A DNA stretch of 51,238 nt from Gammaproteobacteria bacterium (GCA_030432795.1 JAUILW010000001.1:1-51238); one strand, 5' to 3'; positions 1 through 51,238 are shown, counted from the stretch's first letter. Notes: generated by a model not told the origin, from the sequence alone. A program made the numbers and translations.

Positions 1-1
1 T

Positions 2-769
2 GATCCTGGCATGGGCGTCGATGCCACCGGCTTCACGGTCGATGGCGGTACCGACCTGGTGGATCTCGAAAGCATCAGCGAGACCGAGTTCCAACGCGGC
101 AGCCTGCTCGCGCTCATCGATGATGAGCTGCTCGCGTTCCGCGATGTGACCAATAACGGCGATGGCACGTTCACGTTCTCGCGGGTGATTCGGGCGGTGC
201 TCGACACCGTGCCGCGTCCGCATGCCGATAACGCGCCGGTCTACTTTCTGACGGCCGTCACCAACTTCGATGAGGCTCCGCTCGGCGTCGATGGGTCCCT
301 GAGCGTCAAGCTGCTGCCCTACACCGATCGCACCGTGCTCTCCCTGGGGGATGTCTCCGCGCTCGCGCTAACCACCGACTCCCGCGCTGCGCGCGCGTAC
401 CCGCCGGGCAACGTGAAGGTGAACGGCGACGTCGATCCGCCGGAGGTGGTCGGGGATGCGGTGATCACCTGGTCGCACCGGAACCGGGTCACGCAATATG
501 CGGCCGATCAAATCGTGCAGCAGGATGTCAGCTCGGGCTACTCGGCCGAAGGCGATTATCTGCTGGAGTTCTGGATCGATGGCGTGCTGCGTTCCTCCGC
601 AAACACCACCGGTACCTCGCACACGTATACCGAGGCGCAGCGGATCTCCGACTTCGGTTCCGATCTGCTCGCCGAGGTCGAGGTGCGGCTCTACGGGCGA
701 AACGCGGATCTGACCACGCGTTCGGCGTTCTATCAGCGCCTGGTGTTCTCGATGTTCTCTCCAAGCTGA
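2..769 (+). CDS. 3' part of tail-tip host-specificity (J-like) protein gene; 5' end is off the window; diverged duplicate of the end of 48733..51117
   Basis: The frame is open from the window edge to TGA 767-769. The translation differs from the C-terminus of the 794-aa product at only 4 residues (L/V, L/F, L/F, V/A). Confidence 0.85.
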   Translation, partial: DPGMGVDATGFTVDGGTDLVDLESISETEFQRGSLLALIDDELLAFRDVTNNGDGTFTFSRVIRAVLDTVPRPHADNAPVYFLTAVTNFDEAPLGVDGSLSVKLLPYTDRTVLSLGDVSALALTTDSRAARAYPPGNVKVNGDVDPPEVVGDAVITWSHRNRVTQYAADQIVQQDVSSGYSAEGDYLLEFWIDGVLRSSANTTGTSHTYTEAQRISDFGSDLLAEVEVRLYGRNADLTTRSAFYQRLVFSMFSPS

Positions 770-771
770 TC

Positions 772-787
772 CGGCGGCGCTCCGCCG
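772..787 (+). terminator. Short GC hairpin after the J-like gene; weak terminator candidate
   Basis: CGGCGG-cgct-CCGCCG directly after the stop codon. No clear T-tract follows. Confidence 0.3.
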
Positions 788-804
788 TGCGATAAAAATA
801 TGAT

Positions 805-833
805 TTGTATCCGCTTGCCGGTCATGGTGCTAT
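805..833 (+). promoter_or_regulatory. Putative sigma70-type early promoter P0 (divergent member of the repeat-promoter family)
   Basis: TTGTAT (805-810), 17-nt spacer, TGCTAT (828-833), with TGG just upstream (extended -10) and an A-rich tract GATAAAAATATGA. An 8-bp hairpin GCATGCAC/GTGCATGC follows at 838-861. Confidence 0.5.
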
Positions 834-923
834 CGGCGCATGCACTTTGTCTGGTGCATGCCACCTGGGGCGTTCCAGGCCGCGGCACCGCGAAACGTGG
901 GCCGCCTAATGTTGGAGCATCTT

Positions 924-1355
924 ATGCACTTGAATATCTTCGTCTCCCCGAGCACCCTGCCCGCCGATATGCAGCCGACCGGCAAGCGGATGCACATTTT
1001 CACGCCGGCCGATCGTTTCCGGGCCTGGCCGAATGAGGAAACCCCGGACGACAACTGTTCGAAGTTCGGGCTGCACCTGGTGGTGGAAGGTCCGGGCTCC
1101 GGTGAAGGCTGGATGCGGATCTACCCGATCATGCAATACGACGTGATCCAGGGCCGCATCCCACATCTGGTTGACCTGGTTGCTGCCGCGATGGGCATCT
1201 CGCCCGGTCAGCTCTCAGATGTGCAGGAGGCGATACCCGACGATCCGGATCTGGCCGTCGATGTGGCGCTACCGTTCTGCCTTTGCCCGATGCTGGCCTA
1301 CCTCGATCCCACCACTCTGGCGCACGTCGTTTGTGATCTGGTGGCGAACTCATGA
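924..1355 (+). CDS. Hypothetical early protein (143 aa)
   Basis: GGAG lies 6 nt upstream of ATG 924. The longer ORF from 840 would start inside the leader hairpin. GC-rich third positions. No family recognised. Confidence 0.65.
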   Translation: MHLNIFVSPSTLPADMQPTGKRMHIFTPADRFRAWPNEETPDDNCSKFGLHLVVEGPGSGEGWMRIYPIMQYDVIQGRIPHLVDLVAAAMGISPGQLSDVQEAIPDDPDLAVDVALPFCLCPMLAYLDPTTLAHVVCDLVANS

Positions 1356-1570
1356 GCGCGCAGCACCTGCAGGACTCCGTCGGGATGCCCTATGGCGGCC
1401 TGGCGTTCGCGCACCTGGATCTGGAGCTGGGCGAGTCGCTGTTCGGCTCTGGCGTTGGCGATGATCCGGGCGTGGTGGTCGGCGGCCGTCGGCTAGATCG
1501 TCTCGGCCGGGATCCCTCGCACCTGCTGTCCTGGTACCACGAACGCGCGCGCCGTCGCGCCGACCGTTAG
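1352..1570 (+). CDS. Hypothetical early protein (72 aa), Arg-rich C-terminus
   Basis: ATGA start/stop overlap with the upstream gene. GC3-rich codons. Followed by a terminator hairpin. Confidence 0.55.
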   Translation: MSAQHLQDSVGMPYGGLAFAHLDLELGESLFGSGVGDDPGVVVGGRRLDRLGRDPSHLLSWYHERARRRADR

Positions 1571-1576
1571 ACCTCC

Positions 1577-1606
1577 GCGGGCGCTCGATCGGGCGCCCGC
1601 TTCTCC
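1577..1606 (+). terminator. Intrinsic terminator candidate
   Basis: GCGGGCGC (1577-1584), 8-nt loop, GCGCCCGC (1593-1600), followed by TTCTCC. Confidence 0.5.
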
Positions 1607-1622
1607 GCCTGCCACCGCCGCA

Positions 1623-1720
1623 AAAATAAATGCAAAAATGATTTGTACCCCGTTCCGGGCTATGGTGTTATTACCTCACTGGCGGGGCGGACCCGCCACC
1701 CACCGGGGGGGACCCGGACC
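1623..1720 (+). promoter_or_regulatory. Promoter-leader repeat, copy 1 (P1)
   Basis: A-rich UP-like tract AAAATAAATGCAAAAATGA. TTGTAC (1643-1648), 17-nt spacer, TGTTAT (1666-1671) with TGG upstream. Then two hairpins: GGCGGG-GCGGA-CCCGCC (1681-1697) and CCGGG-GGGGA-CCCGG (1703-1717). Identical to copy 3. Confidence 0.6.
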
Positions 1721-1733
1721 CAGGAGAAGCCAA

Positions 1734-1973
1734 ATGTTCAAACTCACGATCAACGAAGAGCAGCAAATGATCCGCGCCGCCATGGCCACCGCGCGTCAGT
1801 ACGTCGGCCCGGATGCCGTCGACCACGCGTTCGATGATGAGGACGTCTTCGAATTCGTCGCTTCCGCCTGCCTCGACCACGCGCGGTCTTCCCTCGGTCG
1901 CGTTCGGGTAACCACCGCCGACGTCGCCGAAGCCGCGCGCCTGGCGCTCGAAATGGCGGATGCCGGCCTGTAG
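1734..1973 (+). CDS. Hypothetical small early protein (79 aa); paralog of 3570..3809
   Basis: AGGAGAAG RBS before ATG 1734. About 50% identity by eye to the 3570..3809 product (shared MIR.A..TAR.Y.GP...H.FD..EVFE.VA.AC.....L.RVRVT.AD.E.AARL..EMA.AGL). Confidence 0.75.
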   Translation: MFKLTINEEQQMIRAAMATARQYVGPDAVDHAFDDEDVFEFVASACLDHARSSLGRVRVTTADVAEAARLALEMADAGL

Positions 1974-2003
1974 GCCGGCTTCACCTGGACCAAGGAGAGA
2001 AAA

Positions 2004-2228
2004 ATGGCAAACGCAACCAACCAAGCAGCCCAGGCCGAGTACTTCAACCAGGCACGTCGCGCTTCCGCGGCTCTGGAAGCTCTGCAAGCCCTGCACGCCG
2101 AGCAGCTGTCCGCTCAGCGCCCGAACGGCGGCGACGTCGACACCAACTGGGGCCACGTCGGCTCGATGGAGCACCTGGCAGACCAGCTCGAAGACCTCTG
2201 CAAGCTGCTCCGCGGCGAAGACCGCTAG
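2004..2228 (+). CDS. Hypothetical small protein (74 aa)
   Basis: AAGGAGAG RBS. GC3-rich. A terminator hairpin follows. Confidence 0.7.
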   Translation: MANATNQAAQAEYFNQARRASAALEALQALHAEQLSAQRPNGGDVDTNWGHVGSMEHLADQLEDLCKLLRGEDR

Positions 2229-2235
2229 ACCACCC

Positions 2236-2260
2236 GGCGCCGCTCCGGCGGCGCCTTTCC
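2236..2260 (+). terminator. Intrinsic terminator candidate
   Basis: GGCGCCGC-tccg-GCGGCGCC followed by TTTCC. Confidence 0.55.
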
Positions 2261-2281
2261 TGATCACCTGGAGATACGAAA

Positions 2282-2554
2282 ATGCGCGAACCCAACTCTA
2301 AAGAACTCGAATCGATCGTGCGGGCCTGGCGCCGCTGCACCGGCAACGACTACATCGACCCGGACGAGGTGATCGTCCACGAGGACTTCGCTGGTGCCAC
2401 CGTCGCGGTGGTGCTGTCCGGCGAGACCTCCGCCATGGCCATGTTCTGGTTCACCGACGATGGCCAGGTCCGTCGCCTGGTGTCCGGCGACATCCTCGGG
2501 TATGGCCTGGGCATCGACGCGTCCGACATGATGCAGCCAGGGGAGCGCTTCTAA
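2282..2554 (+). CDS. Hypothetical protein (90 aa)
   Basis: GGAGA RBS upstream of ATG 2282. Coupled to the next gene (stop/start overlap at 2554). Confidence 0.7.
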   Translation: MREPNSKELESIVRAWRRCTGNDYIDPDEVIVHEDFAGATVAVVLSGETSAMAMFWFTDDGQVRRLVSGDILGYGLGIDASDMMQPGERF

Positions 2555-3000
2555 TGCCGGCTTTGGATGAATCCGTCGCTCTGGCTGCGTCCGGTCGCGC
2601 ACGCGCGGTTTTGCTGATCGCGCCTGGTAACGATGGGCCCGCGATCGAGCACCTGCTCTCGGCGCTCGAAGCGGGCCCACACCCGATGCGGGAGGGACTG
2701 CCGCAGTGGTACCTACCGAACGGCCGTCTCTCCACCCGCCGCGATAACGTCGTGGCGCGGTGGCTCGCCGAGGTCGGGGTTGATGCGGAGCGCCACGCGG
2801 ATCGCGCTCGGCACCGCAATGCCGGCAACCAGCACGCGGCGAAAGCGCCCGACGAGCTGCGTAGCGCGAAGGTTACCTTTCGGGTGTCTGGTGCTGTGAA
2901 AGCGCGGTGGGTCAAAGCGGCTCAACGCTCGAACATGAACCTGTCCGAATACGTGACCGCGCTCTGCAACGCCGAGGCCGAGCGCCTGGGAGTGAAGTAA
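2554..3000 (+). CDS. Protein with C-terminal ribbon-helix-helix (Arc/CopG-like) DNA-binding domain (148 aa)
   Basis: The C-terminus KVTFRVSGAVKARWVKAAQRSNMNLSEYVTALCN has the strand-helix-helix pattern typical of RHH regulators. Confidence 0.6.
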   Translation: MPALDESVALAASGRARAVLLIAPGNDGPAIEHLLSALEAGPHPMREGLPQWYLPNGRLSTRRDNVVARWLAEVGVDAERHADRARHRNAGNQHAAKAPDELRSAKVTFRVSGAVKARWVKAAQRSNMNLSEYVTALCNAEAERLGVK

Positions 3001-3212
3001 TGGGCGCCGCTCCGCTGCCGCCCGAGCTGGTGGAGTTTATCGGTCTGCTTCAACTTGCCGACCAGGTCCGCGATCGTGTCGTTGAGGGCCTGGTTTCGGC
3101 TGTCCGGCCGCAGTCTGAAGATGCTTTTACCGAAGACCGCATTGCGGATCTGCAGGATGCTCGGGATTCGTTGTCGCGCGTGCTGCTGCTGCTCGGCAAC
3201 GAGTACGTTTGA
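3000..3212 (+). CDS. Hypothetical helical protein (70 aa)
   Basis: TAATG overlap with the upstream stop. The longer ORF from 2907 would overlap the previous gene. Confidence 0.55.
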   Translation: MGAAPLPPELVEFIGLLQLADQVRDRVVEGLVSAVRPQSEDAFTEDRIADLQDARDSLSRVLLLLGNEYV

Positions 3213-3232
3213 TCGGCGCTCTGGCCTGGCAA

Positions 3233-3330
3233 AAAATAAATGCAAAAATGATTTGTACCCCGCCGGTGGCTATGGTGTTATTACCTCACTGGCGGGGCGG
3301 ACCCGCCACCCACCGGGGGGGACCCGGACC
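3233..3330 (+). promoter_or_regulatory. Promoter-leader repeat, copy 2 (P2)
   Basis: Same element as copy 1. TTGTAC 3253-3258, TGTTAT 3276-3281, hairpins 3291-3307 and 3313-3327. It differs only within the promoter spacer (gccggtgg versus gttccggg). Confidence 0.6.
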
Positions 3331-3345
3331 GAGAGGAAACTCGCC

Positions 3346-3567
3346 ATGATCAAGAATGTCTACTACCGCTCCTTCGCCGAAACCGGCACCACCACCCGCA
3401 TCGACCAGCACTATCGCCCCAACGGCAAGGTGGTTCGGTACCGCCTGGTGCAGATGGACCTGGACTCCATGAACCTGATTGAGCAGAAGATCTTCGCTCC
3501 GGAAGACCTCGACAAGGCGCTCGAATACGCCGCTCTGATCGAAGCCTTCAACACCGAGGAGGTGTAG
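3346..3567 (+). CDS. Hypothetical small early protein (73 aa)
   Basis: GAGAGGAAA RBS. It is the first ORF downstream of the P2 leader. Confidence 0.7.
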   Translation: MIKNVYYRSFAETGTTTRIDQHYRPNGKVVRYRLVQMDLDSMNLIEQKIFAPEDLDKALEYAALIEAFNTEEV

Positions 3568-3569
3568 CC

Positions 3570-3809
3570 ATGTCCGCTTTCACCCGCCTCCAAGAGCAGC
3601 TAATGATCCGCTCCGCGCTCAAAACCGCGCGCCACTACGCCGGTCCGGAATCCTCCGCCCACTCTTTCGACGCCGACGAGGTGTTCGAGATCGTCGCGCA
3701 GGCCTGCCGCAACTACGCGCAGGCCTGCCTGGTGCGCGTTCGGGTCACCGCGGCCGATATCGAATCCGCCGCGCGCCTCACCATCGAAATGGCAGAAGCC
3801 GGCCTCTAG
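3570..3809 (+). CDS. Hypothetical small early protein (79 aa); paralog of 1734..1973
   Basis: GAGGAGG just upstream. Paralogy as described for 1734..1973. Confidence 0.75.
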   Translation: MSAFTRLQEQLMIRSALKTARHYAGPESSAHSFDADEVFEIVAQACRNYAQACLVRVRVTAADIESAARLTIEMAEAGL

Positions 3810-3839
3810 GCCGGCTCTCCCGCGTCGAAAAGAAACCCG

Positions 3840-3937
3840 AAAATAAATGCAAAAATGATTTGTACCCCGTTCCGGGCTATGGTGTTATTACCTCACTGGC
3901 GGGGCGGACCCGCCACCCACCGGGGGGGACCCGGACC
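3840..3937 (+). promoter_or_regulatory. Promoter-leader repeat, copy 3 (P3)
   Basis: TTGTAC 3860-3865, TGTTAT 3883-3888, hairpins 3898-3914 and 3920-3934. Identical to copy 1 from AAAATAAATGC to GGACC. Confidence 0.6.
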
Positions 3938-3950
3938 GAGGAGAAGCAAA

Positions 3951-4103
3951 ATGCAAAATTCACTAAACGATCTTCTGAACGCTGAGCTGGACCTGGTACT
4001 CGAGCTGTGGTTCTTCCTGGTTGCCGGTGGTGTCGCTCATCACCAGCTGAACGGCGCGTCTCGCAAGGCGCTCGATCTGCTCGCTCTGGAGTCGCTGGTA
4101 TGA
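3951..4103 (+). CDS. Hypothetical small protein (50 aa), hydrophobic centre
   Basis: GAGGAGAAG RBS before ATG 3951. Contains LELWFFLVAGGVA. Confidence 0.55.
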   Translation: MQNSLNDLLNAELDLVLELWFFLVAGGVAHHQLNGASRKALDLLALESLV

Positions 4104-4330
4104 GCTACCTCAGCGAAGCGCAAATCCGCAAGATGGCCGACCGCGCCTTCACCGCCTACGAGATGGCCTGCACCTGGAGCGCCGCGTTTGACGCGGCGCA
4201 GGAGCTGGCTTTGGAGGAGTTCGGGATCCGGCCGCGCCGGTCCGCGGTGATGCTCGCCGTCAAGCATGCGAAGGTCCGGTGGATGGCCGAATCCGCGCGG
4301 GTGCGGCGGGCGATCGAGGAATCCAGCTGA
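4100..4330 (+). CDS. Hypothetical small protein (76 aa)
   Basis: ATGA overlap with the upstream stop. GC3-rich. Confidence 0.6.
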   Translation: MSYLSEAQIRKMADRAFTAYEMACTWSAAFDAAQELALEEFGIRPRRSAVMLAVKHAKVRWMAESARVRRAIEESS

Positions 4331-4338
4331 TACTCTGA

Positions 4339-4371
4339 ACGGGAGGGCGCTTCCGGGTAGCGCCTTCCCGT
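4339..4371. terminator. 13-bp stem hairpin at the convergent junction of the early + cassettes and the - operon
   Basis: ACGGGAGGGCGCT-tccgggt-AGCGCCTTCCCGT (one G.T pair). No T-run, so function is uncertain. Confidence 0.4.
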
Positions 4372-4655
4372 AAGCCGGCAAGAGCGGAACATCACCGGCC
4401 CGCGGCCGCGCTGGCTCTCCTACCCTGGCGCGGCCGCTCCACTCGCCTTCTCTAGGTTGCGTTGGCAGCGGCTGCACGTCGGCGCTTTCCCCGCGGGCCA
4501 CTCCACGTCCCAGCCCATACTGCGGCGTCCCGGTTCTGTTCCGCAGGACGCCTTCCCGTATCCAAAGTGACGAGTGTCGCCGGGCACCATGTGGATGACG
4601 TGGCCTTGATCCCGCGCCGCTCCGTCGCGGAGGGTCCCCATTTTGACTGCGGGCT

Positions 4656-6467
4656 TCACTCGTCCGGTCCTGCCGCCTTCGGTGCCCGCAGCTCGGGTGG
4701 CAGCCAGTCGCTGAACGCGGCCGCTTCGGCCAGGGCTTCGGCGATTTGCGTGACCTTCAGCCTGGGCAGCTGCTCCCGGCACCATTCCTCGCTTTTAAGC
4801 TCCGGCGCGATCTGCACCAGGTGCGCCTTGCGAAGCCGGCCGAAGTAGTTCTGTGCCGTCGGGGTCCAGTGGTTGCGGACGCTCTGGTTCATCAGGCCCG
4901 GCAAAGCTCCGCGCAGGCGGTGCACCATCGGCTCCGTCATCATGTACGCCAGGGCGACGGCCGTTGCCGCTTCGCGTTCGTCCTGGGGTGTCTTCATAAA
5001 CGCGACCAGGGCTTCTCCGTCGCTCTCTGCCTGAGCGATCGCCTGGAAGGCAGGGTAATCGTCCACCAATGTCGGCGCGGCCCGTGAAAACAAGCCCGGC
5101 GCAGTGCTGTTCATCGTGTCGGCATGTTGCGTCGTGCGCAGCCATGCCTGGTCGAGAAACTGCCGGTTGTATTCCCTGCCGACCAGGGTGCGGCAAAGCT
5201 CGAAAGCCAGCAGGTTGAGAGCCGTCCCGATGGGGTGCGGTTCTGTGATCAGCTCCAGCCGTAATGCGCTGAAAAGCACCCGGCTGAGGTCCTGGTCGAG
5301 GGCTGCGGGGATAGGCGGCGTTGTATCGTCCGGATCCGTGTCGTTTCCGGCTGCCTTGCGGTCAGCCTGTGCCTTTGCCTTGCGCTCCGCCTTGCGCGCC
5401 TCCTGGGCGCTGACGAGGTTGCGGTGGTGGGTGAACTGTCCGTCGTATCCCAACGTCACCAGCGCGCCACACTCCGCGCGTCCGGCCCTGCTGCGTGGTG
5501 CTGGCGTCTTGGCCTGTAGTCGGTTGAGCCGATCGTCGTGGTCCTTCAGGGTGCCGTCTACCCAGCCGTATCCTTGCTCGCGCAGCTTCTGCATCTCTGC
5601 TTCGAGAAGTTCCTCCGCGATCTTGAGCGCCATGTCCGGCCGGTCGAAGGTTTCGGTTTCGCTGAAGAGGTCGGTTTCGATTCCGTATCCCTGGTTAAGG
5701 TATTCGTCCTTGACCAGCTTGCCGATCCGGCTGTCCGTCGGCATGGGCTCGCCGCCGATGATGGTCGTGATCTCGTCCGTCGCCCAATACCAATTGCCTT
5801 TGTGCTTCTCCGTAAGCTGCTGGTGAATCTCCAGCTGGCGGTCCTGGTCCGGCTCCGCGGCGTAAGCGATCAGGTGCTCGATGGTCATTCGGGAGCCGTG
5901 GTCATCAAACTCATCTGAGTCGTATTCGCCGACGTCCCTTGTTCCGGCCGGCTGACCCTGCTCGCGGAAGTAGTCAAGGATCTCCGGGTGCACGCCGCCG
6001 AGCACTTTGAGCCGCTTGATCGTGCGCAGGGGCTGCCCGACCGCCAGGGCGATCTCGTCATCCGGTACCCCGGCCTTTGCCAGGCCTGCGACCGCCATGG
6101 CCGTGTCGGCTGCGGAGAGCGGCTCTCGTTCGTCATTCTCATCGATGCTGGCGGCCGCCAGCTCGGCGTCGCTCATGTGCTCGAGAACGCGGGCATCGAC
6201 GGTCAGGCGCTCGCCGATGGCGCGCAGGGCAAGAAGCCGGCGCCGGCCTGCAATCACGCCGTAGGTCTGGTCATCGATCCGTGCGACCACGATGGGCTGG
6301 AGCACTCCGCGCTTGCGGATGCTCTCCACCAGGGCTGCATCATCCTGGCGGCTCTCGGGGTTGAACGGCTCCCTGGCGCGGACGTTCAGCGGGTGGATGA
6401 CCAGGTGGTCGAGGGCGATCCGGAGAATATCCTGCGCCGGGGCGGTGATCGTGTTGGTTTCCGTCAT
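4656..6467 (-). CDS. Large ParB/Srx N-terminal-domain protein (603 aa)
   Basis: N-terminus HLVIHPLNVR...VESIRKRGVLQPIVVARIDDQTYGVIAGRRRLLALRAIG matches the ParB-N (GxxRxxA box) pattern. It is followed by an HTH-like segment and a long C-terminal extension resembling ParB-like proteins of conjugative elements. Confidence 0.75.
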   Translation of the reverse strand: MTETNTITAPAQDILRIALDHLVIHPLNVRAREPFNPESRQDDAALVESIRKRGVLQPIVVARIDDQTYGVIAGRRRLLALRAIGERLTVDARVLEHMSDAELAAASIDENDEREPLSAADTAMAVAGLAKAGVPDDEIALAVGQPLRTIKRLKVLGGVHPEILDYFREQGQPAGTRDVGEYDSDEFDDHGSRMTIEHLIAYAAEPDQDRQLEIHQQLTEKHKGNWYWATDEITTIIGGEPMPTDSRIGKLVKDEYLNQGYGIETDLFSETETFDRPDMALKIAEELLEAEMQKLREQGYGWVDGTLKDHDDRLNRLQAKTPAPRSRAGRAECGALVTLGYDGQFTHHRNLVSAQEARKAERKAKAQADRKAAGNDTDPDDTTPPIPAALDQDLSRVLFSALRLELITEPHPIGTALNLLAFELCRTLVGREYNRQFLDQAWLRTTQHADTMNSTAPGLFSRAAPTLVDDYPAFQAIAQAESDGEALVAFMKTPQDEREAATAVALAYMMTEPMVHRLRGALPGLMNQSVRNHWTPTAQNYFGRLRKAHLVQIAPELKSEEWCREQLPRLKVTQIAEALAEAAAFSDWLPPELRAPKAAGPDE

Positions 6468-6477
6468 GGTGTTTCCC

Positions 6478-6681
6478 TTAGTGGTTTTCGATTGCTTCGA
6501 GCCGGACCTTCACCCGGACCAGCTCGTAGTGCCTTGGATTGAGCAGGCCGGCGCGCTCCCGCGCCGCCTCCCGCTTCGTGGTGCTGAAGGTCCAGGTGAT
6601 CGGTTTCTCGGCGCCTTTCCGCCGAACCGCCCAGCCGTCATAACCCCAGCGGGGGTTGAAGAGCCGGGTAATGCGGCTCAT
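6478..6681 (-). CDS. Small protein, possibly DUF2188-like (67 aa)
   Basis: GWAVRRKGAEKPITWTFSTTKREAARERA resembles the DUF2188 pattern (recalled from memory). Confidence 0.5.
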   Translation of the reverse strand: MSRITRLFNPRWGYDGWAVRRKGAEKPITWTFSTTKREAARERAGLLNPRHYELVRVKVRLEAIENH

Positions 6682-6992
6682 CGAAATGCGAGGATGAGTT
6701 CCCTGGCGATCAAAGCAAAGACCGTTCCTGCGGCCGCCCAGGCGGCGAGCTGGATGATCATCGGGATCGGCTTGGCGTTGGCGATGCGCCGTGCTTTGGC
6801 GTCCCTGGCGAGGCCGGTGGCGCGCAGGCAGGCGGCGGGGTAATCGTCATATGGTCCGGCAACCACGCGGGATCCACGCGGCGGGTGCGGCGTAACCACC
6901 GGGGCGGTGTTGCCGGCTTCGATGACGACGTAGAACTGCTTTTTCGGTTGGTTGCTGCCCATCGGGCGCAGCGAGGTCGGGGTGCGTGACAT
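6678..6992 (-). CDS. Hypothetical protein with C-terminal transmembrane helix (104 aa)
   Basis: GGAGAAATCGC precedes ATG at 6992. C-terminus PIPMIIQLAAWAAAGTVFALIARELILAF. ATGA coupling to the next gene. Confidence 0.55.
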   Translation of the reverse strand: MSRTPTSLRPMGSNQPKKQFYVVIEAGNTAPVVTPHPPRGSRVVAGPYDDYPAACLRATGLARDAKARRIANAKPIPMIIQLAAWAAAGTVFALIARELILAFR

Positions 6993-7081
6993 GCGATTTC
7001 TCCGTGATGCGTGTGGTGTCGGCGGATCATCGCGCGGCCGTTCGGCGCCCGTCAAGGTCCTGGGCGCCGTCGGCCCGGTGC

Positions 7082-7321
7082 CTACTTGAAGTCGACCCGG
7101 ACCTTCTTCCCCGACGGAAACCGGGCGTAGAGCTGCAGCTTGCCGTTGTTTTCTTCCAGGGCGTGCAGGTGCTCGTAAAGCGCGATCGCTCGGCCGATGA
7201 CCGCCAGCATGGTCGTGAACCCGAGTTTCTTCCGGCGCCGCTCAAGCATCGCCCACAACTCGTTTTTCATCTGGAAGGTCACCGCGATCAGGTCGGGGCG
7301 TTCTTTGCCGTTACTCGCCAT
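7082..7321 (-). CDS. Ribbon-helix-helix (CopG/Arc-like) protein (79 aa)
   Basis: AGGAG RBS. IAVTFQMKNELWAMLERRRKKLGFTTMLAVIGRAIALY fits the strand-helix-helix pattern. Confidence 0.6.
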   Translation of the reverse strand: MASNGKERPDLIAVTFQMKNELWAMLERRRKKLGFTTMLAVIGRAIALYEHLHALEENNGKLQLYARFPSGKKVRVDFK

Positions 7322-7583
7322 TGCTCGTTTGCTCCTGCGTTGGTTGGTCGATCTCGGTGGTGTCGCCGGGCCAGTTTTCCAGCGCGCCGATCTGCGTTGC
7401 CTCCTGGAGCAGGGCGTTGTAGTCCGCCCATGCCGCCTCGAACTCGTCGGGGTTATCCGGTGGCAAGTTCTCTAGGCACCAGGTTTCGAAGTCGAGCGCG
7501 ATGGCGTGCTGCATATCGTCGGCTGCGTAGAGCCGCACTCCCTCATCGGCCCGAACCCTGTATACGTACTTGCGCGCGCTCAT
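7311..7583 (-). CDS. Strongly acidic small protein (90 aa)
   Basis: ATGA coupling to the upstream gene. About 19 D/E versus 5 K/R residues. Confidence 0.6.
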   Translation of the reverse strand: MSARKYVYRVRADEGVRLYAADDMQHAIALDFETWCLENLPPDNPDEFEAAWADYNALLQEATQIGALENWPGDTTEIDQPTQEQTSNGE

Positions 7584-8122
7584 CAGTGCGTCACCGTCGG
7601 CTGCTGCTCGGCGCTGTGGTTCTCGCTGAAGAGGTCCGGGGCGTTGGGGGCGATCTCGAACCGCACCAGGGCTTTGTTGTAAACCTCCAACACCGCCTTG
7701 CCCTGGTCGGGGGTGCAGGGCGTCGAAACCAGGAAGGCAAGACCGTAGAGCTTCTTTTGCGGGTGGCGGGTGAACTTGTGAACCTTCGCGTTCGGCCACC
7801 GCGCGAGCTGTTTGGTGGATTGCCACATGCCGACGACGTGCTCGGGGTACTCGGCGCCAAACGGCACCTTTGCGAGGAGGTGGGTCATTTCCTCCGCGGC
7901 CGCGGGGGCGTCCGCGAGGGAATCGGTTTCTAGGAGCTGGGCGTGGACCGATGCCCAATTGTCCGGGCTGTTGGCGTGCTGCTCGCAGTAAACCGTTAGG
8001 TCGACGGCCGTGACGCTGTCCTGGCCGTGCTTTTCGGTTCGCACGTTCACGTGCGTGATCATCCCGACGATCGTGTCGATCTCGATCTCGCGCGCTTCGG
8101 TTTCGTCATCTTCGACGCTCAT
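7583..8122 (-). CDS. Hypothetical protein (179 aa) immediately downstream of recT
   Basis: ATGA coupling to the recT stop. No family recognised. Confidence 0.7.
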   Translation of the reverse strand: MSVEDDETEAREIEIDTIVGMITHVNVRTEKHGQDSVTAVDLTVYCEQHANSPDNWASVHAQLLETDSLADAPAAAEEMTHLLAKVPFGAEYPEHVVGMWQSTKQLARWPNAKVHKFTRHPQKKLYGLAFLVSTPCTPDQGKAVLEVYNKALVRFEIAPNAPDLFSENHSAEQQPTVTH

Positions 8123-9099
8123 GCTTCTGGTTCCTCATGGTGGTTGGTGCGCGCCATGTCGCGCGCGCGTTGGTGGATCTGTGCGCGGATGATGCTCTGC
8201 TCCGCCGAAGTGAGCGTGCTGTCTTTCAGCTCGGCGAGCAAACGGTTCGCGTCTGTGGGGCTGCTGAATGGCTGCTCAAGGCGTTCCTGCCAGAGGCGGA
8301 GGTCGCGTGCGTGCGCGATGCCGTCCTCGCCTCCTGGGACAACGGTGGCCGCTTCCGCGTTGTTTCTGAAGGCCATGTTGCGCATCTGCTCGGCCAGCTC
8401 GGCGGCCTGGGCGTCCACCTGGTGGTTGATCATCAGCGCCTCGCTGCCGGTTTCCCAATGCGGACCGTATTCGTCATCGGTGTTGGTGCCGCTGAGCAGC
8501 TCGGGGAATCCCTTCCGCAGGGCCTGCGCTTCTGCGCACTTGGCGAGCTGGGCGAACGGCCGGCGGCGCCACATCGAGTTCGGCGTCTCTTTCGTGCGGG
8601 ATACCGTTGCGTAGTTTTCCAGCCAACGCTCGACCGCTTCGTACTCGGCGATGTGGCCGCTGGGAAGGACCCGCTTAACCGTCACCCGGCACCATTCCGG
8701 GTAGCTCACGCGGACCGGGCCGCCGTCATCGATCCATTCGCCGTCTATGGTCGGCCCGAACTCCGGCACAGAGGTTTGCGCGTGCTCGCCGGTCCGGCTG
8801 GCCTGCGTGCGGTACAGGCCGATGCTGCCGAGCAGCGTCCATCGATCCTCCCACCGCTCTGGCTGTCCGCGCTCGGCGACGTTCACGCGGTGCTTCACCG
8901 GGTGGACCGGTTTCTGCATCGGGTTGAGGCCCATCACCTTGCAGTAGTTCACCACCAGGTAGATCACGTGGTCGGGTGCGTCCGGGTAATGCGTGGCGCG
9001 AAGCGCGGCGATCAGGTCGGCATCGCCAAGCCGCCGCATGGCGGTGGCGTCGAAGTCCGTCTGTTGCTGGGTGACGGTTCCCTGCTCCGCCACGCTCAC
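8119..9099 (-). CDS. recT: RecT/Bet-family single-strand annealing recombinase
   Basis: YLVVNYCKVMGLNPMQKPVH...WRRRPFAQLAKCAEAQALRKGFPE is typical of the RecT family. The start is set at GTG 9099 (GTGA overlap with the upstream stop). ATG 9039 or 9177 are alternatives. Confidence 0.85.
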   Translation of the reverse strand: MSVAEQGTVTQQQTDFDATAMRRLGDADLIAALRATHYPDAPDHVIYLVVNYCKVMGLNPMQKPVHPVKHRVNVAERGQPERWEDRWTLLGSIGLYRTQASRTGEHAQTSVPEFGPTIDGEWIDDGGPVRVSYPEWCRVTVKRVLPSGHIAEYEAVERWLENYATVSRTKETPNSMWRRRPFAQLAKCAEAQALRKGFPELLSGTNTDDEYGPHWETGSEALMINHQVDAQAAELAEQMRNMAFRNNAEAATVVPGGEDGIAHARDLRLWQERLEQPFSSPTDANRLLAELKDSTLTSAEQSIIRAQIHQRARDMARTNHHEEPEA

Positions 9100-9368
9100 C
9101 GGTTCACCGGCTTGGCGACGGCGCGGGTCAGCGCCATGCATCCCTGCTCGAAATGCGTTCTTGCGATGCTCGCCCATCGGCCGGCCTGGGAATCGACGAG
9201 CAGATCGTCGCCGGCTGGCGTTCCGCCGTTCGGGCTCGCAAGCGACCGATTGTGCGCGTTCACTTCATCGACCAGCTCGACCAGGAGGCGCTCAAAACTC
9301 TTCAAGTTGTTGATCAACTTAAGCTCCACCGTGTCGAGTTCCCGGTATCCATCGATCTTCTGGCTCAT
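9096..9368 (-). CDS. Small helical protein, candidate Acb2-like cyclic-nucleotide sponge (90 aa)
   Basis: N-terminal GYRELD..ELKLINNLK and C-terminal GRWASIARTHFEQGCMALTRAV helix. This architecture is recalled for Acb2/Tad1-hairpin-type proteins. ATGA coupling on the upstream side. Confidence 0.4.
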   Translation of the reverse strand: MSQKIDGYRELDTVELKLINNLKSFERLLVELVDEVNAHNRSLASPNGGTPAGDDLLVDSQAGRWASIARTHFEQGCMALTRAVAKPVNR

Positions 9369-9688
9369 AGCTCGTTCCTGTATTTGATGTGTGCGGGGTG
9401 GATGCTTTCCACCAGGGTGCGCGCGGCCCACTTCCCGCCGCTGCGGATCGCGGTTCCAATGAACCAGATTTCGGCGAGCAGAAATCCCTGAATCCGCAGC
9501 TCCATATGCTCCCCGACGAGGATCTGTCGTTCTGTGCTCTCAGCGGTCAGGGCCGCGCTTAGGTGGATGTTGCTCGAAACCGTGGCGAGGTCCTGCTCGT
9601 CATCGACCGGGTCGAAGTCCACGTGGATGAAGTTCCTCCCCGCGGTAAAGACGAGGCGCTGTGCTGAAGTGACGGTCATCTCCTGCAT
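9365..9688 (-). CDS. Hypothetical protein (107 aa), tandem paralog A
   Basis: Shares QRL.f..G...I.VD and L.L.[IV].GF..A..W[FY]I with the 9748..10071 product. AGGAAAC RBS. Confidence 0.7.
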   Translation of the reverse strand: MQEMTVTSAQRLVFTAGRNFIHVDFDPVDDEQDLATVSSNIHLSAALTAESTERQILVGEHMELRIQGFLLAEIWFIGTAIRSGGKWAARTLVESIHPAHIKYRNEL

Positions 9689-9747
9689 GGTGTTGTTTCC
9701 TACTCGGTTTAGTGGATGTGTGGCTCGGCGCCGGTCGCTCTGCTGGC

Positions 9748-10071
9748 TTATGCGCCGTCGCGTTCTTCATTGGTTGGCGGATTCAATCCCTCGCAGTGGA
9801 GGTGTGCCCACCATGTGCCGTCGCTGCTCCAATTGCTTTTGATGTACCAAACGCGCGCGATTTCAAAGCCTTCGACCTGCAGGTGCAGGCAATCACCGGG
9901 ATCGAGGGTTCTCTCGCTGAGCTTTACTTCATAACCGTTGAGCTGCCTCCTGATCGACGTGGCGACCGCGCATTCTGGTCGGCCCAAATGCTGGCGAAGG
10001 TCGACAAAGATCGATCTTCCGCCGCCGGAGTACGTCAAGCGTTGTTTTTCGCTCACCGCTATCTGGAACAT
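9748..10071 (-). CDS. Hypothetical protein (107 aa), tandem paralog B
   Basis: AGGAGAG RBS. The upstream flank resembles that of paralog A (CCTACT..CAGTGGAYGTG). Confidence 0.7.
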   Translation of the reverse strand: MFQIAVSEKQRLTYSGGGRSIFVDLRQHLGRPECAVATSIRRQLNGYEVKLSERTLDPGDCLHLQVEGFEIARVWYIKSNWSSDGTWWAHLHCEGLNPPTNEERDGA

Positions 10072-10087
10072 GTGTTCTCTCCTACTT

Positions 10088-11005
10088 TCAGTGGACGTGA
10101 AGCCGCCGGGATGGCGGCGTGCTGTGCTTCCGGACCGCTTGCTCGTACATCGACTTCGAGACCACCGGGTAAAGCTCGGCGCAGACTGACTGCCAATCGA
10201 TGTGCCTGGCGGCGGGTGCGGTCCAGGAAATCAGTTTGTTGCCGTGCTCGTCCGTGAAACCCGCGCGGATGCCAAGCGCCAGAGCGACCTGGTCGGCGAG
10301 CTGCTCGCGGCGATCGCGGTACTCTTTGACGTGCTTGGCAATCGCCGCCAACTCGAGGTGCACCGCTCGCAGCTCCGGGGTGGCGGTGATGTACTCGCGG
10401 TTGTCGGTGGCGTGCAGCAGCAGCACGTCGGCGGCGTTGACCGGCTCCGGCATCCGTTCTTCGATGACGCGCTGGTGAAAGTCCGCTTCGAGGCGCAGCA
10501 TCTCCCTGCGCACCGTCGGGTCCGATGTGATCTCAAAGTCCCTCGCTTTGATGCCGCCGATGAGCACCGAGAGCCATGCTTCGTCGCCGTACCCGCTGAC
10601 CGCCAGCTGGTGTTCGACCTGCAGCCGATAATCGATCGGCGGTTGGTCGGTGAACTCGTGCTCCATCCACGGCGCGGCCGTTTTCGCCTCCAGCGGCCGA
10701 TCCTCCGGCTCGACCAAAAAGTCCAGGTTTGCTGCGCGGTAGTCGTCGTAAAGGGTCACCGTCTGCGGTACCGCGCGCCGGCCGTACTGCCGGTGCCGGA
10801 GATTGAAGAACGCGCCCACCACCGGCTCCATCAGGTTTCCCAGGGCGGCGCGTTCTTCGTCCATCGGTGTGCGTTGCCGGCGGCCCGTTTTATCGAGCCA
10901 CAGCTCCAGGCGGGTGCACCAGCGCGATACGCCGCACGCGGCGGCCGCATCGCTCGACCCGATGAACCACCGCCGGTTCTCGCGTTGCCTTTCGGTGATG
11001 GTCAT
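10088..11005 (-). CDS. YqaJ/lambda-Exo-like PD-(D/E)XK recombination exonuclease
   Basis: RRWFIGSSDAAAACGVSRWCTRLELWLDKTG plus a downstream D...E.K-type core. Synteny with recT. The start at ATG 11005 overlaps the upstream stop (ATGA). Confidence 0.8.
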   Translation of the reverse strand: MTITERQRENRRWFIGSSDAAAACGVSRWCTRLELWLDKTGRRQRTPMDEERAALGNLMEPVVGAFFNLRHRQYGRRAVPQTVTLYDDYRAANLDFLVEPEDRPLEAKTAAPWMEHEFTDQPPIDYRLQVEHQLAVSGYGDEAWLSVLIGGIKARDFEITSDPTVRREMLRLEADFHQRVIEERMPEPVNAADVLLLHATDNREYITATPELRAVHLELAAIAKHVKEYRDRREQLADQVALALGIRAGFTDEHGNKLISWTAPAARHIDWQSVCAELYPVVSKSMYEQAVRKHSTPPSRRLHVH

Positions 11006-11373
11006 GGGTGGTTCCGGGCGGCGTACTCGAGGACCTCGCAGAGCAGGTTGAGCCGGCCGCCGCTGAACTCCATGCGCCAGAGCCGGTGGGGGTCGATTTC
11101 GGTTTGCCGGCGCAACGCATCGACGTCGGCTTTCAGCCTGAGGACCAGCTCGCGGGTGTGCTCGGTCCATTGCGGGCTGCGCGGCTCGCCCGGCACCAGG
11201 TCCGGCATGAACTTGCGCACGTACTCGAGCTGGGCCTGGCGCAGGATCTGGATCTGCCGGTCCGCCTGCTGCTGGTCTAACTTCCCGGTCTGGATCTGCC
11301 TGGGGTACACCCGCTCGCGCAGGCGTATCTCGCGTAGCAGCTCGGCGGCGATCTCCTGGTCGGTGTAGCTCAT
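11002..11373 (-). CDS. Hypothetical protein (123 aa)
   Basis: ATGA coupling at both ends. Contains REIRLRERVYPRQIQTGKL. No family assigned. Confidence 0.65.
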   Translation of the reverse strand: MSYTDQEIAAELLREIRLRERVYPRQIQTGKLDQQQADRQIQILRQAQLEYVRKFMPDLVPGEPRSPQWTEHTRELVLRLKADVDALRRQTEIDPHRLWRMEFSGGRLNLLCEVLEYAARNHP

Positions 11374-11672
11374 GCCGTGACCTCCGTGCTGCGGTTCCAT
11401 TCTTCGGTGTTGAAGACGTCGGGGTCCTTCGGGGGGCCTATCGGCCGCAGAAATGCAATCGGGTAGGCGATGTCTTTGAAATATTCGATGGCGAACTGCA
11501 GCTGGTCGTTTTCGGCGGCGACCAGGTCCTGAAGGATGCGGTTCCGCATCCAGCAGGGCCGGCCGCAGTCATGGGTGCTGATGCTCGCGCCGACGACCAC
11601 CGTGGTGTTCAGAAGGTGCGGAAATAGCGGCGGCGAGACAACGATCAGGCAGCGGGTGCCGGGGATGTACAT
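11370..11672 (-). CDS. Hypothetical protein (100 aa), first gene of the leftward operon
   Basis: GGAGGAAC RBS upstream of ATG 11672. Confidence 0.65.
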   Translation of the reverse strand: MYIPGTRCLIVVSPPLFPHLLNTTVVVGASISTHDCGRPCWMRNRILQDLVAAENDQLQFAIEYFKDIAYPIAFLRPIGPPKDPDVFNTEEWNRSTEVTA

Positions 11673-11712
11673 GGTGGAGTTCCTCCGTCAGGCGTTGATG
11701 TGGTGTCCGGGC

Positions 11713-11741
11713 ACAATACGCCGGCCGATGGTCGCGCTCAA
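11713..11741 (-). promoter_or_regulatory. Putative leftward promoter
   Basis: On the - strand: TTGAGC (11741-11736), 17-nt spacer, TATTGT (11718-11713), about 40 nt upstream of the first - strand gene. Confidence 0.45.
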
Positions 11742-11768
11742 GCCTGGAACCGTCGGCGTTCGGTAAGC

Positions 11769-11806
11769 CCTAGGCCAGCCCTGGGCTTGCCTAGGGCTGG
11801 CCTAGG
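11769..11806. repeat. 38-bp near-perfect palindrome containing three CCTAGG sites
   Basis: CCTAGGCCAGCCCTGGGC-tt-GCCTAGGGCTGGCCTAGG: 17 Watson-Crick pairs plus 1 G.T pair. Confidence 0.9.
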
Positions 11807-11815
11807 TTAAGCCGT

Positions 11816-11843
11816 GCTGATTCCTGAATCCTGATTCCTGATC
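11816..11843. repeat. Four tandem heptads (G/C)CTGA(T/A)(T/C)
   Basis: GCTGATT CCTGAAT CCTGATT CCTGATC, immediately followed by the hairpin CCCCGGC...GCCGGGG (11843-11867). Confidence 0.85.
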
Positions 11844-11886
11844 CCCGGCTCGCTGCGCTCGCCGGGGTTCTCGCTCCGATTCGAAC

Positions 11887-11916
11887 TTGTTTCCAGCTGC
11901 TGGTTGATCGTATGTT
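11887..11916 (+). promoter_or_regulatory. Putative rightward promoter
   Basis: TTGTTT (11887-11892), 18-nt spacer, TATGTT (11911-11916), upstream of the replication-organiser-like gene. Confidence 0.4.
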
Positions 11917-11972
11917 TGCACCCAGCCGGGTGCTCGCGCTCGGCCAGACACCACTCAATGCCTGACGGAGGA

Positions 11973-13004
11973 ATGCTTTTGCGAAGCCGCAATATCAAGC
12001 CTGGTTTCTTCACCTGTCCTGAACTCATCGCCTGCGACTACCCCGCGCGTATTCTGTTCTCCGGCCTATGGTGCTGTGCCGATCGGGAGGGTCGCTTGGA
12101 GGATCGCCCGGCGAAGCTCCGCCTTGAGCTGTTTCCTGGCGATCCCGATCTCGACGTCGATCAGCTGCTGCATCAGCTGGAATCCGGCGGGCTCATCGAA
12201 CGCTACCAGGCGCAGGGCCTGCGCGTGATTCGGGTCTGCAAGTTCGCCCAACATCAAAACCCGCACCACCGCGAGCGCGCTTCCGATCTGCCGCCTCCGC
12301 CGGATGCCGGCATGCCGCCAGACCTGACCGCTCCGCCGAGCTCTGAGTCGCTCCCGCCGATCGAGGTGGTCGAAGAGGTTTATCAGGTGGGTGGTGTTCC
12401 GTCGGATGCGCATCCGGTGCAGCAGCCGCTTCCGGCGATCGGTGTGGTGCTGACGAAACCAAAACCGCAAATTCCGAAGGACGAAATCGTCCGCGCCTGG
12501 ATGGATATTTGCGCACCTGCGGGTGCGGGCGATTTCGAGGGCTGGTCGCCTGCTCGGGTGAAGAAGCTCCGCCAGCGATGCATGGATGATCCGTCCCGGT
12601 TCGATGTGCGCTGGTGGCGTGATCTGTTCGAACGCGTCGCGGTTTCGCCGTTCCTGTGCGGAAAGGGGGCGAGCGGGTGGCGTGCAACGCTTTCCTGGCT
12701 GCTGGAGCGGGAGAACCTGCTACGGGTGCTGGAGGGTCAGTACGATCCTCGAACTGGTGATGAGGATGGTGTCCCTGCGGCGCAACTGGCGGCCGTGGAG
12801 CGCGAGCTGCGGTATGTCGATGCGGCGATCCGGGGTGCTCCGTCGCGGTCCCAGGATCCTGTCACGGCCGCTGTGATCAACGACATGGGCGGTTACAAAC
12901 GCCTGGGGGCTCAGCCTCCGCGCGAGCTGCCTCGGCACCTGGCGACGTTCCGGCGGGCCTACCTGGCGCGGATCCGGTATCAGCTGCAGGGGGTGGCCTC
13001 GTGA
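11973..13004 (+). CDS. Replication-organiser-like protein (phage replication initiation family, N-terminal RNIKPGFF motif)
   Basis: RSRNIKPGFFTCPELIACDYPARILFSGLWCCADREGRLEDRPAKLRLELFP matches a widespread phage replication/helper N-terminal domain. GGAGGA at 11967-11972 favours TTG 11979 as the true start; ATG 11973 or 11958 are possible. Confidence 0.6.
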   Translation: MLLRSRNIKPGFFTCPELIACDYPARILFSGLWCCADREGRLEDRPAKLRLELFPGDPDLDVDQLLHQLESGGLIERYQAQGLRVIRVCKFAQHQNPHHRERASDLPPPPDAGMPPDLTAPPSSESLPPIEVVEEVYQVGGVPSDAHPVQQPLPAIGVVLTKPKPQIPKDEIVRAWMDICAPAGAGDFEGWSPARVKKLRQRCMDDPSRFDVRWWRDLFERVAVSPFLCGKGASGWRATLSWLLERENLLRVLEGQYDPRTGDEDGVPAAQLAAVERELRYVDAAIRGAPSRSQDPVTAAVINDMGGYKRLGAQPPRELPRHLATFRRAYLARIRYQLQGVAS

Positions 13005-13327
13005 ACCGCAAATCCGGCGACGTCGATGTCGAATTCCTTATGACCGTCGCGCGCCTGCACGCGCAGGGTGCCGAACCCGGCGCGTACGCTCGCCAGGTCG
13101 CCATGTCCTATGGCGGTGACCGCGATGCCGGCATTCCGCATGCGGTCTGGTGGTTGCTGGAAGTGAAGAAAGTCCCGCCACCGCGGGTGCCGGTCCTGCT
13201 CGCCGACTACGTCGAGATCCGCCCGGAGGACGTCGAACCGCTCGCCCTGGCGCACGTCGAAAGGGTGAAGCAAACTTACAATCTGGACCTGCCGTTCGAC
13301 CCGGTGCGGCCCATCACAGAATACTGA
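13001..13327 (+). CDS. Hypothetical protein (108 aa)
   Basis: GTGA overlap with the upstream stop. GC3-rich. Confidence 0.6.
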   Translation: MNRKSGDVDVEFLMTVARLHAQGAEPGAYARQVAMSYGGDRDAGIPHAVWWLLEVKKVPPPRVPVLLADYVEIRPEDVEPLALAHVERVKQTYNLDLPFDPVRPITEY

Positions 13328-13337
13328 GGAGGCGCTC

Positions 13338-13928
13338 ATGCCGTTGCTTGAAACCTACCGCGAGACCTGCGTTTGCGGGTGCGAACTCGAAATGCGCGGC
13401 GCGGATGATGTGAAGATCACCCGCCATGTGATCGCTGACTTCGTTGATCGCCATGCCGGGTGTCTGGAGCTGTACCGTGCGCGCCGTGGGCTGGTCCAAA
13501 TCGAGGGCGCCGATGGCGTTCTCGCGCCGCTTGAGTTCGGTTCGGCGCGGCCGCTTCCCGATCCGCTGGTCGATGCCGACCAGACACCGGAGCCGGTTAA
13601 GGCTGAGCGCCGCGCCTCCAACGTCCGCGCGCTGGAGCGTTTGATCGTTTCCTACGTGCACCGGCGTTTGACGCTGTGCGGGCGCCGCGCCGAGCTGGCC
13701 GCTTTGCTGCTCGAATTGGAGCCGGATGGCGCTGCATACAACGCATTCTGGCAAAGCTACTCCGGTGCTGCAGATCGGCATCAATCGGTAGGTTTGACCG
13801 ATGCCGACATCGAGGCGCTGGACGCCGTTCGGCGCCTCGGGGGGCCCGAGAGCGTGTGGGGGCTGCTTTCGGTCATCCAGGACGCCTCGGCGGCCGAAGA
13901 GGCGAACGCCAACGGGGCGGCCGGGTGA
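13338..13928 (+). CDS. Hypothetical protein (196 aa) with N-terminal Cys cluster
   Basis: GAGGAGG RBS. Contains CVCGC...H.GC near the N-terminus. Confidence 0.7.
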   Translation: MPLLETYRETCVCGCELEMRGADDVKITRHVIADFVDRHAGCLELYRARRGLVQIEGADGVLAPLEFGSARPLPDPLVDADQTPEPVKAERRASNVRALERLIVSYVHRRLTLCGRRAELAALLLELEPDGAAYNAFWQSYSGAADRHQSVGLTDADIEALDAVRRLGGPESVWGLLSVIQDASAAEEANANGAAG

Positions 13929-14188
13929 GGCGCCGTCGGCCGGATCCGGAGCGGATCGCCTGGGAGCGGACGCAGCAGCTGTTTACGCGCAAGGTCTGCG
14001 GCATGGAAATTCCAGCCGATGACCCGGTGCCGCTTGCCATCGACGTCCGGTCGGTGGTCGCTGTTGTCGATCCGCCCGAGGACCAGCTGGATCGCGCCGC
14101 TCATGCGCGTGCCTTCGAGCGCCTTGCGGTTGCCTTCGATGAGGCCTGGGCGGAGGCCACTCTGCCGCTGCTCCGGCGGTCCGGGTGA
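13925..14188 (+). CDS. Hypothetical protein (87 aa)
   Basis: GTGA overlap start. The frame continues to 14188. Confidence 0.5.
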   Translation: MRRRRPDPERIAWERTQQLFTRKVCGMEIPADDPVPLAIDVRSVVAVVDPPEDQLDRAAHARAFERLAVAFDEAWAEATLPLLRRSG

Positions 14189-14664
14189 CCCGCTCTCGGC
14201 GCGGTATCAGCGGCCGCTTCGCGCAGCAGCTCCTGGAGCGCCAGGCACGCGGTCAAACGCGGGAGCAGAAGGGCGCCAATCGGCAACGCGCTCCGCGTCC
14301 GCCGAATTCGGCGCCCGATCGTAATGCCGAGTTCGAGCTGATGCTCAAGGCGCGCGGTATCGGGGGCTATGTGCGCGAGTACCGGTTTCACCCGGTGCGC
14401 GGCTGGCTGCTCGACTTCGCCTGGGTCCCGGAGAAGTTCGCAATCGAGATCGATGGCGGGGTCATGACCGGCGGTAAGCACGTGCGGCCGACGGGCGTTC
14501 GGCGCGACTACGAAAAAGCGGAGGCGCTGCACTTGCTCGGCTGGCGGTTGTATCGTGTGTACCCGGATATGTTCAAGGCCCGCGAGGTGCCGTTTCAGGT
14601 GATTGCCATGTACGTCGATGTGAGCCGGCCGGCGCCGGCAAGCCAGGCCGGGCTGCCGTTGTGA
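14185..14664 (+). CDS. Vsr/DUF559-like PD-(D/E)XK endonuclease with Arg-rich N-terminal extension
   Basis: EYRFHPVRGWLLDFAWVPEKFAIEIDGG...RDYEKAEALHLLGWRLYRV fits the DUF559/Vsr-like core. The N-terminal 45 aa are rich in R and Q. Confidence 0.65.
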   Translation: MTRSRRGISGRFAQQLLERQARGQTREQKGANRQRAPRPPNSAPDRNAEFELMLKARGIGGYVREYRFHPVRGWLLDFAWVPEKFAIEIDGGVMTGGKHVRPTGVRRDYEKAEALHLLGWRLYRVYPDMFKAREVPFQVIAMYVDVSRPAPASQAGLPL

Positions 14665-15071
14665 CCTCGGCGTTCGCCTGGACCGATCCGGTACCGCACT
14701 TCAGCCGCCAGGAGCTGGAGGATCCGTCTGGTGCTCTGGTGCTCGACTCCCGCTTTGCCATCGCCCTGCCCTACCTCCGCTTGCAAGTCGGCCACCCGAT
14801 GCGCCTGACCAGCTGCTGCCGAACTCGAGAACGAAACCTGCAGGTCGGCGGGCATCCTCGATCGCTGCACGTTTGCGATCGCCCGTATCGCACGCTGGCG
14901 CTCGGCTGCATGGCCTGCGATGTCTCGACCTGGGGTTGGAGTAGCGACAAGCGGGACCGGTTCTGTAGTATGGCTGCCGAGCTGGGGTGGTCGGTTGGGG
15001 TCGCTTCGATCTTTGTCCATCTCGATCGCCGAGTGGACATCGGCCTGCCAAGAGCAGATTTCGAGTATTAG
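14661..15071 (+). CDS. Peptidase M15A-type zinc D-Ala-D-Ala / cell-wall peptidase (endolysin candidate)
   Basis: SCCRTRERNLQVGGHPRSLH...ACDVS...FVHLDRR matches the H-x6-D ... H zinc-ligand layout of the peptidase M15 family. Confidence 0.7.
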   Translation: MTSAFAWTDPVPHFSRQELEDPSGALVLDSRFAIALPYLRLQVGHPMRLTSCCRTRERNLQVGGHPRSLHVCDRPYRTLALGCMACDVSTWGWSSDKRDRFCSMAAELGWSVGVASIFVHLDRRVDIGLPRADFEY

Positions 15072-15222
15072 CGTGCTTCGGCCTGTACTCTGAGGTCCGG
15101 GTGCCCGCTCCGCTCACCGGTTTCCGGCGGCGTTCCACACTCTGAGGCGATGTGGTGTCGTTTTTGCCAGCTCGCTGGTAGATTTCTCTGTCGTGTGGTC
15201 GCCGTCGGGACCGGCCTTTCAA

Positions 15223-15795
15223 ATGATCAAATCCGTTGCCTGGTCCGGACGCACCGCCGGACTTCATGGGGTGCGCACCGAGGGCGAGTTAAACGTCGAT
15301 CGCGGCCTGCGCCAGCTCCAGGAGGCGCATGGGCACGAGGTGGTCGATGTCACTCTGCCGAAGCGCCTTGCGCTCTCCGCTCGCAAGTACAAAAACCTCC
15401 TGCTCGATCTGGAGCGCGTGCTGGATGAGACCCGCGAGGGCGATGCCTTGCTCGGTCATTCGAACGGCGGTTACCTGGCCGCCTGGGCGACCCGCTTTCG
15501 CAGCTACTCGAGCGTCATCCTGGTCAACCCGGCGCTGGAGCGTGATTTCGACCTCCGCCGCTCACATGGTGCCCATGTGCATTGCATCCACTCCGGCGCG
15601 GACTGGGTCCTGCGCGCCGTTCGCTACCTGCCCATCGGCCCGCGTTGGGGCTCTGCCGGCGTGCATGGCCTAAACGATCTTGCGCCTCTCGGGCGCAACT
15701 ACCGGACCACCATGGGCCATTCGGAAATATTCGAACACTCAAACGTGGTCGTGTGGGCTGCCACCTGGGACCGCTGGATCCGCGCTTCGCGGTGA
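15223..15795 (+). CDS. Alpha/beta-hydrolase-fold serine esterase-like protein
   Basis: Nucleophile elbow LGHSNGG, later D (HSGADWV) and H (TMGHSEIF). The start is uncertain (GTG 15193 is an alternative). Confidence 0.6.
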   Translation: MIKSVAWSGRTAGLHGVRTEGELNVDRGLRQLQEAHGHEVVDVTLPKRLALSARKYKNLLLDLERVLDETREGDALLGHSNGGYLAAWATRFRSYSSVILVNPALERDFDLRRSHGAHVHCIHSGADWVLRAVRYLPIGPRWGSAGVHGLNDLAPLGRNYRTTMGHSEIFEHSNVVVWAATWDRWIRASR

Positions 15796-15831
15796 TAGAC
15801 TGGCCGGGCTTCAACCACCCGGACACTTGTC

Positions 15832-16074
15832 ATGCGATACCTGTTTTGCGCGTTCGCGCTGCTCCTTTCCGCCTGCGGCACGCCAGGCATCACCACGCCG
15901 CTTGAAGAGCTGCCTGCCGGCATGCTGCTCGGCCGGTGCACCGACTTCGAAGTCGAGCTGGATGGCTATTTCACCGACTCCGGTGGCTCTGGTACCGGCT
16001 GTCAATGCGTGGGCAACGATCGGGACCTGCTTCTAGCGATGCAAGCTCGCCAGTGTCCAGGCGTTGATCAATGA
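15832..16074 (+). CDS. Small lipoprotein (80 aa)
   Basis: Signal peptide with lipobox LLSAC. Four further Cys residues. ATGA coupling to the following giant gene. Confidence 0.7.
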   Translation: MRYLFCAFALLLSACGTPGITTPLEELPAGMLLGRCTDFEVELDGYFTDSGGSGTGCQCVGNDRDLLLAMQARQCPGVDQ

Positions 16075-19000
16075 GCCGCTGGCTTGTCAGCGCGTTTCTG
16101 GCGCTCTCCGCGGCCGTGTGGGCGGTGCCCATGCCGGTGCAGGAGAGCACCTTCGTCTGGCGCTGCGTGGGGCCAAACGGCGTGGAGATCGCCGCCACCT
16201 CCCAAGGCGATGCGTTCCTCCGGTGCGCGGAGGCCGCTGAGCAAACGCCAGGCACCGATTGGTTTCCCGACTTCGGCACCTTTCGGTTTCACGTGGAACC
16301 AGACGCTCCGCCGCCGGCCGTCGATTGTGCCGGCATCTGGTCGGCTTGGACGCGCGTTCCTGGATCCGAGGGTCCCTGCTCCGGCGGCTTTCGCTCCGTC
16401 GATGAGACCCGGCACTTCACCGTCACCACCTCGCCTTCAAACGGCGGCGCCGCTTGCCCTGCAAGCCCACAGAGCCGCGCGGCCACGGAACCGTGCGGTG
16501 GTGCTCTGCCTGCGACTTTTGCTCCTGTGCTTTCCGTAGCGCCTAATGGCCGGCATCTCCGTTTGGATGGAGAACCCTGGTTCTGGATTGGAGACACCGG
16601 ATGGACGATGGGGCATCGTTTGGATGCTGCCGGTGTAACCGCGTATCTCGAAGATCGGCGCGCTCGCGGTGTGCGGGTGATTCAAGGTCCCATCATCACC
16701 CAGGCCGGGACGGCGGCTCCCTACGATGGCGGGCCCGATGATCCGTTCATCCTGACCGCCACCACCGTGGCGCTCAACGAACCGTTTTTTTCGGTGATCG
16801 ATCATGCCGTCGCGGAGGCCGGGCGGCTCGGTATCGCGCTGTGGATGGCGCCGATGTGGGGTCCGCACAACGATCGCCATATCAAGGACCTCGATCTCTA
16901 CAAGCAGTATTTCGCGCTCGTCGCCTCCCGGTATAAAACCCAGGCGCACGTCAATTTCATGATCGGCGAATACGACAAGCTGCGGTGGTCGGGGCCGAAC
17001 GACGACGTGTGGGAACCGCAGCGGCCCATGAACGCGGAGGAGATGACCCGGCTGCGCGCCGCGGTTTCGGCCATGCGTGCAAACGCGCACCCGAGCGCGC
17101 TGATCGCCATGCACGGCGATGCCGGAAAAAACGTAGCCGAGGACTGGGAGGGCGAGCAGGACGTCGATCTGTACCTCCACCAGGCCTATCAAAATCTGAC
17201 CAACCTGGTTGTTTCGAATGGCTGGTACTCCGGTGTCTCTCGACCGTTCCTGCAATCCGAAATCAACTACGAGGGTCCGGATCTGTCCCTGCCCGAGTGG
17301 AATGTTCGCGTGGCTGCGTGGCTGTCGGCGCTCGGTGGTGGTGCTGGTTTTACCTACGGGAATTCCCTGGTCTGGCAATTTGCGGATGGCTGGCAGGGCG
17401 CGCTCGATGCTGGCGGTGGCGTTGCGGTGTTTTCGGTGCTGCGGCCGTTCATGGACCGGATCCACGACGAGGGCAACGTCGCGGATGCCGGCCTGGTTGT
17501 CGACTTCGGTCACCAAAACAACCCGCCGGGCCGGGTCGGAGTACTTCGCCGCGGCGATCGAACGGCTGCCTGGTTCTACGTCGGCAACGGTCGAAACTTC
17601 GAGGTGCGTACCGACCAGTTTGCCGGCTCCGGACCGCTGCGTGGTCGCTGGATGCGACCCGAGGACGGCTCGGTTCTGGCCGAGTTCGATGTGGTGCGGG
17701 GGGCTGCGGTGGAGTTCGACCCGCCGGGGGCCGCTGCCTGGACAAACGATTGGGTCCTAGAGTTGTGGGTACCTTCAGGCACCGGCTCTGGAACCGGTGA
17801 GCTGGCGCTCGAATTCTGGCCGCCCACCGAGAACGAGGACGGCACACCGGTATCTCCGCCGCTCGGCTACATCATCGATCGCTCGCTCAACGGCGGGCCG
17901 CTGATATCCAAAAGCGCCGACCAGGTGGTCGATGCTCCTGCCGGTCGAAAGCGCGCAAGCATCTTCGGCGTGCCGGTTGGGCTCTACTCCGCTCAGGTGC
18001 GCGCGGTCGATGCTTTGGGCGAGGTATCATTTCCGTCTGAATCCACCACCGTCGCTGTCAGCGGCGATCAGCAGGGCACACCCATGGGCATTCTGGACGT
18101 CACGGTCTACTCATCTAGCGCGAATAAAAACCCAGGCGGGCGTGCTCTGGAGGCCGATTTTGGCGACCTGGATTGGGCGCACTTTGGTCGATCGGCGGCG
18201 GCTGATTTCGAGAGCAAGGTCGGCGGCTCCGTGCTGCAGGATTATGTCGACATCGGCTCGCCTACGGTCATTCGCGAGGTCGGTGGCGTTGGTACCGCTC
18301 CGGCCGTTTCTTGGACCAACGGAACCCCGACCGCAACACAGGCCGCCACCACCGCTCATATCTCGAACAGCGTTAACTCCGCAGGCTTTCGTCTCGACTC
18401 CGCGGCGCTTGATCCGAATCGCATTTATCGATTTGTTTTCCTGGTGGGCGTCGACGCCGCCTCCGCCGATATCGACATCTCGCTAAGCGAAGGCTCCGCC
18501 TCATCGTTTTCGACGACGATCACCTCCGGCGCCGGAACCGTAGCGTATGAGGTTTCCGTGGTGGTGCGCGTCGATTCCGCGACCGAGTTCCTCCGCTTTG
18601 ATTTCACCAAGGTGAGCGGGACCAATCATCGCTTGCATGGCGTCTATGTTCAGGACTTCGGCTTCGAGCTGGAACTCTACGACACATTCACCGATACCAA
18701 CGGCACCGGGATCGAATCCCACACGCCGGATTTTGCGCTGCAAAGCGCCGGGGTTTATGAGGCGGTCGGCGCGACCAGCGTGTCCTCCGACGTTACCGGT
18801 TCTGGTGGAATGTCGATTCAATCAAATCAGCTCGAGCTGACTACCAGCGCTCAGCGCGCGCGTTGGAGAACTGGTCATAAAGATCACGTTGTAGAGCTGA
18901 GCTGGGTTACTTCGGCCACCACAGGTCATCGAATCGGTGTATCGCCGCGGCATCTCAACAAGGCAAATCAATATTGGTTCAATCTTCGCGAGCCAAACGA

Positions 19001-20285
19001 CGATTATTCGTTCTATCGCGAGGACGCAGATACGCCTGGGCAGACCAACCTGACCGGGACCGCTCAAGCGCAAACTTTCAACACCAACGCCACCTATCAC
19101 GTGCGCGCCTCGGTCATCGATCTGATCATGCGGCTCGAAGTGGACGGCGAGCTGATTCGTCAGCAAACGCTAAGCAGCGACGATATTCCCGGCGCTAACG
19201 GCGTCGCTTTTGGCGTTGAAGGCGTCGCGACCAACAACCACTTCGATTTCGTGAAGGTGTGGTCTCCCGCTCGGGGGCTACTCGATCTTGGCGCAACTGG
19301 CGGCGTGACCTTCGGCGGAGAAGCTGTCACACCGCTTACCGTGGGCCATCCAGGCGAGTCCGCTGTCGGTTTCGGTGTGGAGGTCATGACTGGCTCCCAG
19401 CTCGGCGAGGTTTCGTTGGCTGGCGAGGGCACCGCTGCGTTCGATCGTGCCGGTGGTGTGCAGGCGGTCGACGTCTCCGGCGCCGCCGAAGGGGCCCAGG
19501 CGTCCACAGCGGTCCTGACGGCCGATGTCGACGTCTTGGGGGGCGTCGATGCCGGCCTGCAGCCATCGGCGCTCAGGAGCGGTTCTGTGTCCACCACGGA
19601 AGCCGCCGATGCGAGTGCGGCGAACTCCGCGACGGCCGATCAGCAGGGCTCCGTTGGGGGCGATGCGGATGCCGGGGTGGCTCCAGGTGCTGACCTGGGT
19701 ATTCCGGTGGATCTGAGCGGGCCTGCGACCGGCGATCACACCACGCAGGCCTCCGCGATCCACCTGGGCGTGCTCGGGCTCGCTGGTGACGCAGGGCACC
19801 AGTCCGCGGCAACGCTTCAGGGCGAGATCACCGTCGATGTGGCATCCGGTGCTGTTGCCGGCGCACAAATGGGCGCCGTCATGCGCCTGCCTCTGACGAT
19901 CGCGTTGAATGCGCAATCTGGAAGCGCCCAGGTGGCGATCGCTAATTTCCTGGGCGGTGTTGGCGGTGATGCGGATGCCGGTGTTGGCGTCGATCGGACG
20001 CTCGGCACGCTGGTCGATGTCTCGCTGTTGTCGGCTGCGGAAGCCGCCGAGGCGATCGCCGCGACGTCGGTGCATCTGACGTCCATCAACGCGCAAGCGG
20101 GCAGCACCCTGGCGCTGCAGGCGCTCCTGGAGGCGGGCGTCGAGGTCAACGAAGCCGGCGAGGCGACTTTTGCGGTTTCTGGTGTGCTGGATACCGAGCG
20201 GATCATCATCTCGGGCGAGATTCGGATCATTGACGAGACCGCGTTGATTCGGGTCCGTCGAATCGACCGGGGTGGCCTAGTCTAA
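16071..20285 (+). CDS. 1404-aa multidomain secreted/envelope-targeted protein: signal peptide, Cys-rich WSAW module, DUF4038/GH140-like glycosidase, FN3-like, ConA/LamG-like, A/G/S/D-rich repeat C-terminus
   Basis: N-terminus MSRWLVSAFLALSAAVWA/VP. GEPWFWIGDTGWTMGHRLDAAGVTAYLEDRRARGVRVIQ matches the DUF4038 TIM-barrel pattern. WPPTENEDGTPVSPPLGYII is FN3-like. YWFNLRE...VAFGVEG...FDFVKVW is lectin/glucanase-like. Confidence 0.8.
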   Translation: MSRWLVSAFLALSAAVWAVPMPVQESTFVWRCVGPNGVEIAATSQGDAFLRCAEAAEQTPGTDWFPDFGTFRFHVEPDAPPPAVDCAGIWSAWTRVPGSEGPCSGGFRSVDETRHFTVTTSPSNGGAACPASPQSRAATEPCGGALPATFAPVLSVAPNGRHLRLDGEPWFWIGDTGWTMGHRLDAAGVTAYLEDRRARGVRVIQGPIITQAGTAAPYDGGPDDPFILTATTVALNEPFFSVIDHAVAEAGRLGIALWMAPMWGPHNDRHIKDLDLYKQYFALVASRYKTQAHVNFMIGEYDKLRWSGPNDDVWEPQRPMNAEEMTRLRAAVSAMRANAHPSALIAMHGDAGKNVAEDWEGEQDVDLYLHQAYQNLTNLVVSNGWYSGVSRPFLQSEINYEGPDLSLPEWNVRVAAWLSALGGGAGFTYGNSLVWQFADGWQGALDAGGGVAVFSVLRPFMDRIHDEGNVADAGLVVDFGHQNNPPGRVGVLRRGDRTAAWFYVGNGRNFEVRTDQFAGSGPLRGRWMRPEDGSVLAEFDVVRGAAVEFDPPGAAAWTNDWVLELWVPSGTGSGTGELALEFWPPTENEDGTPVSPPLGYIIDRSLNGGPLISKSADQVVDAPAGRKRASIFGVPVGLYSAQVRAVDALGEVSFPSESTTVAVSGDQQGTPMGILDVTVYSSSANKNPGGRALEADFGDLDWAHFGRSAAADFESKVGGSVLQDYVDIGSPTVIREVGGVGTAPAVSWTNGTPTATQAATTAHISNSVNSAGFRLDSAALDPNRIYRFVFLVGVDAASADIDISLSEGSASSFSTTITSGAGTVAYEVSVVVRVDSATEFLRFDFTKVSGTNHRLHGVYVQDFGFELELYDTFTDTNGTGIESHTPDFALQSAGVYEAVGATSVSSDVTGSGGMSIQSNQLELTTSAQRARWRTGHKDHVVELSWVTSATTGHRIGVSPRHLNKANQYWFNLREPNDDYSFYREDADTPGQTNLTGTAQAQTFNTNATYHVRASVIDLIMRLEVDGELIRQQTLSSDDIPGANGVAFGVEGVATNNHFDFVKVWSPARGLLDLGATGGVTFGGEAVTPLTVGHPGESAVGFGVEVMTGSQLGEVSLAGEGTAAFDRAGGVQAVDVSGAAEGAQASTAVLTADVDVLGGVDAGLQPSALRSGSVSTTEAADASAANSATADQQGSVGGDADAGVAPGADLGIPVDLSGPATGDHTTQASAIHLGVLGLAGDAGHQSAATLQGEITVDVASGAVAGAQMGAVMRLPLTIALNAQSGSAQVAIANFLGGVGGDADAGVGVDRTLGTLVDVSLLSAAEAAEAIAATSVHLTSINAQAGSTLALQALLEAGVEVNEAGEATFAVSGVLDTERIIISGEIRIIDETALIRVRRIDRGGLV

Positions 20286-20339
20286 GGCGCTGCGATACAT
20301 TGGCACCCGCTAACCGACTTGCGATGGGAGTACCTCTCG

Positions 20340-21041
20340 ATGCTGAACGAAAAAGCCATGTCTGGTGCCGGCTCAGACCTAGAAACCCGATCCCGCGTGG
20401 CGCTTCCTGTGCGTGCTGGTCATGTCGGTATCTACCAGGTCACCGGTCACCGGGTGAAGGACCTCATGGGCGAGCTGGACCGTGCAGAGTCGCGGTTCGC
20501 TTTGCCGTGGCGTGAGGAGTTCCGCTGCAATGCGCTGGCGGCTGGCATGGCACGCGGTCTGGTCAATCAGGCCGAGGTCGATTCTCTCGAGCTGTGGCGC
20601 GATCACGTCGAGAACCTAGTTACCAACCTGGGGCTCGATAATTACCTTTCGCGGATGTGGCTTGCGAGCAACTACACCGCTCAGCACTTCATCGGTCTGA
20701 TCGATGGCACCACGCCAACGATCGCCGGCGGCGATACGATGGCCTCGCATGGGGGCTGGACCGAGTTCACCGAGTACGACACCACGTCCGGCGATCGCCC
20801 GGATCTGACGGCGCTGCTCGGCTCCGTGTCGAGCCAGTCCCTGGCGACCTCCACCGCGGCCGCGTTCCTGGTGAACACCAACTCGCTCGATTGCAACGGG
20901 GCGTTCATCACCACCTCCGCCCAGGTCGGTTCGTCCGGTGGCGATTTGGAGGCGGCCGGTACTTTCACGCAAGGCAATAAATCTGTGGACGACGGCGACC
21001 AGCTGAGCGTCACCGTTACTCTCACTCAAGCCGCGGCTTAA
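20340..21041 (+). CDS. Hypothetical (possibly structural) protein (233 aa)
   Basis: GGGAG lies 9 nt upstream of ATG 20340 (the ORF opens at TTG 20319). Confidence 0.65.
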   Translation: MLNEKAMSGAGSDLETRSRVALPVRAGHVGIYQVTGHRVKDLMGELDRAESRFALPWREEFRCNALAAGMARGLVNQAEVDSLELWRDHVENLVTNLGLDNYLSRMWLASNYTAQHFIGLIDGTTPTIAGGDTMASHGGWTEFTEYDTTSGDRPDLTALLGSVSSQSLATSTAAAFLVNTNSLDCNGAFITTSAQVGSSGGDLEAAGTFTQGNKSVDDGDQLSVTVTLTQAAA

Positions 21042-21058
21042 ACTTCGGAGGCTCTATC

Positions 21059-21277
21059 ATGATCAACGCGCTTGCCCTGGATCGGGTGGAAACGTCCACG
21101 CCGATCGAGATCCCGCACCCGAAGGACCCGAACCAAACGAAGACGCGGCACGCCGCCTTCAAGCTCTCTAAGGGCGTGGTTTACGAAATGGACCAGCCGC
21201 TGTTCGATCGCCTGGTGAAGCAGGGCCTGGTCGAGCAGGTCGAAGAGCAGGGCGTGGCGATCGAGTTCCTCAGATGA
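21059..21277 (+). CDS. Hypothetical protein (72 aa)
   Basis: GGAGG RBS. Confidence 0.65.
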   Translation: MINALALDRVETSTPIEIPHPKDPNQTKTRHAAFKLSKGVVYEMDQPLFDRLVKQGLVEQVEEQGVAIEFLR

Positions 21278-21669
21278 CACGCCTTGAATCGTCCCGCGTT
21301 CGTGAGATCCGCGAGACGGTTTACCTGGATGCGGTCAACCCGATCCGGCTGCGGTTCGAGCAGTACAACGTCGCCACCGATGCCTGGGATGCGCTGGATC
21401 TAACGACCGCCGCCTCCTTTGCCGTTGAGCTCATTCCGGCGCTTGCCAATGCGGGCTCTGCTCAGGGCCCGTTCTCAACAGGCACCTATCCCGACATCGT
21501 CACCGCTCCCGTTGCTGGTCGCCTGGTGCTGACGCTCGGCGAGCTCGATATCGCGGTGGGTGATTATTACCTGCGCGTCTCCGCCACCGATGTGGCCGAT
21601 GACATCACCGTCCTGGTGCACGAAGAGAACCCGCATTACCGCGTCCTGGTCACCGTCGCCGAGGCCTGA
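21274..21669 (+). CDS. Hypothetical protein (131 aa)
   Basis: ATGA coupling to the upstream gene. Confidence 0.65.
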   Translation: MTRLESSRVREIRETVYLDAVNPIRLRFEQYNVATDAWDALDLTTAASFAVELIPALANAGSAQGPFSTGTYPDIVTAPVAGRLVLTLGELDIAVGDYYLRVSATDVADDITVLVHEENPHYRVLVTVAEA

Positions 21670-21672
21670 GCC

Positions 21673-22332
21673 GTGACCGTCGCCGCTGTGGTCGATGCCG
21701 ATGCCCTGGTGCGCAAAGCCGCGGAGCTGGGTGCCACCGGCCTGGGTAAGGCGATCGGCACCGCCAACGCGCGCGCAGGCCGTGCGGTGCGCGTTGCGGT
21801 GGTGAAGCACATCCGCGAAAGCTGGGTGATCAAAACCTCGGATCTAAACGCGCAAATCACCATCGAAGCGCCGCGCGGCACCGACGTGCCTGCGTCTCAG
21901 CAGTACGTCGAGCTGCGTGCCAAGGGCGGGCCGATTCCTCTGGTGCAATTCGGCGCGAAGATGGGCCTTAAGGGCGTGACCTATCGGATCTCCAAGAAGA
22001 AAGCGCGGCGGGTCTACAAGGCGCGAGGCCGCGCCGGTTTCGTCATCGGTAAGCGTCCGCTGGTTGAGAAGACAAACCGCCGCTCTGGTCGCACCAGCCT
22101 GAAGAAGGGCACGTTTGTGCCTGATCCTCGTTTCGGTGGTCATGCGTGGGTATCGATCCCTGGCAGCTCTCGCATCCTGAAGGTGCACGGTCCTGGTATC
22201 GCTCAACGTGTCGCTGGTCGGCGCGCGCGCCGGGTGATGGAGCAGCGGTGGCTCGAACAATGGCCCAAGGAGTTCACCGCCGCCATCCAGCAGCGGATCC
22301 GGGTCGCTGAGGCAAAGGCACGCCGCGCTTAG
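21673..22332 (+). CDS. Lambda gpZ-like minor tail / tail-completion protein
   Basis: The overall layout resembles lambda Z: N-terminal A..NRA-like segment, basic middle (ISKKKARRVYKARGRAGFV), and a C-terminal WPKEFTAAIQQRIR comparable with lambda LPKELGYALQHQLR. Confidence 0.5.
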   Translation: MTVAAVVDADALVRKAAELGATGLGKAIGTANARAGRAVRVAVVKHIRESWVIKTSDLNAQITIEAPRGTDVPASQQYVELRAKGGPIPLVQFGAKMGLKGVTYRISKKKARRVYKARGRAGFVIGKRPLVEKTNRRSGRTSLKKGTFVPDPRFGGHAWVSIPGSSRILKVHGPGIAQRVAGRRARRVMEQRWLEQWPKEFTAAIQQRIRVAEAKARRA

Positions 22333-22452
22333 CGGTGATAGGCTTTGCGTGCTCGTTCCTGCTCGTGGCGGCGTTGTGGGGCTCGCAGATCTACCTGAAC
22401 ATTTAAGGCGCGCGTGCTCGTTCGCGTGCTGTGATTTGGCATGGAGGATTCG

Positions 22453-23211
22453 ATGGCCGAGACGTCGCTGGAACCGCGCAACGGGGAAAACCTCGACCCG
22501 GTGTGGGCAAAGCTCAACCACGTTGATGCGGATCTCGCAACCGTCAAGACGGACCTGGCAAAGGTCGGGGCGCAAGTCGAGGCCGGTTTTGCTTCCTTGC
22601 AGGGCAGCCTCCGGCGCCTGGAGAACGCCAACGATGAGCGGATCCGTCGCCTGGAGAACGCTACCGATGCCAGCCGGTCGCCGTCGGTGTGGGTCGCGGC
22701 GGGCGCGCTAATCGTCGCCATTGTCGGTGCTGCTGCTGCCTTCCAGGCGCAGTCCATTGAAAACCTTCGGCGCGAGCAGGCCATCGTCTCCGATCTTGAA
22801 TCGCTTCGTCAAAGCACCGTCGATTCCCGCCTGGCAATCAGCGATCGCCGTGTCGATCAGATCGAATCGAAGCTGGAACAACGCGCCTCCCTGGTCGCCC
22901 AGGCGCCGGTTCGTCTAGATGCTTTGGATGCTAGTGTCGAGTTCCTGCTGCGCAATCAGATCGAATTCGGTCGTGAGCTGGCGGGCTCCGTCGCAATGGT
23001 CGGTGCGAACCGTGCCGACGTAGAACGGCTCGAACACTCAGACGTCCGCACGCGCGATGACGCTGATGAGCTGCGCTCGGTTGTGTCCCGTATCGGTGGT
23101 TTGGTCGAAGAGATCCAGGTGCGGGTCGACGCGATCGACAACATCGGCTCTCGGTATCGCGCATCCGACAACGCTGAGGCCATTCTGGAGCGCCTCGGCG
23201 AGCGCAAATGA
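22453..23211 (+). CDS. Membrane-anchored coiled-coil protein (252 aa)
   Basis: GGAGGA lies 4 nt before ATG 22453. One TM segment (SVWVAAGALIVAIVGAAAAF). Internal RRLENA(N/T)D duplication. Long heptad-like regions. Confidence 0.65.
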   Translation: MAETSLEPRNGENLDPVWAKLNHVDADLATVKTDLAKVGAQVEAGFASLQGSLRRLENANDERIRRLENATDASRSPSVWVAAGALIVAIVGAAAAFQAQSIENLRREQAIVSDLESLRQSTVDSRLAISDRRVDQIESKLEQRASLVAQAPVRLDALDASVEFLLRNQIEFGRELAGSVAMVGANRADVERLEHSDVRTRDDADELRSVVSRIGGLVEEIQVRVDAIDNIGSRYRASDNAEAILERLGERK

Positions 23212-23490
23212 AACCTAGTTGACGATTGACCGGGTGGGTTGTGGGTCCCGTCGGCCCAGGTCATCACCGCGGGCGGCCGCTGTCCCGCGGATTTCGAGCC
23301 ATTTTTTTGGGCCATAGGGTTTCGTTTCGTATAGGCGCTCGTGGCACCATGGCCGGCAACGACACCACGGAGCGGCCTTGATGCCTCGCTTTCTCTCGAT
23401 CGACCGATCCCCGCCGGCCTGGCTACCAGGCGCCTGCTCTGTACCGAATCCCTTACCCGCGCCGCTGTGCGCTAATCCCTGGAGCCAACC

Positions 23491-24885
23491 GTGACCCGTA
23501 AAGCAAAGCCGTCGATATCCGACCTGGTGGTCGAGCAGCTCCCGCTCGATGCCATCAGCCGCTACCCTGGCAACCCCAGGCGCAACGCCGCCTCCGTGCG
23601 AAAGATCGCCGACTCGATTCGTCAATTCGGTTTCAAGCAGCCGATCGTCGTGGACCGCGATCGGGTGATCATCATTGGTGACGGCCGGTACCAGGCCGCC
23701 ACCCTGATGGACCTAGAAACCGTGCCGGTGGTCGTGGCGGATGATCTCTCCGAGGCAAAAGCGCGCGCGCTCCGCCTGGCCGATAACCGCATCGGCGAGG
23801 ACTCCGAATGGGACGACGAAAAGCTGGTCCGCGAAATAATCGGCCTGTCGGAAATGAACTTTGACGTCCGCGCCACCGGTTTCGAGGACCTCCAACTCGC
23901 GGACATGCTGTCGAATTCCGACCTGGGTAACGTGCTCCGGGATCCGGACGACCTGGGCGAGCAGAATGCCGCTGCTGGCGCTGCGGCCGATGACGACGCC
24001 GCGCTACCGCCGCTGGTGTCTCAGCCTGGCGACATCTGGCAGCTCGGCTCACACCGGCTGGCATGCGGCGACAACCGAAGTCCCGACCTGGTGGCTGCTC
24101 TCCTGGCCGGTGCGCGTCCGTCGATCATGGTTACCGACCCGCCGTATGGGGTGAGCTACGACGCCTCCTGGCGCAAGGAGGCGCTCGGCATGGGCGGCGA
24201 TATCGCCACCGGCAAAGTGACCAACGACCACCTGTTCGATTGGCGCGCGACCTGGGCGTTGTTCCCTGGCGACATCGCCTACGTGTATCACGCGTCCGTG
24301 CGCACCGCCGAGGTGGTGGCCTCTTTGCGCGCCGTCGGTTTCGAGGTCCGTCAGATCTTGGTGTGGGTCAAATCCCGGCACGCGATCGGTCGCGGTCACT
24401 ACCATCCCAAGCATGAGCCGCTCATCGTCGCCACCCGTGACCTGGATGATCTGCCGTTCACCGAGGCTCATGAATCGATCGCCTATGTGGTGAAGAAGGG
24501 CGAGACCGCGGATTGGCAAGGCGGCCGGAAGCAAAACACCGTGTGGGAGATTCCGCACGTGAAAAGCGAAACCGGGCATTCAACGCAAAAGCCGGTCGAG
24601 GCAATGCGGCGACCGATCGTGAATCACACCCTGCCTGGCGATCTCGTCTACGAGCCGTTCTCCGGCTCCGGCACCACGCTGATCGCGGCGGAAATCACCG
24701 AGCGGGTCTGCTATGCCCTGGAGCTGGAGCCAAAGTACGTAGATCTCGCGGTGCGGCGGTGGCAATCCTTCACCGGGAAAAAGGCCAAGCTGGTCGAGTC
24801 CGGCGGAGAAAAATCCGATGCCGGCAAGCAGTTTGATTCCCTGGTGAAAAAGCGAAAGCCGGCCGCTGTCGAGTCCGAAGAATAG
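23491..24885 (+). CDS. ParB-N domain fused to beta-class N6-adenine/N4-cytosine DNA methyltransferase
   Basis: N-terminus YPGNPRRN...IRQFGFKQPIVVD...GDGRYQAA is ParB-like. MVTDPPYGV is motif IV and EPFSGSGTT is motif I. GTG start with a TGGAG RBS. Confidence 0.85.
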   Translation: MTRKAKPSISDLVVEQLPLDAISRYPGNPRRNAASVRKIADSIRQFGFKQPIVVDRDRVIIIGDGRYQAATLMDLETVPVVVADDLSEAKARALRLADNRIGEDSEWDDEKLVREIIGLSEMNFDVRATGFEDLQLADMLSNSDLGNVLRDPDDLGEQNAAAGAAADDDAALPPLVSQPGDIWQLGSHRLACGDNRSPDLVAALLAGARPSIMVTDPPYGVSYDASWRKEALGMGGDIATGKVTNDHLFDWRATWALFPGDIAYVYHASVRTAEVVASLRAVGFEVRQILVWVKSRHAIGRGHYHPKHEPLIVATRDLDDLPFTEAHESIAYVVKKGETADWQGGRKQNTVWEIPHVKSETGHSTQKPVEAMRRPIVNHTLPGDLVYEPFSGSGTTLIAAEITERVCYALELEPKYVDLAVRRWQSFTGKKAKLVESGGEKSDAGKQFDSLVKKRKPAAVESEE

Positions 24886-24890
24886 CGTGA

Positions 24891-25415
24891 ATGGCGGCCG
24901 CTTCTGATCCTGGTTCGGGCGATGTGCCGGCGGCGGTATTGGCGCGGGTGTTCGATTGCACCGAGCGCCGGGTGCAGCAGCTGGCGCGCGAGGGCGTCAT
25001 CCCGCGCAGCGGTCGTGGCAAGTACCCGTTCTTTGCGGCTGTCCGTGCCTACATCGCGTTCCTCCGCGAGGCCGGTGCGGTGGAGAAAGCCGGCGCCGCG
25101 TTCGATCCTGAGCGCCTGGATCCGTTCAAGCAGCGGGCCTGGTATGACGCGCAAATCCAGAAACTCGAGCTGGGCCGCAAGCTCGGCACGCTGACGCCGC
25201 GGTCCGACCACGAGGAGGTGCTCGGGGTGCTCGTCGATCTGTTCGTGCGGTTCCTCGAAACGCTCGCCGACCGCACCGAGCGGGAGGGCTTCGCGGATCA
25301 TGCGATGGCGTCCAGAATTGGCGAATGGACCGACCAGGTCCGCGAGGAAATGTTCACCGAAATTGCGCGGATCGCCGAAGCCCAGGCGGCCGCTCGGGAG
25401 GCGCGTGGTGGCTGA
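24891..25415 (+). CDS. Terminase small subunit (Nu1-like, N-terminal HTH)
   Basis: LARVFDCTERRVQQLAREGVIPRSGRGKYPFFAAVRAYIAFLRE fits the Nu1-type HTH. It sits immediately upstream of the gpA-like gene. Confidence 0.75.
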   Translation: MAAASDPGSGDVPAAVLARVFDCTERRVQQLAREGVIPRSGRGKYPFFAAVRAYIAFLREAGAVEKAGAAFDPERLDPFKQRAWYDAQIQKLELGRKLGTLTPRSDHEEVLGVLVDLFVRFLETLADRTEREGFADHAMASRIGEWTDQVREEMFTEIARIAEAQAAAREARGG

Positions 25416-27516
25416 GTACTTCGATCCCTGGAAAACGCTACCGGTTGCCTGCGAGCGGATCCGGCCGCCGATGCGTATCGCGCCGGCCGAGCAGGCGAGC
25501 ATGGTCTGCCGGTTCGAATCCGGGCCGCTGACGTTCGACACGGCGCCGATGATGGTCGAGCCGCTCAACGTGATGAACGGCCGGGATTACCAGGGCGTGG
25601 TTTTCGTGGGCCCACAGCGTTCCTCCAAAACCGCCGCGCTGGTGTGGGGCGCGTTGTCCTGGATCATCACCACCGCGCCTGCGCATAGCCTGCTGATCGC
25701 GCCTACCGAGCAGCTCGCGCGCCGAATGTCCAAGCAGGAACTCGACTCAATCCTGGCTGCGTCTCCCGAGCTGCGTTCGCGGATGTCCGATCGTCTGCGG
25801 GATGACAACGTGCTGGACAAGTGGTTCAAGTCCGGGATGTCGGTTTACCTGGGCTACTCGGCTGCCTCCCAGCTCACCCAGCGGACCGTAAAGTTTGTCC
25901 TGATCACCGAGTACGATCGGCCGGAAAATCGCGATGACGTCGATGGCCTGGGCTCGCTGTGGGACCTGGCCTTTAAGCGAATCGAGACCTACATGTCGCT
26001 GGGGAAATGCGTTGCCGAAAGCGCGCCGGGCGTCGAGGTGCTGGATGCGAACTGGGTCACTCCCGCCGATGAGCCACACCGCGCTCCGCCCGCGCTCGGC
26101 ATCCTGTCGCTGTACAACACCGGCACCCGCGCTCGCTGGTACTTCCGGTGCCCGCTCGAACAATGCGGGGGCTTCTTCGAGGCGGCGCCGGGCTATGACC
26201 TGTTCCGCTTGGGCACCTTCGAGCAGCAACTCGAGCTCATCGATGAGAACCAGGTGGAGGACCTGGTGGTGGAGTACGCTCGCGTGCCCTGTCCCTGCTG
26301 CGGGGGCCTGCTCAACCAGGGCCACAAACGCGCGCTCAACGCGCACGGCCGTTGGTTGCACGAGGGCCAGTCCTTCGAGGGCGGGCGCGTGGTCGGTGAT
26401 CGTCGGCGCTCTAACATCTGGTCCGGCTGGATGGGCGGTGTGGCCGCTAGTTACCAAACCTGGGAGGGCATGCTCCGCTCGTATTTCCAGGCGCTGGAGA
26501 TCTTCCGCGATACCGGCAGCGAAACCTCACTGAAGCAGCGAACGCAATCAGACGCAGCCGCTCCGTATGTGCCGCGGGCCATGGTGTCTAGTCGCTCGGT
26601 GGTCGGCCTTTCCTCCCGCCTGGAGGACACGCCGAAGCACCAGCTGGATCCGGCCGTTCGTTTCGCGGTGGCCGCCATCGATGTGCAGAAGTCTAAGTTC
26701 GTCGTGCAGGTGCATGCCTTCGGTGTCGGCCTGGAGGAGTGGATTGTGGATCGGTACCACATCACCGCGTCGATGCGGCCCGAGGGCCGGCGCTTCGCGG
26801 CGGTCGATCCGCCGACCTACCTGGAGGACTGGGCTCTGCTCGAAGCGGTCGCCAAGCGGACCTACGGGATTCTCGGGACTGATCTCGCGCTGCCGGTGCT
26901 GACCGTTTTCTGTGACGCTGGTGGTGAAGCGCGCAAGGGCGAGCCGGGGGTTTACAATAAGGCGCTCGCGTTCTGGCGGGGGCTCCGCGATGCCGGCCGT
27001 GGTATGCATAACCGGATTCAACTCTGCCGCGGTCGTGGAGGTCGCGCGGGCCTTCAGGGGGTGAACGCGGACCGGGTGAAACTGACCAAGCCGGACGCTC
27101 GAAAGCGCAAAGACCGGAAAAGCTCGGCGGCCGGCGACGTGCCGGTGTGGGTCATCAACACCAATCTGCTGAAGGACGCGGTGGCGACGGACCTTGCTCG
27201 AAAAACGCCGGGGCCTGGCTACGTGCACATCCCGCGCTGGATTGTCGATGAGCACCCATCGTTCCTCGAGGAACTGGTTGCCGAGGTGCGCACGCCGACC
27301 GGCTGGACCAACCCGAAACGCAAGCGCAATGAGGCGACCGACCTGGCGGTGTATTGTCGGGCTGCCGTCATCGCGATCGGGGGCGATCGAATCAACTGGG
27401 ACAAGCCGCCGGCCTGGGCGGTGGAGCCAGCGAATCGCGCCGACCAACTCGCGGCAGGTACAATCCGGCGCAAGTCGAACCGTCGAAGTGTCCGTTCTGG
27501 AGGGCCGCAAATTTGA
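25408..27516 (+). CDS. Terminase large subunit (lambda gpA family)
   Basis: Walker A VGPQRSSKT. gpA-like length and position. GTG 25408 lies 6 nt after GGGAGG. Confidence 0.85.
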   Translation: MAEYFDPWKTLPVACERIRPPMRIAPAEQASMVCRFESGPLTFDTAPMMVEPLNVMNGRDYQGVVFVGPQRSSKTAALVWGALSWIITTAPAHSLLIAPTEQLARRMSKQELDSILAASPELRSRMSDRLRDDNVLDKWFKSGMSVYLGYSAASQLTQRTVKFVLITEYDRPENRDDVDGLGSLWDLAFKRIETYMSLGKCVAESAPGVEVLDANWVTPADEPHRAPPALGILSLYNTGTRARWYFRCPLEQCGGFFEAAPGYDLFRLGTFEQQLELIDENQVEDLVVEYARVPCPCCGGLLNQGHKRALNAHGRWLHEGQSFEGGRVVGDRRRSNIWSGWMGGVAASYQTWEGMLRSYFQALEIFRDTGSETSLKQRTQSDAAAPYVPRAMVSSRSVVGLSSRLEDTPKHQLDPAVRFAVAAIDVQKSKFVVQVHAFGVGLEEWIVDRYHITASMRPEGRRFAAVDPPTYLEDWALLEAVAKRTYGILGTDLALPVLTVFCDAGGEARKGEPGVYNKALAFWRGLRDAGRGMHNRIQLCRGRGGRAGLQGVNADRVKLTKPDARKRKDRKSSAAGDVPVWVINTNLLKDAVATDLARKTPGPGYVHIPRWIVDEHPSFLEELVAEVRTPTGWTNPKRKRNEATDLAVYCRAAVIAIGGDRINWDKPPAWAVEPANRADQLAAGTIRRKSNRRSVRSGGPQI

Positions 27517-27749
27517 GCAAGGCAGAAGATATCGCCACCCTGGCGAAAGTGCGCACTCACATCGATCGCATTCTCGAAACCGGGCAAAGTGTCACGGCCG
27601 ATGGTAGAACGCTCTCGCACGTGAACCTCGACACGCTGTGGAAGTCCGTTGGCATCCTGGAGAAGCGCATCGGGAACGCGGGCTCCGCCGCGGGCGCTAA
27701 CTCGAAAGCCGGGCGTAACCGCCTGATCGCCGCGGTGCCGCGAGCATGA
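27513..27749 (+). CDS. gpW-like head-tail joining protein (78 aa)
   Basis: Small ORF between the large terminase and portal genes, as in lambda. The TTG start overlaps the terminase stop (TTGA). Confidence 0.6.
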   Translation: MSKAEDIATLAKVRTHIDRILETGQSVTADGRTLSHVNLDTLWKSVGILEKRIGNAGSAAGANSKAGRNRLIAAVPRA

Positions 27750-29467
27750 GCAACCTGCTAGACAGAGCCGTCGCGGCTATCTCTCCCGAGCGCGGTGCAC
27801 GCCGGCTGGCTGCTCGGGCTCAATTCATCGCAAACCAGCAGGCGCTGCGCACCGTCGAGCAAATGGCCGCGCCGGCTGAGGTCGAGGCCTCCGGCCGCTA
27901 TCACGTCGATGGTGTTCCGGACACCCGCCACCGCTCCGCCTCGCGCACGCTGCGTTCGCTGACCAGTTGGCGATCGCAGCGGGGTAGCGCCCTGCGCAAC
28001 CTGCCCGAAGCCGAGCTGCATCGGATCGTCGGGCGCAGCCAGGACGCCTACCGGAACCACACGGTCGCTCGCTCGATCATGGGCCGGATGCGGACCGGTA
28101 TCGTTGGTGCCGGCCTGCGGCCGCATTCCGAGGTCAACGCGGAGGTGCTCGGCATCCGTGATCTGGTCGCGGATCAAATCAACTCGATGCTCGATGAGGT
28201 GTTCGCGTCCTGGGCGGAAGATCCGAAGGAATGCGACATTGCCGGCGAGCTCGATTTTTACCGGAAGCAGGACCAGGGCATCCTGGCAACGATGCTCGAT
28301 GGCGACATGTTCGTCTCCACACCGGTGGTCCGGCGTACCGGCGGGCAGTGGTTTCTGAAGACGCAGGAGATCTCCGCCTGGCGCGTCTCCAACCCGGACA
28401 ACGTACCGGACCGGTCCGACCTGGTGCAGGGCATCGAGCGCGCCGCCGATGGTTACCAGCTCCGGGTGCATGTTCGGCGGGGCGAGCCGGATGATCTCCT
28501 GGATCCGCTGGGCGCAATGATTTGGGACCCGCTCGACGTGTGGGGCGCGCGTACCGGCCGGCGCCGGGTGATGCACGTCCGCTGGGATCATGGCGAGGTC
28601 GGTTCGGTGCGCTGCGCGCCGATGCTGTCCCCGATCCTTGAGCCGTTGCAGCAGCTCGAAACCTACAAGCGCAGCGAACTGATGGCGGCCGTGGTGGCGT
28701 CGATGTTCACCGTCTTCATCTCCCGCGATCCGCTGGCCGGCGGCGAGCTGGACGACGATCTCAATCCGCTCGGGGCCTTCGCCGGCGCGGAGGACATCCC
28801 GACCAACGAGCGCGATTCGGCTGCGCGCGAACGCATCGAGCTGGGCTCCGGGACCATCGTGGATCTGGCGCCTGGCGAGAAACCTGAGATTGCGGACCCG
28901 AAACGGCCGAACTCGAACTACGCACCGTACTTCCGCTCGATCGTGGACAGCTCCGCGGCGGCCGTGGGCCTGCCGGGCGATATCGTGCTGATGGTGTACA
29001 ACACCAGCTACGCGGCTGCTCGGGCTGCGATGCTGGAAGCGCACCGCACGTTCATGACCCGGCGCGGCTGGTACGTCAGCTCCCACTCGGCTCCGATTCG
29101 CAACCTGGTGATCGATGAGGCTGTCGCATCCGGCCGCATCCGCCTGCCGGGCTATGCCGACCCGGTCCGCCGTCGCGCCTACCAGCAGGCCATGTGGGTC
29201 GGTCCTGCTCGGGGCTCGATGGACGAGGAGAAAGAGGCCAGGGCGGCCGCGGAGCGGATCCGCATCGGCATCTCCAACGAGTACGTCGAAACCGCCGCTA
29301 TGATGGGAGAGAATTGGCTGCGCATGCACAAGGGTCGCGCGCGTGCTCGGTTCTACAAACGTCGGGATGGCATCTTCCCTGGAGCTGAGCAGGGCGTTGC
29401 GCAAGCCGAGCCGATGCCGCCAGATCCGGAACCGGCAACACCAAGCGGAGGGGGCAACGATGCCTGA
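27746..29467 (+). CDS. Portal protein (lambda gpB family)
   Basis: Size (573 aa) and synteny W-portal-protease. ATGA coupling. Confidence 0.85.
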   Translation: MSNLLDRAVAAISPERGARRLAARAQFIANQQALRTVEQMAAPAEVEASGRYHVDGVPDTRHRSASRTLRSLTSWRSQRGSALRNLPEAELHRIVGRSQDAYRNHTVARSIMGRMRTGIVGAGLRPHSEVNAEVLGIRDLVADQINSMLDEVFASWAEDPKECDIAGELDFYRKQDQGILATMLDGDMFVSTPVVRRTGGQWFLKTQEISAWRVSNPDNVPDRSDLVQGIERAADGYQLRVHVRRGEPDDLLDPLGAMIWDPLDVWGARTGRRRVMHVRWDHGEVGSVRCAPMLSPILEPLQQLETYKRSELMAAVVASMFTVFISRDPLAGGELDDDLNPLGAFAGAEDIPTNERDSAARERIELGSGTIVDLAPGEKPEIADPKRPNSNYAPYFRSIVDSSAAAVGLPGDIVLMVYNTSYAAARAAMLEAHRTFMTRRGWYVSSHSAPIRNLVIDEAVASGRIRLPGYADPVRRRAYQQAMWVGPARGSMDEEKEARAAAERIRIGISNEYVETAAMMGENWLRMHKGRARARFYKRRDGIFPGAEQGVAQAEPMPPDPEPATPSGGGNDA

Positions 29468-30788
29468 TGACGTTCTGAACGATACCGAGGTCCTGGTCGC
29501 TTCGTCCGAGGGCAAGCCGCGCGGGCCTTTCGATGTCACCGGTCCGCTGGCGATCTCGAACTCCGCCCTGGAAAGCCTCGCCGCGAAAGAGGACCCGCTT
29601 GCCTTCATCGCCGATGAGACAAACGGCACCTGGGTCACCTGGCGTGCTTACCACCGCGGCTCCGTCGGCGTGCTGCAGATGCATGGGTCTGTCTGGTCGG
29701 CCTGGACCTGGCAGTCGCTCGCTGATGGGCTCTACGCGCTGCGTCATGAGCGGGCGGTGCGTTCGATCGTCCTGTCGCTGAACTCGCCCGGTGGTGTCTG
29801 GCAGGGCACCTTGCCGTTCGCTAAGGCAATCCGCGCCGTGTCCGAGGTGAAACCGGTGTATGCGCATGTCGGCGGTTCGGCCTGCTCGGCTGCCTACGTG
29901 GCCGCGGCTGCCTGCCGTGAGATCGTGATCTCCGCCTCCGCCGAGGTCGGCTGCCTGGGCAGCGTGGTTTTCATGATCGATGACACCAAGCTGCTGCGCG
30001 ATGCCGGCATCCGCCGTTTGCAATTTGTATCGAGCCAGACGCCCGCTAAAAACCTGTCGCCGCTCACTCCGGAAGGGGCCGCGCAACTCCAGGATAAGCT
30101 TGATCGGCACACCGATATCATGCTGGAGCACGTCGCCGAATTTCGGGGGGTTTCGCTGGAGGCGGTCTTGCGAGATTATGGCGCCGGAGATACCCGCATC
30201 GGTGCCGATGCAATCGAGCACGGCATGGCGGATCGGTTCGGTGAGCTGGAGACGCTCATCGTCGCTTTGCAGACTTCAGGAGTCCCCGATATGACCGTAA
30301 GAAATTTGACCGCCGGCGCCTTCTATCAAGCCACCGGTGTCGATCAGGTGCAGGCCGTTGAAACCGTCGACGCGCGGATCCTGGCCGAAATGCCAGGCGG
30401 CGAGACGCTGCTCGAATCGATCCGGGCTGAAGCGCACGCCGCTGGTCGCGCCGAGGGTCTGGCTGCCGCTGAGGCTGCTGATGAGGTCAGCGCTGAGCAA
30501 CTCCAAGCGGCGGCGAAAGCCGAGCGGACTCGGGTGCTGGAAATCCAGGCGCTGGTTGGCGATGCCGATGGTCTGGATGCGGTGGTGTCTGCCGCAATCA
30601 CCGAAGGGCTCACCGTCGAGGCTGCAAGCGCGAAAATTCTCACCGAGATTCGCACGCGTGGCATCGATCTGAACGCGTTGCGCACCGAGGCGCCGGCTCC
30701 GCTGGGCGCTGGTACTCCTGGTGGCGGCGAGATCAAAGCCAGCCAGCTGTGGGATCAGCGTTTGGCGAAAAGAAACGGCAAGAAGTAG
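29460..30788 (+). CDS. S49 (SppA/ClpP-fold) head maturation protease with C-terminal scaffold-like Ala-rich coiled coil (lambda gpC/Nu3-like)
   Basis: SLNSPGGVWQG and GGSACSAAYVAAAACREIV are S49-type motifs. The C-terminal half is helical and Ala/Glu-rich. Confidence 0.85.
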   Translation: MPDDVLNDTEVLVASSEGKPRGPFDVTGPLAISNSALESLAAKEDPLAFIADETNGTWVTWRAYHRGSVGVLQMHGSVWSAWTWQSLADGLYALRHERAVRSIVLSLNSPGGVWQGTLPFAKAIRAVSEVKPVYAHVGGSACSAAYVAAAACREIVISASAEVGCLGSVVFMIDDTKLLRDAGIRRLQFVSSQTPAKNLSPLTPEGAAQLQDKLDRHTDIMLEHVAEFRGVSLEAVLRDYGAGDTRIGADAIEHGMADRFGELETLIVALQTSGVPDMTVRNLTAGAFYQATGVDQVQAVETVDARILAEMPGGETLLESIRAEAHAAGRAEGLAAAEAADEVSAEQLQAAAKAERTRVLEIQALVGDADGLDAVVSAAITEGLTVEAASAKILTEIRTRGIDLNALRTEAPAPLGAGTPGGGEIKASQLWDQRLAKRNGKK

Positions 30789-30834
30789 ACTTCGCTCTGC
30801 TGCTGCACACCAACCTAGTTAGGGGTAACGCCAC

Positions 30835-31197
30835 ATGACCGTACTCACCGAAGGTCGGCACCGCGCCGAGTTCATCATCAACTACGATCCAAGCCTCTCG
30901 ATGGATGAGGTCACGCTGCTCGCTGGCGATTCGCTGGTGGTCGGCGAAGTGGTCGGTCGGCGCGAGCTGGACAACGTCATCGTCTCGCTCGATCCGCTGG
31001 CGACCGATGGTGGTGAGACGCCGTATGGCATTTCGATCGCGGCCGTGGCCGCCTCGACCTCCGCGCAAAAAGTGGCGATTCTTGCTCGATTCGCCGAGGT
31101 CGATGCCACGATGATTCAGTGGCCTGACTCGAACACCGAGAACGACGCGGTGCTCGGGAAGGCTGCGCTCGAAGCAAAGCTGATCGTTTTCCGCTAG
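30835..31197 (+). CDS. Head decoration protein (lambda gpD-like)
   Basis: 120-aa ORF between the protease and major capsid genes. The N-terminus MTVLTEGRHRAEFI is typical of this family. Confidence 0.7.
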   Translation: MTVLTEGRHRAEFIINYDPSLSMDEVTLLAGDSLVVGEVVGRRELDNVIVSLDPLATDGGETPYGISIAAVAASTSAQKVAILARFAEVDATMIQWPDSNTENDAVLGKAALEAKLIVFR

Positions 31198-31242
31198 GCC
31201 GCTGGTCGCCGTCTCTCGAAGTTAACCCAGGAGTAATCCGCA

Positions 31243-32286
31243 ATGGCAACAATGGACATTTTCAACAACGACGCCTTCGGCCTGGTCGAGATGACCGATG
31301 CGGTCGAGAAGCTCGACTACCAGCCGCGGTTCTTGGGCCAGCTTGGCATCTTCCAGCCGCGTCCGGTTCGCACCGTATCGGTTGCGGTCGAGAAGAAAGC
31401 CGGGGTGCTCGCCTTGGTACCGACCAGCGCCCGAGGTGCTCCGCCTACGCCGCGCCGCGAGCGGGCCGGCGAGCGTGCCGACATTCGGGATTTCCGCGCG
31501 GTGCGGATCGCCGAACAGGACACCATCACCGCCGATGAACTCAGTGGTATTCGCGCGTTCGGTACTGAATCCGAACTCGTGCAGGTCATGGACGAGGTCG
31601 CCGATCGCTACCTGAAACTCGAGCGCGATATCGAGACCACCCTGGAGCACATGCGTCTCGGCGCGGTGCAAGGGATCGTCTACGATTCGGATGGCGCGAC
31701 CGAGCTGTTCAACTGGTTCGACTCCTGGGGCATCGCCCAGCCGGCGGAGGTCGATTTCGATCTGGACAACGCCACGCCGGCCTCCGGCGCGGTGCGCATT
31801 CTCTGCAACCAGATCATCCGGTCCATGGCGCGCGCGTCTAAGGGCGCCTGGGTTGAAGGCCAGTCCTACGTGATGGGCCTGTGCGGCGACACCTTTTTCG
31901 ATCAACTCACCGCCCACAGCGAGGTCCGTTCGACCTATCTGAACCAGGCGGAGGCCTCCGAGCTGCGCAACGACTTCGGTGCTCCGTTCGGCCAGGTCCG
32001 CTACGGCGGTATCACCTGGGTCAACTATCGCGGTACCGATGACGGTTCGACCGTCGCCGTCCCTGCGACCAAGGTGAAGTTCTTCCCGGTGCGCGCGCCT
32101 GGTGTTTTCGAGCACGTGATGGCGCCCGGTGAGACCATGTCCACCGTGAACCAGCCGGGCCGGCTGTTCATGCCGCTGATCGTCCCTGACGATAAGCGTC
32201 AGATGTTCGTGGATCTGGAGCTGTACTCGTACCCGCTGATGCTTTGCACGCGGCCCGAGATGCTGCTTCGGGGTAAGAACACCTGA
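31243..32286 (+). CDS. Major capsid protein (lambda gpE family)
   Basis: MATMDIFNNDAFGLVEMTDAVEKLDYQPRFLGQLGIF is a characteristic gpE-family N-terminus. AGGAG RBS. Confidence 0.9.
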   Translation: MATMDIFNNDAFGLVEMTDAVEKLDYQPRFLGQLGIFQPRPVRTVSVAVEKKAGVLALVPTSARGAPPTPRRERAGERADIRDFRAVRIAEQDTITADELSGIRAFGTESELVQVMDEVADRYLKLERDIETTLEHMRLGAVQGIVYDSDGATELFNWFDSWGIAQPAEVDFDLDNATPASGAVRILCNQIIRSMARASKGAWVEGQSYVMGLCGDTFFDQLTAHSEVRSTYLNQAEASELRNDFGAPFGQVRYGGITWVNYRGTDDGSTVAVPATKVKFFPVRAPGVFEHVMAPGETMSTVNQPGRLFMPLIVPDDKRQMFVDLELYSYPLMLCTRPEMLLRGKNT

Positions 32287-32355
32287 TCCCTCGCATTCTG
32301 TAAGCGCCACGATGATGCCCGCGTATCCCTGACCCGCGGTGTAGAAATTCAGGAG

Positions 32356-32388
32356 ACGGGCCGCCTTATCAGCGGCCCGTTTTTTTTG
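32356..32388 (+). terminator. Strong rho-independent terminator after the capsid gene
   Basis: ACGGGCCGC-cttatca-GCGGCCCGT followed by T8. Confidence 0.9.
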
Positions 32389-32429
32389 GTACCGTGCTGG
32401 CTCCGCTCAACCATCAAGGACGCCACATC

Positions 32430-32864
32430 ATGTCTGTCGAACCTGAATCTTCCCTGTTCGAGTACGTTCATCTGCCCGAGCACCTGGCGGCTGCCTCACG
32501 GCCGTTCGGTGAGCTGGCCTTCCAGCTGTATCGCTCCCTGCCAGCCGGGACCGAGCGCGCCGTCGCTCTGCGTAAGCTGCTGGAGGCGAAGGACGCCGCG
32601 GTTCGCGCGGTGCTGCTGTCGCGGCATTCCAAGGACCCGGCGCCGTCGCTGCAGGACCGGATCGTCGCGTATGTCGCGGAAAATCCGGGAACCTCGACCA
32701 TGGCCATGGCCGAGGAATTGAGCAGCGACCACTACCTTGTCTTTAGCACCGCCCACCGGCTGATGGATGGCGGTCGGCTCCGGTTCTCTGTGGGGGAGCG
32801 CGGCTGCCTTCTGTGGTTTGCTGAGTCCGATGAGGACGTCGCGGCGGAGGCTTCCGATGGCTGA
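32430..32864 (+). CDS. Hypothetical protein: N-terminal helical hairpin plus C-terminal winged-helix-like domain (144 aa)
   Basis: AAGGA RBS. Contains PFGELAFQLYRSLPAGTERAVALRKLLEAKDAAVRAV, followed by IVAYVAENPGTSTMAMAEEL. Confidence 0.6.
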   Translation: MSVEPESSLFEYVHLPEHLAAASRPFGELAFQLYRSLPAGTERAVALRKLLEAKDAAVRAVLLSRHSKDPAPSLQDRIVAYVAENPGTSTMAMAEELSSDHYLVFSTAHRLMDGGRLRFSVGERGCLLWFAESDEDVAAEASDG

Positions 32865-33177
32865 CTTCGCTTCGGTGATGGGCCTGATCGACGCGGCGAT
32901 CGACAACTCGGTGATCTCCGATGACCTGGTGCTGCCCGACCAGACCACTCAGCGCGGCCGGATGATCCGGGACCCGCTCGAACTCGAGACCGCTTTCGGC
33001 GGCCGGATCCAAGCCTCCGAGGTGGTGTTCCGAACGGCGATGACGGATCGCGTTGCTCGGCTTCGCTCTGGCGAGTTCGTGATGCAGGGCGGGCACCGGT
33101 ACCGCTTCGAGCGCCGGGATCCCGACCGCGGCGATTCACTTAACCGTGTCGATCTCGTTTTGCAGGACGCGCCGTAA
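32857..33177 (+). CDS. Putative head-tail joining/adaptor protein (106 aa)
   Basis: Position after the head module. Size and beta-rich composition. Functional assignment is by synteny only. Confidence 0.5.
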   Translation: MADFASVMGLIDAAIDNSVISDDLVLPDQTTQRGRMIRDPLELETAFGGRIQASEVVFRTAMTDRVARLRSGEFVMQGGHRYRFERRDPDRGDSLNRVDLVLQDAP

Positions 33178-33632
33178 TGCCGAACCTTCGACGCGCGGTC
33201 CTGGAGGCGGTGGTTCATCGCCTGAACATCGACCTGGCACCAGATCTGCCGCGTGCCAACGTCCGGCGCTTCGTCCTGGGCGAGCAGCTCGAAACGGGAA
33301 TGATCGGGGTCTGGAAGCACGAGGAGACCTCCGGCCGCATCGGCCGCTCCGCCCACACCGGCAACGCATCCCTGCGCCTGCTCGATGTGGTCACTCAGAT
33401 CGTGCAGCCGTGCGACCCGGAAGAGGCCGAACTCGCAAACGATCCGGCGGAGGACTGGGTGGTTTCTCGGCTTGCGGATTGGCGGCCGGACGTCGCTGGT
33501 GTTCACAAACTCGTGGAAAAGGAGACCGCGTGGGAAACTCTCGCGGGGGGTGCGGTGGTCTTCCGCGTCTCGACTATCGTATGGGTATGCGAATTGCAGA
33601 CCTTGTCTGCCGATCTGACGAAAGCTCAATAG
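33177..33632 (+). CDS. Putative head-tail connector / tail-terminator-class protein (151 aa)
   Basis: TAATG coupling. Assignment is by synteny only. Confidence 0.45.
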   Translation: MPNLRRAVLEAVVHRLNIDLAPDLPRANVRRFVLGEQLETGMIGVWKHEETSGRIGRSAHTGNASLRLLDVVTQIVQPCDPEEAELANDPAEDWVVSRLADWRPDVAGVHKLVEKETAWETLAGGAVVFRVSTIVWVCELQTLSADLTKAQ

Positions 33633-34360
33633 TCCACCTGGTGGGCGCGCACGCCGGCCGGCCTGCCTATGTCCTGGGCGGTGGTCCCTCGCTACCGCAG
33701 GCCTTCGAGGCGTTGTGCGTCGACCCGGACCAGGCGGTGCTGATCTCTGCCAACGAGCACGGCTGCGTGCTGTCGGAAACCACCGGTGCCCGGATGCCGG
33801 ATTACATCGTGTGCGTGGATGAGATCCAGGAGAAGCTCGCGCCGTACCCGGTGCCGGTGGTCGCGCCCAGGACCTGGGCGGATGTGCCGATGTTCGGTAA
33901 GCCGGTGCACCAGTCCGGAATGCTCGGCTGTTTCGTTGCCTGGATCATGGGGTGCGCGCCGATCGTGCCGCTGGGCATGGATTTGTACCGCGGGGGTACG
34001 TACTTCCACGCACCTGGTGCGTTCTCCACCGGCCGCAAGGTGTCGTTTGATGAGCTGCTCCGGCGCTGGGAGCGGTTGCTGGTGGCGATCGGCGGTGATG
34101 ACGTGATTCGGGTCCCGGCCGGCTCACCGCTGGAGACCTGGTTCTCGGTGTTCGACCCGGCCGAACGGGTCCAATCGGCCGCCTCCGCTCCGGACAGGGC
34201 CGCTGCGCTCGAAGTCCCGCGCTTGCGGATGCTGCGTTCCTGGAAGACGAAGCGCGGCGTACAGCTCAAGCCAGGCGATGTGGTGTGCGCATCTCGGCCG
34301 GCCTGCGGTAATTTGATCCGGGCGAAGCTGGCAGAGCTGGTGGATTCCGATGTTCGGTGA
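33581..34360 (+). CDS. MptE-like/DUF115 (Maf-type) putative glycosyltransferase
   Basis: GRPAYVLGGGPSLPQAFE...PDYIVCVD...SGMLGCFVAWIMGCAPIVPLGMDLY fits the DUF115 pattern. The start is uncertain (ATG 33581 or 33587 overlap the previous gene by about 50 nt; GTG 33641 is an alternative). Confidence 0.6.
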   Translation: MGMRIADLVCRSDESSIVHLVGAHAGRPAYVLGGGPSLPQAFEALCVDPDQAVLISANEHGCVLSETTGARMPDYIVCVDEIQEKLAPYPVPVVAPRTWADVPMFGKPVHQSGMLGCFVAWIMGCAPIVPLGMDLYRGGTYFHAPGAFSTGRKVSFDELLRRWERLLVAIGGDDVIRVPAGSPLETWFSVFDPAERVQSAASAPDRAAALEVPRLRMLRSWKTKRGVQLKPGDVVCASRPACGNLIRAKLAELVDSDVR

Positions 34361-34730
34361 GTTCCTGCGCCTGGCGCGTACTCGAGCAGGGCTCCAACGC
34401 GATCAACTCGCTCGGCTGCTGCGTTGTCCGGCCGGCGAGGCGAGCCACATCGAACTCGTGGAGCTGGGCCGGCTGGCACCGAGTTCGGAGTTCGCGGCCG
34501 AAACCTTCCGGGTCCTGCAGGCCTCGATCGTCTGCGGCCGTGCGCATTGGATGTCCGTCGCGGCGCTGACCGCGGATCTGAAACGCGATGGCGTCGAGCT
34601 GATGCGTTCGGAGGACCGGGATCTGCTGGAGCGGATCCACCGGGTGTTCCTGCAACCCAATTCTCCGCGTGCCGAGGTGCTGCGTACTCAGCTGCGGGCG
34701 ATCGCCGAAGTGGCCGGCGTGCTCGGGTGA
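34350..34730 (+). CDS. XRE-type helix-turn-helix protein (126 aa)
   Basis: FGEFLRLARTRAGLQRDQLARLL...IELVELG is an HTH_XRE-like N-terminus. Confidence 0.6.
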   Translation: MFGEFLRLARTRAGLQRDQLARLLRCPAGEASHIELVELGRLAPSSEFAAETFRVLQASIVCGRAHWMSVAALTADLKRDGVELMRSEDRDLLERIHRVFLQPNSPRAEVLRTQLRAIAEVAGVLG

Positions 34731-35581
34731 AGCATGCGTATGTGACCATCCCCGAGGGCCCGCACTACCGCCGGGATGCGTTCGCCGCGGGTCTGGAGGC
34801 AAACGGCTTCTCCGTGTCGTTTGGCAACGTCGGCGACCGCCAGGGCCGCGTTGGGGGCGGCGATCTGCTGGTGACCTGGAACATGCACCGTCGCCAGGAG
34901 ACGCTTGCAGCTACCTACCAGGCGGCCGGCGCTCGGGTCATCTGCTGCGAGAACGGCTACATCGGTGCGGATTCGGAAGGGCACCCGCTCTATGCCATGG
35001 CGCTCGACTCCCACAACGGCAGCGGTCGGTGGCCGGCTCCGCTGGAGATGCCGCGGTGGCCTGCGCTCGGCATTGTCGACGCCGGCGCTGTGGATCCGGA
35101 CCGCGAGGGCTACGTCCTGGTCGCTGCGCAGCGGGGCATCGGCTCCACCACCATGCGGTCGCCGGCCAACTGGCTGCCACGAGCCAAGCAGGCGGCGCGT
35201 GCGCTGTTTCCTGGCGTGGAGCTGCGCGTCCGCCTGCACCCAGGGCGTGCGCGGCCTGAGCGGTCCCTGGAGGCCGATCTGGCCGATGCTCGGGCGGTGC
35301 TTATCTGGTCATCGGCAGTCGGGGTGCGGGCGCTGGTGAGCGGCGTGCCGGTCGTTTACGATGCTCCGCGTTGGATCGGAGAAGCAGCAGCTTGCAAGCT
35401 GGACACCACATCACCGCGGGTCACCTATCCCGATGGCCGTGCCTATCGCCGCGCGCTCGAACAGATCGCCTGGGCGCAGTGGTCGCTTTCCGAAATCGCC
35501 CAGGGTCTGCCGTTCGCTTACCTGCTCAGCCATGACCGCGCGACCCGACTACGTCGCCGTCCTGAACCCGCGCAAGCGTAA
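34727..35581 (+). CDS. Putative glycosyltransferase, capsule-synthesis (KpsC/KpsS)-like, paralog 1
   Basis: GYVLVAAQRG...ELRVRLHPGR...VLIWSSAVGVRALVSGVPVV resembles the Capsule_synth Q...HP motif layout. GTGA-coupled start. Confidence 0.5.
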   Translation: MKHAYVTIPEGPHYRRDAFAAGLEANGFSVSFGNVGDRQGRVGGGDLLVTWNMHRRQETLAATYQAAGARVICCENGYIGADSEGHPLYAMALDSHNGSGRWPAPLEMPRWPALGIVDAGAVDPDREGYVLVAAQRGIGSTTMRSPANWLPRAKQAARALFPGVELRVRLHPGRARPERSLEADLADARAVLIWSSAVGVRALVSGVPVVYDAPRWIGEAAACKLDTTSPRVTYPDGRAYRRALEQIAWAQWSLSEIAQGLPFAYLLSHDRATRLRRRPEPAQA

Positions 35582-36422
35582 AGCGCGGCGAGTCCTGCAT
35601 GCCTGGGTCCGCGGTACCGGGGCTCGAACCGTCACCGCTTCAGATCTGGCGAAGCTCGAAGTTCGGAAAATCTCACCGGTTTTCTATGGCGTCGATGAGG
35701 TGACGCTGCCGGCGTTTGCCCTGGCCGAGCGGGCTCGTCGGTATGTCTACATCGACAACGGCTATCTCCGCTCGAAGTACCACCAGGGGCCTGGGCCGGT
35801 GATGTTCCGCGTGACCTGGGCAGCTCGGCAGGTGGATGGCCTGGGTACCAGCGATGGGTCCCGGTTCGCCAAGCTCGGCATCGAGCTGCAGCCGTGGCGG
35901 CGGCGCGGCGATCACATCGTGGTCGCGGTGCAGTCGGACTGGTGGTACCAACGGCGAGGCCTGCAGCGTGCGTCCTGGGTGGCCGAGGTGCTGGCGGGGC
36001 TTTCCCAGGTCACGGACCGGCCGGTGGTGGTGCGGGAGAAGCCGACCCGGTACCGGCCGGCTCCGCCGATCGCGGATGTGCTCAGGGATGCCTGGTGCAC
36101 CGTGTCGCTCGACTCAAACGTGGCGATCGATGGATTGATTGCCGGGATCCCGGCCGTGGTTCTCGGTCCGTGTGCCGCTGCGGCCGTGTCAGGTACCGCT
36201 TTACACCAGGTGGTGGATCCGCCGATGCCTGCCGACCGGCTGCGCTGGTGCCATGTGCTGGCGGACAATCAATGGTCACTCGGCGAGATCGCTGCCGGCA
36301 TGGCCGCCTCCGCGATCGAACGCGGCAACCAATCAGGAGCCAATCATGAAAAACGACGTACCCGAACGCGGGAAGGTCTACGGGGACGCGACCTGCGAGA
36401 CCTGTCTGCACCGTCGGCGTGA
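35532..36422 (+). CDS. Putative glycosyltransferase, paralog 2 of 34727..35581
   Basis: HIVVAVQSD...VVVREKPTR...SLDSNVAIDGLIAGIPAVV. It shares the C-terminal QWSL.EIA.G motif with paralog 1. Confidence 0.5.
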   Translation: MTARPDYVAVLNPRKRKARRVLHAWVRGTGARTVTASDLAKLEVRKISPVFYGVDEVTLPAFALAERARRYVYIDNGYLRSKYHQGPGPVMFRVTWAARQVDGLGTSDGSRFAKLGIELQPWRRRGDHIVVAVQSDWWYQRRGLQRASWVAEVLAGLSQVTDRPVVVREKPTRYRPAPPIADVLRDAWCTVSLDSNVAIDGLIAGIPAVVLGPCAAAAVSGTALHQVVDPPMPADRLRWCHVLADNQWSLGEIAAGMAASAIERGNQSGANHEKRRTRTREGLRGRDLRDLSAPSA

Positions 36423-36630
36423 TCTTTGCACCGCGGCACCGCCGCTCCCAGGGCCTGGGGGCGGCGTAGGGAGCTTTCCGTATGTGGCGCCCGGCATGGT
36501 CTGCGCGCTGCACCCGGCCGTGCGTGCGCGCCTGGAGGCGCCCGCCAAGCCATCACCTGGACCGCGGGCTAAGGCGCAGGCAAAGGCAAAGGCGAAAGCG
36601 AAGGCGCCGGCGAACAAGGCGGGCGGTTAA
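36346..36630 (+). CDS. Small Cys/His protein with (K-A)n basic tail (94 aa)
   Basis: Strong AGGAG RBS. Contains C-x2-C...C...C-x2-H. C-terminus PRAKAQAKAKAKAKAPANKAGG. Confidence 0.6.
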   Translation: MKNDVPERGKVYGDATCETCLHRRRDLCTAAPPLPGPGGGVGSFPYVAPGMVCALHPAVRARLEAPAKPSPGPRAKAQAKAKAKAKAPANKAGG

Positions 36631-37415
36631 TGGGCCTGGGCGATGAGCTGATGGCGGCCGGTGCCGCCGAGCTGACTGGTCGCAAGCATTCGGCCCGCGT
36701 CAAGATCCTCGATCGTCACGGCCGCGGCCGCTGGCACGAGCTGTGGTTCGGCTCGAAGCACATTCTCGGTCCTGACCAAAACGAACCGGGCATGATCACC
36801 ATGGTCGACGGTCCGGGGGTGCGTCCGTATATCGAGGCGATCACTCCGGACCACTTCGTCTGGCGGCCTTATCACCCGATCCGGTACCAGCTGCCGCTGG
36901 TGCGCGTCGACATGGCCGCTGATGGGCTGAACAAACACGGCGTCGAGCTGCCGGCGCGCTACGTCCTGGTTGAGCCGAACATCAAACCGCGGGCTTCGCC
37001 GAACAAGCAGTGGCCGACCGATCGCTGGTTCGAGTTTTCCCGGCTCTGCCGCGATGCCGGCATCCATCTGGTGCAGGCAATTCCCCGCGTCGACTCGAAA
37101 CGCTACCCGCGCCTGGCCGGCGTCGAGGCGGTGCTCACGCCCACCGTGTGGGAGGCGCTGGCGTTGCTGGACGGGGCGATCGCGTATGTGGGTCACGAGG
37201 GCTTTTTTCACCACGCCTCCGCCGCGCTTTTGAAACGCGCGGTGGTGATCTACGGAGGCTTCATCTCGCCGGATATCACCGGCTATGTCGATCAACGAAA
37301 CCTGTTCACTGGCGGCTCTCCCTGCGGGAGCCGTAAACCCTGCGAGCATTGCCGGCTGGCCATGGAGGCCATCACTCCGGCCGACGTGCTCGCGCAACTC
37401 GAGGAGATCATCTGA
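36630..37415 (+). CDS. Glycosyltransferase family 9 (heptosyltransferase-like)
   Basis: MGLGDELMA...YVLVEPNIKPRASPNKQWPTDRWFEFSRL...AYVGHEGFFHHASAALLKRAVVIYGG matches the GT9 pattern. Confidence 0.7.
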   Translation: MGLGDELMAAGAAELTGRKHSARVKILDRHGRGRWHELWFGSKHILGPDQNEPGMITMVDGPGVRPYIEAITPDHFVWRPYHPIRYQLPLVRVDMAADGLNKHGVELPARYVLVEPNIKPRASPNKQWPTDRWFEFSRLCRDAGIHLVQAIPRVDSKRYPRLAGVEAVLTPTVWEALALLDGAIAYVGHEGFFHHASAALLKRAVVIYGGFISPDITGYVDQRNLFTGGSPCGSRKPCEHCRLAMEAITPADVLAQLEEII

Positions 37416-38197
37416 TGTTCGAATGGCATGGTTTGTTTCTACCCGCGGGCGAAAAGCACCTGGTGGATTGGATGCGCAAGAAGCGACAACGGCTCGCGGA
37501 TGGCCGACCGACCTACCAGCAGACGAAATATGCGGCCGCCCTGAATCACCTACCGGCACACGCGAGGGGCCTGGCGCTCGATGTCGGCGCGCATGCCGGG
37601 CTCTGGTCGATGCAGATGATGCAGGACTTCGACTTCGTCGCGGCCGTCGAGCCGGTGGTCGAACACGCCGCGTGCTGGCTGCGCAACGTCGGCGGAATCT
37701 CAGACGAGGTGACCGCCTACCAGTCATGCGAGCATAGCGCCGCGACGGCCGTCGGCTTGAACGCGAATGCACGCTGCCGCCTGTTCCGGGTAGCCGTCGG
37801 GGCTGCACCGCGCGATCGTGTCGAACTCATCACCGCTCCGAGCTCCTCCGGGGACACGTTCATCCGGCCGGAGGGCGCTGTGGCAACTCCGGGGCTGGTG
37901 CATGCCGAAACCGTGCGGATGTTCACCGTCGATGAACTGGCGCTACCGGAAGGTGTACCGGTGAACTTGTTTAAGATCGATTGCGAGGGCTACGAGATCG
38001 AGGTCCTGCGTGGTGCGCGTGGGTTGATCAGTCGTGACCGGCCGGTGATCGTCGTGGAGCAAAAGCCGGGCAAGGGTAGGCAGTTTGGCTTCTCCGACAC
38101 GGATGCGGTCGAGTATCTGAAGTCGACCCATGGCTACGAGGTGGCGCGTGAAATTTCGGGCGATTTCATCATGTGGCACCAGTGGTCGCAGCCGTGA
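37415..38197 (+). CDS. FkbM-family SAM-dependent methyltransferase
   Basis: LDVGAHAGLWSMQM and LFKIDCEGYEIEVLRGA are hallmark FkbM motifs. Confidence 0.8.
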   Translation: MFEWHGLFLPAGEKHLVDWMRKKRQRLADGRPTYQQTKYAAALNHLPAHARGLALDVGAHAGLWSMQMMQDFDFVAAVEPVVEHAACWLRNVGGISDEVTAYQSCEHSAATAVGLNANARCRLFRVAVGAAPRDRVELITAPSSSGDTFIRPEGAVATPGLVHAETVRMFTVDELALPEGVPVNLFKIDCEGYEIEVLRGARGLISRDRPVIVVEQKPGKGRQFGFSDTDAVEYLKSTHGYEVAREISGDFIMWHQWSQP

Positions 38198-38889
38198 TCC
38201 GGTGGTTCATCGGGTACGACCGCCGTGAACCGGTCGCCTATCATGTGCTCGCGCATAGCCTTCTGGAGCTGAGCTCCGAGCCAATCGCCATCATCCCGGT
38301 GGCGGTGGACCACTTCCGCGCCTTCTTCAATCGGCCGCCGAGTCCCTGGTCATCGACCGAGTTCTCGTTCTCTCGTTTCCTGGTGCCTCACCTGGCCGGT
38401 GGTGAGGGTTGGGCGGTGTTCTCCGATTGCGACATGCTGTGCCTCGAAGATCCTGCGCGGCTGTGGGCGCTGCGCGATGAGGCGCTTGATCTGCTGGTGG
38501 TGAAGCATGACCACCAGCCAACCGAGAACACTAAGTTCCTCGGCCAACCGCAGACCGCCTACCCGCGTAAAAACTGGAGTTCCGTGATGTTGATCAACTG
38601 CGCGCGGATGGCTCCGCTCTGGTCGCCGGCCTATGTGGAGAACGCGTCCGGTCTGGAGCTGCACCGATTCGTCGGTGTGCCTGACGACCGGATCGGTGAT
38701 CTGCCGGCCGGCTGGAATCACCTGGTGGACGTGAATCCTCCGAACCCGAACGCGGACCTGGTGCATTGGACGCTCGGGGGCCCGTACTTCCGTGGTTTCG
38801 AGCGCGTCGAATTCGCGGAGCAATGGTGGCAGACTTACCGCCGTATGACCGACGCCGCTGATCCCGCGGTGCCGCCATCTAACATCTAG
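38194..38889 (+). CDS. GT-A fold glycosyltransferase (GT8-like)
   Basis: IRWFIGYD...STEFSFSRFLVPHLAGGEGWAVFSDCDMLCLEDPARLW...YPRKNWSSVMLINC...LHRF...WNHLV. The start is set at the GTGA overlap (GTG 38173 is possible). Confidence 0.65.
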   Translation: MIRWFIGYDRREPVAYHVLAHSLLELSSEPIAIIPVAVDHFRAFFNRPPSPWSSTEFSFSRFLVPHLAGGEGWAVFSDCDMLCLEDPARLWALRDEALDLLVVKHDHQPTENTKFLGQPQTAYPRKNWSSVMLINCARMAPLWSPAYVENASGLELHRFVGVPDDRIGDLPAGWNHLVDVNPPNPNADLVHWTLGGPYFRGFERVEFAEQWWQTYRRMTDAADPAVPPSNI

Positions 38890-38907
38890 CGACGAGCCGG
38901 AGGGCAC

Positions 38908-39693
38908 ATGTATCCAGCAATTGCGACCAACCTGAAGCGCGGGAAAGGCGGCATGTACATTGCAGCCTGGGATGGCGCGACTCCGCCTGCCGAGAACGAT
39001 ATGGGCGTGAAAGTGGGGAACTGCGAAAGCATCACCTACGGGCCCGAGGACGTGCAAACGTCGGAGAAGTACTCGAGCACGCAAAACAACACGCCGCTCC
39101 TGCTCAAGCAGACCGATCGCGCGGGCTGGCGCCTGGTGGCTCAAACCGACGAGCACCTGAAGGACAACCTGCTCTTGTTCTTCGGGGCAACGGATACCGA
39201 GCTGACGCAAAGCGCGGTGAACCAGCAGGTGGTGACGCTTTCCGATGTGATCGTCGGCCGCAGCTACCTGACCGGCTTTTATGGGCTCAGCCAAGTCGAG
39301 GTGTACAAGGGCTCGACCGTCCTGACCGCGAACACCGATTACAAGCTCTACGCCGATCGCGGGGTGATCGAAATTCTGAGCGGCGGTGCGGTGGTCGACG
39401 GCGATGATCTGGATGTCGATTTCGATGTGTCTGCCAAGACCTACAACCGGCTGGCGGTGGGGCAGCTCATCAACCGAAACGTGAAGGTCACCTATATCGC
39501 CGACGACCAGAATACCGACGGCGTTGGCGCCAAGGACATCATCGTCATTCCGAAAATGGCCGTTGCGCTGGAGGGCGAGTATGGCCTGGTGTCTGACGAC
39601 TTCGCCGCCATGACGCTCGCGTTCTCCGCGCTCGATGATTCGGATAACTATCCAGGTCGCGGCCTGGGCTGGCTGATCCGCGGCGCGGTCTGA
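38908..39693 (+). CDS. Major tail (tube) protein
   Basis: GGAGGG RBS. The 261-aa ORF lies directly upstream of the G/GT chaperone pair and the tape measure gene. Confidence 0.7.
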   Translation: MYPAIATNLKRGKGGMYIAAWDGATPPAENDMGVKVGNCESITYGPEDVQTSEKYSSTQNNTPLLLKQTDRAGWRLVAQTDEHLKDNLLLFFGATDTELTQSAVNQQVVTLSDVIVGRSYLTGFYGLSQVEVYKGSTVLTANTDYKLYADRGVIEILSGGAVVDGDDLDVDFDVSAKTYNRLAVGQLINRNVKVTYIADDQNTDGVGAKDIIVIPKMAVALEGEYGLVSDDFAAMTLAFSALDDSDNYPGRGLGWLIRGAV

Positions 39694-39695
39694 TC

Positions 39696-40271
39696 GTGAG
39701 CGTCTCGCAGGTCTTCAACGGGCGCGAGTTTGTTGTGATGAACATGCGCGCTCGTACCTTCGTTTGTGACAACGCTCAGGTGGCGATGCTCCAGGAGCTG
39801 GGCCTCGATGCGATGTCGAACGCGCCGGACCCGGATGAAGATCCCGAGGTGTACATCTCGCGCCTCACGGCGAAGGTGATCGGTACTCGGCAGGTGCATC
39901 GGATCGTTGCGCATTACCTGCTGCCGCTCGGCAAAACCGAGACCGATTGGACGCCCGAGCTGGCCGCGGAAATTGCCGAGCACCTGGCCGGCGTTCAGGA
40001 GGAATCCGAACGCGCGGCCTTGTTCGAATTGGCCGCGGAGCTGACCTTCGGTTTTTTTCAGAGAGGGGTGCTTTGGCTGGAGACTTCCCGGAAGTCTTTG
40101 GACGACCTAGCGGTCGCAATGAGCGCTCTGGACGATCTCTCAAACCGGGGAACCGCGGCACACTCGAGCAGCTCGTCGGCGAGGCCTGGGCGCCGTATGT
40201 TCGGCGAATCGCTCGTGACGACTATCGCCGGGCTTTGGAGGTCGCTCACTCGCCGATCCGCGAGGGCCTGA
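39696..40271 (+). CDS. Tail assembly chaperone (gpG-like, zero-frame product)
   Basis: Position between the tube and tape measure genes. It contains a slippery heptamer with an overlapping -1 frame ORF. Confidence 0.7.
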   Translation: MSVSQVFNGREFVVMNMRARTFVCDNAQVAMLQELGLDAMSNAPDPDEDPEVYISRLTAKVIGTRQVHRIVAHYLLPLGKTETDWTPELAAEIAEHLAGVQEESERAALFELAAELTFGFFQRGVLWLETSRKSLDDLAVAMSALDDLSNRGTAAHSSSSSARPGRRMFGESLVTTIAGLWRSLTRRSARA

Positions 40272-40423
40272 TCGCCTTCGTTCGTATCTGCCGTGATGAT
40301 GCCCTGCAGGTGTGGTCGCATGAGCTGCTCCGCTTCGATGTGAAGTGGCCGCACCTGAAGCGCCCGGAAAGCGCCAAGCCTAAGAAGCCTGATATTCTCA
40401 AACTCGTAGAACTCTGGGAGTAA
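39696..40423 (+). CDS. Tail assembly chaperone -1 frameshift fusion (gpGT-like)
   Basis: The -1 frame stays open from the slip site to 40423, 6 nt before the tape measure start. The predicted junction is ...AAELTFGFF/SERGALAGDF... Confidence 0.6.
40052..40058 (+). promoter_or_regulatory. Programmed -1 ribosomal frameshift slippery heptamer T_TTT_TTT
   Basis: Zero-frame codons are ggT TTT TTT cag. A possible hairpin AGACTTC-ccg-GAAGTCT lies at 40081-40097. Confidence 0.6.
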
Positions 40424-40429
40424 CCCGGC

Positions 40430-42997
40430 GTGGCGGGAAATGACGTTAGGGTCCGGCTCAGTCCCGAGGGCGTTCGTGAGGTGCAGCAGGCGCTCCGGCG
40501 CGTGCAGCGGGAATCGGACAAGGTCAACCGGGAAAGCGCGGCCGGTGTCAATAAACTCAGCTCCGCCATCGCCGGCCTCGGCCGCGTTGCTCGGGGCCTG
40601 GGCATCACCGCAGTGGGTACCGGCGTGGTCGCTCTGGCGCGCAATGCCGGCGATGCCGCGGACGCCATCCAGAAGCTGCAGCTGCGCGTGGGGGGCACCG
40701 CCGAGGACCTGTCCGCGCTTGCGTTCCTCACCCGTACCAACGACGTCGAATTCACTCAGCTGGTCGCAACGCTCGGCCGTATCGGCGAGAGGTACGACCT
40801 ACTCAAAACCGGCAACGCGGACGTGGTCCGCCAATTCAGAACCCTGGGTCTGACCTTCGAGGATATCGAGGACCTTTCCGTTCCTGAGATCCTGGAGCTG
40901 ATCGCTCAGCGGATGGCGGCGTTGCCCTCGGCGGTCGAGCGCTCTCGGGTCGCGGTTCGTTTGTTCGGTCGCTCTGGCAACCAGCTGATTCCGTTGTTGC
41001 TCGACCTCGCCCAGCGCGGCCTGCCTGGTGCTGGCGCCGCTGCGCGGGCGTTCGGACTCGAGTTTTCGCAGGCCATGGTCGATGCCGCCGCGACATCGAA
41101 CGATCAGCTAGCTCTGGTGGATGCCCGTATCGATGGCCTGGCGACCCAATTCCGCGCCGGTTTCCTGCCGCAGATTCTGGCCGCGACCGGCGGAGGCGTC
41201 GAGGGCTTCCAGCAGATGGCCGAAGCCGCGCAAACGATGGGCCAGGTGATCGGCCAGGTGATCCGCACCTTCGTGGCTGCTCTGGCGATTCCGGTGAACT
41301 TCGTCACCGCCTTCATTCGCGCTCGGTTCCGCGACCTGGAGGCGTTGTCGATTGCCGGCAAGCAGCTCCTGGAGCGCGACTTCTCCGGCGCCGCGCTGAC
41401 CATCGGCGGTCGCCTCTCCGCCAACGTCGCGGAGATCAAGGACGCCTTTGCCGGCATCGCCGATGACGCGGTGGATGCCTTTGACGCGGCCGTGGGCAAT
41501 CTGCCGGATCTGCCCGAGCCGCCGGATCGCAGCGGCGGTGGTGGTGCCGGTGGCATCGATGACGACCTTGCGAAAATCAAGCGCGAGGAGGCGCAACGGC
41601 TGCAGGTGTTGCGCGCCGGCCTGCAAGCCGAGGCGAGCGTCCGCGCGGCTCAACGGCAACGGGACGCGGATGCCGATCAACGCCTGCTCGATGCCGGCCT
41701 GCTCTCCCTGCAGGAGTTCCTCGATCGCCGGGTGGCTGCCGTGCGTGCTGCCGGCGACGAGCAGGTCCGCGATCTGACCGCGCAGATCGATGCGCTGCGT
41801 GCAACGACGTCTCTGGATCCGCAGGTCCGCGCCAGCCAAATCGCGGCGATCGAGGCGCAGATTGCTGTTGCTCGAATCAACACCGAGCGCGAGCTGGATG
41901 CTCTGTCTGCCGATCGTGTGACGCGCGAGCTGGCTGCCAAGCGCGAGGTGCTGTCCGTTGAGGAGCAGCTGCTCGGCCTGGAAGGGCGGCGCGAGGAGGC
42001 CGCTCGGCTCGCCGTGCAAGCGCAGACGGCTGCCCTGCGTGAACGCCTGCGTGCTGCTGGGCAGTCCGCTTCGACCATCGACGCGCTCGTCTCGCGCTTC
42101 GAGAACGCAAGCCTACGCCGGCTCAACTTCGATGAGGTGGTGCGCAATGCGGAGGCCGCGTTTACCTCCTTGGAAAACGCGCGCACCCGAATCGAGCAGG
42201 ATGTGCAACTGGGCATCACCACGCAGCTGGGCGCCCAGCAGCGGATCCTGCAACTCGAACAAGCGCGGCTCCCGGTGCTGCGGCAAATCGCCGAGGCCTC
42301 GCTGGAAGCGGCAAGGGCAACCGGTGATCCGGCGCTGATCGCCCAGGCGGAACAGCTCGCCCTGCGGGTGCAGCAGGTCGCCGTGTCGGTCGAACTGGCA
42401 AGCAACTCCTTCGCCCGGTTCCGCGACCAAGCCGAGCAGGCGGCTCAAAACCAACTCACCGAGTTCCTCGCCAACGGCATCCAACAGGCCGACTCCCTGA
42501 AGGACGCCTTTAAGCAACTGGCGCGCTCGGTGATTGATGACCTCAAGCGGATTGCCGCGCAGGCGCTCGCCACGTCGATCGTGCGGGGCTTCTCGGGAGC
42601 GTTCGGCAATGGGGCCGGCGCTGTGACGGCGGCCGGTGGCGGCCTGCTCAGCGGGCCTGGAAGCGGGACCTCCGACTCGATTGCGGCGCGCGTATCCAAC
42701 GGCGAGTTCATCGTGCGTGCCGCGTCCGTGGCGCAGCCTGGCGTGCTGCCGCACCTGTTCGAACTGAACCGCAAGGGGGCGAGCGCGTTGCAGCCGTCGG
42801 CTCCGCGGTTCGACTTCCCGCGGTTCAACGAGGGCGGGCTCGCGCAGACCGACATTCGCAGTCCGTTCCGCGGCTCGCTTGAAGTGGGCCTGGCCGATGG
42901 CCTGGAGCTGCGCAATTCGCCCGTGGTCAACGATGCTACGATTCTCGAAATCATCAGGCGCCACCCGCGCCAAATCACGGAGGCGCTCGGGCGATGA
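40430..42997 (+). CDS. Tape measure protein (855 aa)
   Basis: Long Ala/Gln/Arg-rich helical protein after the G/GT pair. GTG start. Confidence 0.85.
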   Translation: MAGNDVRVRLSPEGVREVQQALRRVQRESDKVNRESAAGVNKLSSAIAGLGRVARGLGITAVGTGVVALARNAGDAADAIQKLQLRVGGTAEDLSALAFLTRTNDVEFTQLVATLGRIGERYDLLKTGNADVVRQFRTLGLTFEDIEDLSVPEILELIAQRMAALPSAVERSRVAVRLFGRSGNQLIPLLLDLAQRGLPGAGAAARAFGLEFSQAMVDAAATSNDQLALVDARIDGLATQFRAGFLPQILAATGGGVEGFQQMAEAAQTMGQVIGQVIRTFVAALAIPVNFVTAFIRARFRDLEALSIAGKQLLERDFSGAALTIGGRLSANVAEIKDAFAGIADDAVDAFDAAVGNLPDLPEPPDRSGGGGAGGIDDDLAKIKREEAQRLQVLRAGLQAEASVRAAQRQRDADADQRLLDAGLLSLQEFLDRRVAAVRAAGDEQVRDLTAQIDALRATTSLDPQVRASQIAAIEAQIAVARINTERELDALSADRVTRELAAKREVLSVEEQLLGLEGRREEAARLAVQAQTAALRERLRAAGQSASTIDALVSRFENASLRRLNFDEVVRNAEAAFTSLENARTRIEQDVQLGITTQLGAQQRILQLEQARLPVLRQIAEASLEAARATGDPALIAQAEQLALRVQQVAVSVELASNSFARFRDQAEQAAQNQLTEFLANGIQQADSLKDAFKQLARSVIDDLKRIAAQALATSIVRGFSGAFGNGAGAVTAAGGGLLSGPGSGTSDSIAARVSNGEFIVRAASVAQPGVLPHLFELNRKGASALQPSAPRFDFPRFNEGGLAQTDIRSPFRGSLEVGLADGLELRNSPVVNDATILEIIRRHPRQITEALGR

Positions 42998-44640
42998 GCT
43001 TTGTAACGGGGACCGCGGTCAACTTCCTGGACATGATCGATATCCTGGATGGCTTTCTCACCGATGCGGGCCATGCCTGGGGGCTCACCTATGCCGGTGA
43101 TGGCAATGGCGAGCTGACCAACTACGCGGGTGGTGTCGATTCGGTTTCGGAAACGTTCACCATCACCATGCTTTCGGATGTCGATTTTGATGTGGTCGGC
43201 TCCGTCAGCGGGCACATCGGGTACGGCACCGTCGGGGTCACGTTCTCCGATACCAAGCTCGAATTCGACGTGGTCGAGGGCTCGCAACCGTTCATCGCCG
43301 GGGATGCCTGGACGATCTCGACCTCCGCAAAGTGGACGCTGCTCCGGCGCGATCTGCTCACCGAGTTCTCCGCCAACCAGGGCATCACCGGCGCTAAGAG
43401 CTTCCACACGCTGAACGATGGCCTGGTCGATCGCGGTGCCGGCGATGACCACCTGGAACTGAGCACGCCGTCCTTCCCGATCGAGCTGATCTTCGCCCAT
43501 GAGGTGCCGATCGAGGTGGTCGAGTACGCGATCGCGGTGCCGTCGATCGCCCTGGCGCCGACCGATTGGACGCTCGATTATTGGGAAGAAAGCAGCTCAA
43601 GTTGGGTGACCGCCGACACCGTGGTGTCGCATACCTGGCTGGCTGCGGATGTCTACCAGTCCTTCGCCTTGTCTGCCTCGAAGTCTGCGTTGCGGTGGCG
43701 CCTGAACATCACCGATGGCGATGCCGAGGTTCGGATCAACCAGGTGGCGCTGCGCACCGCCAATGGCGGCATCAACCGGATCGAGGAGTGCGTTGCCTGG
43801 CAGGCGCCGGGCGATGCCGGCGATCGCCCGTTCATTTGCGGGATCAAACCGCTGATCCGCGAGGACCTCGATTACTACACACTCGAGCTGTTCGCGGCGG
43901 ATGCCTGGGCTGCCGGTTCTGAACTTGCGGACCAGTCGAACATCGCGCGAAACAACTACTGCCCGCTGTGGGATGACCCGATCGATTATTGGTTGGTCGC
44001 GCGTGGCAACGGCGTGCGCGCGGTGTTCAAGATCGGGTCGCAGTACGAGACCTTGTCAATCGGCTACCTGGATGCGTACTTCCCGCCGAACGAGTACCCG
44101 TCGCCGCTCCTGCTCGGCGGCTCTCTGGCTGCGTTCACCTCCGACCAGGAGTACCGCGGTGCGCGCTTCAACTCTGACATGCGGTTCTCCGAATCGCGGC
44201 GCAACCATTCGGTGTATTGCAACTGCGGCCTGACCGGCGCGTTGAATACCTCGCAGTACACCCAGGCGAACCAGGAGCGGATGACCTGCCGCGTTCGGAT
44301 GTTCGATGGCACCTATCGCGGCTTCTACTCGAACAACGACGGGAACTTCGATTACCACGACCTCCTGGAAGGAGCGCCTCCGCTGCAGCCTGGGAACATT
44401 TTTCCGTACCTGGGCGGTTTCGGTTCCGTGTCCGTCGGGCTCGATGGCACGCCGTTGCTATGGGATATCTTTCTGGCAACTCCCACCGATATCCTCGGCG
44501 AGCTGCCGGGTGTCAAAGCGGTCAGCGGTGACAACGTAAGCGCCGAGACCGTGATCCGTTCCGGCGCGATAGACTACGTGGCCTTTCCCAACGTGACCCG
44601 CACCAGCCTGAACGAGTTTTTCGCGCTGGCGCTCGATTAA
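42994..44640 (+). CDS. Tail-tip/baseplate-associated protein of unknown family (548 aa)
   Basis: ATGA coupling to the tape measure gene. The N-terminal FLDMIDILDGFLTDAGHAW motif is shared in type with the next gene. Confidence 0.7.
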   Translation: MSFVTGTAVNFLDMIDILDGFLTDAGHAWGLTYAGDGNGELTNYAGGVDSVSETFTITMLSDVDFDVVGSVSGHIGYGTVGVTFSDTKLEFDVVEGSQPFIAGDAWTISTSAKWTLLRRDLLTEFSANQGITGAKSFHTLNDGLVDRGAGDDHLELSTPSFPIELIFAHEVPIEVVEYAIAVPSIALAPTDWTLDYWEESSSSWVTADTVVSHTWLAADVYQSFALSASKSALRWRLNITDGDAEVRINQVALRTANGGINRIEECVAWQAPGDAGDRPFICGIKPLIREDLDYYTLELFAADAWAAGSELADQSNIARNNYCPLWDDPIDYWLVARGNGVRAVFKIGSQYETLSIGYLDAYFPPNEYPSPLLLGGSLAAFTSDQEYRGARFNSDMRFSESRRNHSVYCNCGLTGALNTSQYTQANQERMTCRVRMFDGTYRGFYSNNDGNFDYHDLLEGAPPLQPGNIFPYLGGFGSVSVGLDGTPLLWDIFLATPTDILGELPGVKAVSGDNVSAETVIRSGAIDYVAFPNVTRTSLNEFFALALD

Positions 44641-44653
44641 GGAGGACCCGTTC

Positions 44654-45658
44654 GTGGCCTACTCAACCGGTACCGCCGCATCTCCTACCGCGCTTCTGCA
44701 GGCGCTGGCAACGTTCCTGGTCGCCCAGGGCTGGACCTCCGCCGCCGCCGCCGTCGATGGCTCCGGGTACCGTGCTCACCTGCACAAGGGCGGGGTGTAC
44801 GCGAACTTCCGCGCCGCCGAGAACGAGCAGATTTGGGACTCGAACAACACCGGCTCCGGCTATGGCATCGGGCTGTACCTGGGGACCGGTTACTCGGGTG
44901 CCGCCGATTGGCAGGACCAGGCTGGCGGTCCCTCGGTGAGCTCTGAAAACTTCGGGGTTGGCATGATCCTTCCCGCGGGCCCGTTCGTTGCCCATCATTT
45001 CCACGCCGATGGTGCCGACAACATCTTCGTGGCCGTCGAGCACACCGGTGGGGTGTTCGGCTATCTCGGTTTCGGTCTGGCCTTGTCGAAGGAAACGCAC
45101 GCTCAGGACCTGCCTTACTTCTTCGGCTCGATGGCTGGCTTCTACACCACCAGCCTGCAGGGCGTCTCGACCATCAACCATGGCACGCTCGCGGTGTCCG
45201 GTACCGAACCGTTCGCGGTGCATCAAACCAGCGACACATTCCTGAATGCGACCGGTTTCGTGAAGGTGCCGAGCAGCATCCAGCCGTCGGCCAACAACTG
45301 GGTATCGAACGGCGTAGGCGCCTCTCCAAGCGGCGCCACCGGGGTCCGCCTGGGCGTGCCGTTTCACTCGGTGCTGAACTTCAACTCGAGCGGAGCGGTG
45401 CTCAACGAACACCCGCGGTGGGATTATCTAAAGATCATCGATCGCCGGGTCGCCACCGCCTACGCGCGCGCCTTTCTCGCGCCGCCGATGCTGTTCGCTC
45501 CCGACAGCATCACCTCTCGGTGGATCTACCTCGGCTCCGCGCCGAGTGTCTTCGGCTGCGGTGCGGTCGGCAACGGGTGGGCCGCCGGGGATACGCTCAC
45601 CGTCGGCGGCCTCGATTATCTGGTCTACCCGAACATCGCCTGCAGGCACGTTCCCTGA
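44654..45658 (+). CDS. Tail-associated protein of unknown family (334 aa)
   Basis: GGAGGA RBS with a GTG start. N-terminus LLQALATFLVAQGW. Confidence 0.7.
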   Translation: MAYSTGTAASPTALLQALATFLVAQGWTSAAAAVDGSGYRAHLHKGGVYANFRAAENEQIWDSNNTGSGYGIGLYLGTGYSGAADWQDQAGGPSVSSENFGVGMILPAGPFVAHHFHADGADNIFVAVEHTGGVFGYLGFGLALSKETHAQDLPYFFGSMAGFYTTSLQGVSTINHGTLAVSGTEPFAVHQTSDTFLNATGFVKVPSSIQPSANNWVSNGVGASPSGATGVRLGVPFHSVLNFNSSGAVLNEHPRWDYLKIIDRRVATAYARAFLAPPMLFAPDSITSRWIYLGSAPSVFGCGAVGNGWAAGDTLTVGGLDYLVYPNIACRHVP

Positions 45659-45801
45659 TGCCGCGGTACAACTACTGGCTGCTGGTGTTATTCGTGTTGT
45701 TGATCGTGCTGGTTTCCTGGTTGCTGCTCTCCGCTGATCGGATCCCACCGAAGCATCCGACGGACCTGCGTGCCGTGCCGGTGGAGCCGGTGCATCCCTG
45801 A
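45658..45801 (+). CDS. Small single-pass membrane protein (47 aa)
   Basis: TGATG coupling. Contains YWLLVLFVLLIVLVSWLLL. Confidence 0.5.
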   Translation: MPRYNYWLLVLFVLLIVLVSWLLLSADRIPPKHPTDLRAVPVEPVHP

Positions 45802-45844
45802 TCCGGCCGTGGTGTCTGGCTGCCGCTGCGGGCAGACTTAGCGC

Positions 45845-46918
45845 ATGGCTGCTCCTAACCCCATAGGGCTCACCGCCGGCTTGCACTCCGAGCAGGCTGG
45901 CGTGCTCGACGCCGCGGATCTGGATACACCGGTTGCCCAGGGGCTGACCGGTGTGGTGGTGTCTCCGGTGCTCGATTCGGTTACCGGCACCGGCCGCTCC
46001 AACGTGATCCCAAGCTGGGAGCAGTCCGTGGTCGGCCGGCTATCCGAGCTCTTTGGCGCGCTGACCTGGTGGGAGCGGATCCACGTGACGCCGTTCTCGC
46101 GCGATTTCGGTTTCCACCTATCGACGCAGCAGATCAGCGTCTACGTCTGGAATGCCTCGCGCCTGGTCGCCCGCATCTCCAGCGATTACGAGGTCACCGG
46201 CGAAGATGGGGTGTCGCTGGTGTCTCCGCCGAATTTCCCGCTGCACTTTCCGGCTGGCGATGAGGTCGAGTTCACCGTCGAGGTGTCCGAGGACGGCGCT
46301 CCCGATTTTCTAAATAACGTCGTGTTCCGGTTCCCGAACTTCACCGATGGCGAGACCGACGCGGTGCTGTTCGGCACGCGCGTGGTGCCCTGGCCTATCG
46401 ATCCCTCGGGCTTCATCACCGAGGGGTATGGGTACCTCACGCGCATCATCCGCTCGATGTCCGACGCCGAGCAGCGGGCGGCGCTCAAGCGCGAGCCGGT
46501 GCGTACCTGGACCTTCGACTTCGTCCTGGTGGGCCGCGACTCGCGCGTTGCCCAGGCGCTCCTCTACGGGTGGTCGGCGCGTCCGTTCGGCTTGCCGATG
46601 TGGTACGAGGAGACCGTGCTCGATGCGGCCGTCTCGGCCGGTGAGACCGTCTTGCCGGCCGACGTGGATCTGCGCGACTGGGATCAGTTTGCTCTGCTCT
46701 GGCAAAACCCATGGACCTATGAAGCGGTCCTGATTGAGGACGTGACCTCCAACGGGCTCGAGCTGGGCACTTCTCTGCTCGCGGATTGGCCCGCCGGGAC
46801 CCGGCTTTACCCGGTGCGGCTCGCCCGCATCGACGCGCGTTCGCAGCTCAGTTATCGGTCGCTCGAATCCGCCACCTACCGGGTCACCTTTCGCGCCGAG
46901 TCCTGGCGAAACACCTAG
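45845..46918 (+). CDS. Tail protein, possible distal-tail-family paralog (357 aa)
   Basis: The C-terminal half has AQALLYGWSARPFGLPMWYEE, a motif type shared with 47274..47897 (AFRAWVDSHLGALVPFWVP). Confidence 0.65.
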   Translation: MAAPNPIGLTAGLHSEQAGVLDAADLDTPVAQGLTGVVVSPVLDSVTGTGRSNVIPSWEQSVVGRLSELFGALTWWERIHVTPFSRDFGFHLSTQQISVYVWNASRLVARISSDYEVTGEDGVSLVSPPNFPLHFPAGDEVEFTVEVSEDGAPDFLNNVVFRFPNFTDGETDAVLFGTRVVPWPIDPSGFITEGYGYLTRIIRSMSDAEQRAALKREPVRTWTFDFVLVGRDSRVAQALLYGWSARPFGLPMWYEETVLDAAVSAGETVLPADVDLRDWDQFALLWQNPWTYEAVLIEDVTSNGLELGTSLLADWPAGTRLYPVRLARIDARSQLSYRSLESATYRVTFRAESWRNT

Positions 46919-47073
46919 CCGCGCGCAACAAATCGGACGCCAAATATTCCGCGAATTATTCCGGCCGGCCGGCGCCGCCCGGCGGAGTAGCACGTCCGCG
47001 GTCGGCGCCGTAAACTTCCGGGGCGATATTGCTGAACCACTCGCTTCCGAAACCCAACCGGGGAGACACCACG

Positions 47074-47277
47074 ATGCCCGAACTTCGACCGCTGACCGAG
47101 TACCAATGGGGGGTGTATTCCTCCGCCGGAGATCTGATCGACGCCTGCACCAGCCGTGCCGATGCTCGACTTGCTCGCCGTGAACGCGAACGCGAGGCGA
47201 TGCACCGCGAGAAGTTTTACGTCAACATGATGGAGGTCCTTTACCGGCCGATTTCGGGCCGGTCCGGGCGTGGATGA
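47074..47277 (+). CDS. Hypothetical small protein (67 aa)
   Basis: GGGGAG RBS. ATGA coupling to the downstream gene. Confidence 0.55.
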   Translation: MPELRPLTEYQWGVYSSAGDLIDACTSRADARLARREREREAMHREKFYVNMMEVLYRPISGRSGRG

Positions 47278-47897
47278 CCACCTACCAGGGGTATCAAGTT
47301 CTCGACCAGGTCACTCCTGATCGGGGTGATGGGCAGCCGCATGAGTTCCTGCGGCCGCAATTTGTTCTGAGTAACGCGCCGGGTCGATCTCGATTCAACC
47401 CGCGCCGGGTCGCCGCCTCCGCCGGCTACGAGTTCACCTGGGTCTGTACCTCGCGCACCGCCAAGCGCGCTTTCCGCGCCTGGGTCGATAGCCACCTCGG
47501 TGCGCTGGTGCCGTTTTGGGTACCCACCTATCGCCGCGACCTGGTGATCGTCACCGATGGCCAGCCGTCGGATACCGACCTGCAGATCCAACGCTCCGAC
47601 TACGTCCGGCATCAGTTTCCGCATGGCAACGGCCGCCGGCACCTGGCGATTTGGGAATCCGGGACCACTCCGGCGCTCTTTCGGGGCGTGCTCTCGGCTA
47701 CCGAGGAGGCCGGGCACGAGAACCTGGTTCTCGATGGTGCGCTGGGCGTCGAGGTCACCACCGCCACCCTGGTGTCGTTTCTGATGCTGGTCCGGCTGGC
47801 CGATGATGTCGCTCAACTCGAGCACCATGGGCCCGAGTACGGCGAGGTCACCGTGTCGGTGGTGGAAGTCCCGGCCGAGGTGCCGACGCCGGCTTAG
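47274..47897 (+). CDS. Putative distal tail protein (GTA g12/DUF2460-like)
   Basis: Size (about 207 aa), position directly before the BR0599-type hub gene, and the F..W......G...PFW.P motif. Confidence 0.5.
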   Translation: MTTYQGYQVLDQVTPDRGDGQPHEFLRPQFVLSNAPGRSRFNPRRVAASAGYEFTWVCTSRTAKRAFRAWVDSHLGALVPFWVPTYRRDLVIVTDGQPSDTDLQIQRSDYVRHQFPHGNGRRHLAIWESGTTPALFRGVLSATEEAGHENLVLDGALGVEVTTATLVSFLMLVRLADDVAQLEHHGPEYGEVTVSVVEVPAEVPTPA

Positions 47898-47934
47898 GGT
47901 TGCCGGCGCCGCCTCCAGGGCCGACCATAGCCGC

Positions 47935-48732
47935 ATGACGTTCAACGCCGCCGAAACCTCCACCCATGATGGTCAGCCGGTCCGGTGCTATCGCTTTGCG
48001 CATGGTGCCTCGATCTGGCGCCACACCAGTGCCGATCGCGCGATCGTCATCACCGATGGCACGTTCCTGCCTGAAGCGATTGAGGAGGGCTCGATCCATC
48101 GCTCGCGCGAGTGGGATTCCGGGGGCGTGGAGCTGACCGTCGATCGCTCGCACCCGGTGGCGTTGCTGTTCGGTGCAAGCCGGCCGCGCGAGCCGGTGCT
48201 GCTGACCATCTACGCGGTGCAGCGGCTGCAGGATGATGTCTTCCCGGTTCGCTTTAACGGCGAGGTGGCGCGCGCCGTGCCGCAGGACCACAGCGTCTCC
48301 CTGCATTGCGTGCCGATCTCCTATCGCATGAAGCGCCGCGTTCCCTACCTGCGCTACTCGGCGTTGTGCCCGCTCGCCCTGTATGGCTCCCGCTGCGGGG
48401 TGGACCGTGAACTGTTCCGTCAGCGCGTGGTGGTGGCAAGCGTGAGCGTCTCCCTGGTGCAGTCCGCGGCGTTTTCGGGCTTCCCTGATGGCTGGTTCAC
48501 CAACGGCTACCTCCGCACGCTGGGCGGCGAGACGCGCTTCGTGGTGGCGCACACCGGCGATCTGGTGACGCTCGAATATCCGCTGGCGATCTCGGCCGGC
48601 GAGGCCATCGACGCTTTCCCTGGCTGCGACCGATCCGAGGCGACCTGCACGTCGAAGTTCAACAACTTCGAGAACCACCTGGGCTTCGCTCACATTCCGA
48701 ACCGCGATCTGTTCGGCAAGGCGGTCGAGTAG
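47935..48732 (+). CDS. Tail hub protein, DUF2163 / phage BR0599 family (GTA g13-like)
   Basis: The C-terminal FPGCDRSEATCTSKFNNFENHLGFAHIPNRDLF is the characteristic BR0599 motif. Confidence 0.75.
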   Translation: MTFNAAETSTHDGQPVRCYRFAHGASIWRHTSADRAIVITDGTFLPEAIEEGSIHRSREWDSGGVELTVDRSHPVALLFGASRPREPVLLTIYAVQRLQDDVFPVRFNGEVARAVPQDHSVSLHCVPISYRMKRRVPYLRYSALCPLALYGSRCGVDRELFRQRVVVASVSVSLVQSAAFSGFPDGWFTNGYLRTLGGETRFVVAHTGDLVTLEYPLAISAGEAIDAFPGCDRSEATCTSKFNNFENHLGFAHIPNRDLFGKAVE

Positions 48733-51117
48733 ATGTGGCAGCTGCTCTGGTATGTCTTCACCCTGATCCTTTCCGAGGCGCTGCGGCCGAAGCCTAAAGA
48801 CGTTCCGACCGCGAGCCTGGGCGACTTCCAATTTCCTACCGCCGAAAACGGCCGGCCGATTCCGATGGCGATCGGCACCGTGAAGGTGGCCGGTGCAAAC
48901 ATCGTCTGGTATGGCGACTACCGGAAGCGCACGCTGAAGAAGCGCAGCGGGCTTTTCGGCGGCTCGACCGTTGTCGGTGCTGAGTACTACCTCGGTTTTC
49001 AGGCGGCGATTTGCGGTCCGTGCGATGCGCTGGTGGCGCTCGAATGGGACGACAAGCCGGTCGAGTACTCCACCGCCGACCTGGGCGATCATGACCGCCT
49101 GACCATATCGTCGCCTGGTTTGTTTGGCGGCCGCGACTCCGAGGGCGGCGTTGCCGGCGAGATGGACTTCTACTTCGGCACCGATACGCAAACCGCAAAC
49201 GATTACCTGGCAACGCAGTTTGGTTCGGTGCCTGCCTATCGGGGCGTGACCTACGCGGTCGCTCGCCAGATGTACCTGGGCACCACAAAGTATGTGAAGT
49301 CGCCCGCGTGGGTAGTCCGGCATTGCCCGAACTCGCTAGGGCTGACCGCCGACCGGCACATTATCAACGGCCGTTCGTCCAACATCGCTTGCGCCGTGTA
49401 CTACCTACTCACCGACACCGAGTTCGGCATGGGCATGCCTGCAAGCCAAATCGATACCGCCACCTTCGTCGCCGTCGGCAACCAGCTGCACTCCGAGGGT
49501 ATCGGGGTTAATTTCCTGTTCGATTCGATCTCCGTTGGTGGCGAGCTCGTTGAGGACATGCTCCGCCACGCGGATGCGTTCTGGTACATCAATCCGGAGA
49601 CCGGGCTGTTCTCGATCGGCCTGGTGCGCGATGACTACGTGATCGGCGATCTGCCGGTGCTCGGTGAAGATGAGATCGTAAACGTCCGGGTCGAGGAGCC
49701 GAGCTGGTCGGATCTCGTGAACTACACCACCGTCGAATACATCGATGCCGAGTTCCGCCGCAAATCGCTGCCCTATCCAAACCTCGCGGGCATCGAGCGC
49801 CGCGGGGAGATCGAGGCGCGTACCGTTCAATACCTGGGCCTCGACTCCGACGAGGCCGCACAGCGCGTTGCTGCGCGCCTTTCCAAACGGGCCGGCTACC
49901 CGCTGAAGGTCGCCGAGTTCACCACGAACCGGATTGCCTGGAACTTCCACGAGGGTAAGCCGTTCGTCTGGACCGGCTACCCGTACTCGAGCACCGCGCG
50001 CGTGATGCGCGTGGTCGAGATCGACACCGGCACGCTGGAAACCGGCGAGATCCAGATGCGGACCACCGAGGACATCTTCTCCATCGATGACGTCGCCTAC
50101 GGGGCTCCCGCTTCCGACTTCGTGGATCCGGCATCCGATGCGGCCGAGCTGACCGATGCGCTCCTCCTGGAGGTGCCCTATCACCTGCAGGCCGGCTCCG
50201 AGGCCATCAACGCCATGGTGGTCGCGGCGCGCTCCAACCAATCCATCACCGGCGCCGAGATCTGGTCCGATCGATCTGGCGGCTCCGCCTATACGCAATC
50301 CGGCACGCTGGAGGTGTTCTCCGGGCGGGGGCTGCTGGTCGGTGCTTATGATCCTGGCATGGGCGTCGATGCCACCGGCTTCACGGTCGATGGCGGTACC
50401 GACCTGGTGGATCTCGAAAGCATCAGCGAGACCGAGTTCCAACGCGGAAGCGTGCTCGCGCTCATCGATGATGAGCTGTTCGCGTTCCGCGATGTGACCA
50501 ATAACGGCGATGGCACGTTCACGTTCTCGCGGGTGATCCGGGCGGTGTTCGACACCGTGCCGCGTCCGCATGCCGACAACGCGCCGGTCTACTTTCTGAC
50601 GGCCGTCACCAACTTCGATGAGGCGCCGCTCGGAGTCGATGGGTCGCTGAGCGTTAAGCTGCTGCCCTACACCGATCGCACCGTGCTCTCCCTGGGGGAT
50701 GTCTCGGCGCTCGCGCTAACCACCGACTCCCGCGCTGCGCGCGCGTACCCGCCGGGCAACGTGAAGGTGAACGGGGACGTCGATCCGCCGGAGGTGGTGG
50801 GCGATGCGGCGATCACCTGGTCGCACCGGAACCGCGTCACGCAATATGCGGCCGATCAAATCGTGCAGCAGGACGTCAGCTCGGGCTACTCGGCGGAGGG
50901 CGATTATCTGCTGGAGTTCTGGATCGATGGCGTGCTGCGTTCCTCCGCAAACACCACCGGCACCTCGCACACCTACACCGAGGCGCAGCGGATCTCCGAT
51001 TTCGGCTCCGATCTGCTCGCCGAGGTCGAGGTGCGACTCTACGGGCGAAACGCGGACCTGACCACGCGTTCGGCGTTCTATCAGCGCCTGGTGTTCTCGA
51101 TGTTCTCTCCGAGCTGA
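48733..51117 (+). CDS. Tail-tip host-specificity protein (lambda J / GTA g15-like, 794 aa)
   Basis: N-terminus FPTAENGRPIPMAIGTVKVAGANIVWYGD. It is the last gene of the tail module. Confidence 0.8.
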   Translation: MWQLLWYVFTLILSEALRPKPKDVPTASLGDFQFPTAENGRPIPMAIGTVKVAGANIVWYGDYRKRTLKKRSGLFGGSTVVGAEYYLGFQAAICGPCDALVALEWDDKPVEYSTADLGDHDRLTISSPGLFGGRDSEGGVAGEMDFYFGTDTQTANDYLATQFGSVPAYRGVTYAVARQMYLGTTKYVKSPAWVVRHCPNSLGLTADRHIINGRSSNIACAVYYLLTDTEFGMGMPASQIDTATFVAVGNQLHSEGIGVNFLFDSISVGGELVEDMLRHADAFWYINPETGLFSIGLVRDDYVIGDLPVLGEDEIVNVRVEEPSWSDLVNYTTVEYIDAEFRRKSLPYPNLAGIERRGEIEARTVQYLGLDSDEAAQRVAARLSKRAGYPLKVAEFTTNRIAWNFHEGKPFVWTGYPYSSTARVMRVVEIDTGTLETGEIQMRTTEDIFSIDDVAYGAPASDFVDPASDAAELTDALLLEVPYHLQAGSEAINAMVVAARSNQSITGAEIWSDRSGGSAYTQSGTLEVFSGRGLLVGAYDPGMGVDATGFTVDGGTDLVDLESISETEFQRGSVLALIDDELFAFRDVTNNGDGTFTFSRVIRAVFDTVPRPHADNAPVYFLTAVTNFDEAPLGVDGSLSVKLLPYTDRTVLSLGDVSALALTTDSRAARAYPPGNVKVNGDVDPPEVVGDAAITWSHRNRVTQYAADQIVQQDVSSGYSAEGDYLLEFWIDGVLRSSANTTGTSHTYTEAQRISDFGSDLLAEVEVRLYGRNADLTTRSAFYQRLVFSMFSPS

Positions 51118-51238
51118 TCCGGCGGCGCTCCGCCGTGCGATAAAAATATGATTTGTATCCGCTTGCCGGTCATGGTGCTATCGGCGCATGCACTTTGTCT
51201 GGTGCATGCCACCTGGGGCGTTCCAGGCCGCGGCACCG
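50349..51238. repeat. Right copy of the terminal overlap (matches 1..890)
   Basis: See the left copy. Confidence 0.95.
51153..51181 (+). promoter_or_regulatory. Second copy of promoter P0
   Basis: Identical to 805-833. Confidence 0.5.

Follow-up and report, generated by a model that had tools for sequence, protein, structure and literature searches.

A conserved putative glycan-assembly cassette lies among the virion genes of a tailed phage

Results

Eight overlapping genes separate the capsid and tail genes

We analyzed a window of 51,238 nt of Gammaproteobacteria bacterium DNA (GCA_030432795.1 JAUILW010000001.1:1-51238). Eight co-directional, overlapping ORFs (p1–p8) occupy positions 33581-38889, with capsid-proximal genes on one side and the major tail gene on the other (Table 1). 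The first-pass annotation had described these ORFs and their junctions, all of which were present: p1 and p2 overlap by 11 nt, p2 and p3 by 4 nt (GTGA), p3 and p4 by 50 nt, p4 and p5 by 77 nt, p5 and p6 by 1 nt (TAATG), p6 and p7 by 1 nt (TGATG), and p7 and p8 by 4 nt (GTGA). An 18-nt gap containing GGAGG separates p8 from the major tail gene, and p1, which starts at 33581 or 33587, overlaps the gene upstream. The GC and GC3 contents of the cassette are those of the remaining genome. No sigma-70-like promoter or convincing terminator was detected between 30.5 and 41 kb, and no transmembrane segments were predicted in p1–p8.

Table 1. Genes of the cassette and the flanking virion genes.
Feature	Position	Strand	Length (aa)	Basis
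Lambda gpE-type major capsid protein	31243..32286	+		phrog_29 E=5.7e-47; L002 ortholog with PF03864 Phage_cap_E
p1, DUF115/MptE-like, GT42 (Cst-II)-like putative CMP-ulosonic-acid transferase	33581..34360	+	259	Pfam, hhalign
p2, XRE-type helix-turn-helix protein	34350..34730	+	126	Pfam HTH_31, 29.8 bits vs cut-off 27
p3, KpsC/WbbB-fold (GT107/GT99/GT140-like) glycosyltransferase	34727..35581	+	284	AF2 + Foldseek
p4, divergent full-length p3 paralog	35532..36422	+	296	BLASTP, hhalign
p5, small basic protein, CxxC...C...C, C-terminal (KA)n tail	36346..36630	+	94	Conservation
p6, GT9 (LPS heptosyltransferase WaaC/WaaF)-like GT-B enzyme	36630..37415	+	261	Pfam, TIGR, PDB profile
p7, FkbM-family SAM-dependent methyltransferase	37415..38197	+	260	Pfam, TIGR, PHROGs
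p8, GT8-like GT-A (retaining-type) glycosyltransferase	38194..38889	+	231	PHROGs, AF2, Foldseek
Major tail (tube) protein, Ig-like domain	38908..39693	+		phrog_807 E=2e-29; L002 ortholog with PF27730

The cassette had been placed between head-tail connector genes and the tube gene. The tube gene was confirmed by its PHROGs match, but the connector label reflects position only and found no support in PHROGs, where the three small upstream genes (32394-33632) matched families of unknown function or nothing.

Two contigs (L002 and L003, 98% identical) carry the same eight genes with the same order and overlaps. All eight are also kept in a diverged relative, L111, given as 55–72% identical, with protein identities of 69% (p1), 36% (p2), 61% (p3), 56% (p4), 47% (p5, Cys-rich N-terminal part), 55% (p6), 59% (p7), and 70% (p8). 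Homologs of p3, p4, p6, p7, and p8 that are 30–50% identical occur in dozens of further viral contigs. This conservation marks p1–p8 as genuine genes rather than ORFs arising by chance at 64% GC. They are translationally coupled.

The cassette encodes glycosyltransferase- and methyltransferase-family enzymes

Profile and structure searches, which the first-pass annotation had proposed as a check, recovered every family or fold that it had called. The HTH protein (p2), the GT9 heptosyltransferase-like enzyme (p6), the FkbM methyltransferase (p7), and the GT8-like GT-A enzyme (p8) all stood as named, and the small Cys/(KA)n protein (p5) is real; finer points of the calls on p1, p3, p4, and p6 needed amending, as described below.

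p1 had been called a DUF115/Maf-type transferase. Its DUF115/MptE-like character was borne out by Pfam (MptE-like E=1.3e-5, under the curated cut-off; homologs carry PF01973) and by hhalign, which aligned the p1 family with that of gp126/phrog_4603, annotated "alpha-2,3-sialyltransferase" (97.5%, E=5.7e-12). The latter family has weak PDB matches to Cst-II sialyltransferases and MptE. The Maf-type part of the call did not hold: p1 has the size of a GT42 catalytic domain alone and is not multi-domain.

p3 and p4 had been read as two KpsC/KpsS-like paralogs. The AF2 model of p3 (pLDDT 90.8) adopts the fold of KpsC, WbbB, and KrkA: its top 27 Foldseek matches in the PDB were all Kdo transferases of these three types (best E=1.6e-8), and KpsC was the sole match of its profile among PDB sequences. 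KpsC/KpsS (GT107), WbbB (GT99), and KrkA (GT140) are retaining beta-Kdo transferases with an unusual modified GT-B fold. The p3 family keeps their CMP-binding motif (RxHP, for (K/R)xHP), the Q-motif Gln, and the catalytic Glu at the general-base position of KpsC/WbbB. However, the Asp nucleophile of the QXXXD motif, which is absolutely conserved in GT107, GT99, and GT140 (PMC10148158, PMC12887879), is replaced by Gly in 99% of p3-family members (n=248). The paralogy with p4 was also upheld (BLASTP E=7e-7 between the proteins; hhalign 99.9%, E=3.9e-36 over 236 columns between the families). p4 has Asp instead of the Glu base and lacks both the HP motif and the conserved Asp of the Q motif; it may be non-catalytic, judging from these residues. 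With the Asp nucleophile missing from both proteins and the HP motif from p4, the donor and the mechanism of each are uncertain. Neither protein matched Pfam Capsule_synth. The two resemble a pair of modules, as found within KpsC, but at 260–290 aa they are shorter than the known Kdo transferases, and they belong to a phage-carried family. The p3 family comprises 4476 clusters at 50% identity; among the best 105 clusters the longest contig is ∼65 kb, which suggests that the family is carried by phages and not by chromosomes.

The p6 family profile matched WaaF (1psw, E=8.2e-7) and WaaC (2gt1/6dfe, E=2.4e-5) in the PDB, and p6 itself matched TIGR02193 (E=1.2e-5) and Pfam GT9 (E=1.4e-3), under the curated cut-offs. 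The likeness to WaaC/WaaF lies in the C-terminal, donor-binding domain, whereas p6 falls ∼80 residues short of them, its N-terminal (acceptor) domain is reduced, and it carries a conserved C-terminal Cys cluster (C232, C238, C241). BAHT-family protein glycosylation had been offered as a parallel for p6; the enzyme matches LPS heptosyltransferases instead. p7 scored over the curated cut-offs of Pfam Methyltransf_21 (54.4 bits versus 22.7) and TIGR01444 (67.7 bits versus 37.7) and matched the methyltransferase family phrog_8156. p8 matched phrog_28018 (E=3e-43) and has an invariant DxD motif (D78/D80). Foldseek matches of its AF2 model (pLDDT 87.8) include the LARGE1 GT8 domain, LgtC, GlyE, WbbM, glycogenin, and the PBCV-1 capsid glycosyltransferase 2p72. 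Its homologs form more than 7600 clusters, some of them named LPS-biosynthesis glycosyltransferase or carrying PF01501.

The two remaining genes are confined to the phage lineage of the window. p2 is missing from other cassettes. p5 has no family match in Pfam, PHROGs, or TIGR; it is also present in L002/L003, and the L111 protein aligns over 51 residues (E=2.4e-15) and keeps the Cys pattern and the KAKAKA tail.

A six-enzyme module recurs among the virion genes of unrelated phages

At least 285 IMG/VR contigs carry p1, p3, p4, p6, p7, and p8 as a conserved, syntenic module, usually set among head, connector, and tail genes. The genes are co-directional and follow the order p1-like, p3, p4, variable genes, p6, p7, p8; the variable genes are mostly additional SAM methyltransferases and sugar-modifying enzymes. 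In 89 loci with p3, p4 was present and adjoined p3 in 81, and p8, p7, and p6 were found in 62, 58, and 56, respectively. A gp126-like gene lay upstream of p3 in 47 loci, in most of them immediately adjoining. Downstream flanks encode head closure (21), tail completion (20), virion structural (20), and head-tail adaptor (14) proteins, and upstream flanks encode portal, major head, and tail fibre proteins. No virion gene is a constant neighbor of the module across lineages, and the capsid and tail proteins of these loci are unrelated to those of the window. The same enzyme set is present in hundreds of unrelated phages and conserved across unrelated backbones. We found no published description of it.

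The only isolated phages with the module are Caulobacter jumbo siphophages. CcrColossus gp126-gp131 are homologous to the cassette genes in nearly the same order, as are genes of CcrSC, CcrBL9, CcrPW, and Bertelyvirus phages. In CcrColossus, gp126 ("alpha-2,3-sialyltransferase") is p1-like, gp127 p3-like (39%), gp128 p4-like (31%), gp129 p8-like (35%), gp130 a methyltransferase, and gp131 a p6-like GT9 enzyme (33%). The p8-like gene thus precedes the methyltransferase and p6-like genes; p2 and p5 are missing, and the methyltransferase gave no tblastn match to p7. The CcrColossus module lies at the end of the tail-gene block, between tail proteins and endolysin, and is not mentioned in the genome paper. 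These phages are prolate, with genomes of 280–327 kb, whereas the window phage is a 51-kb, lambda-like phage. The first-pass annotation knew of no such large cassette at this position in proteobacterial siphoviruses; with the module in the structural regions of these phages and of the IMG/VR contigs, the position is not unusual.

Homologous cassettes point to Kdo and heptose

One homologous cassette (L005) encodes a KpsF/KdsD-type arabinose-5-phosphate isomerase (E=4e-54) between its p3-like and p4-like genes, and another (L009) encodes GmhA (E=2.5e-30) and RfaE domain II (E=1.3e-28). These genes therefore indicate Kdo and heptose as the sugars, as family resemblance also suggests, and the ADP-heptose pathway genes are in line with the likeness of p6 to WaaC/WaaF. 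WaaC transfers heptose onto Kdo, the sugar suggested for p3. As the first-pass annotation had reported, sugar-nucleotide synthesis, Wzx/Wzy/Gtr, and acetyltransferase genes were missing from the 42 non-cassette ORFs of the window that were screened (11 against PHROGs alone and not Pfam), nor was a flippase, polymerase, ligase, or exporter found in the window. Host LPS precursors are therefore most likely used.

Discussion

The cassette combines enzymes of recognizable fold and family and is embedded among structural genes. We tentatively propose, at slightly less than even confidence, that it is a late-operon assembly line that glycosylates the virion from host LPS precursors. It would work as a soluble, cytoplasmic glycan-assembly line within the presumably late-expressed (morphogenesis) operon. 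The GT42/DUF115-like p1, the KpsC-fold p3 and p4, the WaaC/WaaF-like p6, the GT8-like p8, and the FkbM enzyme p7 would draw on CMP-Kdo or a related CMP-ulosonic acid, ADP-heptose, UDP-hexose, and SAM to make a short, acidic, O-methylated oligosaccharide resembling the LPS inner core. The acceptor would most likely be a capsid, decoration, or tail-tube protein exposed on the virion surface, as suggested by the position of the module, its occurrence in virulent phages, and the analogy with mycobacteriophage Corndog.

Corndog (gp35-gp38) and the cluster O and F1 mycobacteriophages similarly carry an O-methyltransferase gene and several glycosyltransferase genes inside a virion structural operon, and capsid modification has been proposed for the Corndog genes (PMC4351075). 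The mycobacteriophage glycosylation enzymes are not virion components. However, the hosts are actinobacterial, the acceptor is experimentally known there and only a candidate here, and, by annotation only, nothing in those phages points to KpsC-fold, GT9, or DUF115 enzymes, Kdo, or heptose. The capsid system of chlorovirus PBCV-1 includes methyltransferase activity too, and its glycan is methylated. There, virus-encoded cytoplasmic glycosyltransferases (A064R, A075L, and others) assemble a glycan on the major capsid protein (PMC11571054), but PBCV-1 is a giant virus of eukaryotes whose glycans are N-linked, and its enzymes are unrelated to those of the cassette save for a generic GT-A fold. 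In the window phage, the major capsid protein and the major tail protein, which lies outside the enzyme set, are candidate acceptors. Residues 1-347 of the capsid protein align end to end with homologs from prophages without the cassette. The protein thus lacks a cassette-specific C-terminal extension comparable to the tails whose glycosylation has been reported in mycobacteriophages (PMC12619734).

This speaks against a virion acceptor, as does the lack of a constant virion neighbor of the module across lineages. In addition, none of the cassette enzymes resembles a known protein-priming O-glycosyltransferase, and in their families the normal acceptors are lipid-linked or glycan parts of LPS, LOS, or capsule. 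The cassette might instead remodel a host envelope glycoconjugate during infection (LPS inner/outer core, or a capsule or EPS primer). Such a change could hide or remove the receptor, block superinfection by other phages, or keep progeny from adsorbing to debris. Characterized members of all the families do act in LPS/LOS/capsule synthesis (KpsC/WbbB/KrkA, WaaC/WaaF, LgtC and GT8, Cst-II), the predicted Kdo and heptose are LPS inner-core sugars, and p8 has homologs of 53–58% identity, of which some come from bacterial chromosomes or from MAGs with long contigs and some are named LPS biosynthesis glycosyltransferase. We nevertheless consider envelope remodeling unlikely. The module sits within structural operons without a promoter of its own, which is not the usual site of lysogenic conversion; only the Caulobacter jumbo siphophages keep it among isolated phages, there between tail proteins and endolysin; the p3/p4 family looks phage-restricted; and flippase, Wzy, Gtr, ligase, and exporter genes were not found in the window. 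New LPS would also probably reach the surface too late in the lytic cycle to matter. Seroconversion modules (GtrABC, Oac, Wzy-type) are likewise phage-encoded enzymes that act on glycans, but they are membrane-bound, expressed from prophages, sited close to the attachment site or to tail-fibre genes, and directed at O-antigen in the periplasm; none of their components was found among the window ORFs screened.

It is quite improbable that the product is a free or lipid-anchored glycan not attached to the virion, for example a glycolipid of the poly-Kdo type, as made by KpsS/KpsC, which might help assembly or lysis as a cofactor, act as a decoy, or form part of a matrix freed at lysis. KpsC-type enzymes build a Kdo oligomer on lipid, and the adjacent single-module p3 and p4 are reminiscent of KpsC with its two alternating modules (PMC10148158); the lack of an evident protein-priming enzyme also fits. 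Yet the motifs of p3 and p4 are unlike those of KpsC, predictions gave no segment that would bind lipid or anchor the proteins in a membrane, export genes were not found, and the steady embedding among virion genes would be left unexplained. Hypermodification of phage DNA, in which a glycan, possibly with heptose, would be placed on hydroxymethylated bases against restriction as in TET/5mYOX-linked clusters, seems to us very improbable. LPS-related phage glycosyltransferases do put hexose, HexNAc, or heptose on 5hmC, and such clusters sometimes lie near structural genes (bioRxiv 10.1101/2023.12.21.572611); the window also encodes a ParB-N6/N4 DNA methyltransferase beside the terminase. However, the 42 non-cassette ORFs screened (11 by PHROGs only) yielded no TET/5mYOX enzyme, thymidylate-synthase-like hydroxymethylase, or C5-cytosine methyltransferase, and none appeared among the 25 most frequent flank families of the other loci. 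Six transferases/methyltransferases, three of the CMP-ulosonic-acid type, go far beyond known DNA-glycosylation pathways, and the neighboring genes serve the head, neck, and tail rather than replication.

If, as we tentatively favor, the cassette glycosylates the virion, progeny particles would exit the cell with a glycan coat.

The cassette lies between head and tail genes

The window is a tailed-phage contig of 51,238 bp with 64% GC. Its head module is lambda-like (by PHROGs, and by the Pfam families on contig L002, which is 98% identical to the window), and the eight cassette genes, p1 to p8, separate this module from the major tail gene, beyond which tail genes of the RcGTA type follow. 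Because of these RcGTA-type genes and the Rcc01698-like C-terminal domain of the first ORF, the tail module seems to span both contig ends. This layout suggests that the window is either a complete genome in permuted form or a prophage that has been cut; its ends showed no exact terminal repeat.

Genes of the window referred to in the text
Feature	Position	Strand	Remarks
RcGTA-type distal tail genes	11-769 and 45845-51117	+	families phrog_1082, 778, 1101
Second ParB_N protein, about 602 aa	4656-6467	-	strand opposite to the ParB_N fusion
1404-aa protein	16071-20285	+	apiosidase-like glycoside-hydrolase domain (PF13204, E = 1.5e-39) and collagen-binding-type domain
ParB-N-terminal domain fused to N6/N4 DNA methyltransferase	23491-24885	+	directly before small terminase (phrog_498, E = 5e-121)
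Large terminase	25300-27516
Portal	27746-29467
S49-type protease	29343-30788
Head decoration protein	30835-31197
gpE-type major capsid protein	31243-32286
Three small genes, family unknown	32394-33632		between capsid gene and p1-p8
p1	33581-34360	+
p2	34350-34730	+
p3	34727-35581	+
p4	35532-36422	+
p5	36346-36630	+
p6	36630-37415	+
p7	37415-38197	+
p8	38194-38889	+
Major tail protein with Ig-like domain	38908-39693		phrog_807, E = 2e-29
Tape-measure protein	40430-42997

The eight ORFs and every junction quoted in the first-pass annotation are present in the sequence. From p1 to p8 the overlaps are 11, 4, 50, 77, 1, 1 and 4 nt, and an 18-nt spacer containing GGAGG leads from p8 to the tail gene. 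All eight genes recur with identical overlaps in the two contigs 98% identical to the window (L002 and L003), and all eight are also found on L111, a diverged 7.7-kb contig, with protein identities from 36% (p2) up to 70% (p8). Thus, the cassette ORFs are real genes. The conservation in L111 also rules out that p5 is a spurious ORF: the two p5 proteins are 47% identical over their Cys-rich part, and p5 overlaps the end of p4 by 56 nt in L111 as against 77 nt in the window. No membrane segment was predicted in any of the eight proteins.

Between 30.5 and 41 kb we found no sigma-70-like promoter and no convincing terminator. The GC content of the cassette (0.658) is close to that of the rest of the genome (0.643), and GC3 matches likewise. 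We rejected an independent moron because promoter, terminator and compositional difference are all lacking.

Two of the post-capsid genes (32394-32864 and 32767-33177) overlap by ~100 nt when read as longest ORFs, whereas the L002 gene calls of 144 aa and 106 aa overlap by just 8 nt; the longest-ORF starts in the window are thus probably too far upstream. The 1404-aa protein, named in the first-pass annotation as a possible glycan acceptor, is encoded upstream of the packaging genes, outside the tail-gene group. Its domains suggest an enzyme that degrades polysaccharides, perhaps a depolymerase.

p3 and p4 keep a predicted KpsC scaffold but not its nucleophile

p3 matched no Pfam or NCBIfam family. 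p4 had no NCBIfam match, and its sole Pfam match was sub-threshold, to the unrelated family DUF4031 (E = 0.14). Capsule_synth (PF05159) was absent from both proteins at E values up to 1. The first-pass annotation had read them as paralogous KpsC/KpsS-like transferases, and the fold of p3 and the paralogy bear this out. An AlphaFold (AF2) model of p3 was built from 51 homologs (pLDDT 90.8). When it was compared with the PDB by Foldseek, the top 27 matches were all KpsC, KrkA or WbbB (E 1.6e-8 to 3e-4, probability 1.0, TM about 0.5), and a p3 sequence profile run against PDB sequences matched KpsC alone. According to the model, p3 has the modified GT-B fold common to KpsC, WbbB and KrkA. p4 is paralogous to p3 over its full length (BLASTP E = 7e-7; hhalign between the two families 99.9%, E = 3.9e-36 over 236 columns); its family profile gave no meaningful match among PDB sequences. 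A word search with p3 returned more than 100 clusters, of which the 105 listed are all on contigs of at most 65 kb and carry no Pfam domain on the p3 homologs; an exhaustive profile search returned 4,476 clusters at 50% identity. The family formed by p3 and p4 seems limited to phages.

The likeness to KpsC breaks down at the active-site motifs. The retaining beta-Kdo transferases of GT99 (WbbB), GT107 (KpsC/KpsS) and GT140 (KrkA) all carry a (K/R)xHP motif that binds CMP and a QXXXD motif, whose absolutely conserved Asp forms a covalent Kdo adduct (PMC10148158, PMC12887879). Like KpsC, WbbB and KrkA, the p3 family (n = 248) has kept RxHP (R169 in 90%, H171 in 99%, P172 in 100%; HMMER aligns the HP with that of KpsC) and the Gln of the Q motif (89%). 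E75, within AENGY, is found in 248/248 members and aligns to the general base Glu66 in the LEDGF of KpsC. However, Gly replaces the Asp nucleophile: the motif reads Q135-R-G-I-G139, with Gly at position 139 in 245 of the 248 members and Asp in none, so that the QXXXD nucleophile is absent throughout the family. The residue matching is sequence-based rather than a structural superposition; position 139 was placed with the HMMER anchors P146/P170 and HP/HP and with KpsC peptide 148-192 (PMC10148158). In the p4 family the HP motif is replaced by variable residues and an invariant Asp stands where p3 has the Glu base. Its Q motif has no conserved acid; just 21 of the 38 members have the Asp of the Q-S-D motif, which lies at Q+2. 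Thus, p3 and p4 are built on the KpsC scaffold yet are not assignable to GT99, GT107 or GT140. Judged from these motifs, their mechanism may be different from the KpsC type, and p4 may lack catalytic activity or take a different donor.

The BFVD matches of the p3 model included several KpsC-fold proteins of Tetraselmis virus 1, a giant algal virus (E 1e-13 to 1e-7), annotated 'capsule polysaccharide biosynthesis protein'. A KpsC-like fold is therefore in use by eukaryotic giant viruses too.

The other cassette proteins

When compared with Pfam, NCBIfam, Foldseek and hhalign results, the enzyme assignments of the first-pass annotation were largely right. p7, called an FkbM methyltransferase, scored above both curated cut-offs (PF05050, 54.4 bits against 22.7; TIGR01444, 67.7 bits against 37.7). 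The description of p8 as a GT8-like GT-A enzyme also held: the best Foldseek matches of its AF2 model (pLDDT 87.8) were the GT8 proteins LARGE1 (xylosyltransferase domain), LgtC, GlyE and glycogenin (E 1e-9 to 1e-5). By this model p8 has a GT-A fold nearest GT8 members, with an invariant DxD motif (D78, D80). Its Pfam GT8 score is 12.1 bits (cut-off 24.3), and close homologs do carry PF01501. Homologs of p8 fall into more than 7,600 clusters, some of them on bacterial chromosomes and some named LPS-biosynthesis glycosyltransferases.

p6 scored 18.5 bits against Pfam GT9 (PF01075; cut-off 22) and matched TIGR02193 with E = 1.2e-5, far under its cut-off. The p6 family profile matched WaaF (E = 8.2e-7) and WaaC (E = 2.4e-5) in the PDB, through the C-terminal donor domain only. 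p6 did not come out closer to BAHT protein-O-heptosyltransferases than to LPS heptosyltransferases: PDB matches at E up to 1 were just WaaF, WaaC and one uncharacterised GT9 protein, with none of the TibC/Aah type. The family has a C-terminal cluster, C-G-x-R-x-P-C-x-H-C (residues 232-241), in which C232, C238 and C241 are invariant or nearly so; the cluster suggests a metal site. Protein-heptosylating BAHT enzymes have an iron finger.

p1 reached 25.4 bits against Pfam MptE-like/DUF115 (cut-off 34.6), and PF01973 is present on three p1 homologs. By hhalign its small family aligned with phrog_4603 (97.5%, E = 5.7e-12), a phage family annotated 'alpha-2,3-sialyltransferase' that includes gp126 of the Caulobacter phage CcrColossus; phrog_4603 itself matched the GT42 sialyltransferase Cst-II weakly (E 0.014-0.1). 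With 259 aa, p1 has room for a catalytic domain only, whereas Maf proteins carry domains beyond it. p2 is an XRE-type HTH protein (HTH_31 above the Pfam cut-off). p5 is a basic protein of 94 residues, with a CxxC...C...C pattern and a C-terminal KAKAKAKA / (KA)n tail, for which no family match was found. Neither p2 nor p5 occurs outside the lineage of the window, and p5 is in no other cassette.

The module recurs beside structural genes in many phages

The first-pass annotation had considered such a cassette unusual at this genomic position. On the contrary, the cassette is one representative of a large, conserved phage module (enzymes like p1, p3, p4, p6, p7 and p8) that is found beside structural genes. 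Scanning IMG/VR with a pattern from the p3 alignment identified at least 285 viral contigs, 80 of which were retrieved for locus analysis. By tblastn the module order is p3, p4, [variable genes], p6, p7, p8, on one strand throughout. Of 89 loci with p3, 81 have p4, 62 have p8, 58 have p7 and 56 have p6, many of the gaps being contig ends; neither the capsid nor the tube protein of the window had a tblastn match in these 89 loci. A gp126-like p1 homolog lies upstream of p3 in 47 loci, mostly directly adjacent, and phrog_4603 is the commonest family in the upstream flanks (33/150 ORFs), which also contain portal, major head and tail fibre proteins. In the three ORFs downstream of the module head closure was the main family (21), ahead of tail completion and a virion structural protein (20 each) and of head-tail adaptor (14). 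The variable genes inside the cassettes encode chiefly additional class-I SAM methyltransferases (33/150), and otherwise epimerases/dehydratases, DegT aminotransferases, C-methyltransferases, SIS isomerases and nucleotidyltransferases.

Among isolated phages (50,697 genomes), p3 homologs occurred only in 15 records, all of them Caulobacter jumbo siphophages (CcrColossus, CcrSC, CcrBL9, CcrPW and Bertelyvirus phages). In CcrColossus the counterpart, gp126 to gp131, is placed between tail proteins and the endolysin, at the end of the tail-gene block. The CcrColossus genome paper does not discuss these genes. Our searches of the literature turned up no account of the module, which is apparently undescribed. 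Neither blastn with window positions 33000-40000 nor tblastn with the window's tail tube protein gave a match in isolated phages; in IMG/VR the tube protein found a single weak locus.

Searching genome contigs with the window's capsid protein gave 19 prophages whose capsids share 32-59% identity with it, and none of the 19 had any cassette gene within 10 kb. The module is thus accessory to this head type, but the tail genes of these prophages are too unrelated to the window's to demonstrate a clean insertion site.

An uncultured podovirus (MW202512.1) has, at 8294-9687, an FkbM methyltransferase gene and a p8-like 'galT-like' glycosyltransferase gene (44% identical to p8), a few genes downstream of its major capsid gene and without p3, p4 or p6. 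This pair is a minimal two-enzyme version in another phage type.

Predicted donor sugars

In line with the first-pass annotation, a screen of 42 window ORFs outside the cassette (11 against PHROGs only) turned up no gene for sugar-nucleotide synthesis. Homologous cassettes give hints of the sugars, in genes whose scores are highly significant but under the equivalog cut-offs. L005 has a KpsF/KdsD-type arabinose-5-phosphate isomerase gene (E = 4e-54) between its p3-like and p4-like genes; this isomerase is the first enzyme of Kdo synthesis. In the L009 cassette a GmhA sedoheptulose-7-phosphate isomerase (E = 2.5e-30) and an RfaE-domain-II heptose-1-phosphate adenylyltransferase (E = 1.3e-28) accompany the GT9-like gene, and L004 has a PseC-like aminotransferase. 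Taken with the enzyme folds, these genes point to ADP-heptose and to CMP-Kdo, or a related CMP-ulosonic acid, as the likeliest donors. The L005 isomerase gene points indirectly to p3 using CMP-beta-Kdo, with a beta-Kdo linkage as the putative product. CMP-Kdo and ADP-heptose are LPS inner-core precursors supplied by a Gram-negative host, and a supply of this kind would explain why the window cassette has no synthesis genes.

In L009 (GCA_034680565.1, JAXOUH010027841, positions 20-12240) the module is expanded to 12 kb: besides GmhA and RfaE-II it has acquired genes for two SDR epimerase/dehydratases, a short-chain dehydrogenase, a split acetolactate-synthase-like TPP enzyme and an additional methyltransferase. 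Together these enzymes suggest that an unusual sugar, branched or modified, is made. Downstream lies a gene for a protein with a SASA domain (sialate O-acetylesterase-like).

Discussion

The p1-p8 cassette is very probably a glycan-assembly pathway. Our working model, which we hold tentatively, is that the cassette genes would be co-expressed with the structural genes, that a short, acidic, O-methylated glycan would be assembled in the cytoplasm, and that it would be attached to a surface-exposed virion protein. Several observations argue for a virion acceptor. Across unrelated backbones, genes for head, neck and tail consistently surround the module, the cassette genes are translationally coupled, the p3/p4 family looks phage-restricted, and the only isolated phages that keep the module, the Caulobacter jumbo siphophages, have it at the end of the tail-gene block. 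In addition, no export or membrane machinery was found in the window. Mycobacteriophage virion-glycosylation cassettes show the same embedding of glycosyltransferase and O-methyltransferase genes in a structural operon (PMC4351075), and the cluster O mycobacteriophages are a precedent for virion glycosylation, as described in papers that cite Freeman et al. 2023.

Other evidence speaks against a virion acceptor. The cassette has no recognisable protein-priming glycosyltransferase, and every enzyme family here is known from lipid or glycan acceptors. The window's capsid protein has no cassette-specific extension relative to its homologs in cassette-less prophages, and no Ser/Thr-rich tail stood out in the capsid, tube or neighbouring proteins. 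A glycan that stays free or is carried on a lipid is an improbable product. That the cassette enzymes remodel the LPS or capsule of the host seems unlikely: the window screen gave no Pfam match to GtrA/B/C, an acetyltransferase or a polymerase, in agreement with the first-pass annotation, and p1-p8 differ from seroconversion modules (Gtr, Oac, Wzy) in having neither transmembrane segments nor membrane-embedded components. DNA glycosylation is highly improbable, since no 5mYOX/TET protein, ThyS-like hydroxymethylase or C5-methyltransferase was found among the same 42 ORFs outside the cassette (11 against PHROGs only), nor among the 25 commonest families in a summary of the flanks of the other loci.

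Returning to the virion acceptor, a broader proposal is that a portable six-enzyme module in many phages of Gram-negative bacteria, culturable Caulobacter jumbo phages among them, would hijack CMP-Kdo and ADP-heptose from the host to build a heavily O-methylated, core-like virion coat, with p3 and p4 as a new KpsC/WbbB-fold family that works without a covalent Asp-Kdo intermediate. Taken as a whole, this proposal is rather doubtful. Loss of the intermediate might mean a different mechanism, perhaps an inverting one.

Virus-encoded virion glycosylation is already known; the present case differs in its set of enzymes, its predicted sugars and its host range, and it adds a branch of the Kdo-transferase fold that lacks the nucleophile. 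If the module does glycosylate the virions of Gram-negative phages, cryo-EM and proteomics views of capsid and tail surfaces would change, phage stability, aggregation, grazing and immune clearance would be understood differently, and the annotation of 'auxiliary' glycosyltransferases in viromes would be affected. The question is directly testable because module-bearing Caulobacter phages grow on C. crescentus. Whatever the acceptor, the p3/p4 family is a natural experiment, a Kdo-transferase fold minus its nucleophile, that is relevant to glycosyltransferase mechanism and to CAZy classification.
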